Positions 1 to 64,000 of a DNA stretch of 64,000 nucleotides are shown piece after piece. The stretch is taken from the NCBI GenBank assembly GCA_002269645.1, contig NIVC01002482.1, forward strand, positions 62,001 through 126,000. The letters are read 5' to 3'. Below the pieces are notes generated by a model that was not told where the DNA came from, searched no databases, and saw nothing but the letters and a program-made list of their open reading frames with translations. A program made the position numbers and the translations under genes. Source of the DNA: Macrostomum lignano. Taxonomy: Eukaryota. How positions within the stretch are numbered: the first letter of the stretch is position 1; each line of letters opens with the position of its first letter.

Positions 1-790
1 AGTCAAAACTTAAAGTCATTTCTCGCATGTGATGGGTTTCGAACTTCCGGCCTCCTTGTGGGGAAGCTTTCGGGCCTCAGATCTCAGAAATAAATCAATT
101 AGAGTCCTGGCCCCCCACTCCTGTCAGATGGTCAGCCCCATGGTAGCTTGATCGTGTGGCGAGCAGTCTAGGTCCTATAGCTAAGAGAGGGACAGTGAGA
201 GACGAGCAGGGAGAATTTTGAAAGTAGCTAATCCGCAGATCAACTAACTTGCTGCCACCAGCCCGTGCGCCCTGGCTCACCACACCGGGGCTCTCGAAAT
301 CGGGCTTCCGACTAGAAGGGGCTTTGCACTTACCTGCCAACTAGTGTCTTTTTGCTGTCTATCTCGAAGTCATAGCCGATGAAAAGGGACACTGCTGGGA
401 CTAGATCGCATTGGCCATGCAGGTACAGAGGGGACTCGTGCAGGGGATTCTTGCAGTGGCGAGACTATGGGGTAGCTACATGTACTATTCCATTGCTAAA
501 TACGAAGAATTGTACTTTTGGCCTTCAACGCGCCAACTAGCCTCTCATAGCGCTGATGATAGACTAACTCGAACTTCAGAGACCGCATGATTCATTACCC
601 GAGCCGCTTGGCGAACCTAGAGTGCACAAAGTACATCTCTGGCGCCGGTTTTGCACTATTGGCAATTTTGCTCATTGATTTGATAGATTGATCGACTGAG
701 AACTGCCTTGCCATTGGTCCACTGTGACCGGCGCCTACTAGCTTAGCTACTCATCTGAGCCATCGGCGAACAAAGAAATAAAACCGATAA
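1..790 (-). repeat. Unclassified non-coding dispersed repeat, copy 1 (the host sequence the BEL element inserted into); homologous to ~12810-13610 in opposite orientation
   Basis: The reverse complement aligns by eye with 12810-13610, e.g. CCTGCATGGCCAATGCGA..TAGTCCCAGCAGTGTCCCTT..TCGGCTATGACTTCGAGATAGACAGC.AAAAGACACTA..GGCAGGTAAGTGCA and GGTCACAGTGGACC. No credible ORF. Boundaries are approximate. Confidence 0.75.
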
Positions 791-1116
791 AAATAACTGT
801 TAGATTTAACCTTCTCCTTAGATCACTTCACACTTCAGATTGAATTGGAGTTTAGACTACTAGCAGTATTATTGAATGACTTCTGCCTCAGCAACAGCAC
901 TACTGAACAAAGTGAGCAAAAGTGTGCGCCTAATTCAGCTACTGAAACAGGGGACAGATAAGGAATCACCCAATCAAGCAAGTCTAGGCAGCCTCTCACC
1001 CAACCAATCAGAAACTCAACAGCCGGAGACCAGGTAATCCACAGCGACCGAATCGGCTTGATGCTTCGCAGCTGTAGACTCGGGATGATGCTGACACAAT
1101 CTTCGCAGATAGCTAG

Positions 1117-1386
1117 TGTTTTGATGGTTCATTCAATAAATTGAGTCTTCGCAGTAAGCGACTATTTTTCGGCTACTAGCCAACCGAACAAAACAACCAG
1201 CGTGCGCACTCTCTCTGGAGAGGCTGATAACTATATATTGCAATAATTTTAAATAAATGGGGTGGGTGCTGCTGAACATTATAAATGGGGGCTGGGGCTG
1301 AAACGTACGTATCAAAATCTCTGCTATGAAAGTTACGCGTAGGTGAATGAAAAGTACACTCGTACATGTAAGCCAACTCCTAAACA
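1117..1386 (-). repeat. 3' LTR of the BEL/Pao element
   Basis: TGTTTTGATGG...CTCCTAAACA, identical to 7880-8149 and adjacent to the PPT. Confidence 0.97.
1130..1172 (-). other. Spliced-leader-like sequence in the 3' LTR
   Basis: The minus strand reads CCGAAAAATAGTCGCTTACTGCGAAGACTCAATTTATTGAATG. My recollection of the Macrostomum lignano SL is CCGTAAAGACGGTCTCTTACTGCGAAGACTCAATTTATTGCATG. 25 contiguous nt are identical and the terminal ATG is kept. The SL is recalled, not retrieved. Confidence 0.85.
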
Positions 1387-1399
1387 TTCCCCCCTTCCT
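1387..1399 (-). promoter_or_regulatory. Polypurine tract (plus-strand primer)
   Basis: AGGAAGGGGGGAA on the minus strand directly abutting the 3' LTR. Confidence 0.9.
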
Positions 1400-1993
1400 G
1401 ACAGAGCAATGTCAGCAACAAAGACCGGAAACACTGAACTTGAGTACCTAGTAACCGAACGGACAAACTATGACCATAGCAAAAAAAAACATACAACGCC
1501 TGGGAACAGCACGAGAAGCGTGAGGGCTCAAAAGAGCTCAAAAGCCAAACTGAAAAGATGTTTCGGCACCCGCCACCAAGACTCGCAAATGAAAACAATG
1601 AAAATGCGCAAGACCGCAAACTGAAATAAGTTACCACTAAACATAAAAAAATATAAAAATTTGCAACTCAGCTTAACTCGCAATTTTAATAAAGTCGAAA
1701 ATGGTTGACAGAAAAAACCCATCACCGTAACTTAACAGAAACTTCAAACAGCTCAAACTCAAAGGAAAAACAAATGCGCCAACTGCGCTCCAAAAAAATC
1801 TGATCCCAAAAAAAACCATGAACAAAAACAGACACAACCAATAATCAAAAAGGCAACGGCTTGAAAAGCCCAAAACTGGCAGAAAGCCTACTGAACGCAC
1901 ACGATACAGTACAAACAATTTGAAAACTCAGCGTAAACTCGGAAAAGTCCGGAAAAGAAAACAAACAGTTCTTAAGCAAATGATCAACTCCTC

Positions 1994-4900
1994 TCACTCG
2001 AGATAGCACAGTTTGCTCACAGGCCGCACGAATACCGTCCCACCGACCTGGACCTTGGCCACCCGGACTCGATTGTCTGAACCTGGGTAGACTTCGACTA
2101 CTCGTCCCAACGGCCAGTGTCCCCGCGGTGAGTCTGCTTTGATGACGAGAACGACATCACCTGGCTGTAAATCACGCTGCGGTCCCGCCCACTTGGCTCT
2201 CGGCTGCAACCCTGGCAGCCATTCGCGCATCCAGCGTCGCCAGACGTGCCTCACGAGTTCTTGGACGCGCCGCCACCGCCGCCTCGGGTCAGCCGCGACG
2301 TCGTCGGGCACATCCGGCGCGAATTGTCCACCAGCTTGACCGTGCAGGAAATGGTTTGGCGTTAGTGGCTCTTCGTCTCTCGGATTCGCCGATTGATAGG
2401 TGATGGGGCGCGAGTTGATAAGCGCCTCCGCTCCAGTGATCGCTGACTGAAGCTCCTCGTCGGTGACATCTGCGCTGCCCAGAATCGCGTGTAGCGCTCG
2501 CTTCGCAGCCCGAATCATCACCTCGTGGGCTCCACCAAAGTGCGGGGCGGCTGGCGGCTGGAAGTTCCACTTGACTCGCTGCTTGGATGTCTCGCGACTG
2601 ATCCTTGTCCTGTCCAGCTCCTCCAGAAGTCGCAGTTCATCTGCACCTTTTACAAAGTTGCCACCGTTGTCAGAATACATAGCCTTGGGTAAGCCACGCC
2701 TGTTCACCATTCGGTAGAAGGCGTTCAAGAAAGAGTCCGCGTCAAGGCTGTAGGTCATCTCGAGGTGTACCGCTCGCGTCTCGAGGCATGTGAACAGCGC
2801 CAAATAGCGTTTCTGCCTCTTCTTAAATCGGCCTTGAATAGTGACGAACGGCCCTCCCATGTCGACGGCTACGTTCGTGAAGGCTTTTAAGGATCCTGCG
2901 ACACGGGCATCAGGCAGTGGCGCCATCTGTTGTACGATGGGACGAGCTTTCTCTCTCTTGCACACAGCGCATTCAACCTCCCACTCGCGAATAGCTTCCC
3001 GAGCACAGATAACCCAATACTTGGCTGACAGCGCCGCCAGAGTTTGGTTAGTCCCACCATGGCTCTGCTGCTCGTGATATTGTTTGATGATCAGCTTGGT
3101 GATCCAATGCTTCCGCGGCAAAATAGATGGATGTCTTGCTGCAAATGGCGCCTGTGGCCTGAATTTCAACCGGCCATCCACTCGTAGGACTCCTGCTGCA
3201 TCACGTACCGGCTGCAAGCACCGCAGCTTCTTCTCGTTCACTGTATCCGTCTTGAACGCTTCCTCCTGAGCTAACCTTACCAAACGCTCCTCGACCTCCT
3301 CGAGCTCATCCACCAACAGCTCACCGCCGCTCCGCTGATACTTCTCCGTCTGACAGTTCCGAATGAACCGCAACACCCAAGCGAAGACGCGCTGCAGTCG
3401 ATGGAAACTAGAGAATCGCTCTGGTTTGAGTCGCCAGCCTGTCTTGTCTTCTTCATCGGTGGTGACCAGACATACGGGCTCTGCACAACGCTTCTGGATG
3501 CTTGCTAGCTCTCTTCGACGGGTATTCGCCTCAGTAGTTTCTGGCGCAACTGGAATCGGCATTTCTGGCCAATCGTTTGAGCACCTCGCCAAGAATCCAG
3601 GGCCGTTCCACCACAGCTCGTTGTCCATCAGCTCTTGCACACTGCAGCCACGGGATGCCACATCCGCTGGATTCAGACCTGTTGGAACGTACCGCCATTG
3701 ATTTGGCTGCACCTGCTGCTGGATGAAGGCGACTCGGTTCGCAACGAAAGGCTTGAACGCTCTACTCTGCCTGCGAATCCACCAAAGCACATTGTGACTG
3801 TCACTCCAAAACACCACAGACTCAATCGCGATCTCCAACGCCTCGGCCACTGCCCTTGCGAGCCGAAGTCCTAGGACTGCCGCCATCAACTCCAGTCGAG
3901 GGATGCTCACCGCCATCAATGGTGCTACCTTAGCCTTTGCAGCAACGAAACGGACCGTCGTCTTACTCATCGTTTCGCTCCGCAGATATACGACGGCTCC
4001 GTAGGCCTCTTGCGATGCGTCTACAAACGAGTGAAGTTCGATGGATCCGTTGTCTGGACGCAGACACCGAGGCACGGCTAGTCTCGTAGCTTTGGAGAGC
4101 TCACTGGTCCACTGAAACGCTTGATCAGCCAACTCAGGATCCAACGCTTCATCCCACCCAACACCTTGTTGCCATGCCAACTGCAGCATTATCTTTCCTG
4201 TGATAACTACCGGAGCTAGGAAGCCACAGGGGTCAAACACCTCGGCCACACCGCGCAAAAGCAGTCTCTTCGTCATCACCTTGCCGCTAGCATTCGACTC
4301 GCTGATGGAAATTCCTAGGACGTCCTCTTTCGCATTCCAATTCACTCCAAGCGCCTTAGCGGTTCGGGCCTCACCTTTCAATAGCAACTCGGCGCGTTCT
4401 GCGCGGTCCTCGACTGGAACGTGTTGCAGCACTTCTAACGAATTCGACATCCATTTGCAAGCTCGCATCCCTGCCTTGCTCCATAATTCTACGAGTTGTT
4501 GGAAGAGTTTCACCGCTTGGCCAACGGTTTCTACGGAGTCTAGACTGTCGTCCATATAAGTGGAATGCAGCACGGTGTTGGCCGCCAGCGGCAGCTGTTG
4601 CTGATAGTGTCGCGCATTCTCCTGTGCCACAAACTGAGCCAGAAACGGAGAGCAGTTTACGCCAAATACCACACTGCAGAACTCATAGCTCTTCGGCGTT
4701 TGCTTCAAGTCTAAGTCTCGCCACAGAAATCGGAAAAATCTTCTGTCCTCCGGCGCAATTCGAACTCTCAGATACATCTCCTCGATGTCGGCTGCTAGCG
4801 CCACGGGATGCTTCCGGAACCGTAGGAGCACCTTTAGCAAATCCTGCTGCAACTTCGGTCCCGTATGAATGGTGTCATTTAGGCAGACCCCATTGCTCCG

Positions 4901-5680
4901 AGCCGCTGCATCAAACACAATTCGAACTTTGGTCGTCTCCTTATCGGCCCGCACTATCGCGAAATGCGGCAAGAACCACTGGCCAGCCTGACTTGGCTCG
5001 CTGATGCCGACCTCCCGCACATAGCCTTTTGCCAGATGCTTGTCTATCACAGCCTGGTACGCCTTCGCTAGCTCCGGGTTCTTCAGCAAGCGCTTTTCTG
5101 TGCTGACGAGACGCTGTAGGGCAGCTTCGTTGTTCATAGGTAGTTCTTCCGGATTCTTTTTCCAAGGAATCGCCACTTGAAACCTGCCGTTCTCCATCTT
5201 CAAGGATGCTCGTGTCGCTTCTACGATCTTTTGATCTTCAGCGGACATTCTGGCCTGCTGTCCTCCATCTGGCACTTCATCGATCTCCCACATCTTCCGC
5301 AGAAGATCAGATGCCTCGTTCTCCGCCGTCACCGTAAAGAATGTCTGCTGCTGCTGCTCTTCTGCAGTTCCTACTTGATTCACTGGTCCAACGCAGGTCC
5401 ACCCAATTGGCGTCAGTCTGGCAATCGGCTCTCCAGGTTGCCCACCTACTTCGCGACAGGCAAAGTGCAAGTCTGCATTGTCCACACCAATGAGCATATC
5501 CACAGTCTGCTTCCCTTTAATTTTGTCGAACGGCACGCCCCTCAGATGAGCCCAACGCTTTGCAAGCTGGCTCCAATCTACGGCTTCCATCCCACCGGTC
5601 ACTTTCTCAGTTGTGTGGGCCGTAACTGTGGCACGAAAGGCGCCGTCCAGACTGCGGATGTCGACCTCAACCGGAACGTC
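1994..5680 (-). CDS. BEL/Pao pol: end of protease, reverse transcriptase, RNase H, integrase
   Basis: 1202-aa ORF, with the frame open upstream to ~5680 (PVEVDIRSLDG...KVTG). Motifs FDAA, ADIEEMYL, YMDD, FVDAS, zinc-binding HH..CC, DMGGP, SDNGGNF, and C-terminal WPLGRVVEVYPGSD. Confidence 0.95.
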   Translation of the reverse strand, partial: DVPVEVDIRSLDGAFRATVTAHTTEKVTGGMEAVDWSQLAKRWAHLRGVPFDKIKGKQTVDMLIGVDNADLHFACREVGGQPGEPIARLTPIGWTCVGPVNQVGTAEEQQQQTFFTVTAENEASDLLRKMWEIDEVPDGGQQARMSAEDQKIVEATRASLKMENGRFQVAIPWKKNPEELPMNNEAALQRLVSTEKRLLKNPELAKAYQAVIDKHLAKGYVREVGISEPSQAGQWFLPHFAIVRADKETTKVRIVFDAAARSNGVCLNDTIHTGPKLQQDLLKVLLRFRKHPVALAADIEEMYLRVRIAPEDRRFFRFLWRDLDLKQTPKSYEFCSVVFGVNCSPFLAQFVAQENARHYQQQLPLAANTVLHSTYMDDSLDSVETVGQAVKLFQQLVELWSKAGMRACKWMSNSLEVLQHVPVEDRAERAELLLKGEARTAKALGVNWNAKEDVLGISISESNASGKVMTKRLLLRGVAEVFDPCGFLAPVVITGKIMLQLAWQQGVGWDEALDPELADQAFQWTSELSKATRLAVPRCLRPDNGSIELHSFVDASQEAYGAVVYLRSETMSKTTVRFVAAKAKVAPLMAVSIPRLELMAAVLGLRLARAVAEALEIAIESVVFWSDSHNVLWWIRRQSRAFKPFVANRVAFIQQQVQPNQWRYVPTGLNPADVASRGCSVQELMDNELWWNGPGFLARCSNDWPEMPIPVAPETTEANTRRRELASIQKRCAEPVCLVTTDEEDKTGWRLKPERFSSFHRLQRVFAWVLRFIRNCQTEKYQRSGGELLVDELEEVEERLVRLAQEEAFKTDTVNEKKLRCLQPVRDAAGVLRVDGRLKFRPQAPFAARHPSILPRKHWITKLIIKQYHEQQSHGGTNQTLAALSAKYWVICAREAIREWEVECAVCKREKARPIVQQMAPLPDARVAGSLKAFTNVAVDMGGPFVTIQGRFKKRQKRYLALFTCLETRAVHLEMTYSLDADSFLNAFYRMVNRRGLPKAMYSDNGGNFVKGADELRLLEELDRTRISRETSKQRVKWNFQPPAAPHFGGAHEVMIRAAKRALHAILGSADVTDEELQSAITGAEALINSRPITYQSANPRDEEPLTPNHFLHGQAGGQFAPDVPDDVAADPRRRWRRVQELVRHVWRRWMREWLPGLQPRAKWAGPQRDLQPGDVVLVIKADSPRGHWPLGRVVEVYPGSDNRVRVAKVQVGGTVFVRPVSKLCYLE

Positions 5681-7131
5681 TGAAAGGTGCTCACCTGGCC
5701 GTTCAGAACCTTTACCGTCATCGGTTCGAGGTTGCCTTCCAAGCCGAGTTCCGCTGCAACGTCAGAGTTCAGGTACGACCGGGTGCTAGCGTCGTCCAGC
5801 AAGACATTCACTCGGACTTCCCGACCGCCGTTGGATAAAATCACGGGCACAGTCCTCAGCGCTATTGACGGCGATGTTCTGGCCAGTAAAGTGCATGCCT
5901 CTTGCGGCTCTTGAACTGTGCTCTTCTTCTCCTGGAAGGACTTTGGTCTTTCGATCGTTTTGGGCGACCCCCCTTCATGCGGATTCGCCGTTGTCGCCGC
6001 CGGCCCTCGTTGATGCAGCAGCCGATTATGGTTTGCTTTGCAGCCATCAACACCGCACACTCTCGCTCGCTTGCACGCACCGGCTAGATGGTTTGCTCCC
6101 AAGCAGCAGAAGCACAGGCGCTTGTCACGAACCGTCGCCCATCTGGCTCCAGGTTCCATTCGTTGAAACCTTGGGCAGCTCCAAACTCCGTGCTGTTCTC
6201 CGCAGAGACCACAACCTTTTCGCCCTTCCGCCTGTTCTTTGTTTTGGCTATTCGAATCATTCGTCTTCACAAAAAACGAGCGTGCTGCGGCTGCCCCTCG
6301 GGAAACAGTTTTCTTGGCTTTTACACTGTCGTGCCGTCCGGTCTCACCGGAAGAAGCCACGCCTCTTACCGCCTCACACGCTACTGTCATGTACTCTGCC
6401 TCCGTCAGAAGCCATCGATGCAACGTTCTGAGCGAATCTTCTTTCCTAGCTTCTCCGATCCACCGATGAAAACGAGCTAGGGTTTCGGTTGGCAGCTTCT
6501 TTTGCACTCTCAAGTACATAAGTCCATTGTTGCTTAGCTCACTCTCTCGCCCTGCAGCCTGTAGATTAACTACCGTAACATCCAGCAAGTCGGCCAGCTT
6601 TTTTAATTGACTTGCATTCTCTATCTGAATAGGTTGGAAACTATCCAAGTCCTCCAGTGCCAGCATCAGTCTTCGTCTCTCTCCACCATACTCCCGCTCA
6701 AGCCTTTCCAGAGCCGCTTTGTAGGCGAACTCCGAGTAGCCAAGATTCGCAACAAGTTTTAATGCCTCTCCTCGCAGCGACTGGCGCAATTGCAACAACT
6801 TATAGGCTTCTGAAGATGGCGAGGCATGCACGCAGGCATAGAAAGCCGCCCGCCATCCTTCAAACTCCCGTTTGTCTCCACTAAACACCGGTATCGCAAC
6901 TCTCTGCAACTGCCTCCACATATCCTGACCGATTCTTTCCTCAGCCCAAGCTTTCGCTGTACATTCTGCTGCGGCGGCCGGTGAAGCCCCAATTGGCGAA
7001 TTAGCTCCACCGTACATAGCTTGGATACCTAGCTGTCCGCGGGGTTGGTTAGAATCAGCGTGGTCACACTTGCCGCCAGTTGGGGTGGGTGGTATTGATT
7101 TTTTTCCGGCCTTTACTCTCTCACCCCTTGC
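5599..7131 (-). CDS. BEL/Pao gag core (DUF1759-like, Cys/His knuckles) and aspartic protease
   Basis: 472-aa ORF, frame open upstream to 7131. Motifs IPVFSGDKREFEGWRAAF, CGLCGEQHGVWSC, CFCCLGANHLAGAC, CGVDGCKANHNRLLH, LLDDASTRSY. Joined to its neighbours by -1 frameshifts. Confidence 0.92.
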   Translation of the reverse strand, partial: ARGERVKAGKKSIPPTPTGGKCDHADSNQPRGQLGIQAMYGGANSPIGASPAAAAECTAKAWAEERIGQDMWRQLQRVAIPVFSGDKREFEGWRAAFYACVHASPSSEAYKLLQLRQSLRGEALKLVANLGYSEFAYKAALERLEREYGGERRRLMLALEDLDSFQPIQIENASQLKKLADLLDVTVVNLQAAGRESELSNNGLMYLRVQKKLPTETLARFHRWIGEARKEDSLRTLHRWLLTEAEYMTVACEAVRGVASSGETGRHDSVKAKKTVSRGAAAARSFFVKTNDSNSQNKEQAEGRKGCGLCGEQHGVWSCPRFQRMEPGARWATVRDKRLCFCCLGANHLAGACKRARVCGVDGCKANHNRLLHQRGPAATTANPHEGGSPKTIERPKSFQEKKSTVQEPQEACTLLARTSPSIALRTVPVILSNGGREVRVNVLLDDASTRSYLNSDVAAELGLEGNLEPMTVKVLNGQVSTFQTFRLRSTSAVWTAPFVPQLRPTQLRK

Positions 7132-7817
7132 TCAGCGCTCCTTAGTTGATCTGACCCTCCCCCAATTAAGGGGTTGACTGAAGGGTCGGCTTGAACCATG
7201 GGGTTGGCGACTGGTACTGAGTACGCAGCTTGCGATTGGACGGCCGCTTCTACCCGTAGTTGAGAGGAGTACAATTGATCATTTGCACTCGCTGACGTCT
7301 CTGCCAGTCTTAGCGCATCCAATCTGACATCTAACTCGCGCTGCCTCTCTGCAAACTCCTGCTGCATTCTGCGCTCCTCCTCCTCCATCTCTATCCGCTG
7401 CCGCCTGACTGCCTCCAACTCCTTCTGTCGCATCTCTTTCTGCTCGATCTCCCTCGACTCTAGTCGCACCTCTCGTTCCCTCTTGCGCAATTCTCTCAGC
7501 AAATTTACAATCTCACCGTACTCAGTCTCCAGCTTTTCCAACTCCTTTACTGTCTGGACTTGCACTGGTAGATTCCCGACGACCTCGGGCAGAATCGCTT
7601 GTAGCACCGCACTAACTCGCTCGTAGTGGTCATCCAGAGTGCCGGCCAGCGGTTCCACGTCCGCTAAAGTAGCTCCGTCCGAGCCCAATACCTTCAGTAG
7701 ACGATTCCGCTGCTTCGTGAACGCGCACTTGTCGACCGCTTTTCTGGCCTTCAGCAAAATGAGACGGCTGTCTCCCTCCGGCACTTGTTCTTGCATCTCT
7801 GCTTCTTCATCAGACAT
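7113..7817 (-). CDS. N-terminal coiled-coil part of BEL/Pao gag
   Basis: 234-aa ORF starting just downstream of the PBS; E/R/Q-rich coiled coil; overlaps the next frame at 7116-7131. Confidence 0.85.
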   Translation of the reverse strand: MSDEEAEMQEQVPEGDSRLILLKARKAVDKCAFTKQRNRLLKVLGSDGATLADVEPLAGTLDDHYERVSAVLQAILPEVVGNLPVQVQTVKELEKLETEYGEIVNLLRELRKREREVRLESREIEQKEMRQKELEAVRRQRIEMEEEERRMQQEFAERQRELDVRLDALRLAETSASANDQLYSSQLRVEAAVQSQAAYSVPVANPMVQADPSVNPLIGGGSDQLRSAEQGVRE

Positions 7818-7859
7818 CTTTTACCAATGAAGTAGAACCACAAGTAGAACCACAAGTAG

Positions 7860-7877
7860 AACCACGCTCTGCTACCA
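7860..7877 (-). promoter_or_regulatory. Primer-binding site complementary to the 3' end of initiator tRNA-Met
   Basis: TGGTAGCAGAGCGTGGTT, 2 nt from the 5' LTR. TGGTAGCAGAG is the complement of the conserved tRNA-iMet 3' end CUCUGCUACCA. Confidence 0.88.
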
Positions 7878-7879
7878 GA

Positions 7880-8149
7880 TGTTTTGATGGTTCATTCAAT
7901 AAATTGAGTCTTCGCAGTAAGCGACTATTTTTCGGCTACTAGCCAACCGAACAAAACAACCAGCGTGCGCACTCTCTCTGGAGAGGCTGATAACTATATA
8001 TTGCAATAATTTTAAATAAATGGGGTGGGTGCTGCTGAACATTATAAATGGGGGCTGGGGCTGAAACGTACGTATCAAAATCTCTGCTATGAAAGTTACG
8101 CGTAGGTGAATGAAAAGTACACTCGTACATGTAAGCCAACTCCTAAACA
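7880..8149 (-). repeat. 5' LTR of the BEL/Pao element
   Basis: Identical to 1117-1386; adjacent to the PBS; followed by TSD GCTAG. Confidence 0.97.
7893..7935 (-). other. Spliced-leader-like sequence in the 5' LTR
   Basis: Same 43-nt SL-like string as 1130-1172. The 25-nt identical core is at 7897-7921, and the ATG is 13 nt from the LTR end. Confidence 0.85.
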
Positions 8150-8319
8150 GCTAGTAGGTGATGTCTTAACTTTGATGTTCGCTGCTGGTGACCGGGGGAC
8201 TCGTCCTTGATGATGAGGGGGAAGTCGCAATCCGGGGATCAAGAAACGACGGTCGGGCTGAGGGAACCAGAAATATTGGGAGAGAGCCGGTTGAGGTCCG
8301 AGCGGGCCAAAAACACCGG

Positions 8320-8451
8320 TTTAAATAGCCGCCAACTGGACCACAGTTTGTTATAATGGAACACGTCGATTCTGATTGGCTGAGCCGTTTTGTTAAAATG
8401 AGCGCCGAATTTTCTGATTGGCTAAGCTGGTTGCCACCCAGAATCACGTGA
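8320..8451 (-). promoter_or_regulatory. Candidate Pol II promoter (E-box, two CCAAT boxes, TATA-like) of the host repeat
   Basis: TCACGTGA at 8444-8451, AGCCAATCAGA twice (~8375, ~8417) and CTATTTAAA at 8320-8328, in promoter-like order on the minus strand. Confidence 0.45.
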
Positions 8452-9416
8452 CCGGGAGATCCTATCAGTTCCCACAGGGTCGTAAAAAGATGACAGGTGC
8501 GGCCATAAATCACTCAAAATCGCAACAAAATGATATATGACCTTTCGCGTAGGATTGACAGAAATTAATGAAAAAATATACATTAGAAAGCTCTTATTAA
8601 ATAGAAAGTGAAGATAATGAAGAGAAATCGCTAATCGCTAATCCCAAGGTACTTTTAGGGGTAAAACGCATAGCTGTCAAAGCTGTCACACGCTTGAGTG
8701 AACCCGAACAATAGGCTCTGACCTCATAAATCTTGATGGCCTGTCAAAATGATGAGAAAAAAGCTACCGCCCGCATCCTCTCAGACCATCTGGCGCCCGC
8801 CTCAACACTGAGTGAGGCGCAGGTGGCTGTCAGACCAGCTTCGAAAGCGATGATTTATGATCCAAAAAGCTGCGCCTATGTTATTTTGACTACTAGTATG
8901 ACCAAACATTATATCAAGTATAGATTCTATGACTATTCGCAGAAAAAGGATAAAAATGCCCATTGCCCACTGTTAGTAGGCTAGTAAGTTTAGAGCCCAT
9001 GTGCTAGCGCGGGGTTTGGAAAAAAGTGCGTCCTCATCACATGGTTCATAATCATATGTACATGTACACGTATACATGTAATCTGTGAAACTGATGTTGA
9101 TCAATTCAGAAGGCTGCCATTATACATGTAGCTGCCATAAAAGTATTGAAGTTTGCGGTGTGCATCGAAACAATACATTAAATAACCCTTGAAATCATTC
9201 AGGAGGTAATACTGATATACATGTAGTCTCGGCCGACTGACCTCTTTTATCTGAACAGGTGCAGATGACCCTTTATTTAAGTGTATAGATATAACAAAGT
9301 CAGTAAGTCAATGACGAAATCAACGCACAACAATAAAATATGACGAGTTTTAACTATTAACTCTTGTTCATAATCATGAGTAATCTTACAGACTAATAAA
9401 CTTTCATTTTTAAAAC

Positions 9417-9505
9417 GTGTCACCGAATTGTCTAAATTTGTCACCGAAACGTCCTAAAGTGTCACCGAAAAGGTTGTCACCGAAACGTCTTGTCACCGAA
9501 ATGTC
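9417..9505. repeat. Short array of TGTCACCGAA motifs (5 copies)
   Basis: Five TGTCACCGAA with variable spacers; resembles a DNA-transposon subterminal array. Confidence 0.75.
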
Positions 9506-12500
9506 CAGGGACCGAGTCTATGAGTCTATTCTCAAGTTTGAATTGGTGCTGCAACGTAATGACACGTCAGAAAATAATGTCTATGGGCAAAAGGGATGCA
9601 AAATAGCACTGTTAAAGACATTCTGATTTCACTGGCTGTCTGAGGAATTTCTGTGCCTGTGCTACAGCACAGGCATTTGGCGCTGTGCTGTGCTGTATTT
9701 TGGGTGTTGCATTATTATCCCCTGTAAACAGTTCCTCTGTTTTCCGCCCCCCCCCCCCCCAACTGTTACTGTTACTCGTCTGCTTCCTATTTCACATCCC
9801 TTTTGGCCGTAGGTATCGTCTTCAGGCGTTTCACTACATTGACGCACCATTTTACACTAAAATAAACAAGCGAATAATATCGTGAAACAAACTGGAAGAT
9901 CGCCCTATAGACTAACTGGGATGGGTAGGCCAGGCCCTAATGATATTGAGTGAATAAGGGGACAAAATAAAAATTAAATAGCGAAGGCAGTATAATATCT
10001 TTTTGTCTTTACAAAACATCTATTCCTTACTAAACCCTAAAAAAGCTTCAATGCATCTATAATATATAAGGCTTGTTTATTGCATATACAGCGGAGCTTC
10101 AGCAAAGCTATTGAGGTCGGGGGAGAGAACTCTTAGTTGGTCGCCGGGTTTAATCCGTTCGTTACAGCCGTTCGAATCGGTGCGGTTCCGCGTTTCAAAC
10201 AAACTTAAACAAAGATCTCGGCTTGCAGATGACGGGGAGCTCCACTGCTGAGTTCCTCAGGCTCAGGGGGAGGGTAGCTGTGGTCGCGGCTGAGCGGTCT
10301 AGTTTAGCCGACGTTCAGAATGCCGAATGTAGACTTTGTAGCCGAAATGGGTGGGGGCTTCAAAATAAGCTAAATTTGTCGGGAGTCTTACTAATAGTAG
10401 TAGGTCGCTGCCACCACCGCGATTGTATACGGAAAAAGCTCTAAAGCTTACGACTAGCTTGAGTTTCGCTCTAGCGCTTCTCAGTAGACCGCTAAGGGTC
10501 AAATAATGCTTCCGAGGTCACGAAGGCTAAGACACCGTTTCACACACAGTATGGATCAGGCCGAAGTTAAGAAATGATTGGCCAAGCTGATTAATTATCG
10601 TTATTTTTGTTAAATGAAGAAATCAAGGACTACAAGCGTATTACTACTTAAATATATTGGCGTTAGATTGACGGGCGAGGAGTTGGTCGGGTCGGGATCC
10701 TGGTCGTACAATTAGGGGCCTCTCGCAATGAGCTGTAATCGAGTCAAGGAGGGGTCAACCTACGGAGTTCGGGGCACGGGCCATGAGAGTCTGGCGGGGA
10801 AAGGCAGGGCGCACACTCTTAAAAGGGCTCTCATGAACCACCGGGAGGAAAGCGGGTTACCCCGGGTGGGACAGGAGAGACACGGGGTGGGGAGAGAGGA
10901 GGGTACACCGGGTGGTGAGGATTAGACACCGGGTGGACCCTATGGAAGAACACTAAAACAAACAAAAATACGGGGAGTGGGAAGGAAAATTACACTAGGC
11001 GCAACGCGGGTTCCGTGCAGGGAAAATGACGTCAATGGCGCAATTTACGGATGAGCAAATCGCGCGGCGGAAAATGAGCTACAACCGGTGAGAGGTCTTC
11101 GCCTACCACACTATAATGCAGGGATTCCCCGAGCGATATTCAAGATCGATTTTCGGAAATAACAAAAATCTCTGCTTTTAAAGCACCAAACGCCATGATT
11201 TTTTTTACAGAAGAAACATCACCCACGAGATAAACCGACTTAAACAAAATTACGGCTACAGATTGAAAGGATTTTTTAACAATTTGCCAAAAACTGGTGC
11301 TTCCCTATATCCACAGTGTAATAAATTGATATTCAATTTCGAGTACTTCTGCTTGCTCTTTGTCTGCTTGCTCTTTGTCGCTGCTCTTTGTTACTGTCGC
11401 AAGCAATTCTGGCGTCCGGTCTAAATTTGAATTTTAGCTTAATTTTAACAGCATGTGTAGGTTTACCATTTTAGACAATAAAAAAGCGCAACAAAGAGAA
11501 TTTCATTTCATTTTTATTGCACATTGTTTTCTCTTAGGCGTGGATCCTAGAAAAAAATAGATTGACTAAATTGACTAAAGTATCAGCCGCGGATATATGC
11601 ATTCTTAAAAATTGATTACGCGTGTGCATAAATATAAATGTAATAAGCTATATAGTTTACTTATATTTCCTCACATACACTGGAAACTTCTACGCTCTTT
11701 CCAGATATGACGGTGCTCAATGAATATAGACACCTCTCCCGCACATCCCGGAGTCTATTAGAAACACCATGCATAACGTACGGTAGCAAAAACCAGGAAT
11801 TCTAAGAGCTATAACTGCTGCGTTGAGTTGCTACCAGTATCACTTACTAATATACGCTTAATAAACGATTCTCCTCGTGTCAAGCACATCTTATCGGTCT
11901 GAACTACTATGGATCAATATACGATAGCCGCATTAATTATTAGTCTGCGGCTGTTATAACTTCAATTGCATGACGATTTTGATATTTTTCGAGTCATAAG
12001 TTGGGATCTCTGGTCGCTCGAACTAATCAAAGATACAAATACACAAAGATAGTTCGGATATCGAAACTTATTAAAAGGATATACAGTTCGAATATTTCTG
12101 CAGTGTGGCTAGAACGGGACTTGAGCCCCCCGGTCGCACCCGCCCTGCAGCAAAGACAGACGACCATTCACAAAAGCGTACGGTAGAGCCCAGTTGATGC
12201 CAGCCCTGAGGCTGAGCCCCGGGTTGCAGGTCTCTCTCCAGCCTGCTTTTAGGGTTCAGGTGCTCCTCCCTTCTGCCTTTCTTTTTTTCTGGGCTGGCAT
12301 CCCAGCGCGGTTTTATCCCTTTGCGATACCCTTGGGTTGGTAGCAATAGAGGCGGTCGGTCTTCCCGCCTGGAGTCTCCCACTCGGAAACAAGCCTTCCA
12401 GACTCACTCCAATTGATAAGCCATTTCCGTTGACTTCGGGGTATCCCCGCTCTCGGACCGCTTTAAGTAGTATATCCAAAACTTTTCGATTTCCAATTCT

Positions 12501-12809
12501 ATTTCTGAAGCGCACTCCCGAGGACTTGTCTGCTGGGGGGCTGGCCTGGGTGGACTCGGTCCTAGCACCGTCCCTGATTCCACTTTTTGGGTTGGCGGTG
12601 CCTTGTACCATAGGTTTGAAGTCCCTCGCCTCCCCTGGCCTTAGTCAGGGCCCAACTAAATTGGTTCTCGGACTTCCGAGGAGGGTATCTCGGGTTCACG
12701 GAATTCCCCGTGCCCTTGGAAAGTGCCCCGCAGCGGCAGAGCCCCCTTTAGGGCTGATCCGCGGGTAAGCCCGGCTTCCCATCCCCGTTTAACAACAAGT
12801 TAAATACTT

Positions 12810-13610
12810 AACGTTTTCTTTCTTTTTCGCAATGCCAACTGAGATGAGCGACTAGATCTAGGGGCAGAGGTCACAGTGGACCGGAAGCGACACAGGTCCC
12901 AGTCAATCAGTCGATCTAAGCAATCATGATAAACATGCAAACTATAAGGGCCAGACTGGTGCCTTCGTGCAGTCTCAGGCAGCTAAGCGGCTAAAACGAG
13001 TTAAATGTTAGTCTAAAGATCTCCAAAGGTGACAATACACCTACATTATCGCTATCTGTCGACGTGTTAACACATTTAGTGCCAAAAGCGTGCAGTTACG
13101 TGTACTTGTACATGTACTTCTGGGAATTTGGTAATGATGTAGTACATTGGGCGGTGCTTGAAAGCTCGCCACCGCAAGAACCCCCTGCAGAAGTCCTCTC
13201 TCAGTCCCTGCATGGCCAATGCGAACTTTAGTCCCAGCAGTGTCCCTTCTATTCGGCTATGACTTCGAGATAGACAGCTAAAAGACACTATAGATGGCAG
13301 GTAAGTGCAGTGCCCTTCTAGTCGAAAGTCCGATTTCGACAGCTCCGGTTTGGTGAGCCGGGGCGCACGGACTGGTGGCAGCGGGTTAAGTTAGCCTGCC
13401 GGTTAGCTAATTTCTTCTACGTTTCAAATTCTCCCAGCTTGTCTCTCGCTGTCTTCTCTTAGCTATAGGACCTTGCTGCTCGCCCAAAATCTAGCTACCT
13501 CGGGACTGACCATCTGACAGCGAGCGAGAGGCCAGAGCTCTTAGAGATTCATTTCTGAGTTCTGAGGCCCGAAGCTACAGGCTTAAAAAGTCCGAACCCA
13601 TCAAGAAATT
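12810..13610 (+). repeat. Unclassified dispersed repeat, copy 2 (inverted homolog of 1-790)
   Basis: Colinear similarity to the reverse complement of 1-790; best-conserved core at 13207-13309. Confidence 0.75.
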
Positions 13611-14198
13611 GATTTGCCATAGACATATGCAGAAAACCAGCAACCAATTTGGTATAAACTGCGCGTTCTATTTGCATGGGCTAAACTCAAAAGACGGAAA
13701 ATCAAAGCTTTCCATATACTTTCACCACGAGCAATGCACTGTCATAAACGCTCTCAAACATGAAAACCACATTAAACAAAACAGTCGAAGCACAGTAAAT
13801 CGGTGTCAGTATCAATGTTAATATGATTTGTTACACCTACATGTACATGTATTAAAAGTGAATTTCGTCCAGATTTAGGCAGCGCTGAACGTACATCTGT
13901 GTGTGGATCACCCACTGCAGACACTTCGCTGCCGTGATGCTGCTCTGACCTCTCTCATCACGATAAGTGCCATGTCTCAATTTCTCTTGTACATGTACGA
14001 GCTGTTCTTGGCCAGACCAAACTGAACGCAGCTATTTCCAAATTGCTTTCTGCTTTCTGATAAGTCTATGGCCAAACTCTAACTGGCTGACACGTCAGCC
14101 TGCTGGCGAATTCGCACCAAATTCAACACGGATTTCACCAAATATAGCGCAATTAGAAGGTATAGTATTATAAGAATTAAAACAATCAAAATCCTGTT

Positions 14199-14557
14199 GG
14201 GGCCGTAGCCCAGCGGTAGCGCAGCTGCTCTGGTGTGCCAGCGACCCAGGCTCGATTCCAAGTGCAGTCACATTAATTTGGGGCTGAATTGGAATCTCGG
14301 CTTGGCTCTGCTCGTGCAATTAACGGCCTTGAGGGCCAACCCCCAAGGCGCAGTGAAGTGTACATGCCTAACGATAATATAAAGTTAGGGCCGCTGTCAC
14401 TCCTGTGTGAGTGTGTGCCTGCGTACGTATCCGCGCGCTTGTATGCCTGCTCAGGGGAGTCGGCGGAATGGGCAGTAATGCCTCTCGCCGGTTGCGTGCC
14501 TATGTCGCTTAAAGTGCGCCAGGGTGCACACAACCCCCCTGCCTCTAATAAAATAAA
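14199..14557 (+). mobile_element. tRNA-derived SINE (family A)
   Basis: A box TAGCCCAGCGG, B box GGCTCGATTCC, A-rich tail AATAAAATAAAAAAA, and TSD AAAATCCTGTT (14188-14198, 14558-14568). Confidence 0.85.
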
Positions 14558-15237
14558 AAAATCCTGTTTTTAAACATGTAAGAATTATATATAATTGCAA
14601 ATGGTCATGGGACTCTAGACAGTCTAGTCTAGTCTAATCTGTCTGACAAGGGCCGCTCTAAAAATTGCTAATTGCACTTTTAATGAAACACCGAAAATTC
14701 CTTGCCCATGCATGCACTTTTCTCAACGGCAAATACGATTTTCCGAGATACTAGTGTACAAGTGCAAGCATACCTTTGCACGTGTGTACGCTCGTATAAT
14801 AATCGGTTTAATAAAAAAAACTTAAGGCATAAAAAACATCGTCAACAATTGTTTCATTGATCAGAAATTCATACAAATTTTGCTATATTAAATAATGAAT
14901 CTGAATTTTACACTCACATCTATTGTTAAAATGCGTGCGCGTGCGAATAATTTAGTGCACGTATTACATGCACAGATACAAACGAAAAAAAGATGTTTTC
15001 AACACGCACTTGAGTCCTTCAGCAGTGTCAGGTTCAGAGGAGCTTATAAGGCATAAAGATACGCTATACCGACATGCGAAAATATAGTTTCGATTCAACA
15101 GTACATTGTTTTCTTCATCTAGAAAATATGGGATCTAGAAAATAGAGTGCGAGACAGTTCTGCTTATTTATTGTGGACTTAACTACTAAATTCTGTCTGA
15201 GCCAAACCTTCGGATCTTACGAGTACTGTGTTGTGAT

Positions 15238-15818
15238 CAGGGGCGTAGCCAGAGGGGGGGCAAGGGGGCCGTGGCCCCCCCCCCCAATCACCAACTCTGG
15301 CCTTGGCGCCCCCCCCCCTAAAAGAAACTGGCGCCCCTATAAGAAACTGGCGCCTCCCACTAAAAGAAACTGGCGCCCCTATAAGAAACTGGCGCCTCCC
15401 ACTAAAAGAAACTGGCGCCCACCTCCTAAAAGAAACTGGCGCCCCCCACTAAAAGAAACTGGCGCCCCCCACTAAAAGAAACTGGCGCCCCCCCCACTAA
15501 AAGAAACTGGCGCCCCCCTCCTAAAACTGGCGCCCCCTCCTAAAACTGGCGCCCCCTAAAAAAACTGGCGCCCCCTAAAAAAACTGGCGCCATTCCCTCC
15601 TTAAAATTGCGCCCCCTAAAAGAAACTGGCGCCCCCCCCTAAAAGAAACTGGCGCCCCCCCCGTAAAAGAAACTGGCGCCCTCCCTAAAAGAAACTGGCG
15701 CTACCCCTATAAGAAGCTGGCGCCCCCCTATAAGAAGCTGGCGCCCCCCCTATAAGAAGCTGGCGCCCCCTAACTCACGGCCCCCCCTCCCCAATCAAAA
15801 TTCCTGGCTACGCCCCTG
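15238..15818. mobile_element. hAT-type MITE containing an internal ~22-bp minisatellite
   Basis: TIRs CAGGGGCGTAGCCAG / CTGGCTACGCCCCTG, perfect 8-bp TSD GTTGTGAT, internal AAAAGAAACTGGCGCCCCCC repeats. Confidence 0.9.
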
Positions 15819-16284
15819 GTTGTGATTCATAATAATTCGAAATACAACATACATATAGTATTAATGTACGATTTCCAGGGTATTAGTTCCATTCAGGGAT
15901 TTTATTCGGTTATATTCAATATGAGAGCGAGTTAATGCCGGGAAATCGTTTGTCTATATATCTTATACGAACTATTATGCAAATACCTTCCCCCCAACAA
16001 AAGCAGGTTAAATCTTCTACATAACTTCGTATTAAAAGAAAATATTCCTCGTAAAAGTATTAGTTGAAACGCGTCGCTAAAATACAAATCTGACAAACAG
16101 ACCTTTTAACAAAATCAAGTTCAATCAAAACTTGACACCCATCTAATAAACGACAATTCGTTTCCCAACTAAACCTACATTTCATCTACCTAAAATTAGC
16201 TTTGCATTCCCTATAAAAACACATGTATAGCTACACTCCAGTCGGGCTGAAAGACCAACATCGTTCAGACCTCAGCAGCCGCGT

Positions 16285-16575
16285 TCACGCCGCCCCAGAC
16301 ACAAGCCGGTCCATGATCTGCTGCAACGACATCGACTTCATATCCTCGATCTCCTGGTTTACGAACGCTTTGTCTTCGTCCGACATGCCTTCCATGAACT
16401 TTTCAACGTCCATGGATCCGGCCAACATGCCCTCCGTTTCCTCTGCGTCCAGCTCCACTCCGGACTCCGCTAGCCACTTCTTCATGTCCGCCGCCATTTT
16501 GTCCAGTGCGTCCATGCCATCGTCTTCCTCTTCTTCTTCGTCCTCATCTTCGTCTTCATCCTCTTCCGCTTTCTT

Positions 16576-16608
<33 letters not shown>

Positions 16609-17232
16609 ATCCTCGTCTTCTTCTTCGTCTTCATCTTCCTCGTCGACTTTTGCTGGCACCCCGGACGCTTGTTCTTCTTCTTCTTCGTCTTCGTCTTCGT
16701 CTTCATCCTCGTCCTCATCCTCAGCCGCTGCTGCTGCTGGCTTAGCCGGCTCTTCTTCGTCTTCGTCTTCATCTTCTTCATCCTCATCTTCATCATCATC
16801 CTCAGCTGCCGCTGGCTTGGCCGGCTCAGCTTTCTCTTCTTCCTCTTCATCATCTTCATCCTCATCCTCATCCTCATCCTCGTCATCAGCTGCCGCTGCC
16901 GCTGGCTTGGCTGGCTCAGCTTCATCCTCCTCATCTTCTTCATCTTCTTCTTCATCTTCGTCTTCGTCTTCCTCCTTTTTAGCGGCGGTGGCAGCGGCCG
17001 GTTTCTCTTCTTCTTCATCTTCGTCGTCTTCCTCATCCTCATCGTCCTCATCAGCATCCTGGTCAGCAGCGGGTTTCTTAGCGTCCGTTTTCTGCTCTTC
17101 TTCTTCTTCTTCGTCCTCTTCGTCCTCGTCGTCTTCTTCATCTTCCTCTTTTTGCACTGGCGGCGGCGGCTCTATTTTCTTGCTGTCCTCTTCTTTGGTC
17201 TTCTTTGCAGCGTCAGTTTTCTTGTCCGCCAT
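16285..17232 (-). CDS. Orphan hyper-acidic low-complexity protein (315 aa), single exon
   Basis: ATG in good context; D/E tracts separated by repeated (EPA)KPAAA spacers; non-repetitive ~75-aa C-terminus with coding-like codon use; candidate AATAAA at 15901-15906. Confidence 0.75.
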
Positions 17233-17396
17233 GCCTTCTCGATTGCCGAATTGAGAAACAAGCGTGAGCGAGAGGGGCTATCGAATCACTACGGGTTTCT
17301 GCTCACATCTCCGTGACTTAACTGGGGAGCGGCTGCCTACACCGACTTGAAATAGGCCAACCCCGCGTCCCCACCAACCCCGCGTCCCCATCTGCA

Positions 17397-18838
17397 ACTC
17401 TGCTGCAGATGTCGTCAACGACATCTGCAGCAGAGTCCTGTCCCGCTGCCGCATGCTGTCCTGCCTCGCGGCTCGGGACTGGGGTTGGCGCAAGGAGCGC
17501 CTTCGCGGCGTCTACCTGGCTATGCAGCAGAGCCTTCTTAACTACGCGGCCCCGGCTTGGCAACCTTGGCTTTCCAGCACCTCCTTCGAGCGCCTTGAGC
17601 GCGCGCAAAACCAGGCCCTCAGAATCGTCACGGGCTTGCACCGCTCGGCGCCGCTTGACGCTGTGCACCTGGAGGCCGGCATCGGCAGCTACAGGAACAC
17701 CAGCGACCGCCTTTGCCTCATCGCCAGGGAACGCGCGCTCAGGCTGCCCAACGACCATCCTCGCGCCATCGCCCTCTCGGGCACCGTGCAACACCGGCTC
17801 GCCCGCAGTAGCTGGAGACTCCGCTCGGCTCAGCTTGCCAATGGCCTTGGCATTGATCTCACGCCGCGTCTGCCGCTCACACCGGCCTTCCCATGCCCCT
17901 GGCTGGACCAACATCTTCCGGCGATCCTAGCTGACAATCCTTTGCCTCCGGCCACCACGCCCCCGTTGGAGCGCTGTCTTGCCGCTCTCGACGTCATCCG
18001 GTCTCACCCGGCTGAGCTCGTCATTTACTGCGATGGTTCGGCGGCCGGCGGCTCCGAGGCTGGCGGGGCGGCCGCTGTGGTCACCATCGGAGACCCGGCA
18101 GTCCCGACGACCGTGGAAGCCCGCACGTCCGCTGGCAGCCGCTACACCAGCTCCTTTGAAGAGGAACTCCGCGCTCTGGTCCTAGCCCTCGACTACCTCC
18201 GCTCGCACCCCACGCGCCCTGCCATCATCTGCTCTGACAGTCAGTCTCTTCTGCGCGCCCTTCAGCGTCCCTTCAGCCGCCTGGCCTCTTCCCTCCGCTT
18301 CCCGCACAACTGCCGCGCTCTCCTGTGGGTCCCGGGTCATGTCGGCATTCCGGGCAATGAACTCGCGGACCGCGCTGCTAACTCCGCTGCCGCCAACGCC
18401 GATGAAGCACCGCGCCCCAGCATCAGTTTTCCCACTGCCGCCTCGGTGATCCGCCGCACTCTGGTTGACAAGCCGGTCACCCACGCGAGATCTCGTCTCA
18501 CCTATGCCTCCGCCGACGCCGAAAAGGAACGTCGGCTTATTACTAACCGCAAAGACGCTGTCCTTCTTGCCCGGCTGCGCTCCGGCCACTCCAGCCTCTT
18601 CGGAGCCTTCCGCGCCCTCATGGACCCCACGGTGGATCCGACGTGCCAAAGGTGCTTCCTCGAACCAGACACCCTTGAGCACTGGACAGCGTGCCCTGCT
18701 CTCGAGGCCGCCCGCCGTCGCTTCATTGGAGCTCCGCTCTCCCTCAGCAACTTGTCCGATTACCCTGATGGTTTGGTCGCGCTGGCCAGGTTCTGCATGG
18801 ATCCTGGGCGCGTTTGGGCCAACTAACAACAACAACAA
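17397..18838 (+). mobile_element. 5'-truncated I-group (I/Nimb/Ingi-like) LINE with (AAC)n tail
   Basis: Retains the RT C-terminus, RNase H and CCHC knuckle; the stop codon runs into AACAACAACAA; candidate TSD TCCCCACCA (~17369-17377, 18839-18847). Confidence 0.9.
17453..18826 (+). CDS. LINE ORF2 C-terminal fragment: RT thumb, RNase H, zinc knuckle
   Basis: DWGW...YAAPAW...LERAQNQALRIVTG; IYCDGS, EELRAL, SDSQS, WVPGHVGIPGNELAD; LARLRSGH, CQRC-x8-H-x3-C. Confidence 0.92.
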   Translation: MLSCLAARDWGWRKERLRGVYLAMQQSLLNYAAPAWQPWLSSTSFERLERAQNQALRIVTGLHRSAPLDAVHLEAGIGSYRNTSDRLCLIARERALRLPNDHPRAIALSGTVQHRLARSSWRLRSAQLANGLGIDLTPRLPLTPAFPCPWLDQHLPAILADNPLPPATTPPLERCLAALDVIRSHPAELVIYCDGSAAGGSEAGGAAAVVTIGDPAVPTTVEARTSAGSRYTSSFEEELRALVLALDYLRSHPTRPAIICSDSQSLLRALQRPFSRLASSLRFPHNCRALLWVPGHVGIPGNELADRAANSAAANADEAPRPSISFPTAASVIRRTLVDKPVTHARSRLTYASADAEKERRLITNRKDAVLLARLRSGHSSLFGAFRALMDPTVDPTCQRCFLEPDTLEHWTACPALEAARRRFIGAPLSLSNLSDYPDGLVALARFCMDPGRVWAN

Positions 18839-19774
18839 TCCCCACCAGCAAGCCACCGTTCCCCAAGCCGAGCATTCCACTCTGCTCAGGCAAATTGCTT
18901 TCCTTCCCCATGCAGCAGAGAGACGGGCATGGCGGGAGGGGGTTAAAGGGGAAAAACTCTCCCCCATCGTCCCAGCGTCCCCTTGTCTTTGAGGAGGGAG
19001 CTCCCAGGACTCTATGGGAGCGACAGGCGGAGCTGCTGCAGGCCAGCCAACTCTGCGGTTGCTGCACGTCGCAAAAGGGGGGGGGGCGATGGAGTTTTGA
19101 AGGCGGCTGGGGACCGGACAGCCACCCCTCTCACTAAGCAACCTGTTCATTGTTCTTCTGCCTCCGTCAGCCTGCAGGACCTCCTCTATTTCCTTCCAAA
19201 ATTTTCTGCCCCATCTCTTCCTCCTTCGTCATGAAGCGGCACGGGAAGCTGGAGAGCAGCATGGCTGCAAATTAAAAAACACAGCGTAAGGTGAGTAGGA
19301 AGGGTTTGTCCGCTGCCGGACGCTGCAACTCAGACATTCAATTATTAGAACTTCCAGCGGGCTGAATATTTGATTAGAAAATACGAGAATGCGGAGCGAC
19401 TGCCAGTGTCAGCGCAGAGCAGGGGGTGGTACTTAAAGGGACTCAAACTGCTTATTCGGCTCATTTTGGCAACTTGGAGGAGGAGAGCGATGGGGTGGCT
19501 GGCCGGGCTGCTGAGGACTCGGCAACGGGCATTGTTTGTTGCTTTGTTGAGTCAAAGCCTGTCGGGCACGTCCGTTGCCATGGCCAGTCAGCCACCCCCC
19601 TGCTCAACTTGAAGGGCGAGAGAAGCCTTAGTTACCTGTTTTAACTGTACGATTGCAAGCTCAGGCCATGCATGCTCTGAATCCTCTGGTCTGGGATCGG
19701 ATATCAACTTAGCAGAAACTTTTCTAAGCTTAAAGTTCTAATACCTCGATGCGAAATTGTTCAGGGAAATATGG

Positions 19775-20760
19775 GTAGCTTCAGGGTACTATGGGTAGCT
19801 TCAGGGTAATACGGGTAGCTTCAGGGTAATATGAGAAGCTTCAGGGTAATATGGGTAGCTTCAGGGTAATATGGGTAGCTTCAGGGTAATATGGGTAGCT
19901 ACGGGGTAATATGGGTAGCTTCAGGGTAATATGGGTAGCTACGGGGTAATATGGGTAGCTTCAGGGTAATATGGGTAGCTTCAGGGGAATATGGGTAGCT
20001 TCAGGGTAATATGGGTAGCTTCAGGGAAATATGGGTAGCTTCAGGGTACTATGGGTAGCTTCAGGGTAATATGGGTAGCTTTGGGGTAACATGGGTAGCT
20101 TCAGAGTAATATGGGTAGCTTCAGGGTACTATGGGTAGCTTTAGGGTAATATGGGTAGCTTCAGTGGAATATGGATAGCTTCAGGGTACTATGGGTACCT
20201 TTAGGGTATTACGGGTAGCTTCAGGGTATTACGGGTAGCTTCAGGGTGATATGGATAGCTTCAGGGTATTACGGGTAGCTTCAGGGTATTACGGGTAGCT
20301 TCAGGGTAATATGGGTAGCTTTGGGGTAACATGGGTAGCTTCAGAGTAATATGGGTAGCTTCAGGGTACTATGGGTAGCTTTAGGGTAATATGGGTAGCT
20401 TCAGTGGAATATGGATAGCTTCAGGGTACTATGGGTACCTTTAGGGTATTACGGGTAGCTTCAGGGTATTACGGGTAGCTTCAGGGTGATATGGATAGCT
20501 TCAGGGTATTACGGGTAGCTTCAGGGTATTACGGGTAGCTTCAGGGAAATATGGATAGCTTCAGGGTAATACGGGTAGTTTCAGGGTACTATGGGTGGCT
20601 TCAGGGTATTATGGGTAGTGTCAGTGGAATATGGGTAGCTTTAGGAAATATGGGTAGCTTCAGGGGAATAAGGGTAGCTTCAGGGTATTACGGGTAGCTT
20701 CAGGGTATTACGGGTAGCTTCAGGGGAATATGGGTTACTTCAGGGAATATGAGCAGCGTC
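19775..20760. repeat. 20-bp minisatellite (ATGGGTAGCTTCAGGGTAAT)n
   Basis: Direct tandem repeats; the variant pattern recurs at 240 bp (e.g. TTGGGGTAAC at 20081 and 20321). Confidence 0.97.
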
Positions 20761-21345
20761 AGGGGGAATACAGCATTCCTATTTCTCTACTATAGGTAGA
20801 ATCAAGAGAAATATGTGGGACTTTTATACAGCCACAGTTACAGCAACAGCAGGCAATCAAAAGCAGTGTACTAAATTTTTTGATAAGAACGAGGCGCTAA
20901 AGTTTTGAGGAGTTGATTATTCACAATAGAGTTTTGTCAAAGGGATTTTTTTGTGCCTGTGACGAACGCCTTTGATATACAGTGCGTTTGAGTTGCTAGG
21001 AGATTGTTGGTTTCTATAGCTCTCCAAAATCTCGATATATTGCATAAATTTGAACATGATCAAAGGCTTATGGTAATTTGACCATTGATCTGATAAACAA
21101 ATATTCTTGGATGGTTATGATATTATTTTGTCTTTTCTTTACGGAGTGCGCAGTTGAAATTGTCTGGCATCAAGCCATGAATGAAATAATGGCAGGGATT
21201 GCACTGAAATGGATTCTTTACTTTCGTTTAAAAATGTCTTGAAAAATAATTATTTCATAATTATGATATAAAAATACAGAAATAGTGCATTTGATAGCTA
21301 ATTGTAATTATAATTTAAATAGACTTATTCGTGTATTAAAAAGTG

Positions 21346-22210
<865 letters not shown>

Positions 22211-22333
22211 CGACTTCATCGAAAGTTGTTATCTTTTAGTGTCAGTGTCAGTGTTAGCAGTGTCATTGCAAACAAGAAATTCGAAAACGATTTTTTCAAT
22301 ATTTGAAGTTAGCAACTCTGGACACCGAGCCGT

Positions 22334-25300
22334 CTAAGCGGAGCTCATCTGCTCCAGCTGCCTCAGCCGCTCGCGCCGGGTACGCAGCACCTTCTGGTCC
22401 CAGTCAGGCAGACTCTGCACCAGGTGGTTGGTCACGTGACGGTGCCCCAGGACCATCTGGCCATTGGCGTTGCTGGCGGGGCACTGCTTGGTTTTAACGA
22501 GAACGCGACTGCCTCGGAGACGCGGCTTCTGTATCTCCACGTCCTTTCGGATTCGAAGCAGGCGGGTAGAATGGAATTCAGTTGGTGCAATAAATTTATG
22601 GAAATTAACTTAAAATTATCCCCTCAACTCAATCTGTGATACTCAGTATCTCCCCTCAACTCAATCCGTGATACTCAGTATCTCCCCTCAACTCAATCCG
22701 TGATACTCAGTATCTTCCCCTCAACTCAATTCGAGTTTCCGCCATCTAAAGTAAAAGTTCCCAGTCCAATCAGACTGTCCATTTCTTACCGGCAGTCGCA
22801 GAAGAGGCTCCACATGCGGCTTTTGACCTTTGACGTTGCCGCCAATGCCACCGCCAACCGCGCCGACGCCGGGTCTACGATAAACAACACCTGCTGTATC
22901 CGTGCAGAAGGCTTCAATGCGACGCTCAATCAGGCGCAGGTGCGCTTTGGACAATTCGAAATCCGTCAGCAGTCGGGGCACGCCAGAGTTCGAGGTTGTC
23001 CAGGCGGCACTCGGAGGTGCATTGGCGGCGCCTGCTGAGTCACCAGGCCCTTTGCCAGCATCAGTCGGGCGGAAGGCCGCTCTGTTGGCCTCGTTGGCAG
23101 CGAAAGCAGCAGCAGGCTGTCGATATTCTGAGTGGAGGCAAGGACAAGTATTCAATCTTAAAATTTAAAATTTGGAATTAATTTTTTTGTTTCTCTCAAA
23201 AATGTAGACGTTTTGCGCGGCGGATGCTTTCTCGTTGAGTGTTCGCCCGTCGATTGCTTTCTCGTTGGGTGTTCGCCCGTCGGATGCTTTCCCGTTGGGT
23301 GTTCGCCCGTCGGATGCTTTCCCGTTGGGTGTTCGCCCGTCGGATGCTTTCTCGTTGAGTGTTCGCCCGTCGATTGCTTTCTCGTTGGGTGTTCGCCCGT
23401 CGGATGCTTTCCCGTTGGGTGTTCGCCCGTCGGATGCTTTCCCGTTGGGTGTTCGCCCGTCGGATGCTTTCCCGTTGGGTGTTCGCCCGTCGGATGCTTT
23501 CCCGTTGGGTGTTCGCCCGTCGGATGTTTTCCCGCTGGGTGTTCGCCCGTCGGATGTTTGTCCGCTGGGTGTTCGCCCGTCGGATGTTTGTCCGTTGGGT
23601 GTTCGCTCATCGGATGTTTGCCCGCCGCACATTTCCCAGCTACAATATTCTTCAATAGTTCAAGTTTAGCCCAGCCTAGCCTTCCCTTAATTTGCTTCCT
23701 TAACACGAGAATACTTTGCTCTTGAAGATTTTTTACTGTATGTTTTATGCGATTTTCAGTACACAGTCACTTTTGTGCAAATAAATATTCAAATAATTTA
23801 AGTTTGACACCGACTTAAAATTGTTCTTAATTTTAAACTCAGTGTAAGATTCGAACGATTCTAGAAAGATTTAATCATCAAAGAAGCTTGAAACGAAACT
23901 GTTTACTGCATAAGACAGACGAAATTTCGATACTATACCTGCTGAAATTACGAATAATCATTCCCACTTGCATTAAGAGGATCCACAACAATACAAGTAC
24001 AAGCGAATCTACAAGCTACATCTGATAGACGCGTACAAAAAGCTGCACCAATCACTCCGACCAGATGAATTTTCAGCTACTACGGTGTACAAACGTCGGC
24101 GGGGCAAACGTCTCGCTGCCAAAATTCTCCACCCCTTCAGGATATTTGCGAGCCAAAGATGCCAAAAAGTCTTGCGTTTTATGTTTCTACTAAGGAACTG
24201 TTAAATATCTCGACGGCCTCGAATATCGCCGAGTTAAAAAACTTGCTCGCAAAATCGAGACAATTTTGTAGAATTGTGGAACTGAGCGTCCGATTTTTCA
24301 CCCAAATTAATTGCCAAAAAATACAAGCTACGCTAGCCAAACAGCATATCACTGATGCTTTGATACCTTTACAGTTGTTTCTTTTCAAGTTCACCCATTA
24401 TCTTAGACGAGACAAAGAAGACATTTCTTTTTGTTTGAAGAGTAGGAAATGTTGCGGGCCATTCCTCCTTTAAAGTTGGGTATGAGTTCTACTTAACTGC
24501 GAAAAAATAGTGCTGATTTAGTGTATCGTCTTTGCTCCATCCGGGTTACGCGATGAAAGCCAGTCGAAAAAGATTTTTAAAGCATCTAACTGTTGATCAA
24601 TCAGCCTTCCAGGAATTTTATCTAAATATTTTATCCACTCAGAGCTCCATTTTTCAACAGAAATCAAAATCAGGCCGCTCACCCAGACCCGAGACTATTC
24701 CTTTCTCGGATGCTTCCAGTTCGCGTTGCAACAGCCGGCGACTCCTAGGGACCGTGCGCCGCCGCTGCTGCTGCTGCTGCTGCCACATCTTCAACTGCGG
24801 CTGCCCGCTGTCCAGCTCAGACTCCCTGGCCTCTTCCTCATCTTCGTTCTGAAGCGACGCGACCAGTTTAGCCGGCCTCGATCGCTCTCGAAGATGCCGC
24901 CTGCGCTCCGCATTCACCCGGCACAGGTGGCGATAGTAGAGCGACGCATCGGCCGGAGCCGGACCCAGCTGGCTGCGGCCCTCCACGTACATGGCCAGCA
25001 TGTGCTGCCAGAGCAGGTCGCCAGGCGGCGGCTGCTTGCGCGTGTGCATCAGCCAAGCCTGGCGTTGTTGCTGCTGCAGCTGGCGCTGCTCCTCGCCTGC
25101 TGCCACGGGATCTGTGGAAGCCGCGGTTGCTGCGGCTGCAGCCGCGGCTACTGCCGCTGCCGCCGCGGCACCGCCCGCAATTCGAGGATCCTGGCCGAGT
25201 CGACGCATCAGAGGGGCCCGACGTGAACGAGACTGCAGACGGAGCAGGATCGTTTGGCGCAGCTGGGCCAGAGCGCCGCGGTTGCGAGACAGCAGTCGGC

Positions 25301-28300
25301 GACAATTGGCGCGATTCAGCCAGTAGCCGTAGGTGTTGTCGACGCTTATTGCAGTTGTGAGACTCTCGCCTAAACTTGCGAGCAGCTCCACTTGCCCGAG
25401 AATCTCGCCCTCGCCTAGCAAGGCAATCTCGACCTGACGACTGCGCTGCCTCTGCTCAGCAGCCTGGTAGCCCTGACGATGTCGAAGCAGTCCCGCCTGC
25501 ACGGCCGCTGCAGCCGGAGCCGGAGTCGCTGCCGGCGCCGCTGAAGATTGTTCGTCCTTCTCTGACTTCTGGATGCTCGCCGGCCACCTGATTGGATCGG
25601 CGAGCAGCTTCACGGATCCTCTTGACAGATGGGAAATGAATGCACTTTGCTTTATTCTGGTTCGCTCCTAGAATCAAATTTCTCGGTTTTATTTTTTACG
25701 TTTGTTTCCCTACATAGAAGCATATTTTAACGAGACTTGAGTTTGAAGGCAAAGTTGCACCTGAATTTGGACTTATTGTCATGGCAACTACCGGTTGTCT
25801 ATCAAGGCCCCCGTAGACGAAAAAATTCAACAGGTCTACTATTTTTCCTCTCTCCCCCTGGAGCAGGCTTTCTCATTGCACTGGGAGGCTCACCCCAAAC
25901 CCATAGCAGTGTCTGAATGGTCGGGTGGTCAGCAGTGCGGCCTCCACCACCCCCGCCCCTTACTGGGGATCATGCAGCCAGGTATCAGCAACAGTAGAGG
26001 CAGTTTTTGGGAGCCGGGAAATTTCAGCTGAGGTGGTGGAAGCAACCGGAGCAAGCATTGTCTTGCAGCAGCAATGCTTGGGATACGAGGATATACCTAC
26101 ACTTGCTAACCATGCACGCATTGGAAACACGTGACAACTTCACGTTTCTCACGTCCATTTATTGAAGCACACTTCTGCATCCTAAACCTGGCATGATTAC
26201 TCTGAAATTCAACTACCTCGCAGCTGTCAGATCCTAAGTGGAGATGCTTCAAAATTAATATCCGGGTATTTAAAGTTTGAGTATACCGTACGTGAAGCCG
26301 GGTGTAATTCGGGTTTGTGAATTTTGTAGATTTTGAAACGCCCTCCTCGAAAATGGGACGATGTCATGTCACCGAAGGCTTTGCGCCAGGTGCCCGCAGC
26401 CATAAAATTATCATATATTACAATATTATAGCTATTAAGTGGATGGACTCGCTTCCTCACCCAACAATAAAGAACAGGCCTCCGCTCTTCTGTCCCTGCT
26501 GCACAATCGGCTCGCCGTATCCGTACACCTCCTTGTGCAGGCTGTTGCGCAGGCTCTGCCGCTGCTTCGGTCGCCAGTTGACGAACACAGGGCAGGTGTC
26601 TATGAAGCTCTCGATCATCTGGTACTCCTGCAGCTGGTAGGCTTTAAGAGTTCTAGCAAATGACACCTGGTGAATTACTAGCACTGCGACATCCTCATCG
26701 CAGATGACGGACGCCTTACGGATGCTGTTAGGACTGGTGAGGGCGATCTCGCCGAATGCGTAGCCCTCGCCCATCTGCAGCACGTGAGCGCCTAGCAAGC
26801 GGCTGCGCAACTCTTCTGCGTCCTCGCCGTGACTGGCTAATTTATTAGCATCATCGAGGAAGGCCAAGTCCACATCCTCGTCGGCATCTTCCGCATCCGC
26901 CTCTGGGTCCCGATCCGCTTGGTTGGGACCCCCTGCGCCTGAAGCTGAGGCGTCGGCAGCAGTGACAGACTCCGAGGCCTGCTCGGCATCGCTGTTGACA
27001 TACACGGAGACGCGTCCGGTGATCACCAGGTAGAAACTGTGGCCCTTCTCGCCCTGCCGAATGATCAGCTCATTGGCATGGAAACGCTGCAGGTGGCAGT
27101 CGCGAACGATTTCTCGAATAGCGTCTGGAAAGATTTTTTAACGAGTTGAAATCACAAATGCTAGAATAACTAGATGGGCCACTCAACACATTTGCGTGCA
27201 AGCTACTTTCAGTTCAGTAGCAAGTTAAACTGAAGCATTTTAATGTATTTTTAAAGACAAAGATTACAGGCTGCGTATTTACGAGTTATTGGCTCTTACC
27301 CCCCCCCCCATTTTAAACATTCAAACTCCACTCAAAACCTTTACCCCTGCCCCGCCACCCAATTTTTTTACTTTCCCCGGTTGTTCGAGCCTAAATCTGC
27401 CATGTACATTTCAGTGGCTTATCATGTACATTATGGTTGAACCAATTAGCAAGCTGTTAACGCCTGCAAGCTTGGGCTTCTGAACTTATCAAAGTCATCT
27501 CAGCTGCCTTTATTCTTATAAAATAGCTTAGGTATTCTTCATTGCTACTGAAATGAAAGTAGAAAGCTGTTTTGCTAGGTATTTATGCCTGAGTGGCCAA
27601 TCGAGTCATATTCTAGTATCTGAGGTTGAAATTGAGTTCGAGACCCCGAGTTTGATTCATAAACAACTGAAGTAAGTAGGACGCTACAGTCGATTTTGTT
27701 TGAAGTTACTTTTCAAAAAGGGTTGCAGACTAGTGGTTAGAGCGTCGGACTCGCGAATGAAAGGTCGGGGGTTCGATTCTTGACCCACTCGGAACAATTT
27801 GTGTCTTTGAGCAAGACACTTGACTCTGCATTGCTTCAGTTCAACCCAGCTGTAAAATGGGTGCCAGCATTAGCTGGGGTAATTGGGAGTGTGTGTGGCG
27901 ACCCCCCAGTCCTTGGACTGAACAGCCGTACGCAGCTTTCAGATGCGCAATAGCTGGAGTTTGTCACGTCGGGCACTCATGCCTAGCTGAAAGTGCGCAT
28001 AAAAAGGCAGGACCGCCGTACACCCACCCTGTGTGAGCGTGTGCCTGCGTACATATCCGAGTTCGTGCTCAAAGGGTCAGCAAACTCGGAATGACTGCTT
28101 GCCTCCTGGCTGGCTGCTTGTCGACTTTCGCCATTGAGTTGCGGCACATGACCAAAGCCTCTCTGTATTTTTTCTACATGGCGATAGATTTCAACCGACA
28201 ATGCAAACTTTTCGCACTGATTTCTTTTCTTTACAATGCCTGCACAGTCGGTACATGAACTCTCAGACTTCTTGAAACACAAGTGGGCTCCCCCTGCACT

Positions 28301-30417
28301 GAAATTAGTTTCCTCTCAGTGAGATTAGTTTCCTCTCAGTGAGATTAGTTTCCCTCTCATTGAGATTAGTTTCCCTCCCATTGACATTAGTTTCCAACTC
28401 ATTGAGATTCACTTCTGTCATTAAGATTCACTTCTGTCTCATTGAGATTCGCTTCTGTCTCATTGAGATTCACTTCTGTCTCATTGAGATTCGCTTCTGT
28501 CTGACTGAGATTCACTTCTGTCTCACTGAGATTCACTTCTGTCTCATTGAGATTCGCTTCTGTCTGACTGAGATTCACTTCTGTCTCACTGAGATTCACT
28601 TCTGTCTCATTGAGATTCGCTTCTGTCTGACTGAGATTCACTTCTGTCTCATTGAGAATCACTTCTGTCTCATTAAGATTCACTTCTGTCTCATTGAGAT
28701 TCACTTCTGTCTCACTGAGATTCACTTCTGTCTCATTGAGATTCACTTCTGTCTCATTAAGATTCACTTCTGTCTCGTTGAGATTCACTTCTGTCTCATT
28801 GAGATTCGCTTCTGTCTGACTGAGATTCACTTCTGTCTCACTGAGATTCACTTCTGTCTCATTGAGATTCGCTTCTGTCTGACTGAGATTCACTTCTGTC
28901 TCATTGAGAATCACTTCTGTCTCATTAAGATTCACTTCTGTCTCATTGAGATTCACTTCTGTCTCACTGAGATTCACTTCTGTCTCATTGAGATTCACTT
29001 CTGTCTCATTAAGATTCACTTCTGTCTCGTTGAGATTCACTTCTGTCTCATTGAGATTCACGTCTGTCTCATTGAGATTAACTTTTGTCTCATTGAGATT
29101 CACTTCTGTCTCATTGAGATTCACTTCTGTCTCATTGAGATTCACTTCTGTCTCACTGAGATTCACTTCTGTCTCATTGAGATTCACTTCTGTCTCACTG
29201 AGATTCACTTCTGTCTCATTGAGAATCACTTCTGTCTCACTGAGATTCACTTCTGTCTCATTAAGATTCACTTCTGTCTCATTGAGATTCACTTCTGTCT
29301 CATTGAGATTCACTTCTGTCTCATTGAGATTCACTTCTGTCTCATTGAGATTCACGTCTGTCTCATTGAGATTCACTTCTGTCTCATTGAGATTCACTTC
29401 TGTCTCGTTGAGATTCACTTCTGTCTCATTGAGATTCACTTCTGTCTCATTGAGAATCACTTCTGTCTCATTGAGAATCACTTCTGTCTCATTGAGATTC
29501 ACTTCTGTCTCATTAAGATTCACTTCTGTCTCATTGAGATTCACTTCTGTCAAACTGAGATTCACTTCTGTCTCATTGAGATTCACTTCTGTCAAACTGA
29601 GATTCACTTCTGTCTCATTGAGATTCACTTCTGTCTCATTGAGATTCACTTCTGTCTCACTGAGATTCACTTCTGTCTCATTGAGATTCGCTTCTGTCTC
29701 ATTGAGATTCACTTCTGTCTCATTGAGATTCACTTCTGTCTCATTGAGATTCACTTCTGTCTCATTGAGATTCACTTCTGTCTCACTGAGATTCACTTCT
29801 GTCTCATTGAGATTCACTTCTGTCTCATTAAGATTCACTTCTGTCTCATTGAGATTCACTTCTGTCTCATTGAGATTCACTTCTGTCTCATTGAGATTCA
29901 CTTCTGTCTCATTGAGATTCACTTCTGTCTCACTGAGATTCACTTCTGTCTCACTGAGATTCACTTCTGTCTCATTGAGATTCACTTCTGTCTCATTGAG
30001 ATTCACTTCTGTCTCACTGAGATTCACTTCTGTCTCACTGAGATTCACTTCTGTCTCACTGAGATTCACTTCTGTCTCACTGAGATTCACTTCTGTCTCA
30101 TTGAGATTCGCTTCTGTCTCACTGAGATTCACTTCTGTCTCATTGAGATTCACTTCTGTCTCATTGAGATTCACTTCTGTCTCATTGAGATTCACTTCTG
30201 TCTCATTGAGATTCACTTTAATAGGTCGAGAGCAAGCGCTTGAACGCAATGGGCTAGCAACAACACCGAACTCAGGAACCAGCGTACCTTTGTTGCGCAG
30301 CTTCCGAAAATATGAGCTGCTGGATTCGATCCACCTGGCCAAGAACTCGATCTCCTCCTCGTTGCGCCCCTCTGGCGCAGTCTCGTACAGGCTGATGACG
30401 CGGTCCGTGAAACTCAT
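22334..30417 (-). CDS. Cyclic-nucleotide-binding-domain protein (CNBD2-like), 5 exons, ~759 aa
   Basis: Exons 30417-30288, 27124-26461, 25620-24683, 23127-22790 and 22543-22334 all have GT-AG boundaries with consistent phases (2280 nt). cNMP motifs IIRQGEKGHSFYLVITGRV, FGEIAL..RKASV, IVQQGQKSGGLFFIVGGSV, LGEGEILG. Confidence 0.85.
22617..22730. repeat. 32-bp tandem repeat (~3.5 copies) in intron 4
   Basis: TGATACTCAGTATCTCCCCTCAACTCAATCCG at 22637, 22669 and 22701. Confidence 0.9.
23212..23630. repeat. 30-bp minisatellite (CGGATGCTTTCCCGTTGGGTGTTCGCCCGT)n in intron 3
   Basis: About 14 tandem units. Confidence 0.95.
27153..27624. mobile_element. hAT-type MITE, copy A
   Basis: TIR CACARATGCTAGAATA, perfect 8-bp TSD GTTGAAAT; reverse-complement homolog at 51942-52375. 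Confidence 0.9.
27720..28110 (+). mobile_element. tRNA-derived SINE (family B) with CORE-like central domain
   Basis: tRNA head TAGTGGTTAGAGCGTCGGACT...GGTTCGATTC; CORE-like TTGAGCAAGACACTT...CAGCTGTAAAATGGG; second copy at 55830-56100. The 3' boundary is uncertain. Confidence 0.8.
28300..30217. repeat. 21-bp minisatellite (TTGAGATTCACTTCTGTCTCA)n in intron 1 of the CNBD gene
   Basis: About 87 units; a diverged variant (GAGATTAGTTTCC...) at the left edge; 252-bp higher-order recurrence. Confidence 0.98.
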
Positions 30418-30913
30418 TGCTGATTTCTTCTTGGCAGGTCAAGTCAGTTGGGTCACGACTCGGGGTGAATTCGCTAAGCTTAATTAAATGAGTAGCGCAA
30501 ACATGTCTTTTTTGAGCTGCCCTTACCTCTCGCGCTTCACTCGCCTTGGCCAAGTCAACTTTACGAGCGGTTTAAATACACAAAAAGCACAGGCGCAAGC
30601 ACAGTCCTTTAGATTAAGGCTTGATCTTCGGCATATCGTTATTCGCTATCTCATCTCTGCCATATGGCTCGGCCAAGCAGCCTGCGTGCATGGCGTCAAG
30701 GTTTGAGTTGTGCTCACATTATTATCTTGGTCGGCTCACCCGCTCAGGACTCGACTTTTGGGCTCAATTTCGGTTGCCATGGAGATCCGAATTTTTTGCG
30801 CTATTTTCTCTCTCTCTCTTTCTAGGTAAGTTATGGTAGGATAGCATTTTAATAGTTCTGATTTATTTATGGGCCAATAAGATGTGCGTGCTCGAGCATG
30901 AGGAATGACAACG

Positions 30914-30917
<4 letters not shown>

Positions 30918-31001
<84 letters not shown>
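30918..31001. repeat. (CT)n microsatellite
   Basis: Direct reading. Confidence 0.97.
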
Positions 31002-31917
31002 AACGTTAGCACTCTTAATTGAGTCTTAATTCTGGCTCCCATGACTCGGGCCAGCTGTGACTTGCTTTAGTTCTAAATACACGAGGGTTGAGTCTCGGGT
31101 CTCAGACCAGCCACCGAGATTTATTCCCAGGAAACTCTCCCCAGCCTCCCTCCATCCAATTAATCACCAGGTGGGTTCGCGACAGGAATATAAGAGTCCA
31201 AGTCTAATATATAATTGCAGAGCTATTAAACTATACTCTATGGAATACTATAAAAATATAATTTTTTACTGAAAGTTTTCAGAAAATGCCGTCACACTTC
31301 TACTGCTTGTGAGTAGCATATATTGCGCATTTTATTTTAGCTCAGAATATACACTATTGAGGTTCAGGTACACCGTACAAGTACTTATATGTGTGAGGAG
31401 AGAGAGTAGCAGTCACGCACACACAGGCCAGCCTTATTCAGCAGCTGTCAAATGTCAGGTCAGCCGGAGTGCATACTGTAGGTAAATGAGTCAGAATTCA
31501 CCGAGAGTGTGCCTGCACCAGCGTGTCAATGGGTTACTAACTTCATCCCTCTAGCGCATTTATTTGCCTGCTTTGTCTCTTATGCATTGCCAGTCCAAGT
31601 GCACCTGGGATGATTTTGTGACCAAGAGGCGAGACCAAGAGGAGTGGAGAAGCGGCATTGAGTGAGAGAAAAGACATTCGTCGTGAGATATGAGAGCTGA
31701 AATAATCAAGCAGATCCCCAGACAGCCGAAAATTAAAAATTTTGAATCTCAATTTTTACAATTTTCAACAAAAAGTGTGATATTGAGATAGTGCGTTCGA
31801 ATCTAGGCCCTCTGACAAAAAGTGGCACCTGACCTGGATGATTATGTTACAACAATGTCATCGACTGTGTATTGGGTGCTGTCTGCTGTGGCTCTGGCGC
31901 GTGGCCCCTCCCCCCTG

Positions 31918-32310
31918 AGTTCATGATGATTTCATGAGTTCATGAGTTCATGAGTGAGTTCATGAGTTCATGAGTGATTTAATGAGTGAGTTCATGAGTG
32001 AGTTCATGAGTGAGTTCATAAGTTCCTGATCCTGGGTTTTTGGGTTCATGAGTTCATTGGTTCATTAGTTAATGAGTTATTGAGTTCGAGTTCCTGAGTT
32101 CATGAATACATGAGTGAGTTCATGAGATGATGAGTGAGTTCATGAGATGATGAGTGAGTTCATGAGATGATGAGTGAGTTCATGAGATGATGAGTGAGTT
32201 CATGAGATGATGAGTGAGTTCATGAGATGATGAGTGAGTTCATGAGATGATGAGTGAGTTCATGAGATGATGAGTGAGTTCATATTCATAAGTTGATGAG
32301 TTCAGAGTTC
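31918..32310. repeat. CATGAGTT-based minisatellite, including the 20-bp unit CATGAGATGATGAGTGAGTT
   Basis: Direct tandem repeats. Confidence 0.92.
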
Positions 32311-34508
32311 ACGAGATGCGAGATTGAAATGATTGCACCTCACTTTGTCGACTCTATCTTTGTAGAAACAAAGATATACACAGACAGAAAATGCTCATTA
32401 ATTGCCTGCTAGTTGGGCATACGGTTTACTAATAAGAATAATGTGTAAGAATCAATATGGATCCGACTAACTGCATGACCAACTAATATAAATTTTAGCA
32501 ATAGAATTATAATTTCTAATTGACCACCGGACCGGAGCTGCCGCGTGGAGCAGATAAAAGCTGTTTCCGGGATGGCAAGGGCTCATTATATTTTTGAGAA
32601 GGCTAAAGACCACAGTGCAATCTCATTAATACAATAGCACTTTAATGTGAACTATAGAGAAAGACAAATTTCCAAATTATTTTATTCCAATTTTCCAATA
32701 GCTGTTTAACAACAAAAAGCAAACCAATCTAAAGGCATTATGCTACAAAAAGCTTTTTCTCCAGCAGGCCTCAGTTTGGGAGTCACTTTTTTAATACAAA
32801 ATTCACTGTCAAACCCTCAGTCCATTCCTCAAGGCTTGCCTTTCCTACTTGAATTCTATTGGCTGGCTTGGTCCCCCCCCCCCCCCCCCCCAGTTCAAGC
32901 CCCGCACGTTTCGGGTAAATTTCCCATATCCATGGCCTATTTATAGCAACTGACGTCAGTCCCACCCCTTCGTCAAGCCTCCACCCCAACCCCCCTCGGC
33001 CCCGAGAGAATCTTCAATAAGCGCGCCCTTAGCAATTTAGGTAAAGCTGCGCCCTTCCTTTCTGGCTTGTTCCTTTGCCATATATGCGCTTGTAGTTTGC
33101 TCTTGCCGCATTTTCCATTCACCACTTTTACCTAACAGCCACTCTGCCACCTAATTCTAAATTGATAGTAATGCAGCGGTAAGTAATAAACCCTCAAACT
33201 GAGTGAGTTAATCGACAAAGCATTATCTTAAGCCGGTGAGGTAGTGGGTTGTTCAGCAACGGAACGCAGCAAATGTGTCCCCCTAACTCTGCATCATACG
33301 TTCTAATAGTAAGTTACTTTTATGTAGCTCATTATTAGAATACGGATGCAGTGCATGATGGTTCCTCAAAATCTGCTGGGCACCTCACTAGCTTGCTCGA
33401 AAGTCGATTGTGCTACAATGCTCAAGTATCCTGTTTGTTTAACGTTAAGTATCGTTTGTCAGCGATTTCTGCGCATGCATGCATATTGACATTCAGGTAC
33501 AGCACTGATAATTTAACAGGCAAATATGCATTTTTAACTAAAGTACACAACACGACAACAAAACAATGCTAGTATCAAGTATTGCACCAGTACTTTTATA
33601 CTGGTTATTTTGATGCGGAAATGTCCAAAATTGATGCCAATTTGAGAGCCAAGATTTACTATAGCCGAGTATAGGTTATATAGTTTACTCTGGTTAATGA
33701 TATTGCTAGAAAGCATTGAATTGTTGAGATCTCAAACACTGAGATTAAGATTGATATTTCATTCTTAGATTTAAGAATTCTTTTAAGAAACAAATAAAGA
33801 GGATAGATGGGAACGCCAGGCCCGACACATTCCATTCCACATACCAAATATGACTACTGTGGACTGGGAGTGAGGACAGGGAGAACTTATTATATAGTGA
33901 GCACAATTCCATAAAGGACGAACATAAAAATATAGATAAAGGCGGCTGTTTACAGTCTCTACCAAAACCAAATTCCTGAACCTTCTTGCTAAACACAAAA
34001 TAAGTAAGCAGTAACGTAAATGGAGGTCTTTGTCTCGCTCGGCATCACACGAGGACTGGGGCTTGTTTTTGTCTGGCGTGTGTCTCGAATTTGAACTTTG
34101 TTTTATCAACTTAACGACCCCGTCTGGAGAGGAACGGGGACGAGAACATAGGGAGTGGCCTTGAGCAGGGAGCACCGGAGCACTGAGAGACTTGAAATTG
34201 AAAATGAACACCCCCGAAAATGGGGCTATGCAGAGGCCAGTTTGTATAAAAAAAAGCTTTGCAAGATGGGCCTAGAACCCTTTACTTTCTGCGCAAAGCT
34301 AAACCGATTTTTATGACAATCTTCACTCTTCAGTCTTCACACAACTGGCACGAGTTTCATATTGGAAAATGAGCAGAAAGTTTAAAATCATTTTTTGGCA
34401 TCAAAGCTATGTACATTAAAAACTGGCAACCAACTTTAAATAAACAGTTGTGTTATTCCGGGGCCGGTGCTCTCCTGAGAGTGTTCTAAACGTACACCCA
34501 CTACCCGG

Positions 34509-34529
34509 CTCTCTCTCTCTCTCTCTTTT

Positions 34530-34564
<35 letters not shown>

Positions 34565-34570
34565 GTCTCG
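34509..34570. repeat. (CT)n microsatellite
   Basis: Direct reading. Confidence 0.9.
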
Positions 34571-34691
34571 GTTTTGATCTGTTGACTCCCCCCGTGTTTT
34601 GTTATTACAATCTTGTGCATCACTGACTATCTGCCACTGAAATGTATTTATACTCTACGTTTTGACTTAAATTAAATAAATTCCAATCTGC

Positions 34692-34723
34692 CCGATGATG
34701 CCTAAAGTTAGGCGAAACATGTC
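34692..34723 (+). ncRNA. Degenerate minimal hammerhead ribozyme motif (Penelope-like-element type)
   Basis: CCGATGA-T-GCCTA(AAGT)TAGGC-GAAAC-AT-GTC: perfect stem II, GAAA, palindromic stem III and GUC triplet. The U4>C change and weak stem I suggest a relic. Confidence 0.55.
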
Positions 34724-37059
34724 GTTCTAATGAAAATGCTCGCAATCTCCTTTCTTTTACTTCTCATTATCAAGCGTGCTGTTCTACCAGAAGTTGACAT
34801 TATACACAGGTTTGCTAATTGCTAACAGACAGACCTGGGCTTAGGGCTAGATAAAGTCGAGTCAAATTTTACAATTCTCGACAATGACTGAATCACGTGA
34901 CCACGGGCGAGGGCCCGAGACGATCGATGATACTGATAGCTTTGCCGTGTCTGCATTAGTTAATTGCCGAAAGTGGGTCAGCCAAACAATTATTTAATAA
35001 TTAAAGTCCAACGATAGTCCACAGTCCAGTCCAGGCAGGGCCTGGGGGCCGTGGCCTTATCAACAGGCTGACAAAAATGGTCACTTTCACTCACAGCAGG
35101 TTTAGGTTTAAAAAAGTAGCACCATTGTTCCCAAATCCCAACCCAAATTTTCCTCAACGAACAACTGACTTGGCGCCACCGCTCCCCGTGGTGCTTGGTG
35201 GCGCCACTACGTTGGCGCCCCCAAAGATCCTAGGGGATTCCTTCCTAGCTTACAGAGCTTTAACAATCCTTATTCTAATTCCCAAGTCGTCGAACGATTC
35301 CCACCCAAATAAGTATTATATTAAAAAATCTTTGAAGTTTTTTTGTGAATGTGAATTTCTTAAACGATTTTTAAAAAATTAAGTGTTACGATGAAGCAAA
35401 TTTGTGGATATTAAGAATAAAGGAAATGCGAATGCACTTCTTAGCCAAGCTTCAAGGGGGTGGGGTGTGGGGGGAACGCACCCGCCCACCGCTACCGTCG
35501 CTTTATTTCCGATTCCGATGCGAATGGGGGGGGGCAGGCAGGATAGGGCAGGCAAATAAGAGAGTTTGGGGTCGGGTGAGAGACGGGCGGGAGTGAGCGA
35601 TTTCGGTGACTCACTAGGCCAGGCCACGGACCAGGGGTTTATAGTTTGTACGCTAAGCAAAACAAGCCCTTCTTTCCCTTCCGAAGCGAATTCACGGCCT
35701 GATAAGCCAGAGCAGGACAGTTTGAAAAACAAAGACCAAAGGGGAGGGCTGAATAAGCGCGCACAAGCGCGCAAACGCGGCTGTGACACAAGCGCGCAGA
35801 CAATTTTGACGGCAGTCACCTCAACAGATAATTCTGTGACCCATTGTGATTGACATTTAGGACCACAAAAGATGTACATCACCTGACAGACTAGCGCCCC
35901 TCTTTGTCTATCACACTTTCCACCCCTTTTCGCTTGAGCTGCCCTTACTTGAGGGGAGGGGCCAAATCATCAAAATAACCTTAAAACATCCACACCATAA
36001 ATCAACCGAGCTCAAGTGGCATTCAGATGCGGGCCTGTGCCAGAAAGGTACATTTGAATGCCCGCTTGTGTCACGTAGAGCAGTTCCAAAATGCGCGCGC
36101 TTAATCAAGCCCCCCCCCCGGAATTCGTATTGCCATTTGCAGACTGCCTGTCAATAAATGTTAAGAGTGCATTGTCTATCTGATATGCTACGACTGAGTA
36201 GCTTAAATTGGAAAATGTTTTGATGGGAAATTTCTAAATGGTATACATTACTAGGAGCCAGCATTTTGCAGTACTTCATTTAATGACATTTTTATCAATT
36301 AATTATGTACAAGTAGAGAAAAAAATCATAAGAATAAAGAATTAGATTCAAATCGAGGCTTTAGCTATTTTTGAAAATTTCACAAGTTCAATAATTCCAT
36401 ATGCCATACTGTCTACTTACGTAAGTAGAAAAGCATGTATTTAACTGTATTTTAAAACATCTGCCGTAATTTTGCAAAATTTTTACAAGTTCCCCTCGCT
36501 TTGTGTGAATGCGATGTAGAAAAACAAAAAACGTTTCATTATAAATGGAAAATAAGTTCAGGAAAATATTTGTTTGTTGGATTAAAAAACTACGAAGCAC
36601 TAAAGTCAAAAGCTTCCAACCACAACAGGTAACACAGTGGACGGAATGGAAGTACTTAAGAAAAAATTAAGACAATTACACTGTCGCTACAAAATGTCTG
36701 AATAATCAATAAAATGGAATGCATTTAATACTTATGCAACAATGGTTATTTGTTACAGATCTGGAATTAAAAAACTTGCGTAGCTTGCAACTCAATATCA
36801 AATAGAGTATGCCAAGCTAAATAAAAAGCTTACAAAATTACTTCACTTCCATCCGTACCGATCGTTTAATATTCGATTATAAACCAATAAAAGCATAGGA
36901 AGACACAAACAACACAAAATTCGGGGAAACACAAAACAGTATACCTAATTAATATATGTATTGATGATTACTTTTTCACTGAAATACGACAGAAAGTCAA
37001 ACTTTAAAACCCCTTGTAAACAGGATTTCTAAGGGTCACTACAAAAGGACCGGAGTAAT

Positions 37060-37800
37060 TACAGTGCTACCGGAGTCATCAAAGTGGTACCAGAGTCATC
37101 AAAGTGGTACCAGAGTCACTTAAGTGGTACCAGAGTCACTTAAGTGGTATTGAAGTCACTACAGTGCTACCGGAGTCATCAAAGTGGTACCAGAGTCACT
37201 TAAGTGGTATTGAAGTCACTACAGTGCTACCGGAGTCATCAAAGTGGTACCAGAGTCACTTAAGTGGTACCAGAGTCACTTAAGTGGTATTGAAGTCACT
37301 ACAGTGCTACCGGAGTCATCAAAGTGGTACCAGAGTCACTTAAGTGGTACCAGAGTCACTTAAGTGGTATTGAAGTCACTACAGTGCTACCGGAGTCATC
37401 AAAGTGGTACCAGAGTCACTTAAGTGGTACCAGAGTCACTTAAGTGGTATTGAAGTCACTACAGTGCTACCGGAGTCATCAAAGTGGTACCAGAGTCACT
37501 TAAGTGGTACCAGAGTCACTTAAGTGGTATTGAAGTCACTACAGTGCTACCGGAGTCATCAAAGTGGTACCAGAGTCACTTAAGTGGTACCAGAGTCACT
37601 TAAGTGGCACCAGAGTCACTTAAGTGGCACCAGAGTCACTTAAGTGGTACCAGAGTCACTTAAGTGGTACCAGAGTCACTTAAGTGGTACCAGAGTCACT
37701 TAAGTGGTACCAGAGTCACTTAAGTGGTATTGAAGTCACTACAGTGCTACCAGAGTCACTACAGCAGTACCGCAGTCACTACAGAGCTACTAGGGTGACT
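37060..37800. repeat. 20-bp minisatellite (AAGTGGTACCAGAGTCACTT)n with 60/80-bp higher-order units
   Basis: Direct tandem repeats with recurring variant units. Confidence 0.96.
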
Positions 37801-38148
37801 AAAGTGGTACGAAGTGATTACAGTACTGCTAAATTTCTGAAAAGTCACTAGAGAGCCGTTCTTTCTACTCCAGGAATCCAAAATTTCTGTTATTATTGAG
37901 TAGTCTCATCTGGCATCCTATATACAAAAACGCTTAAGTTTCCCGGTCTTGGCAGCACGTATATATGCAACCCTAGAACAGCAGGTGCCAGATTTTAAGA
38001 AAAATGTTTTGGAGATCTACTTCCAAGTAAAACTGGAAATTATATCTGACGTAAAAAAGCTCGACACTTCGAGCTTCGATTAATATGATTATGAAGTAAA
38101 AATAAGCAAAAGTTTCGAGTGAATAAGAAAATCTTTTCTCTAACGGAG

Positions 38149-40227
38149 TTAATCATGGTTCGCCGCTCTGCGCTTGTTACGCTTACTCGACTTTTTGGAT
38201 TTTCCGCCACTCTGCTTGAACACCTGATGATCCAACTGCTCGCTATATGACAGGTACACCGACTCCAGCGGCAGCTCTGCAAACTTATCTTCCATCTCCT
38301 TCTTCTCTTTCTCCTCGGCTTCGGCGGCCCGCTTGCGCATGTTGTTGCCTGAGTAGGCTATACCCTTCAGCTGCCACTCGCCTGTGGATTCGTTCCAAAT
38401 AATGTTCCGCTCAATGAGCTCCTGATACTCCCGAGGAATGCATTGGTCAATGATCAGCAACTGCTGGCGCAGATCTTTGCTTAGTTGGCGCACATTTTCC
38501 AGCAGGCCTTCCATCTCGCGTTGGTGAACCTCGTTGATTTCTACAAGCTCATCCTTCGTCTTTGTGTAAAGTTCCCAAACCTTTTTCAGCTTACGCGTCT
38601 TTCCTTCTTCCTCTTCGCCAAGACTGCGATAGCGATCCTCAATCTCAACTTTGGCCTGCTCTTTCTCTTTCAGCTGAGCGCGGAGTCGCTCCTCTTCCTT
38701 CTTGCGCTGTTGCAGCTCCAGATTTGTCTTTTCAAGTAGCTTCTCCTGCGCCTCAGATTTCTCCAGCAAGTTTTCACCGCCAACAATAAGCCGACCCATG
38801 AGGTTCTCCATCTTACGCTGCAGTGCAAGGCGATCCTTCATGTGCTCGTCCAGCTCCTGTTGCTTCGCTTGAAGTCTTTTAAGAGCGTCATTCTTTTCTT
38901 TTTCTGACAAGCGAGAGTCGCTTTCGAGTTTCTTCAAATCAGACTGAAGATTAATCTCAATTTTTTTTATCTCTTCGTCAGACAAGCCACGGAATTGATT
39001 GCGCTTTTTCCTCTCCTTGCCTTCTCCAACGACAACGTCTTCATCATCCTCGTCATCTTCATCATCTTCGTCTCCCTCTGGAATGCCGCCACCATCCTCC
39101 AACTGCTTCTTCAGATCCTCAATCTCCTTCTGGAACTGTCTCAGCATTGCGTCTTTCGGATCCTCATTGATCTTAGCATTGTTCTTGATGTTCTTTGCCC
39201 GATTTGCGTATCGTAACGTGCTCATAGTTTCGTCAAAGTTGTAGTCAGCTGGACCAAAGTTGGCGCACATTACGGTCTTGCTGTTGCCTCCAAGTGAGTC
39301 CTGAAGAAGGCGAGTGAGCTTGCTGTTGCGGTATGGAATGTGGGTACTCTTTCCATCGACAAGTGCAGAAATCACGTTGCCAAGGGTACTCAGCGACAAG
39401 TTGATCTTTGTGGCTTCCTTCAGTCTCACACCAGTGGCTCCGGTCTTTGCCTGACGCTCGCTGCCAGCCAAGTCTACAAGATGCAGCTTGCCTTGTCGGA
39501 GCATCGTTTTACCAGTCACTGCTTTTTCGGAACATTCCACCGTCACAGTGTAAATTGCATGAGAACGTGAGCTATGCTCGTTCATGTTCGTGGCTCCTAC
39601 AACACGATTCTTGTTTCCGACGGTCATCAGCTTGTCCATTTCGTCCGGACTGTGACACACAAAGCTGCACAGATCCTTCACGTACACTCCCACATCGGGC
39701 CGCTCTTTCACATCTAGTTTGGCTGTCTGATCCTTGCCCAGCAGGTCGCGCACCTCCTCGTTGTAGATCTCCAGATACGAGACCCGCACAAGAAAGGTCA
39801 CATTGGCTGTCGCCTTGCTGATGGCGCCGAAGATGTGAGCAAACGAGTTCGGGATGATGCCACGGAGCTCAGGTACGGTCCTGACGCCTTCCATCGTGAA
39901 AGTCTTGCCCGTTCCGGTCTGGCCATACGCGAATATCGTGCCATTGTAGCCTTCCAGAACGAAATCGACAATTCGTCTGGCCACTTTGTTATAAATGTCC
40001 ACCTGCTTGCTCTGCATGCCGAACACGTGATCGAATGTAAATGTCTTAGGCTCTCCCGCGTGACTGGCCATCCCTTCTTGGCGAACAACATTTGGCTCCG
40101 TGATTTCAACTGTTCCTCTGAGCTCGTCAATCTTCACAGTCACCTTGTTGCCTTCGGTGATCTCTTTTTGACTGAGTGGCCGGCACCTCACCACCACCTT
40201 GACGTTGTCTTCCTTTTCTTCCGACAT
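38149..40227 (-). CDS. KIF3A: Kinesin-2 motor subunit, KIF3A-like, copy 1 (692 aa, intronless CDS)
   Basis: [66 protein letters not shown], coiled-coil stalk and KIF3A-like tail. Confidence 0.95.
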
Positions 40228-41137
40228 TGCTGGAAAGAGAAAAGGCGTTCTTATAGTAAAATATGGCTGCTACTTTAATAGTTGTTTAGGAGAAACTCTA
40301 AATGCAAATTGTTTGAAAGTTCTAATGCTAATAGCCTAATACACAGAATAACCTATTTTTACATTGTTTACAAATTTAGCCAAACGGAAATCGAAAATTA
40401 TACATAGAGAAGATTATTAACTTATTGATTTGAATTTATTTGCAAGTAAATTTTCTTACTACAATATAAACTCATGAATTGTATACTAGTAATATTAAAA
40501 AGTATCTGTTGTAAAAGAGTTTGTCATCTTCAAAGTTCACAAATGCATTAAAAATATGAGATAGTTCGATTAGGCCTCACTAGATAGGCTGGATAAAAAG
40601 CAGAAAGCACATTTGCGGAACAATCAAATACGGAATCAGTAAAGGTTTTCAAGCACTTCTTAAGGCGCAGTTTCAAATCCTTGTGATGTTCTGAAGGCCA
40701 ATCAGTACAAATAGCATAGTATTGTACTTAATTGCCTGAAAGCTAGAAAGTATAGCCAAGTAATTCTACATGTATCGCTTAATTGCGATAATCTCAAAAG
40801 CAAAATAGGTATTAAAATGGTTATTTTGCTGGCTTTAAATCCAAAGTTGAACACAGTAGCGTAAGATTTGTAAACAATCGTACTTATACACATATAAAGT
40901 ATCGTGGCAGAGAAAAACAGAGAATACCAGAGTGAGTTGGAGATACGAAGCTTCCTCAAAAGTATATTAGTTTTACAAATCGAGTGAACAATTTACCTAT
41001 GATGTATTTTTTTTAAAAACGGACAAAAACGAACTACAATAAAGTGAAAATAACGCTTCAAAACAAAACGCTTGTGCGTTGATCAGTATTTCTATATCGA
41101 AACCGCCGCGATTTTACCCAGGATAAATACAACTGAA

Positions 41138-42570
41138 TCACGGATTTAAAAACAGCACTGCCTGGCTGATTGCAGCTGGAATGGCACACAATCTCCAATG
41201 GAGACAGTCTGAGCTTCTCCAAACCAACTGATGGTGAAACTGGTCAAGCTCCCGTTCAGGTATGTTTGGATCGTGTTCTGGTCGGAGACGGCCAGCGAAG
41301 TGACGCTCAATTTCCAGCATCTGCTCATTAGAGAGGCTCTTAAACGCATGCTGCTTACAAACAGAACGCCCGTGTCTGTCTTCTTTACTCGTAGCAGCAG
41401 CGTCTGTAACATCGCAGTTCGTGCCTGAAATTCTGTCGCAACACTCCAGTTGACTTTTTAACTGTTCAATCTCCTTTTGGAACTGCCTCAGCATCGCGTG
41501 TTTTGGATCCTCGTTAATCTTGGCATTATTAGTGACTCTCTTTGCTCTACAGGCCAATCTTAACGTACTTATAGTCTCCTTATAGTTACAGTCAACTGGA
41601 CTGAAGTTGGCGCACATCAATGTCTTGCTGTTACCACCTAGTGAATCCTTAAGTATACGAGTGAGCTTGCTGTCGCGGTAGGGGATGTGGACACTTTTCC
41701 CATCAACGAGTGCTGATATCACTTTGCCAAAAGGACTCATAGACATGCCTATCTTAGAGGCCTCCTTCAGCCGCACGCCAGTGACTCCAGCGTTTGACTG
41801 ACGCTCGCTACCAGCAAAAACTACAAGATGCAGTTTGCCTTGAAGCACCACTATTTTACCATTTTGGCCTTGCTCTAAACACTCGATTGTTACTGTTAAC
41901 ACCCTGTTGGATCTAGAGCTTAGCCTGCCCATGCGTGTCGCATGAAACATTCGATTCCTTGCGCCATCGATTAAAAGTTGGTTTATTTCGTCCGGACTGT
42001 GACACACAAAGCTGCACAGATCCTTCACGTACACTCCCACATCGGGCCGCTCTTTCACTTCTAGTTTGGCTGTCTGATCCTTGCCCAGCAGGTCGCGCAC
42101 CTCCTCGTTGTAGATCTCCAGATACGAGACCCGCACAAGAAAGGTCACATTGGCCGTCGCCTTGCTGATGGCGCCGAAGATGTGAGCAAACGAGTTCGGG
42201 ATGATGCCACGAAGCTCAGGTACGGTCCTGACGCCTTCCATCGTGAAAGTCTTGCCCGTTCCGGTCTGGCCATACGCGAATATCGTGCCATTGTAGCCTT
42301 CCAAACGAAATCGACAATTCGTCTGGCCACTTTGTTATAAATGTCCACCTGCTTGCTCTGCATGCCGAACACGTGATCGAATGTAAATGTCTTAGGCTCT
42401 CCCGCGTGACTGGCCATTCCTTCTTGGCGAACAACATTTGGCTCCGTGATTTCAACTGTTCCTCTGAGCTCGTCAATTTTCACAGTCACCTTGTTGCCTT
42501 CGGTGATCTCTTTTTGACTGAGTGGCCGGCACCTCACCGCCACAATAAAATTATTTTCTTCTTCCGACAT
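41138..42570 (-). pseudogene. KIF3A: Chimeric, truncated, degenerate KIF3A-like copy 2 (1-bp deletion at ~42303)
   Basis: The 5' ~550 bp is nearly identical to copy 1. The 3' half is diverged, with altered switch I/II ([14 protein letters not shown]). It stops early in the stalk. It may be a functional paralog if the frameshift is an error. Confidence 0.75.
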
Positions 42571-43583
42571 TGGAAGCTTCTTGCAGAAGTAAAGGAAATT
42601 TTTAAAATAATTAAGGTTAACGAGATCAACCTACTTATTCCAAACGCCAATATTATGGTTTCCTAGAAAAAATGAAGTCTCGGAAACCCTAGCTCAGGGT
42701 TTCTAATGAACAACTATTCTAGAACTACTTTCACGGAGCATCAATTGGACTCGTCTCTAGACAGTCTAAGGCTAAAGCAAAGAGTTAAGAAAATTGTTAG
42801 CTTTTGACCCATGACTTAAAATACGTGCGTAGTAGCTAGTGACATACTTAAGTATATGTGCGTATTACAATTTGAACACTGAAAGTAAAAAAGTTAAACA
42901 AATTTAAAGTAAAGCTGTAGCATTAGCTAAAGTTCGAAGTAGTATTGTACACATACATTTAAAATAAATAAAGACGTTGTGACTTTAGGGATCATTTTTT
43001 AGCCTACAGTATATATATTTAAATAAAAACAATAAGACATAAGAAAACAGGTGCTAGGCAATTAAAGTTGTCAGAGATTCTCAGAGACTACTGAAGAGAT
43101 ATTTAGGGTAACTGTGAAAACATACTAAAGTCAAATATTGCAATGATTAGAGATAATATTATAAACATCATAAGATTTGTGAGAAAAACCAAAAATTGCA
43201 CGTCTGTATAACCATACTAAGTTGAATATAAAAAATAGAACGAATCTGTGACATAAAAGACGCAAACCGACATTGAGAAAGGCAGTAGAGTTCAAGTAAT
43301 TGCCTAGTGAACAAAAGCAGTCAGAAACATGCATGACACTGCATACATAATAAAACAGGTAAAACAGTGACTAGAGTAACAAGATTACTAAGTAGTGACC
43401 TAAAGAAACATTGATTACTGATAAATTTACCTGGGATACTTTTTTCTTTAAAAAAACAATTGCTTCATTAGAAACTGAGATTGTTAGGACACTCGTGTCA
43501 ATAGAACGATAGACAAATAAAGACTTGTTGATGTCCAAAACAGCAAATTAACTGTTACTAAACATGCAGAAAAGGCCACAATT

Positions 43584-45653
43584 TTATGCAGCAGATTTCT
43601 TTTTCCTACCGGCACTTTTAGCCGACTTTTTGCCTTTGGCGGACCGAGCGCTTGGCTTGAACACGGCACTGTCCAGCCGCTCACTATAGCGCAAGTACAC
43701 CGTCTCCAGCGGCGGCTCCGCAAACTTCTCCTCCAACTCTTTCTTCTCTTTCTCCTCCGCTTCAGCGGCTCGCTTGCGCATGTTATTGCCTGAGTAGGCC
43801 ACACCCTTGAGTTGCCACTCGCCGATGGCATCATTGTATACAACGTTGCTCTCGATGAGTTCCTGATATTCGCGCGGGATGCATTGGTCAATAGCGAGCA
43901 TCTGCAGGCGCAGATCTCTGCTCAGTTGTCGCACGTTTTCTAGCAAGCCTTCCATCTCGCGCTGGTGCTCTTCTTGCACGTCGGCTAGCTCAGACTTTGC
44001 TTCCATGTACACCTGCCAAAGACGCTTTAGCTTCCGCGTCTTAGCAGTGGCTTCTTCGTCCAGACTGCGGTAGCGATCTTCAATCTCGACCTTTGCTTGC
44101 TCCTTCTCTTTTAACTGCGTTCGAAGTCGCTCTTCCTCCCGGCGCCTAGCCTCCAACTCTTTTGCATTCTGTTCAAGAAGCCGCTCCTGTTCAGTCGCCT
44201 TCTCCAACAGGTTCTCGCCACCAACGATAAGACGCTTCTCCAGGTCCGACAGCTTCTGTTCAAGTGCCCGCTGCTCTTGACGGTGACGCGTGAGCTCGCG
44301 CTCCTGCGATTCCAGCTGCTGGCGAACGCGGTCGCGCTCCTCTTCAGCCATGTTTTGATCTTTTTCTAATCGACGGCGATCTGCGGCAATGCGCTGCTCG
44401 ATTTCCTGCATCTGGTCTTTAGAAAGGCTTTTAAGGGCGCGCCGCTTGCGAACTCGACGTTCTTGCCCGTCTTCGCCAACAACGACGTCCTCATCATCCT
44501 CGTCATCTTCATCATCTTCGTCTCCCTCTGGAATGCCGCCACCATCCTCCAACTGCTTCTTCAGATCCTCAATCTCCTTCTGGAACTGTCTCAGCATTGC
44601 ATCTTTAGGATCCTCATTGATCTTAGCATTGTTCTTGATGTTCTTCGCCCGATTTGCGTATCTCAAAGTACTGATTGTTTCATCAAAATTGTAGTCAGCT
44701 GGACCAAAGTTGGCGCACATTACGGTCTTGCTGTTGCCTCCAAGTGAGTCCTGAAGAAGGCGAGTGAGCTTGCTGTTACGGTATGGAATGTGGGTACTCT
44801 TTCCATCGACAAGTGCAGAAATCACGTTGCCAAGGGTACTCAGCGACAAGTTGATCTTTGTGGCTTCCTTCAGCCTCACACCAGTGGCTCCGGTCTTTGC
44901 CTGACGCTCGCTGCCAGCCAAGTCTACAAGATGCAGCTTGCCTTGTCGGAGCATCGTTTTACCAGTCACTGCTTTTTCGGAACATTCCACCGTCACAGTG
45001 TAAATTGCATGAGAACGTGAGCTATGCTCGTTCATGTTCGTGGCTCCTACAACACGGTTCTTGTTTCCGACGGTCATCAGCTTGTCCATTTCGTCCGGAC
45101 TGTGACACACAAAGCTGCACAGATCCTTCACGTACACTCCCACATCGGGCCGCTCCTTCACTTCTAGTCTGGCTGTCTGATCCTTGCCCAGCAGGTCGCG
45201 CACTTCCTCGTTGTAGATCTCCAGATACGAGACCCGCACAAGAAAGGTCACATTGGCTGTCGCCTTGCTGATTGCGCCGAAGATGTGAGCAAACGAGTTC
45301 GGGATGATGCCACGGAGCTCAGGTACGGTCCTGACGCCTTCCATCGTGAAAGTCTTGCCCGTTCCGGTCTGGCCATACGCGAATATCGTGCCATTGTAGC
45401 CTTCAATGACACAATCAACAATGGGCCTGGCCACTTTGTTATAAATGTCCACCTGTTTGCAGGTCATGCCGAAAACGATGTCAAAAGTGAATGTTTTCGG
45501 TGGCTCACTAGGCGGCCCGGCCGGGTTGGTGATCTCAATTGAGCCGCGCAGCTCATCAACTTTCACAATCACCTTGTTGCCGGCGTCCTTCTCCTTCTGA
45601 TTGATGGGGCGACAGCGCACCACCACGCGTACATTGTCGCCGGCATCGGCCAT
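43584..45653 (-). CDS. KIF3A: Kinesin-2 motor subunit, KIF3A-like, copy 3 (689 aa, intronless CDS)
   Basis: Same intact motor motifs as copy 1; N-terminus [11 protein letters not shown]...EPPKTFTFD closely matches KIF3A. Confidence 0.95.
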
Positions 45654-46222
45654 CAGAGACTACTTTCTGGAAAGCGGAAGAATAGTGAAATATTTTAATA
45701 CGGCGTAAAAGCAACAGAGCAGAAAATCAAGCTACGATTTATCTTCATTAAAACGGAGGAGTGGAAGTATATGCATGAAGTACCATAGTAAAATCAACTA
45801 AGTTCTCCTAACTTTGTTTGAAAACGTCTTTTAAAAGCAAACTGAAGGTGGAGATGGATGCGGTAATGATTTTGATTTTAAGGCCTAGATTAGGCATGCC
45901 TACAATACAAGAGTACATACAGTCTGCCTTTTGAAAACTTTGCACGAGCGTAACTGTCCACAATGTGTAGAATTACAACAGTTTATTTAATTTTTTTCAA
46001 TTATACGCTTTATAGGCAAACGTGAGCATTTTATAAACCTAATGAGGCATGAAAACTGGTTATATTCTTACTATAATCAACCATTCGAATTTTAAATGCA
46101 ATGCGTCATATTGAAGGAGTTCCCAAGGCATCATTCGCGACATTTCTGCTGCTCACAGGCTTCTTTGTGTTGAATATCCCTGTGTAATCCAAAGTTCCCA
46201 CCGCCCACACTAAAGTCAATAA

Positions 46223-46974
46223 TTATTCCCGAGAGTTCATCAAGCTGACAAGAGACGCATCCAGATCGCCAGGATCGACCGTCCGCCACTCCGGCGCCAG
46301 CTGTGGCAGGCGCTCGGTCCGCCTGTGAATCTCCGGCCACAGCAGGTCGAACATTCGCTCAGCCCCGGCCGGGCCAAAGTGCAGCCCGTCGCAGAACAGC
46401 CCCCGCCAATCGCCGTCCAGCCCGTGCTCCAGAAAGCCGTCGTAGGTGTTGCAGAAAGTGGCGCCAGCAGCCTCGGCTGCCCGCCTGCAAGCGTCTCGAT
46501 AAGGCGGCACGTCTTCCAGCGTCTTGGTGCCGGGCGTGCCGAACCGCTCCTGGCAGCAGCGGTCCCACGCGTCGCCGTCAACTGGCGGCGGGGAGCAGAA
46601 AATCAACGCATCGCGGCTGAGCCCGGCTGGCCCAGTCAGGTAGTCAGCGAGGCGGACGAGCTCGGCCTCGTAGTCGGCGGTCGGCAGGTGCTGGGTGGTG
46701 CTGCCGGCACGGTTCGAGTCGTTAGCGCCCAGGAAGATGACAAAAGCAGCAACTGCAGTCTTCAGACTGTCGGCTGGGAACAGATCTGGCGCGATCAGCC
46801 TGCACCAGCGACTGTTGTAGCCCGAGAAGCCACGGTTGACGATGTCGCAGCGGCGGGCCAGGGAGTCAGCTATGCGAGCAACCCAGCCAGAGGTGCTGGA
46901 CCAGCCAAACTGGGTCAGTGAGTCACCAAGAAGGATCACACGAGGCAAAATGTGGGACGCCTGCAGAAGTTCAT
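46223..46974 (-). CDS. IAH1: SGNH/GDSL hydrolase, isoamyl-acetate-hydrolyzing esterase 1 homolog
   Basis: Blocks GDSLT, NRGFSGYNSRW, GANDS and DGLH. The start is unresolved: there is no in-frame genomic ATG, a splice acceptor at 46961 in phase 0, and an out-of-frame ATG at 46974. Confidence 0.9.
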
Positions 46975-47634
46975 ATTTTGATTGCCAATGTCAATAATTC
47001 TATTGGAAAGAAAACAAAAGGGAAAAATTAACAAGCAATGGTTTAAATTGTTTTATCCACCTAGCCATTTATAGATTATATTAGCAATGCTTTCTTATAT
47101 AAGTTTCTATTAGACAAAACAAAGAATCCTCTAGTAAAAACAAGAATTTTAAAGATGTGCATATATTAGAAGAAGGACAGGATCTGAGCAAAAATTGGAA
47201 TCCCAATCTTGCCAAAAAATTAATCCTATTCAACCTTTAGCCTATATATAGTAGGATATTTAGGTATAGCAGCTTGTAAGTAAGCATAAAAGTATAAAAA
47301 AGAAAACCAATAAAGTTTGCTTTAATAGTTAAATCCATCAGCAATATAGCTCATATTTTGGTTTGTCAAGGGCCATCTTCTGGGTCTTAGGGTCTAAGAT
47401 ATATTTTTCATGCATATATCAGATTATATAAGAAAACATTTCTATGAATATAGTCCAAAGGGCAAATCAAAGTGCTGATTGTCCAAAGAGAGTATATTAT
47501 AGATAGTTCATTTAGACAAGCATGTTGCAAATGTTTTTGCCTATACTTAGAATACCTTGAGTAAAAGACCCAGACCACTGTGAATAAACTAAATATAAAG
47601 ACTTGGTTTCTAGTTTTTGATATAGATTGATTCC

Positions 47635-48929
47635 AGTATCCCGCTGGAAAATAGGGCAGGATTTCGGTTTGGATTTTTTTAATTTCGGCCAGATATTCTC
47701 TGCATCTGTTCAGTGGGAGAATATCCGGTCGTTTCTTTGGATAAGTGACGCCAACTTTACATATCCGGATGCTTTGTTCGGATATTGTAGTTCTGTATCC
47801 GGACGAAACATCTGGATATGTACATTGAATCCAGACGTAAGTCCGGAAATGTATCCGGCTATAAGGCCGGATTGAAGCCACATATCCAGATGTTTCATCC
47901 GGATATCACGTCTTTATCCGGACGAAACATCCGAATATGTGCATTGAATCTGTACGTAAGTTCGGAAATGTATCCGGCTATAAGGCCGGATTGAATGTCC
48001 ATTTTTATCCGGACGAAACATCCGAATATGTGCATTGAATCTGGACGTAAGTCCGGAAATGTATCCAGCTATATCGTGCCGATTTTCACATTAATTTAGT
48101 TTTCCAAAGGATAATGCAGCATAATCTGCTGTTTCGCTCGTACAGATAGATTCTGTTAATTCAAATGAATAAATTGTAGCAATTCTTTTGTGCATTTTAG
48201 TTGACAAAAAGTTGTCACTATTATTTCTACATGCATACAATTTGCCTAAAAAATTACCTCACTATTATGACTAGGAGACGTATATGTATACATACTATGA
48301 AAACCGATTACTCAAAAGTAAATATTCATCTATATTTTGCAAATCAATCTTGCTGCCTATTCAATATCTAACTGTATATCCATATCCTAATATTTCAACT
48401 TGTTTAGCTAACAGCAATTTTACTACTTGATTAAAGGGCAATAACTGAAAATAAAAAACTTAAGTCCAGTGTTCAAGTAGCTTTCATTGACATTGGTGCC
48501 GAATTGTATTTGCACACAAGAAAATTTCAGACACTTAATTTCAGGCATTGCAGATAAAATTTAGTCAGGTACAGTTGTAACTGGAAATTCAGTGACCACA
48601 TTAGCTCTCATGGACAGCTTTCTAAAATCCAGGGTTGATGTGAGCAAAAAATTGAAGAAGGCCATATATGCATTGAAAAAACAGTGCGGTAAGTATCCGA
48701 ACCAAGAGGTTTGGTATCCGGATGAAAAGTCCGGAAATTTTTGTCCGGATAAGTCATATATCCGGGTGATAATCCAGATATTCGTCCGGATACGACTTGT
48801 CCAGATATAGTTCGGATAAAATGTCATATCTGGACATATCTGGCCATTCATTCGGAAAAGTGCCCCTATCCGGATCTAGATACGCTATATCCGAACCAAA
48901 TATCCGTCCCTATTTTCCAGCAGGATGCT
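47635..48929. mobile_element. Non-autonomous DNA element with ~40-bp imperfect TIRs and TCCGGA-rich subterminal arrays
   Basis: ATCCCGCTGGAAAATAGGG at the left versus CCCTATTTTCCAGCAGGAT at the right; many (TA)TCCGGA motifs near both ends. No TSD identified. Confidence 0.7.
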
Positions 48930-49534
48930 AAGTCTAAGTTAAGTTTAGCTTATAAGATATATTTTGCTTGCTTTATTTTGTTTTAGGACCTAGTTAGAAA
49001 CCAAAATTGAACCTTTTATTACCTTATTTTAAGCTAAAGTAAAATCATTTAAGAAATTATAATAATTGCAAAAAAGAATGGAATAAATAATTCAACATTT
49101 TCACAGTTAAGTATATAGATAATTTAAACCTATATTTGATATAAATATGTAAAATACAATGGTAAAAATGTGAAAAGGGCTTTATATTCTAGTTTAGTTA
49201 GTCTAACCTATGCTTTCAAAGTTGAAAGCCACATGCTTATAATTTAACATAACTACATAAATAGAATTTGTTCAAAGCCCAACCAAAATCTTTTTATTTC
49301 ATAATCTTGACACAATGTATAGGTACATTAAATAATGGAATCAGTGAGCAATGTCTACCAAAAACTATGTTAGCTATAAAAAATAATACGCTGCAAGCAA
49401 TCGAAAGTACTTAAAATATCAGTTAATGCACTGTCCAAAATATCTTGCTTTTCGATTGTTATGCAACAGATCAATTGAAATAATTTCGTTAATTTGCATT
49501 GAACAGATATAAAAAAGCAAAGTTTATTTACATG

Positions 49535-49717
49535 CAGTGGCGTAGCCAGGATTTCCTTCTGGGGGGGGGTCACACTCAGTCACAGGCTCACAGCGGCAAC
49601 CAGGGGTTTGTTATTTAAAATTACAAAAAATTAAGTTTTGAATTTTGAAAATTTGGCCTGGATCAGACGGCTTGGGGGGGGTCATGACCCCCATCAACAT
49701 CCTTGGCCACGCCCCTG
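49535..49717. mobile_element. Small hAT-type MITE
   Basis: TIRs CAGTGGCGTAGCCAGG / CCTTGGCCACGCCCCTG; 8-bp TSD TTTACATG / TTGACATG (1 mismatch). Same TIR class as 15238-15818. Confidence 0.8.
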
Positions 49718-50832
49718 TTGACATGAACTACAAAGCCAAGAAAGAAGAATCCTCTTGCAATGCAATGAAAGAATTTAAATGTGGCATTCCACGCGTAATT
49801 AAATTGTGCATCAACAACAGATACATTAAGATCATATGCTAAGAAATTGACGGCCTCTAAAAGAACTGATTTATTTTTTGAGAGTCCTTACATTAGAAAT
49901 ATATTTTACTTATAGTTTACTGGTTTAATATTTTTTTGTTTAAACTATTTTCCGTGATAATAAAACAAGTCTGCAGATTTGAACTACTAAGAACTTGTTC
50001 ATTCCTCAAAACCATAAGTTTAACCGACCGAAATCGTAGTTGTCAATCAGAGATAAACCTATTATTAATCTGACTATAAAGTACCAACAAATAACATCAA
50101 CAAAGTACAACATTGTTGTAACTCTGTATAATAACTGTAACAGTAAATGTTATAGAGTGTCTAAAGAATTACATAGATAAACATACCGTCGAGCTTTTCT
50201 CACCGAGATTTGCCGCAGTAAAATTTTTCCGCGGGTGATTTGCCAGCCGAGACTTGCCCGCAATGCTTTTTCCTGATGTACATCACTAAACCCCAAAATT
50301 CATAAATATTTAAGCATTATTGCTATATAAATTGCTATATAGGATCGGGCCAATATTTTGTATGCTTAATGTGTTATGTAAATCTCATTATGATTTTTTA
50401 TGCAGATACATGTACATGTATAAGTTATGATTTGACATTATCTTATGCTTAAGATGATTTAATTTTTAGTTTATGCTCATCCATAATTATTGTCACATAT
50501 ATATGCTCATAGTAATTGTTTACTAAGCATTTCAGCTGTGGCTGCGTCTGGTATGTATACATAAATGTGTAGTACATTTCCAACATGTATAAATTAATGG
50601 CAAAGTTTAAAAATTAAAAAAAGATCATATTAATAGTTGAACTAGAACAGCTGTGAGCAATTTACAAAAGAACCGAATAGTGAGTGCTTTTGCGCTAAAG
50701 AATCTCTTTTATTACGTCATTTCATTTTGATTACGTTTACACGTATTATTACGTCATTATTAGAGTTACATTTGCACACTCAAAAAAAGCATTCATTCAA
50801 AAAGACAGACTTTTTGGCTGTTTTTACTCCAG

Positions 50833-51731
50833 TCATTTCTTTTGGCTCGCCTTGTCAGCATTCGCGTCCACAGCCGCTGGTCTGACGGAGGCAGCCAGCA
50901 CCTCGGGTGGCATGAAGTTTCCGGCCAGGATGCGCAGAAACTCCTGAAAGTCAATCTCACCGTCGCCATCTGTGTCGCAGTCGCGAATTATACCCTGCGC
51001 TTCGCCGTAGCCGCCTGTCAAGCCCAACGAGGACATGAATTCGGACAGCTCCTGGGGCCCCACTCGACCGGAGGAGTCGCGGTCGAATATGGCGAAGGCC
51101 CGGCGCAGGTCGTCCATGCAGCGGCCGCTGGCCATGTTGCGGCAGATCACCGTCATGAACTCCGGAAAGTCGATCAGGCCGTCGCCGTCGCTGTCCACAA
51201 ACTGCAGCATGGCCTGACAGACAGAGGTATACGAGCTTACATGCTTCTATACGTCTTAGTCGCAGTCCATTCTCTGCTCTATCTCCTCCCCCCACTCGCT
51301 CTATATACATCTACCTACTCTCCCCCCCCCAACAAACAATGTACATATCAGGCCGGCGCGGCAGTACGAGTTTATCCCCCTCTCATGATATTTAATCTTA
51401 TTCTGACCCTGTCATTCTCCGTCAATCTCTCCTTTTCTCCCAGCCTTCTCGCTCCCTCCATCTGCCTCTGGCATCCTGGCCTATATAGAGCTGTTTTCCC
51501 AAAACTGATGTCCAATGATCAGCTTAGGCATCTACGCAGAAAGAGAGCTCTCACATCCAGCTGCTGTTCGCTGACCCTGTAGCCGAACGTCTTCATCACG
51601 TGACCCAGCTCCGACCGCGATATGAACCCGTCGCCGTCCTGATCAAACAGAGCGAAGGCGTCGCGGAATTCTGCAATCTGCACGCCCTCGACGTCAACTA
51701 CGGGCGCTGAGGACTCTTTTCGTTTGGCCAT
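50833..51731 (-). CDS. Calmodulin-like protein with four EF-hands, 2 exons, ~185 aa
   Basis: Exons 51731-51555 and 51213-50833 (GT-AG, phase 0). Loops DQDGDGFISRSE, DSDGDGLIDFPE, DRDSSGRVGPQE, DTDGDGEIDFQE. Confidence 0.93.
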
Positions 51732-51812
51732 TGAAAAGTTTGAAGCCACCTGGGCTGACGCTGAGAGCTGTCGGTCTCTACCGCCAGGCCGCACACCGCT
51801 GTGCACACATTC

Positions 51813-51819
51813 TTATATA
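51813..51819 (-). promoter_or_regulatory. TATA box of the calmodulin-like gene
   Basis: TATATAA on the minus strand ~85 nt upstream of the ATG. Confidence 0.55.
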
Positions 51820-51941
51820 GCCTCACCCCTCTCTCTAGTTCTTTCCAGATTCTGCAAGCCTCTTGCGTGCTTCTTCATCTCTCAGCCTTCTCTCCCCCCT
51901 GTGCTCTTTCGCACAATGGCATCTCTGTACTCAGCTTCACT

Positions 51942-52375
51942 CACAGATTCTAGAATAGATAGGGCCACTCAGGCATATATACTTAGCAAAACAGCTTTCT
52001 ACTTTCAGTTCAGTAGCAAAGACGAATACATAAGCTATTTTACAAGAATAAAGGCAGCTGATGACTTTGATAAGTTTAGAAGCCCAAGCTTGCAGACGTA
52101 AACAGCTTGCTGATTGGTTCAGCCATAATGTACATTGGCCACTGAAATGTACATGGCAGTTCTTAGGCTGGAACAACCGAGGAAGGTAATAAAAATTGGG
52201 TGGCGGGGCAGAGGTAGAGGTTCTGTGTGGAGTTTGAGGGTTTAAGCTTAGGGGTAAGAGCCAATAAATAAGCCTTGTCTTTAAAAATACATTAAAATGC
52301 TTCAGTTTAACTTGCTACTGAACTGAAAGTAGCTTACACGCAAATGTGGCCCATCTAGTTATTCTAGCATCTGTG
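51942..52375. mobile_element. hAT-type MITE, copy B (inverted relative to 27153-27624)
   Basis: TIR CACAGATTCTAGAATA / TATTCTAGCATCTGTG; perfect 8-bp TSD GCTTCACT. Confidence 0.9.
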
Positions 52376-53029
52376 GCTTCACTCAGCCACACAGCCCGGG
52401 TCAGGCTATGAGCAGTCCACCAACTGTGTAACTCATAGGACATTTAAAATGAATGAAACTGAACAAAAATGACGGATTCAAAAATAATAAACTAATTAAG
52501 AATGCAGTATATGTGTTTAAAGTTATAGATCTAGTTCAGCGACTACAATTTCATTAAAATATATTAATTAAATCTAAACAAAATGAGTTATTAAAATTAA
52601 TAAATTCAACCTGATCATTGGAATCTGATGATAATGATTATTAAAATATAATTTTGGCAAATTGTTTTGTTAAGAAGATTGGCACTATCTTTTGTTAGAA
52701 CGGTTCCTGGTTGAAAGACTAATTTCGAATAAAAGAGACTAATAAAACTAAATTTTTGGATCGCTGCAAATGTCTACATGGCAAGCTAGGGAGGGAAAAG
52801 CGGCTAGAGAGAGAAATTAAAATAACTGCAAAAATACTATTGATAGTATTAATAAAAACATGCATAGAAAACATAAAAATAAAATGCTGGATAAGTGTGT
52901 CATAGTGCTCATGGCATTTTAACAGCGATTCCCTATCTGCATGGGATGGTAGTTTAGTTCGACCCGTAAAAGGAGTATGCAGTGCAAGCTTTCGTCTTCA
53001 AATGTCCTTGTTTACGTATTGTTCTCATA

Positions 53030-53235
53030 GATGATTGGGGTGCACATGGGGTGGGTGGTGTTCTCATGATCAGGTGATTGGGGTGCACATGGGGTGGGTG
53101 GTGTTCTCATGATCAGGTGATTGGGGTGCACATGGGGTGGGTGGTGTTCTCATGATCAGGTGATTGGGGTGCACATGGGGTGGGTGGTGTTCTCATGATC
53201 AGGTGATTGGGGTGCACATGGGGTGGGTGGTGTGA
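53030..53235. repeat. 43-bp tandem repeat (~4.5 copies)
   Basis: GATTGGGGTGCACATGGGGTGGGTGGTGTTCTCATGATCAGGT period. Confidence 0.93.
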
Positions 53236-53697
53236 TAAGTGGGTGGTGTGTTGGTGTGATAGGTTGGTGGTGTGAGCATGATAATATAAAACAGAAGCAG
53301 GCCACAGCAAACAAAAAGCGACGAATAGCCAAACAGAAACTCAAGCATCGGGAAGAGTTCGAACAGGTGTGACAGCCAATCAGAAGCGGCTGGTGCCGAA
53401 TTGATGCCACCGTTGCAGCACTGGCCAATCAGAGAGCTGGCGTTGTAAGCGCGGCAGGCCGGCACCGACAATTGGGACACGCTAATCAGTGTTTCCATGA
53501 CAATCGAGCAGGAGACAGGCTCGAACGTAGGCGTTTTTACGTCTGGACTCATCTGGACGGACACGCAGTCACCAACGCCTGCTTGAACTCTAAAAAATAA
53601 GGTGTGTCAGAAAATTTCTAGGATTGAACTCATCAATATTAGCAGCAAAAGTCAAGCAGAAGTCTCCATTGAGTTGAATGCACCTTTCTATCCTTAT

Positions 53698-53850
53698 GAG
53701 GGTTTGGAGGGGTAGGGAGTGAGGGGTTTGGAGGGGCAGGGAGTGAGGGGTTTGGAGGGGCAGGGAGTGAGGGGTTTGGAGGGGCAGGGAGTGAGGGGTT
53801 TGGAGGGGCAGGGAGTGAGGGGTTTGGAGGGGCGGGAAGTGAGGGGTTTG
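53698..53850. repeat. 24-bp G-rich tandem repeat (~6 copies)
   Basis: TGAGGGGTTTGGAGGGGCAGGGAG units. Confidence 0.93.
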
Positions 53851-54279
53851 AAAAGCAGACATTAAGAGCAGCTTGGTGAATATTATATGGGTGAGCTAGG
53901 ATGACAGGAAGTCAATTAAAGGAAGTCAAACGAAAACCTACTTTCTTGACTAAGAATGCATTAGAGGAGAATTTACCTCTCCGCATCCACAGGCAGCCGT
54001 CCGCAGGTGCAGGCGTCCCCACTCGGCAGCCAGTAGACCAGCTGACTGCTCGTGTCACAATACGACATGGCCAGACGTACAGGCGAATCCAGTGCTCGAT
54101 CGATCGAACCAGATGAAAAGGCATCCGCGACTGAAAGTTTGTTGCTCGATAAAATTAAGCACTCCTCACACAACCCTTTTGCACTCTTACAGTCATAATT
54201 ATAGTATCCGTGACCCTCATTGAGACCCCTAGCACTCCTAATCATGTCACTACTAGCCTCTTAATGTGACTCTTAGCGC

Positions 54280-55360
54280 TTTTCCTGAGACCATTAGCAT
54301 CCTCTCCTGAGACCATTGGCATCTCTCCTGAGACCATTGGCATCTCTCCTGAGACCATTAGCACCCTCTACTGAGACCATTAGCATCCTCTACTGAGACC
54401 ATTAGCATCCTCTACTGAGACTATTAGCATCCTCTACTGAGACCATTAGCATCCTCTACTGAGGCCATTAGCATCCTCTACTGAGGCCATTAGCATTCTC
54501 TACTGAGACCCCAGCTCTCCTGAGACCCCAGCTCTCCTGAGACCCCAGCTCTCCTGAGACCCCAGCTCTCCTGAGACCCCAGCTCTCCTGAGACCCCAGC
54601 TCTCCTGAGACCCCAGCTCTCCTGAGACCCCAGCTCTCCTGAGACCCCAGCTCTCCTGAGACCCCAGCTCTCCTGAGACCCCAGCTCTCCTGAGACCCCA
54701 GCTCTCCTGAGACCCCAGCTCTCCTGAGACCCCAGCTCTCCTGAGACCCCAGCTCTCCTGAGACCCCAGCTCTCCTGAGACCCCAGCTCTCCTGAGACCC
54801 CAGCTCTCCTGAGACCCCAGCTCTCCTGAGACCCCAGCTCTCCTGAGACCCCAGCTCTCCTGAGACCCCAGCTCTCCTGAGACCCCAGCTCTCCTGAGAC
54901 CCCAGCTCTCCTGAGACCCCAGCTCTCCTGAGACCCCAGCTCTCCTGAGACCCCAGCTCTCCTGAGACCCCAGCTCTCCTGAGACCCCAGCTCTCCTGAG
55001 ACCCCAGCTCTCCTGAGACCCCAGCTCTCCTGAGACCCCAGCTCTCCTGAGACCCCAGCTCTCCTGAGACCCCAGCTCTCCTGAGACCCCAGCTCTCCTG
55101 AGACCCCAGCTCTCCTGAGACCCCAGCTCTCCTGAGACCCCAGCTCTCCTGAGACCCCAGCTCTCCTGAGACCCCAGCTCTCCTGAGACCCCAGCTCTCC
55201 TGAGACCCCAGCTCTCCTGAGACCCCAGCTCTCCTGAGACCCCAGCTCTCCTGAGACCCCAGCTCTCCTGAGACCCCAGCTCTCCTGAGACCCCAGCTCT
55301 CCTGAGACCCCAGCTCTCCTGAGACCCCAGCTCTCCTGAGACCCCAGCTCTCCTGAGACC
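54280..55360. repeat. Compound minisatellite: a 22-bp unit grading into the 17-bp unit (CTGAGACCCCAGCTCTC)n
   Basis: TACTGAGACCATTAGCATCCTC units to ~54500, then ~50 perfect 17-bp units. Confidence 0.97.
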
Positions 55361-55739
55361 CTCGGTGAAGCAGTGCATTTCAAGCGATCAGTAAGCCAGC
55401 TAGTTGCAAATCCAGTGACTCACAGGCGGCAGAAATACGCTGAACTTCAGCCAGGCTTGATATCGCAGCCGCCTGGCCCAGCCTGCTGGTTCGTCTCTGA
55501 GCATAGCAACCAGATCCTGACCGCACCAGCCCGCGGCCGCACTGTGCCAACGTGTGGAACATCGCCCGCAGCTGGTAGCCGGCCACAGAGTCAAGCTTGA
55601 CCCAATCTGACCCGGTAAACTCGATGATCAGCTGGTCAGAACTGAGGGGCAAAATGCGCGATTGCAAAAAAGTAACTTCCGTTAGTGTTTAAAGCGATAC
55701 CGAAAAAGCGTTGATTCGTGACTTTTTACTCTTAGTCCT

Positions 55740-55741
<2 letters not shown>

Positions 55742-55788
<47 letters not shown>
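55742..55788. repeat. (CT)n microsatellite
   Basis: Direct reading. Confidence 0.95.
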
Positions 55789-55790
<2 letters not shown>

Positions 55791-56100
55791 GTGCAGCCGA
55801 CAGCTCAGCCGCAGCTATTGCGCGCACTAAGAAAGGTCGGGGGTTCAATTCTTGACCCACTCGGAACAATTTGAGTCCTTGAGCGAAACACTTAACTCTG
55901 CATTGCTTCAGTTCAACCCAGCTGTAAAATGGGTGCCAGCATTAGCTGGGGGGTAATTGAGGGTGTGGCGACCCCCCAGTCCTTGGACTGAACAGCCGTA
56001 CGCAGCCTTCAGATGCGCCGCGCAATAGCTGCGGCTGAGCTGTCGGTTGCACATCTGGCCCAATCAGGACGGGTGTAATCAATTATTGTTATTATTATCA
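55791..56100 (+). mobile_element. 5'-truncated family-B SINE capped by an inverted copy of its own 3' segment
   Basis: 55830-56030 matches 27760-27950; (TTA)-like tail near 56085-56100; 55791-55824 is the reverse complement of 56019-56052 (1 mismatch). Confidence 0.8.
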
Positions 56101-56773
56101 TTAAGTGCGTCAGTAGTGTTACTATTAGTACCATACCAGTTTTGTTGCGCAAACAGTCCAATTTTAAAATAACAGTTTTCAAAAAACGGTAATTCCCAGT
56201 GGGAAATTCTGGTACGCCCAAGGGTGCGCAGACCGCGGCGCCCGGTGGCCTGTGGCCGGTAGCGGGGCGCACTCTTTGTCCAGTCGGGGCGCCGGCCTTA
56301 TACCCGGCGCCCGGTGGACTGCCCAATAAATTAAGGCAAGAATTGGTTTACTCTACTAACAGTAGTATGCAGGGCTTTTACTGATATATTTTGCTCTGGC
56401 AGCAGCCTAGCTTTCTGGTTGTTTCAAAATTGAATTTATTTCCAAATAATTTTCAGAGCTATCTGATTTTTTTAAGCAATTGTCTCTTCCATTATAAATT
56501 TAAACAACCTTGCTGCTACCTGCTTACGAAGTTTGCCTTTTGTAAATTTTTTTGCAGTTCTTTAGAAAATTAGTTTGAGTCTATGAATGAAATCGAATAA
56601 GAAACTTAAATGTAATGAAATTTGAATTTATTTAGCGAAGTTAAATGGAACTGATATTAAAACACAATATTAGAACGAAAAATAGTTAAGTTTTTGGCAA
56701 CAAAGGTGTTGAAAGAATGTCAGTTTTAAAATCATTTTGACAGCATTTACTCGTAAAATACGTGCTCTCATAA

Positions 56774-59735
56774 TTAGAAGATTTTAAATTGTCCATCATC
56801 CAGCTCTCGCTGATCTTCGGACCAGTTTGATCCACTTGATTCGGTTTCGTCATCAGATTCGAGAGAGCAGTCAGTGCGGTAGTTGGTTTTTGACTTTGCT
56901 GAACGGGGGCGATGGTTGTTCCGCTTTCGAGGCTGAGAATCCAACTGAATACTCGCTCGCTTTCTGGATTGGGAGCTCGGCTTTGCTGTCGCCGCTGGCG
57001 GCACTTCTCCCGCTGATAGTCGCGATGGTGTCTGTGACATTGGAAAGAAAACAAAAAATTACTGCATGCACATTTTATCTTACTGATAGTAGTATTTAAT
57101 GCTTAGCAATCATAGTATTCATCGTTCATTATTCAGTTTAGATACGTTTTTACTCACTAGGGAAAAAGAAGATGAATGGCTGTGTCTTTGCACGGCGCTG
57201 CCAGAAGCGGGACTTTGAGTCGCTGCCACCAAAGACCGTCTTTGCACGGCGCTGCCAGAAGCGGGACTTTGAGTCGCTGCCACCAGAGATCGTCTTTGCA
57301 CAGCGCTGCCAGAAGCGGGACTTTGAGTCGCTGCCACCAAAGACCGTCTTTGCACGGCGCTGCCAGAAGCGGGGCTTGGAGTCGCTGCCACCAGAGACTG
57401 TCTTTGTACGGCGCTGCCAGAAGCGGGGCTTGGAGTCGCTGCCACCAGAGACTGTCTTTGTACGGCGCTGCCAGAAGCGGGACTTTGAGTCGCTGCCACC
57501 AGAGACTGTCTTTGTACGGCGCTGCCAGAAGCGGGGCTTGGAGTCGCTGCCACCAGAGACTGTCTTTGTACGGCGCTGCCAGAAGCGGGGCTTGGAGTCG
57601 CTGCCACCAGAGACTGTCTTTGTACGGCGCTGCCAGAAGCGGGACTTTGAGTCGCTGCCACCAGAGACTGTCTTTGTACGGCGCTGCCAGAAGCGGGGCT
57701 TGGAGTCGCTGCCACCAGAGACTGTCTTTGTACGGCGCTGTCAGAAGCGGGGCTTTGAGTCTGGACTCCGGAAAGCAGCTGGCTTCCTGTGCGATGCGAC
57801 CGCCCCTTTAATCGGTCACCGCCATGCTTTAGCTGCTGTCTGCAAGTATTTCTTACAGATTGTTCAGAGGGCCTGCCGGCTTCAGCGGTCGCGCCATAGA
57901 TGAATGTGATTGCTTCTGTTAGGAAAAAAGTTGAAAGTTACTATGAATAGCATGCACTGTGCTCGACTAATTTCTTGATATTTAGCTCTAAAAGTCTCAT
58001 TGAACGTTGATTAAGTAGACTTACTTTGGAAATGGCTGAGCAGAGTGCTCTGAAATCCAAGCTGCGCATCAGTAAGGTTGGTCGCAACTCCAGCAGCAAC
58101 AGCTCGGCTTCGCATGTCTGACCCGATTAAATTAATAACCGCCTGCATCTCTTTCGACAAGCTCTCGTTAAGCATTGCCATTAAAGCATCGGACCACTTG
58201 TCTCGCTTGCATGAACGTAGCAGGCTCTTCTGTTTAGATTTTTACAGGTGAGAATACTTATAGATTATTATTTCAGTGATAGTACTAGTGCGCTTTGAGT
58301 AGTAGTTAGAGCATTTCTTCTAATGAAAAGAAAATAAAAAACTCTGTCATGAACTTACCAAAGTAGAAATATGTTCATTTGGACTGGAAGCGAATTGCAC
58401 ATATTTTTCCCAGGAGTTGATCGGCCAGAATGAAGGCTCAGAATTATCAGTTGGAATGTCAGCGCCAACAGGTTCCAAAAAGCGTAGCACGCTCTGCACT
58501 TCAGTGCGCATTGCGGTGATTTGTTTGGTCAAACTATTTTCTAATGCTTTCAATTCATTCTTGCGCATAGTAAGTTCGCGTAGGGCATATAAGGACAGAA
58601 ACTTGATGCCTCTTGGACTTTCCAGCTCAAAGCTAACACCGGCTTGGATCTGCTCTTCTAGTTTTCTAAGAAAGCCAGAACCAAAATTAAAAGATGAAAT
58701 GGTGGGAGGCGACTTAGGAATCGTCGATCGATCATCTGCTACGAACTCAGCTTCTATTTCAGCTTCCGCCTCAGCTTCCACCTCAGCTCCCATCTCAGCT
58801 TCCACCTCAGCTTCCGCCTCAGCTTCCGCCTCAGCTCCCATCTCAGCTTCCACCTCAGCTCCGATCTCAGCTTCCACCTCATCTTCCGCTTCAGCTTCCG
58901 CCTCAGCTTCCACTTCAGCTTCCGCCTCAGCTTCCACTTCAGCTTCCGCCTCAGCTTCCGCCTCAGCTTCCATATCGGCGTCTACGCCAGCTTCTGCTTC
59001 ATCATCACTAATAGGAGGCATTGGCGCTAACTGTGCAATCGTAGGCGGATGTTGTTTAGGCAGCAAAGCTGGAGGTTGCAAACAGCGGCTGCTCTTATCT
59101 TCGAAGATTGCCTCGGAATCGGTGGCTGAGCCGTCTGACAGATTCTGTTTGGGATGGTTACGGCATGAGAAATTATCAAGTTAATGTCAGTTTTAAAGAT
59201 TATTTTCACATTTAATTTCTTCCCTTTTCTTAAAAAATAGTTTAAAAGGTAAAACGGAGAAAACAAAGTTCTCGATAAAAATTATATGGGCTGTGCTTAA
59301 TTTTACCTTAGTCTGGTAATGCCTTCGTGCTTTCTTCATGTCACGCTCCTGAAAGACTCTGGGTTGAACCAACTCGAGAATTCGGTTCAGTCGGGTCTTT
59401 TTGGCCACCAATTCACGCACAAAGCGGAAGCTCCCAGGCTCTAGGTTGTTGCTTAGTATTACCTTTAAATTAATGAGAAAATATGAGCGTACAAATATTA
59501 GATCGATTCAAGAATTTTAACATTTCAATCGTTGGGATCGGTTGCTTACCTGAATAATTAGAGCAGAGTAAAAACAGCCTTCATACAAGGCTTCACACTT
59601 CCACTTCTCAGTGGAGTCCCTCTTTTCTAACCATTCCTCTTCCTTAAGGTTTTGAAAGCCTTCAGGAAGCTTCACTTCGCTTTCCGAGACCTCAACAATT
59701 TGACGGTCGTCTTTAAAGATCACTAAAAACTTCAT
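56774..59735 (-). CDS. Transposon accessory protein, BEN/DUF4806-like, 6 exons, ~782 aa
   Basis: Exons 59735-59550, 59462-59307, 59144-58359, 58229-58025, 57915-57158 and 57031-56774 are all GT-AG with consistent phase (2349 nt). It has EAEAE tract, coiled coil, and BEN-like C-terminal motif [15 protein letters not shown]. The domain name is an inference. Confidence 0.72.
57175..57765. repeat. 57-bp minisatellite (~10 copies), in frame within exon 5 of the accessory gene
   Basis: Encodes [18 protein letters not shown]-type repeats on the minus strand. Confidence 0.93.
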
Positions 59736-60099
59736 TGTAGCATGCAGACTAGACTATGCTAGTGCAAAACTGAGTACCAAATAAAGCAAGAGTTTGGAGC
59801 TCACACTATAGTTTATGCTTATTTAATGATTCAGTGGTTTAGGTTGCTTCTAGAAGCAATTGTCTTCTATAGTTCTTCGAATGAAAAAGGCCGCCCTGGC
59901 TTTTCCAATTTCATTGGCCCTACCGTCCCCGCATCCATACCTGTCCAATCAGCGCGCACAAACCCCCAAAGGAGTAGTTTTCAATTCTTCCCAGCTTTTG
60001 TTCATATCCTTTCTTTAATACGAAATAAGCAATCGTAGTAATTACTTTATTATTATTACAACAGTCAACTATCATCAAAGTCTGATTCGGACGAAAACA

Positions 60100-62127
60100 A
60101 TGACAAGGCAATTGAGGCGACAAGCAAATAAGGATTTGCTGGGCTTGTTCATGGAAGGAGAACAAGAAGCTTTGGAAGACATCGCACTGCAAGAGAAAAA
60201 AAGAAAAGTATTCGAAGCAGATGATTCTGGGAGAGTCGCCGGTTTCATCGCTTCGGAGTCCTCTGTAGCAGAAGTCAATGAAGGTACGGATCCAGATCTT
60301 GACAACGACAATGGCAGCTATCCTGATTTTGACGAGTTCGCGCGAGTTTGCAGCGATGAAGATGAGGAGATTGACAAGAAAGAGGATGACCGCTCTTTAG
60401 AAGATAAAATATTCGCCTTGCTGGTAGTCTACTTTTCTTGTTTCAACCTAAGTCGTGGATCTAAAAAATTCCTTGTTGATGGTCTAAGAGACATAGGCTT
60501 GCCTGCGCCGAAGTCTGTCAACTCTATTGAGGCCGTCATCAATGCTGGCGATCCAACGGAAAAATTGGAGCCCATGGGAAAAGGCCATTTTCGCTACATT
60601 TCGATTCTGAAAAATCTAGAACTAATGTTTCGCAAAAACCAGCTGCACATGAAGCCAGAATATCTACAACACGATAGTGAAACTGAGAAGGTTTACAAAA
60701 TTGAAGCCATCGTTAATTTTGACGGCTTGCCTTTGTACCGAGCAAGCCACTTCGGTCTTTGGCCCATACTTATGTCTATTCCCAGCATATTCAGCAGACC
60801 TTTTCCAGTAGCCGTATGGGCTGGTTGTGGCAAGCCACCTCTGAATGATTATCTTCGACAATTTTGCGACGAGGCTAAACGTTTTCTTACGGGTCCAATA
60901 AAAATTATCGAAAATTTAAGCATCAGCTTCTCGACTATCCGATTTGTTTGCGATGCGCCTGCTCGAGCCTGGGTCTCAGTAACTCAAGGGCACATGTCGT
61001 ACGTCGGTTGCATGTACTGCAGGGCTACTGGACCTTATACCGACAACAGAGTAACATTTTCAACGAGCGTCGGGGAGTCTCGTAGCAGCCAACAATACCG
61101 AGAGGGAAAGGAGTCTAACCAGGAAAATAAAAAAATCGCTCTATCGCCCCTTCTAAATTTGCCTAACATTAGTTTTGTCGATGCTTTTCCCCCTGACTAC
61201 CAGCATGCCGTATGCCTTGGAGTCACAAGGAAGCTATTTTACCTATTTTTCGACAAATCTAATGGCAAGAAGTGTCTCGTCTATCCCGGTCCGATGAGCC
61301 TATTGGGCGACCGAATTACTATGGCTGCCGGTTGGACACCTTCAAACTTTCAACGAAGACCCCGGAAAATCGACTTGGAACTGAAGCACATGAAGGCTAC
61401 TGAATTCAGACAGTACTTGCTGTACCTAGGACCTGTCCTCTTCAAAGGCATTTTAAATGAAGAAAGGTATAACCACTTTCTTTACCTCCATTTCGCCATT
61501 TACGCATACTCCAACGAAAGGTACTCCAAGTGGTGGACGCAGGCAAAAACTTGCATTGAAGTTTTTGTTGAACGGGCTGCCCACCTTTACGGCCAGAAGT
61601 TTATAAGTTTCAATCTTCACACTATTCTTCATTTGGATGAGTTTGTCCGAAAGCTAGGCAGTTTAAACAACTTTTCGACTTTCCCTTTCGAAAACTTTCT
61701 TGGATCTGTAAAGCGCCGCGTAAAGGTGACAAGGCACATGGCAGCGCATTCAGTTAAGCAGGTGCTCAGAGTTCGCGATCTTCTGTTGAATGAGCAGCGA
61801 ATTCCACCGTTGAAATTCAGCACAAAGCGAGGTGATAATTGTTGCATAATCGACAAAGTATGCGTCCTAATCGAAGCTGTAAGTGAAGCTAATCAAGTCA
61901 CTGGCAGGATTTTACACCCAGTTGACAACATCTACGCCAACCCATATCCATCTTTGCGTCTGGGAATCGGCTTGTACAGGATGACATCTGGTGTTCTAAC
62001 TGGCACACCTGAGCGAAAGTGCTGGATTTTGCCTGCGAATCTGCTTGCCAATCTTGCTGGAGCGGACAGGGATCCAGCAAGCCATTTTTTTGTCATTCCT
62101 CTGACAGGTGACTCCGAGGAGGCCTGA
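60100..62127 (+). CDS. EnSpm/CACTA (CMC)-like DDE transposase (675 aa)
   Basis: NFDGLPLYRAS..LWPIL, FVCDAPARAW..GH.SY.GC.YC, PPDYQHAVCLGV, KATEFRQYLLY, LYG...ISFNLH..LH, FPFENFL. Confidence 0.88.
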   Translation: MTRQLRRQANKDLLGLFMEGEQEALEDIALQEKKRKVFEADDSGRVAGFIASESSVAEVNEGTDPDLDNDNGSYPDFDEFARVCSDEDEEIDKKEDDRSLEDKIFALLVVYFSCFNLSRGSKKFLVDGLRDIGLPAPKSVNSIEAVINAGDPTEKLEPMGKGHFRYISILKNLELMFRKNQLHMKPEYLQHDSETEKVYKIEAIVNFDGLPLYRASHFGLWPILMSIPSIFSRPFPVAVWAGCGKPPLNDYLRQFCDEAKRFLTGPIKIIENLSISFSTIRFVCDAPARAWVSVTQGHMSYVGCMYCRATGPYTDNRVTFSTSVGESRSSQQYREGKESNQENKKIALSPLLNLPNISFVDAFPPDYQHAVCLGVTRKLFYLFFDKSNGKKCLVYPGPMSLLGDRITMAAGWTPSNFQRRPRKIDLELKHMKATEFRQYLLYLGPVLFKGILNEERYNHFLYLHFAIYAYSNERYSKWWTQAKTCIEVFVERAAHLYGQKFISFNLHTILHLDEFVRKLGSLNNFSTFPFENFLGSVKRRVKVTRHMAAHSVKQVLRVRDLLLNEQRIPPLKFSTKRGDNCCIIDKVCVLIEAVSEANQVTGRILHPVDNIYANPYPSLRLGIGLYRMTSGVLTGTPERKCWILPANLLANLAGADRDPASHFFVIPLTGDSEEA

Positions 62128-62918
62128 TGTAGGACGCGTGAGTCGCAAGTGAGTACTAAAAATATCTTTCTCTGGTTTTTTATATCAATCCGATTTCCTT
62201 CTATCTCGATTCTCGTATTCCCTGTATTCTGCAATTCTGCAATTTCTTCCTGTATATGTTCTCAGCTTCAACACGCAGACATGATTGTAGATTGTGAGTT
62301 AAATATTAGTATATTACGATGCATACTCGATCGCAACTGCCATTTTATCTTTACTTTTAGGATCCGCAGTTTCACGAGTTTACTACAAGCCTGGCGATCG
62401 GTCATTCATGAACTGGAGTTATTTTAGAGACTGATTATATTGATTCTATCTTTATTGTTTACATTCTTGAACCCTAGAATTAGGTACAGCTTAAAATTCG
62501 GTGTTATAGAGGCCGGAGGGGTAATTTAGCTCAAAACTGTGTAGGAGGGGTGGAGGGGCCGGAAACTTAGTGGGAGGTGATGCCGCTGTATGTGGCTGAA
62601 ATGGGGGATTTATTTTCTTAAACCCCAGTATACGAGTATGAAATACTAATGGTATTGTATACAGTATTCCTACCTCCAATTCAAGCCAACAGAATTTTTG
62701 TAATATTTTACTTATCCCATTGATAATAATCAACTAGCTGCACAACTGTAATTTCCATCTGTTACCATCTGGTTTTACTTTTAAGCACATATAAAATGCT
62801 ATGAATATTTTCTTTCTTTTGCTGGCACCTATTTTAGGTCAGATCGAATCAATACTTTCCGTATCAAAGTATTTATGTGTTTATGCTAGGTTGTAACTTA
62901 TAAAATATATATATATGA

Positions 62919-63943
62919 ATGAATGACCGATCGCCAGGCTTGTAGTAAACTCGTGAAACTGCGGATCCTAAAAGTAAAGATAAAATGGCAGTTGCGATCG
63001 AGTATGCATCGTAATATACTAATATTTAACTCACAATCTACAATCATGTCTGCGTGTTGAAGCTGAGAACATATACAGGAAGAAATTGCAGAATTGCAGA
63101 ATACAGGGAATACGAGAATCGAGATAGAAGGAAATCGGATTGATATAAAAAACCAGAGAAAGATATTTTTAGTACTCACTTGCGACTCACGCGTCCTACA
63201 TCAGGCCTCCTCGGAGTCACCTGTCAGAGGAATGACAAAAAATGGCTTGCTGGATCCCTGTCCGCTCCAGCAAGATTGGCAAGCAGATTCGCAGGCAAAA
63301 TCCAGCACTTTCGCTCAGGTGTGCCAGTTAGAACACCAGATGTCATCCTCTACAAGCCGATTCCCAGACGCAAAGATGGATATGGGTTGGCGTAGATGTT
63401 GTCAACTGGGTGTAAAATCCTGCCAGTGACTTGATTAGCTTCACTTACAGCTTCGATTAGGACGCATACTTTGTCGATTATGCAACAATTATCACCTCGC
63501 TTTGTGCTGAATTTCAACGGTGGAATTCGCTGCTCATTCAACAGAAGATCGCGAACTCTGAGCACCTGCTTAACTGAATGCGCTGCCATGTGCCTTGTCA
63601 CCTTTACGCGGCGCTTTACAGATCCAAGAAAGTTTTCGAAAGGGAAGTCGAAAAGTTGTTTAAACTGCCTAGCTTTCGGACAAACTCATCCAAATGAAGA
63701 ATAGTGTGAAGATTGAAACTTATAAACTTCTGGCCGTAAAGGTGGGCAGCCGTTCAACAAAAACTTCAATGCAAGTTTTTGCCTGCGTCCACCACTTGGA
63801 GTACCTTTCGTTGGAGTATGCGTAAATGGCGAAATGGAGGTAAAGAAAGTGGTTATACCTTTCTTCATTTAAAATGCCTTTGAAGAGGACAGGTCCTAGG
63901 TACAGCAAGTACTGTCTGAATTCAGTAGCCTTCATGTGCTTCA
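62919..63943 (-). pseudogene. Inverted duplicate of 61382-62409 (3' third of the transposase plus downstream region)
   Basis: Reverse-complement match over ~1025 bp with three 1-bp homopolymer deletions and one substitution found; 509-bp spacer. Confidence 0.93.
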
Positions 63944-64000
63944 TGTGCTATATATAGTTCAGACCTTGTCAAGCCTCGCACGAAATTCGTCTTTGTTCTT

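What the first reader, a model, noticed from the sequence alone, without database searches (positions are those of the whole stretch)
7860..7935. LTR retrotransposon whose LTR carries the host spliced-leader exon (SL capture or mimicry)
Seen: on the element's sense strand each LTR ends ...CCGAAAAATAGTCGCTTACTGCGAAGACTCAATTTATTGAATG-AACCATCAAAACA, followed by a 2-nt gap and the tRNA-iMet PBS. Knowledge (recalled, not retrieved): the Macrostomum lignano SL exon is CCGTAAAGACGGTCTCTTACTGCGAAGACTCAATTTATTGCATG, and flatworm SLs end in AUG. The 3' 29 nt match at 28 positions (25 contiguous), the leading CCG and terminal ATG are kept, and only the 5' hairpin part has drifted. Inference: the layout fits U3 (~213 nt) + R = SL + a 13-nt U5. 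One route is trans-splicing of an ancestral genomic RNA followed by copying of the SL into R during strong-stop transfer. The element would then make transcripts that look already trans-spliced, which could help export, translation or evasion of surveillance, or it could borrow SL-gene promoter or RNP factors. The SL ATG opens a 7-codon uORF (MNHQNIW, TAG inside the PBS) in frame with gag. I do not know whether this has been described in flatworms.
Basis: partly seen in the sequence, partly recalled or inferred. Interest (0 to 1): 0.95.

Follow-up and report, generated by a model that had tools for sequence, protein, structure and literature searches.

The report
Retrotransposon LTR carrying a spliced-leader copy
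A recently inserted BEL/Pao retrotransposon carries, in both of its terminal repeats, a slightly decayed full-length copy of the Macrostomum flatworm spliced-leader exon, most likely a fossil of an ancestral element RNA that was trans-spliced and then reverse-transcribed.

Summary
A 7,033-bp BEL/Pao LTR retrotransposon lies on the minus strand at 1117-8149. It has 270-nt LTRs that are 100% identical, a CTAGC target-site duplication, a polypurine tract and a tRNA-iMet-type primer-binding site. Each LTR carries a 44-nt block (7893-7936 and 1130-1173) that matches the published Macrostomum spliced-leader (SL) exon at 39 of 45 aligned positions (28/29 at the 3' end, 25 contiguous).

Homology to two genuine SL RNA genes fetched from public data starts at SL +1 and stops at the terminal ATG. 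The GTAAG donor, the Sm site and the upstream flank are all absent. The block is therefore a copy of the spliced exon, not of the gene. The best explanation is reverse transcription of an element RNA that had been trans-spliced 13 nt from the U5 end.

The two relatives whose LTR 3' end could be read (58% and 46% pol identity) share the PPT, LTR-end and PBS layout but lack the block.

Motif positions lean towards the SL lying inside the leader (U5 or late R) rather than at the cap. Only one copy could be obtained, so conservation could not be tested. I found no published description.

The parts
7880..8149 (-). 5' LTR, 270 nt, TGTTTAGG...AAAACA
   Evidence: 100% identical direct repeat with 1117-1386. 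TG...CA ends read directly.
1117..1386 (-). 3' LTR, 270 nt
7893..7936 (-). SL-exon-derived block in the 5' LTR (LTR positions 214-257): GCCGAAAAATAGTCGCTTACTGCGAAGACTCAATTTATTGAATG
   Evidence: 39/45 identity with one gap to the SL exon of a genuine SL RNA gene (L009). The alignment starts at SL +1 and ends at the ATG.
1130..1173 (-). The same SL-derived block in the 3' LTR
7880..7892 (-). 13-nt LTR terminus AACCATCAAAACA, interpreted as the remnant of the ancestral U5 end downstream of the trans-splice site
   Evidence: It resembles the LTR ends of relatives: L011 ...GCATCGCAAGAACA and L002 ...CTTACGAACA.
7860..7877 (-). Primer-binding site TGGTAGCAGAGCGTGGTT (tRNA-iMet-type acceptor end), 2 nt (TC) after the LTR
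   Evidence: Read. The identical PBS is in relative L002, and L011 has it with one mismatch.
7872..7895 (-). 7-codon uORF (MNHQNIW*) opened by the SL ATG and closed by TAG inside the PBS
   Evidence: Direct reading.
7830..7865 (-). Three tandem copies of GTGGTTCTACTT. The first copy overlaps the last 6 nt of the PBS.
   Evidence: Direct reading.
7994..8002 (-). AATATATAG (LTR 148-156): a TATA-like and variant poly(A)-signal-like motif, 64 nt upstream of the SL block
   Evidence: motif positions only; function inferred
7113..7817 (-). ORF1, 234 aa, the N-terminal part of gag
   Evidence: It aligns with residues 12-117 of the single gag ORF of relative L002 (33%, E 1e-8). There are no other homologues.
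5599..7131 (-). ORF2 open frame (first ATG at 7017): gag core with DUF1759 and zinc-knuckle region, 57% identical to L002 gag. It is in a different frame from ORF1, with a 19-nt overlap.
1994..5761 (-). pol open frame (RVT_1, Peptidase_A17/Pao, integrase H2C2, DUF5641). It is reached from ORF2 only by a -1 frame change near 5692-5674.
1387..1398 (-). Polypurine tract GGAAGGGGGGAA, abutting the 3' LTR
   Evidence: The same PPT is in L002.
8150..8154 (.). Target-site duplication CTAGC (element sense), upstream copy
1112..1116 (.). Target-site duplication CTAGC, downstream copy

Best explanation
The block is a retro-copied spliced-leader exon that has become a fixed part of the LTR of a BEL/Pao retrotransposon family.

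Proposed origin (inferred):
1. In an ancestor, a genomic RNA was SL trans-spliced at an acceptor site in U5, 13 nt before the LTR end and 15 nt before the PBS.
2. Reverse transcription primed at the iMet PBS copied those 13 nt and then the whole 44-45-nt SL up to the cap.
3. An aberrant template switch or first-strand transfer, with little or no homology, joined this strong-stop DNA to upstream LTR sequence.
4. Normal plus-strand transfer then placed the block in both LTRs.

The family went on replicating with it. The block now differs from the invariant host SL at 6 of 45 positions, while the two LTRs of this insertion are still identical.

Present state (inferred): the block lies 13 nt from the LTR 3' end, so it must sit in R or U5, and it is therefore transcribed in the 5' leader of the genomic RNA. 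It most probably lies some tens of nt downstream of the cap rather than at it. There it contributes leader sequence and a short uORF. I regard it mainly as a tolerated passenger, and any benefit from resembling a trans-spliced mRNA is unproven.

Shown: the sequence identity, the exact exon boundaries, the element anatomy, and the absence of the block from two relatives. Inferred: the trans-splicing event, the strand-transfer route, and the position of the block relative to the transcription start.
For: - The element anatomy is complete: identical LTRs, TSD, PPT, PBS and BEL/Pao domains.
- The block matches the published SL. It also matches two genuine SL RNA genes recovered here: L009, from a metagenome, and L012, a contaminant contig in a MAG. 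Both have the exon followed by GTAAG, stem-loops and an AUUUUUAG Sm site.
- The local alignment covers exactly exon +1 to ATG, 39/45. The flanks on both sides are unrelated: for the upstream flank, 278-302 of 500 shuffles against L009 and 194 of 500 against L012 score at least as well.
- The GT donor, intron and Sm site are absent after the ATG in the LTR.
- The SL exon is invariant in three published species and in two environmental SL genes whose introns differ. The six differences in the LTR copy are therefore divergence after capture, whereas LTR-to-LTR divergence is 0/270.
- Relatives L002 (58% pol identity) and L011 (46%) share the PPT, the ...AACA LTR end, a short spacer and the iMet PBS, but have no SL block.
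- TE transcripts are known to be SL trans-spliced in another SL-using animal, Hydra (PMC12220107).
Against: - Only one copy of the family was available, so neither the parental acceptor site nor a sister lineage without the block within the same genome was seen.
- The host could not be identified independently, so 'host SL' rests on the SL match itself.
- The capture requires a strand transfer without the normal R homology, which is rare.
- Five of the six differences fall in the first 17 nt (Fisher p = 0.023, post hoc). This could mean the 3' 29 nt are constrained, i.e. that the block is more than a passenger.
- This copy has gag and pol in three frames where relatives have one or two ORFs, so it may not itself be autonomous.
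Confidence: 0.7

Rival explanations
1. Adaptive SL mimicry with the reader's layout. Transcription starts at SL +1, so R = SL and U5 = 13 nt. The element RNAs then look like trans-spliced host mRNAs and gain in translation, export or escape from surveillance.
For: - The block keeps the full exon from +1 to the AUG.
- The 3' 29 nt are 28/29 conserved while the 5' part has drifted.
- A cluster of changes at the U3/R border would fit the known error-proneness of first-strand transfer (established knowledge of retroviral replication).
- The family evidently replicated with the block in place.
Against: - No TATA-like motif lies 25-35 nt upstream of the block. The nearest are at 64 and about 110 nt.
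- There is no similarity between U3 and the upstream regions of two SL genes.
- There is no canonical poly(A) signal that would place the cleavage site at the end of the block.
- A Pol II LTR transcript would carry an m7G cap, not the TMG cap of real SL RNAs (established knowledge).
- The SL hairpin part has decayed, and the leader has no significant structure (z = -1.06).
- The simplest capture route leaves the old R upstream of the SL.
Confidence: 0.15
2. The RT switched templates onto a free SL species rather than copying a trans-spliced element RNA. The free species could be the SL exon intermediate released by step 1 of splicing, or the 5' end of a co-packaged trans-spliced host mRNA.
For: The exact exon boundaries would be the same. 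RT template switching onto abundant small RNAs is known for other retroelements (established knowledge, e.g. L1 and U6 chimeras).
Against: It needs two non-homologous switches instead of one. The 13 nt after the block resemble the U5 ends of relatives, as expected if the SL was joined to the element's own U5 by splicing.
Confidence: 0.08
3. DNA-level capture or recombination with an SL RNA gene, or insertion of the element next to one.
For: None beyond the presence of SL sequence.
Against: - The GTAAG donor, Sm site and stem-loops are absent, and there is no upstream homology.
- The block is inside both LTRs of an element that has its own TSD.
- There is no SL gene in the window.
Confidence: 0.02
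4. Chance resemblance, or an assembly or cDNA-chimera artefact.
For: None.
Against: - A 25-nt exact match was seen in 0 of 100 shuffles, and the extended identity is 39/45.
- The block is present identically in two LTRs 6.8 kb apart.
- The retroelement junctions are all correct: TSD, PPT and PBS.
Confidence: 0.01

Closest known systems
Relict spliced leaders (DinoSL) at the 5' ends of dinoflagellate retrogenes (PMC5585692, PMC6050394, PMC3229502; Slamovits and Keeling 2008, cited there)
   Same: A genome-encoded SL copy whose 3' boundary is the trans-splice junction. It is produced by reverse transcription of a trans-spliced RNA and decays after integration.
   Different: Those are host mRNAs retroposed by machinery supplied in trans. 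Here the recipient is the retrotransposon's own LTR, so the relic is copied to both ends and propagated at every replication cycle. It is also in an animal.
SL trans-splicing of transposable-element transcripts in Hydra (PMC12220107)
   Same: It shows that TE RNAs in an SL-using animal are substrates for SL addition, which is the first step assumed here.
   Different: That SL is added to the RNA. The report does not describe it as encoded in the element's DNA.
SLACS / CZAR / CRE site-specific non-LTR retrotransposons of trypanosomatid SL RNA genes (my own knowledge, not retrieved)
   Same: A retrotransposon physically associated with SL sequence, and transcripts that can carry SL-derived 5' bases.
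   Different: Those elements insert into SL RNA genes and use the genes' promoter. This element carries the exon inside its own LTR, is not in an SL gene, and shows no SL-promoter homology.
Independent acquisition of host regulatory motifs (heat-shock elements) by LTRs of Macrostomum lignano retrotransposons (PMC12801592)
   Same: It concerns the same genus (the paper lists five Bel/Pao families), and LTRs picking up host-type sequence features.
   Different: Those are short motifs evolved in U3, with function shown by transgenesis. Here a 44-nt host RNA sequence has been copied wholesale. That paper does not mention SL.
BEL/Pao relatives L002 (JGI 3300040801) and L011 (ENA ERZ25069866)
   Same: A G-rich PPT (identical to the window's in L002), TG...ACA LTRs, a short spacer, an iMet-type PBS, DUF1759 gag and Pao pol.
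   Different: No SL block. Their LTRs cannot be aligned with this one outside the extreme ends.

Membership tests
BEL/Pao LTR retrotransposon | Two direct LTRs with TG...CA ends, flanked by a short target-site duplication | tested here: met
   270-nt LTRs, 100% identical. TGTTTAGG...AAAACA ends and a CTAGC TSD.
BEL/Pao LTR retrotransposon | PBS next to the 5' LTR and PPT next to the 3' LTR | tested here: met
   TGGTAGCAGAGCGTGGTT lies 2 nt after the LTR, and GGAAGGGGGGAA abuts the 3' LTR. The host tRNA gene itself was not available.
BEL/Pao LTR retrotransposon | gag with DUF1759; pol with RT, Pao peptidase (A17) region, integrase and DUF5641 | tested here: met
   Pfam hits: PF03564, PF00078, PF05380 (E 2.5e-48), PF17921 and PF18701. 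The best database relatives have the same architecture.
Copy of the Macrostomum spliced-leader exon | Sequence identity to the published SL over its whole length, from +1 to the terminal AUG | tested here: met
   39/45 with one gap, 28/29 at the 3' end, starting at GCCG and ending at ATG.
Functional SL RNA gene | GT splice donor immediately after the exon | tested here: not met
   The LTR has ATG|AACCATC. Genuine genes have ATG|GTAAGACACC.
Functional SL RNA gene | Sm-binding site flanked by stem-loops downstream | tested here: not met
   L009 folds into three stem-loops with AUUUUUAG (z = -2.8). The LTR leader has neither feature (z = -1.06). There is no Rfam hit in the window.
Functional SL RNA gene | SL-gene upstream (promoter) sequence | tested here: not met
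   U3 compared with 213 nt upstream of L009 and L012: the scores are at the shuffle mean.
SL relic made by retro-copying a trans-spliced RNA | A genome-encoded SL joined without an intron to downstream sequence, with homology ending at the splice junction | tested here: met
SL relic made by retro-copying a trans-spliced RNA | The parental sequence has a trans-splice acceptor at the junction | not testable with these tools
   No sister copy from the same genome could be retrieved.
   Only motif positions are available. The TATA-like motifs are 64 and about 110 nt upstream. An AATATA / CA / GU-rich run lies upstream of the block, and there is no AATAAA or ATTAAA. No expression data are reachable.
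SL-gene-specific retrotransposons (SLACS/CZAR type) | Insertion inside an SL RNA gene | tested here: not met
   The flanks beyond the TSD are not SL gene sequence.

The most novel reading that the evidence does not exclude
The SL block is maintained by selection. By encoding the host spliced leader in its leader RNA, the element makes genomic or gag mRNAs that host factors treat as trans-spliced messages, affecting translation, export or stability, or that small-RNA defences cannot target without hitting every trans-spliced host mRNA. This would be a new form of host-mRNA mimicry by a retrotransposon.
Probability: 0.12. Interest if true: 0.85.

Novelty: new variant of a known kind. Interest (0 to 1): 0.62.

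Why it matters
- It is direct sequence evidence that the genomic RNA of an autonomous LTR retrotransposon was SL trans-spliced and still completed reverse transcription and integration. It also shows that an LTR can be rebuilt around a host RNA 5' end.
- It provides a natural marker for experiments on whether the SL sequence alone, without a TMG cap, affects mRNA fate in flatworms. The encoded copy differs from the real SL (for example TTGAATG against TTGCATG), so LTR-encoded and trans-spliced leaders can be told apart in RNA-seq.
- It has a practical side. Genome-encoded SL copies can mislead SL-read-based annotation of trans-spliced genes and searches for SL RNA genes. One earlier M. lignano 'SL RNA gene' was a mis-assignment (PMC8629364).
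- The same relic could be searched for in LTRs of other SL-using phyla.

Tried and rejected
**Searching for more copies**
- ORF1 has no homologues.
- Exact-protein look-ups of ORF1 and ORF2 are not on record.
- The pol scan of viral contigs found nothing, and the SL 20-mer in viral contigs found nothing.
- The metagenome scan gave SL genes and trans-spliced mRNAs but no LTR copies.
- The genome-contig scan gave one further SL gene only.
- The window holds a single copy and no solo LTR.

**Identifying the host**
- A KIF3A-like kinesin search gave a best hit of only 64%, in a sipunculan.
- There are no tRNAs and no Rfam hits in the window.

**Aligning the LTR with relatives' LTRs**
- They cannot be aligned except at the ends.

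**Promoter borrowing**
- I noticed GGTTGGCTAG-like strings upstream of the SL in the LTR and in both SL genes. They lie at different distances, and the whole-flank alignment scores are at shuffle level. I dropped this lead.

**Structure in the leader**
- It is not significant.

**Literature**
- No paper describing an SL inside an LTR was found. The variant string GAAGACTCAATTTATTGAATG occurs in no indexed paper.
- The supplement of the M. lignano LTR paper is not held.

**L005 and L008**
- These 20-mer hits are unrelated sequence.

Full report
**1. What is in the sequence**

The minus strand from 7936 to 7860 reads as follows:
- GCCGAAAAATAGTCGCTTACTGCGAAGACTCAATTTATTGAATG, the 44-nt block
- AACCATCAAAACA, 13 nt, the LTR end
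- TC, a spacer
- TGGTAGCAGAGCGTGGTT, the PBS

The core 25-mer occurs exactly twice in the window, at 7897-7921 and 1134-1158. It occurs in none of 100 dinucleotide-preserving shuffles. The two occurrences lie in a pair of 270-nt direct repeats, 1117-1386 and 7880-8149, which are 100% identical.

**2. The element**

- The repeats begin TGTTTAGG and end AAAACA.
- They are flanked by a 5-bp target-site duplication, CTAGC (8150-8154 and 1112-1116).
- The 3' repeat is preceded by the polypurine tract GGAAGGGGGGAA (1387-1398).
- Between the repeats are three minus-strand ORFs. ORF1 has 234 aa and no Pfam hit. ORF2 has DUF1759. The pol ORF has RVT_1, Peptidase_A17 (Pao, E 2.5e-48), Integrase_H2C2 and DUF5641.

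This is a 7,033-bp BEL/Pao LTR retrotransposon and a very recent insertion.

The coding region is not a single frame:
- ORF1 (open 7820-7113) and the ORF2 frame (open 7131-5599) overlap by 19 nt in different frames.
- The pol frame (open 5761-1994) is reached by a further -1 change near 5692-5674.
- In the relative L002, one gag ORF covers both ORF1 (33% identity, E 1e-8) and ORF2 (57%).
- Relatives P0004, P0005, P0007 and P0012 have a single gag-pol ORF.
- L011 has separate, overlapping gag and pol genes.
- There is no canonical slippery heptamer at either junction.

So either this family recodes, or this copy carries one or two frameshifts and was mobilised in trans. I cannot tell which.

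**3. Is the block the spliced leader?**

- The M. lignano 35-nt SL is CGGTCTCTTACTGCGAAGACTCAATTTATTGCATG. Its SL RNA gene has GTAAG directly after the exon (PMC8629364).
- The assembled SLs of M. cliftonense (GCCGTAAAGACGGTCTCTTACTGCGAAGACTCAATTTATTGCATG) and M. hystrix are the same (PMC10468722 supplement).

Scanning public collections for a 20-23-nt core returned three kinds of hit:
- Five metatranscriptome contigs with this SL at their 5' ends, each followed by a different mRNA (L003, L004, L006, L007, L010).
- Two genuine SL RNA genes: L009, in a metagenome, and L012, a contaminant contig in a Flavobacteriaceae MAG. Each has the 45-nt exon, then GTAAGACACC, stem-loops and an AUUUUUAG Sm site. 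L009 folds into the canonical three hairpins (z = -2.8).
- Two unrelated matches, L005 and L008.

The two SL genes differ in their introns and flanks but have identical exons.

**4. Boundaries**

A local alignment of the LTR and its flanks against the L009 gene region returns exactly the exon. It runs from GCCG (+1) to ATG, with 39 matches, 5 mismatches and 1 gap.

Upstream of the block, the LTR shows no similarity to either SL gene's upstream 213 nt. Against L009, 278-302 of 500 shuffles score at least as well; against L012, 194 of 500 do. Downstream, the LTR continues AACCATC where the genes have GTAAGAC.

The block is therefore a copy of the mature exon as it exists on a spliced RNA, from cap site to splice junction. 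It is not a piece of an SL gene.

**5. Relatives**

The nearest pol relatives in 5.8 billion proteins are only 64% (P0001/L001) and 58% (P0002/L002) identical. Both come from one JGI metagenome. Next comes P0003/L011, from an ENA assembly.
- L002 reads pol, then CAGGAAGGGGGGAA, then an LTR of about 350 nt ending ...CTTACGAACA, then a spacer, then TGGTAGCAGAGCGTGGTT, then gag.
- L011 reads GAGGAGGGGAAGAA, then an LTR ending ...GCATCGCAAGAACA, then TT, then TGGTAGCAGAGCGAGGTT.

Both share the architecture and a similar LTR terminus, but neither has any SL-like sequence. L001 ends inside its LTR, so its LTR 3' end is unknown. The 13 nt after the block thus look like the ancestral U5 end. The block is a lineage-specific acquisition that sits just upstream of it.

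**6. Age**

The SL exon is invariant in three published species and in two environmental SL genes. The LTR copy differs at 6 of 45 positions, yet the two LTRs differ at 0 of 270. Unless the host has an undetected variant SL gene, the capture long predates this insertion, and the family has replicated with the block in place.

Five of the six differences lie in the first 17 nt (Fisher p = 0.023, with the partition chosen after seeing the data). That is suggestive of constraint on the 3' part, or of error-prone transfer at a U3/R border, but it is not strong.

**7. Where the block sits in the RNA**

Every LTR base is part of the genomic RNA at one end or the other. With only 13 nt between the block and the LTR end, a U3 location would leave R plus U5 no more than 13 nt, which is implausible. 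The block is therefore in R or U5, and so in the 5' leader.

Whether the block starts the transcript is open.
- TATA-like motifs are at LTR 102-108 and 148-156, that is about 110 and 64 nt upstream of the block. None is at -25 to -35.
- AATATA (148-153), a CA at 183-184 and a GU-rich run at 188-207 look like a poly(A) signal, cleavage site and downstream element, all lying upstream of the block.
- The sense LTR contains no AATAAA or ATTAAA.
- In the simplest capture scenarios, the old R stays upstream of the SL.

These points are motif-level only. I put the SL internal to the leader at about 0.55, at the extreme 5' end at about 0.2, and undetermined otherwise.

**8. Mechanism of capture (inferred)**

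The trans-spliced RNA would have been SL, then the 13-nt U5 end, then the PBS and the rest. Minus-strand strong-stop DNA copies this to the cap. A non-homologous or microhomology-guided switch follows, either to the 3' end of the RNA or into U5 of a co-packaged full-length RNA. That switch adds the upstream LTR sequence. Plus-strand synthesis then duplicates the new LTR at both ends. The acceptor site is lost in the process, so present-day transcripts are not expected to be trans-spliced there.

**9. Function**

No evidence here shows a function.
- The SL AUG opens a 7-codon uORF that ends in the PBS, 54 nt before the ORF1 AUG.
- The leader has no significant structure.
- U3 has not borrowed SL-gene promoter sequence.
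- Real SL RNAs carry a TMG cap, which an LTR transcript would lack (established knowledge).

I therefore treat the block as a tolerated relic (about 0.7, together with the origin) and adaptive mimicry as a minority reading (0.12-0.15).

**10. Known or new**

Full-text searches found the following:
- SL relics in dinoflagellate retrogenes.
- SL addition to Hydra TE transcripts.
- LTR-to-acceptor cis-splicing in Echinococcus.
- Five Bel/Pao families in M. lignano, with no mention of SL.

None describes an SL inside an LTR, and the variant string occurs in no indexed paper. The published SL-gene search in M. lignano required 100% matches to the 35-mer, so it would have missed this 31/35 copy. I class the finding as a new variant of a known kind (SL relics by retro-copying). 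It is interesting mainly as a molecular fossil and as an experimental handle.

**11. Limits**

- Only one copy was available and there are no expression data.
- The host identity is inferred only from the SL itself.

Noticed in passing
window 7830-7865 (minus strand): Three tandem copies of GTGGTTCTACTT lie immediately after the PBS, and the first copy shares the last 6 nt of the PBS. This could be RT slippage or re-priming at the PBS edge. The leader from the PBS to the ORF1 ATG is only about 45 nt.
   Followed up: no
window 7131-7113 and about 5692-5674: The gag N-terminus (ORF1), gag core (ORF2) and pol are in three different frames, whereas relatives have one or two ORFs. Neither junction has a canonical slippery heptamer. 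A G4 run lies in the first overlap, and an A7 run lies just after the ORF1 stop.
   Followed up: partly
window 38149-40227, 41138-42304, 43584-45653 (minus strand): Three tandem, apparently intronless KIF3A-like kinesin ORFs (the middle one is N-terminally truncated). The best database identity is only about 64%. They could be retrogene-derived tandem paralogues. No SL relic was found upstream of them.
   Followed up: partly
window 15312-15770, 19760-20764, 21347-22209, 23221-23624, 28398-30218, 37060-37810, 53032-53233, 54285-55361, 57183-57761: The density of minisatellites is very high (periods 17-80 nt, up to 87 copies), and there is an 860-bp (CAGA)n array. Several of these create long spurious ORFs on both strands, for example 28339-30487.
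   Followed up: no
window 17453-18826 (+): A 457-aa ORF with an RNase H domain (PF00075, E 1e-11) lies next to an acidic, Ser-rich 9-nt-periodic repeat region (16223-17254). It may be a remnant of another retroelement.
   Followed up: no
window 46223-46948 (-) and 26457-27026 (-): A GDSL-lipase-like ORF (E 5e-18) and a fragment of a cyclic-nucleotide-binding domain, which are probably host gene exons.
   Followed up: no
L012 1589-1700 (JAGQZA010000190.1, labelled Flavobacteriaceae MAG) and L009 615-730: A complete Macrostomum-type SL RNA gene sits on a contig binned into a bacterial MAG, i.e. eukaryotic contamination of that MAG. L009 is a second SL RNA gene, from a metagenome. Their introns differ by substitutions in the stem-loops while the exons are identical.
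   Followed up: partly
PMC8629364: The paper notes that the SL RNA 'gene' first published for M. lignano actually maps to the 5' end of a trans-spliced protein-coding gene. Since that reported sequence maps to the genome, I infer that other genome-encoded SL copies, possibly retrogenes, exist in Macrostomum.
   Followed up: no
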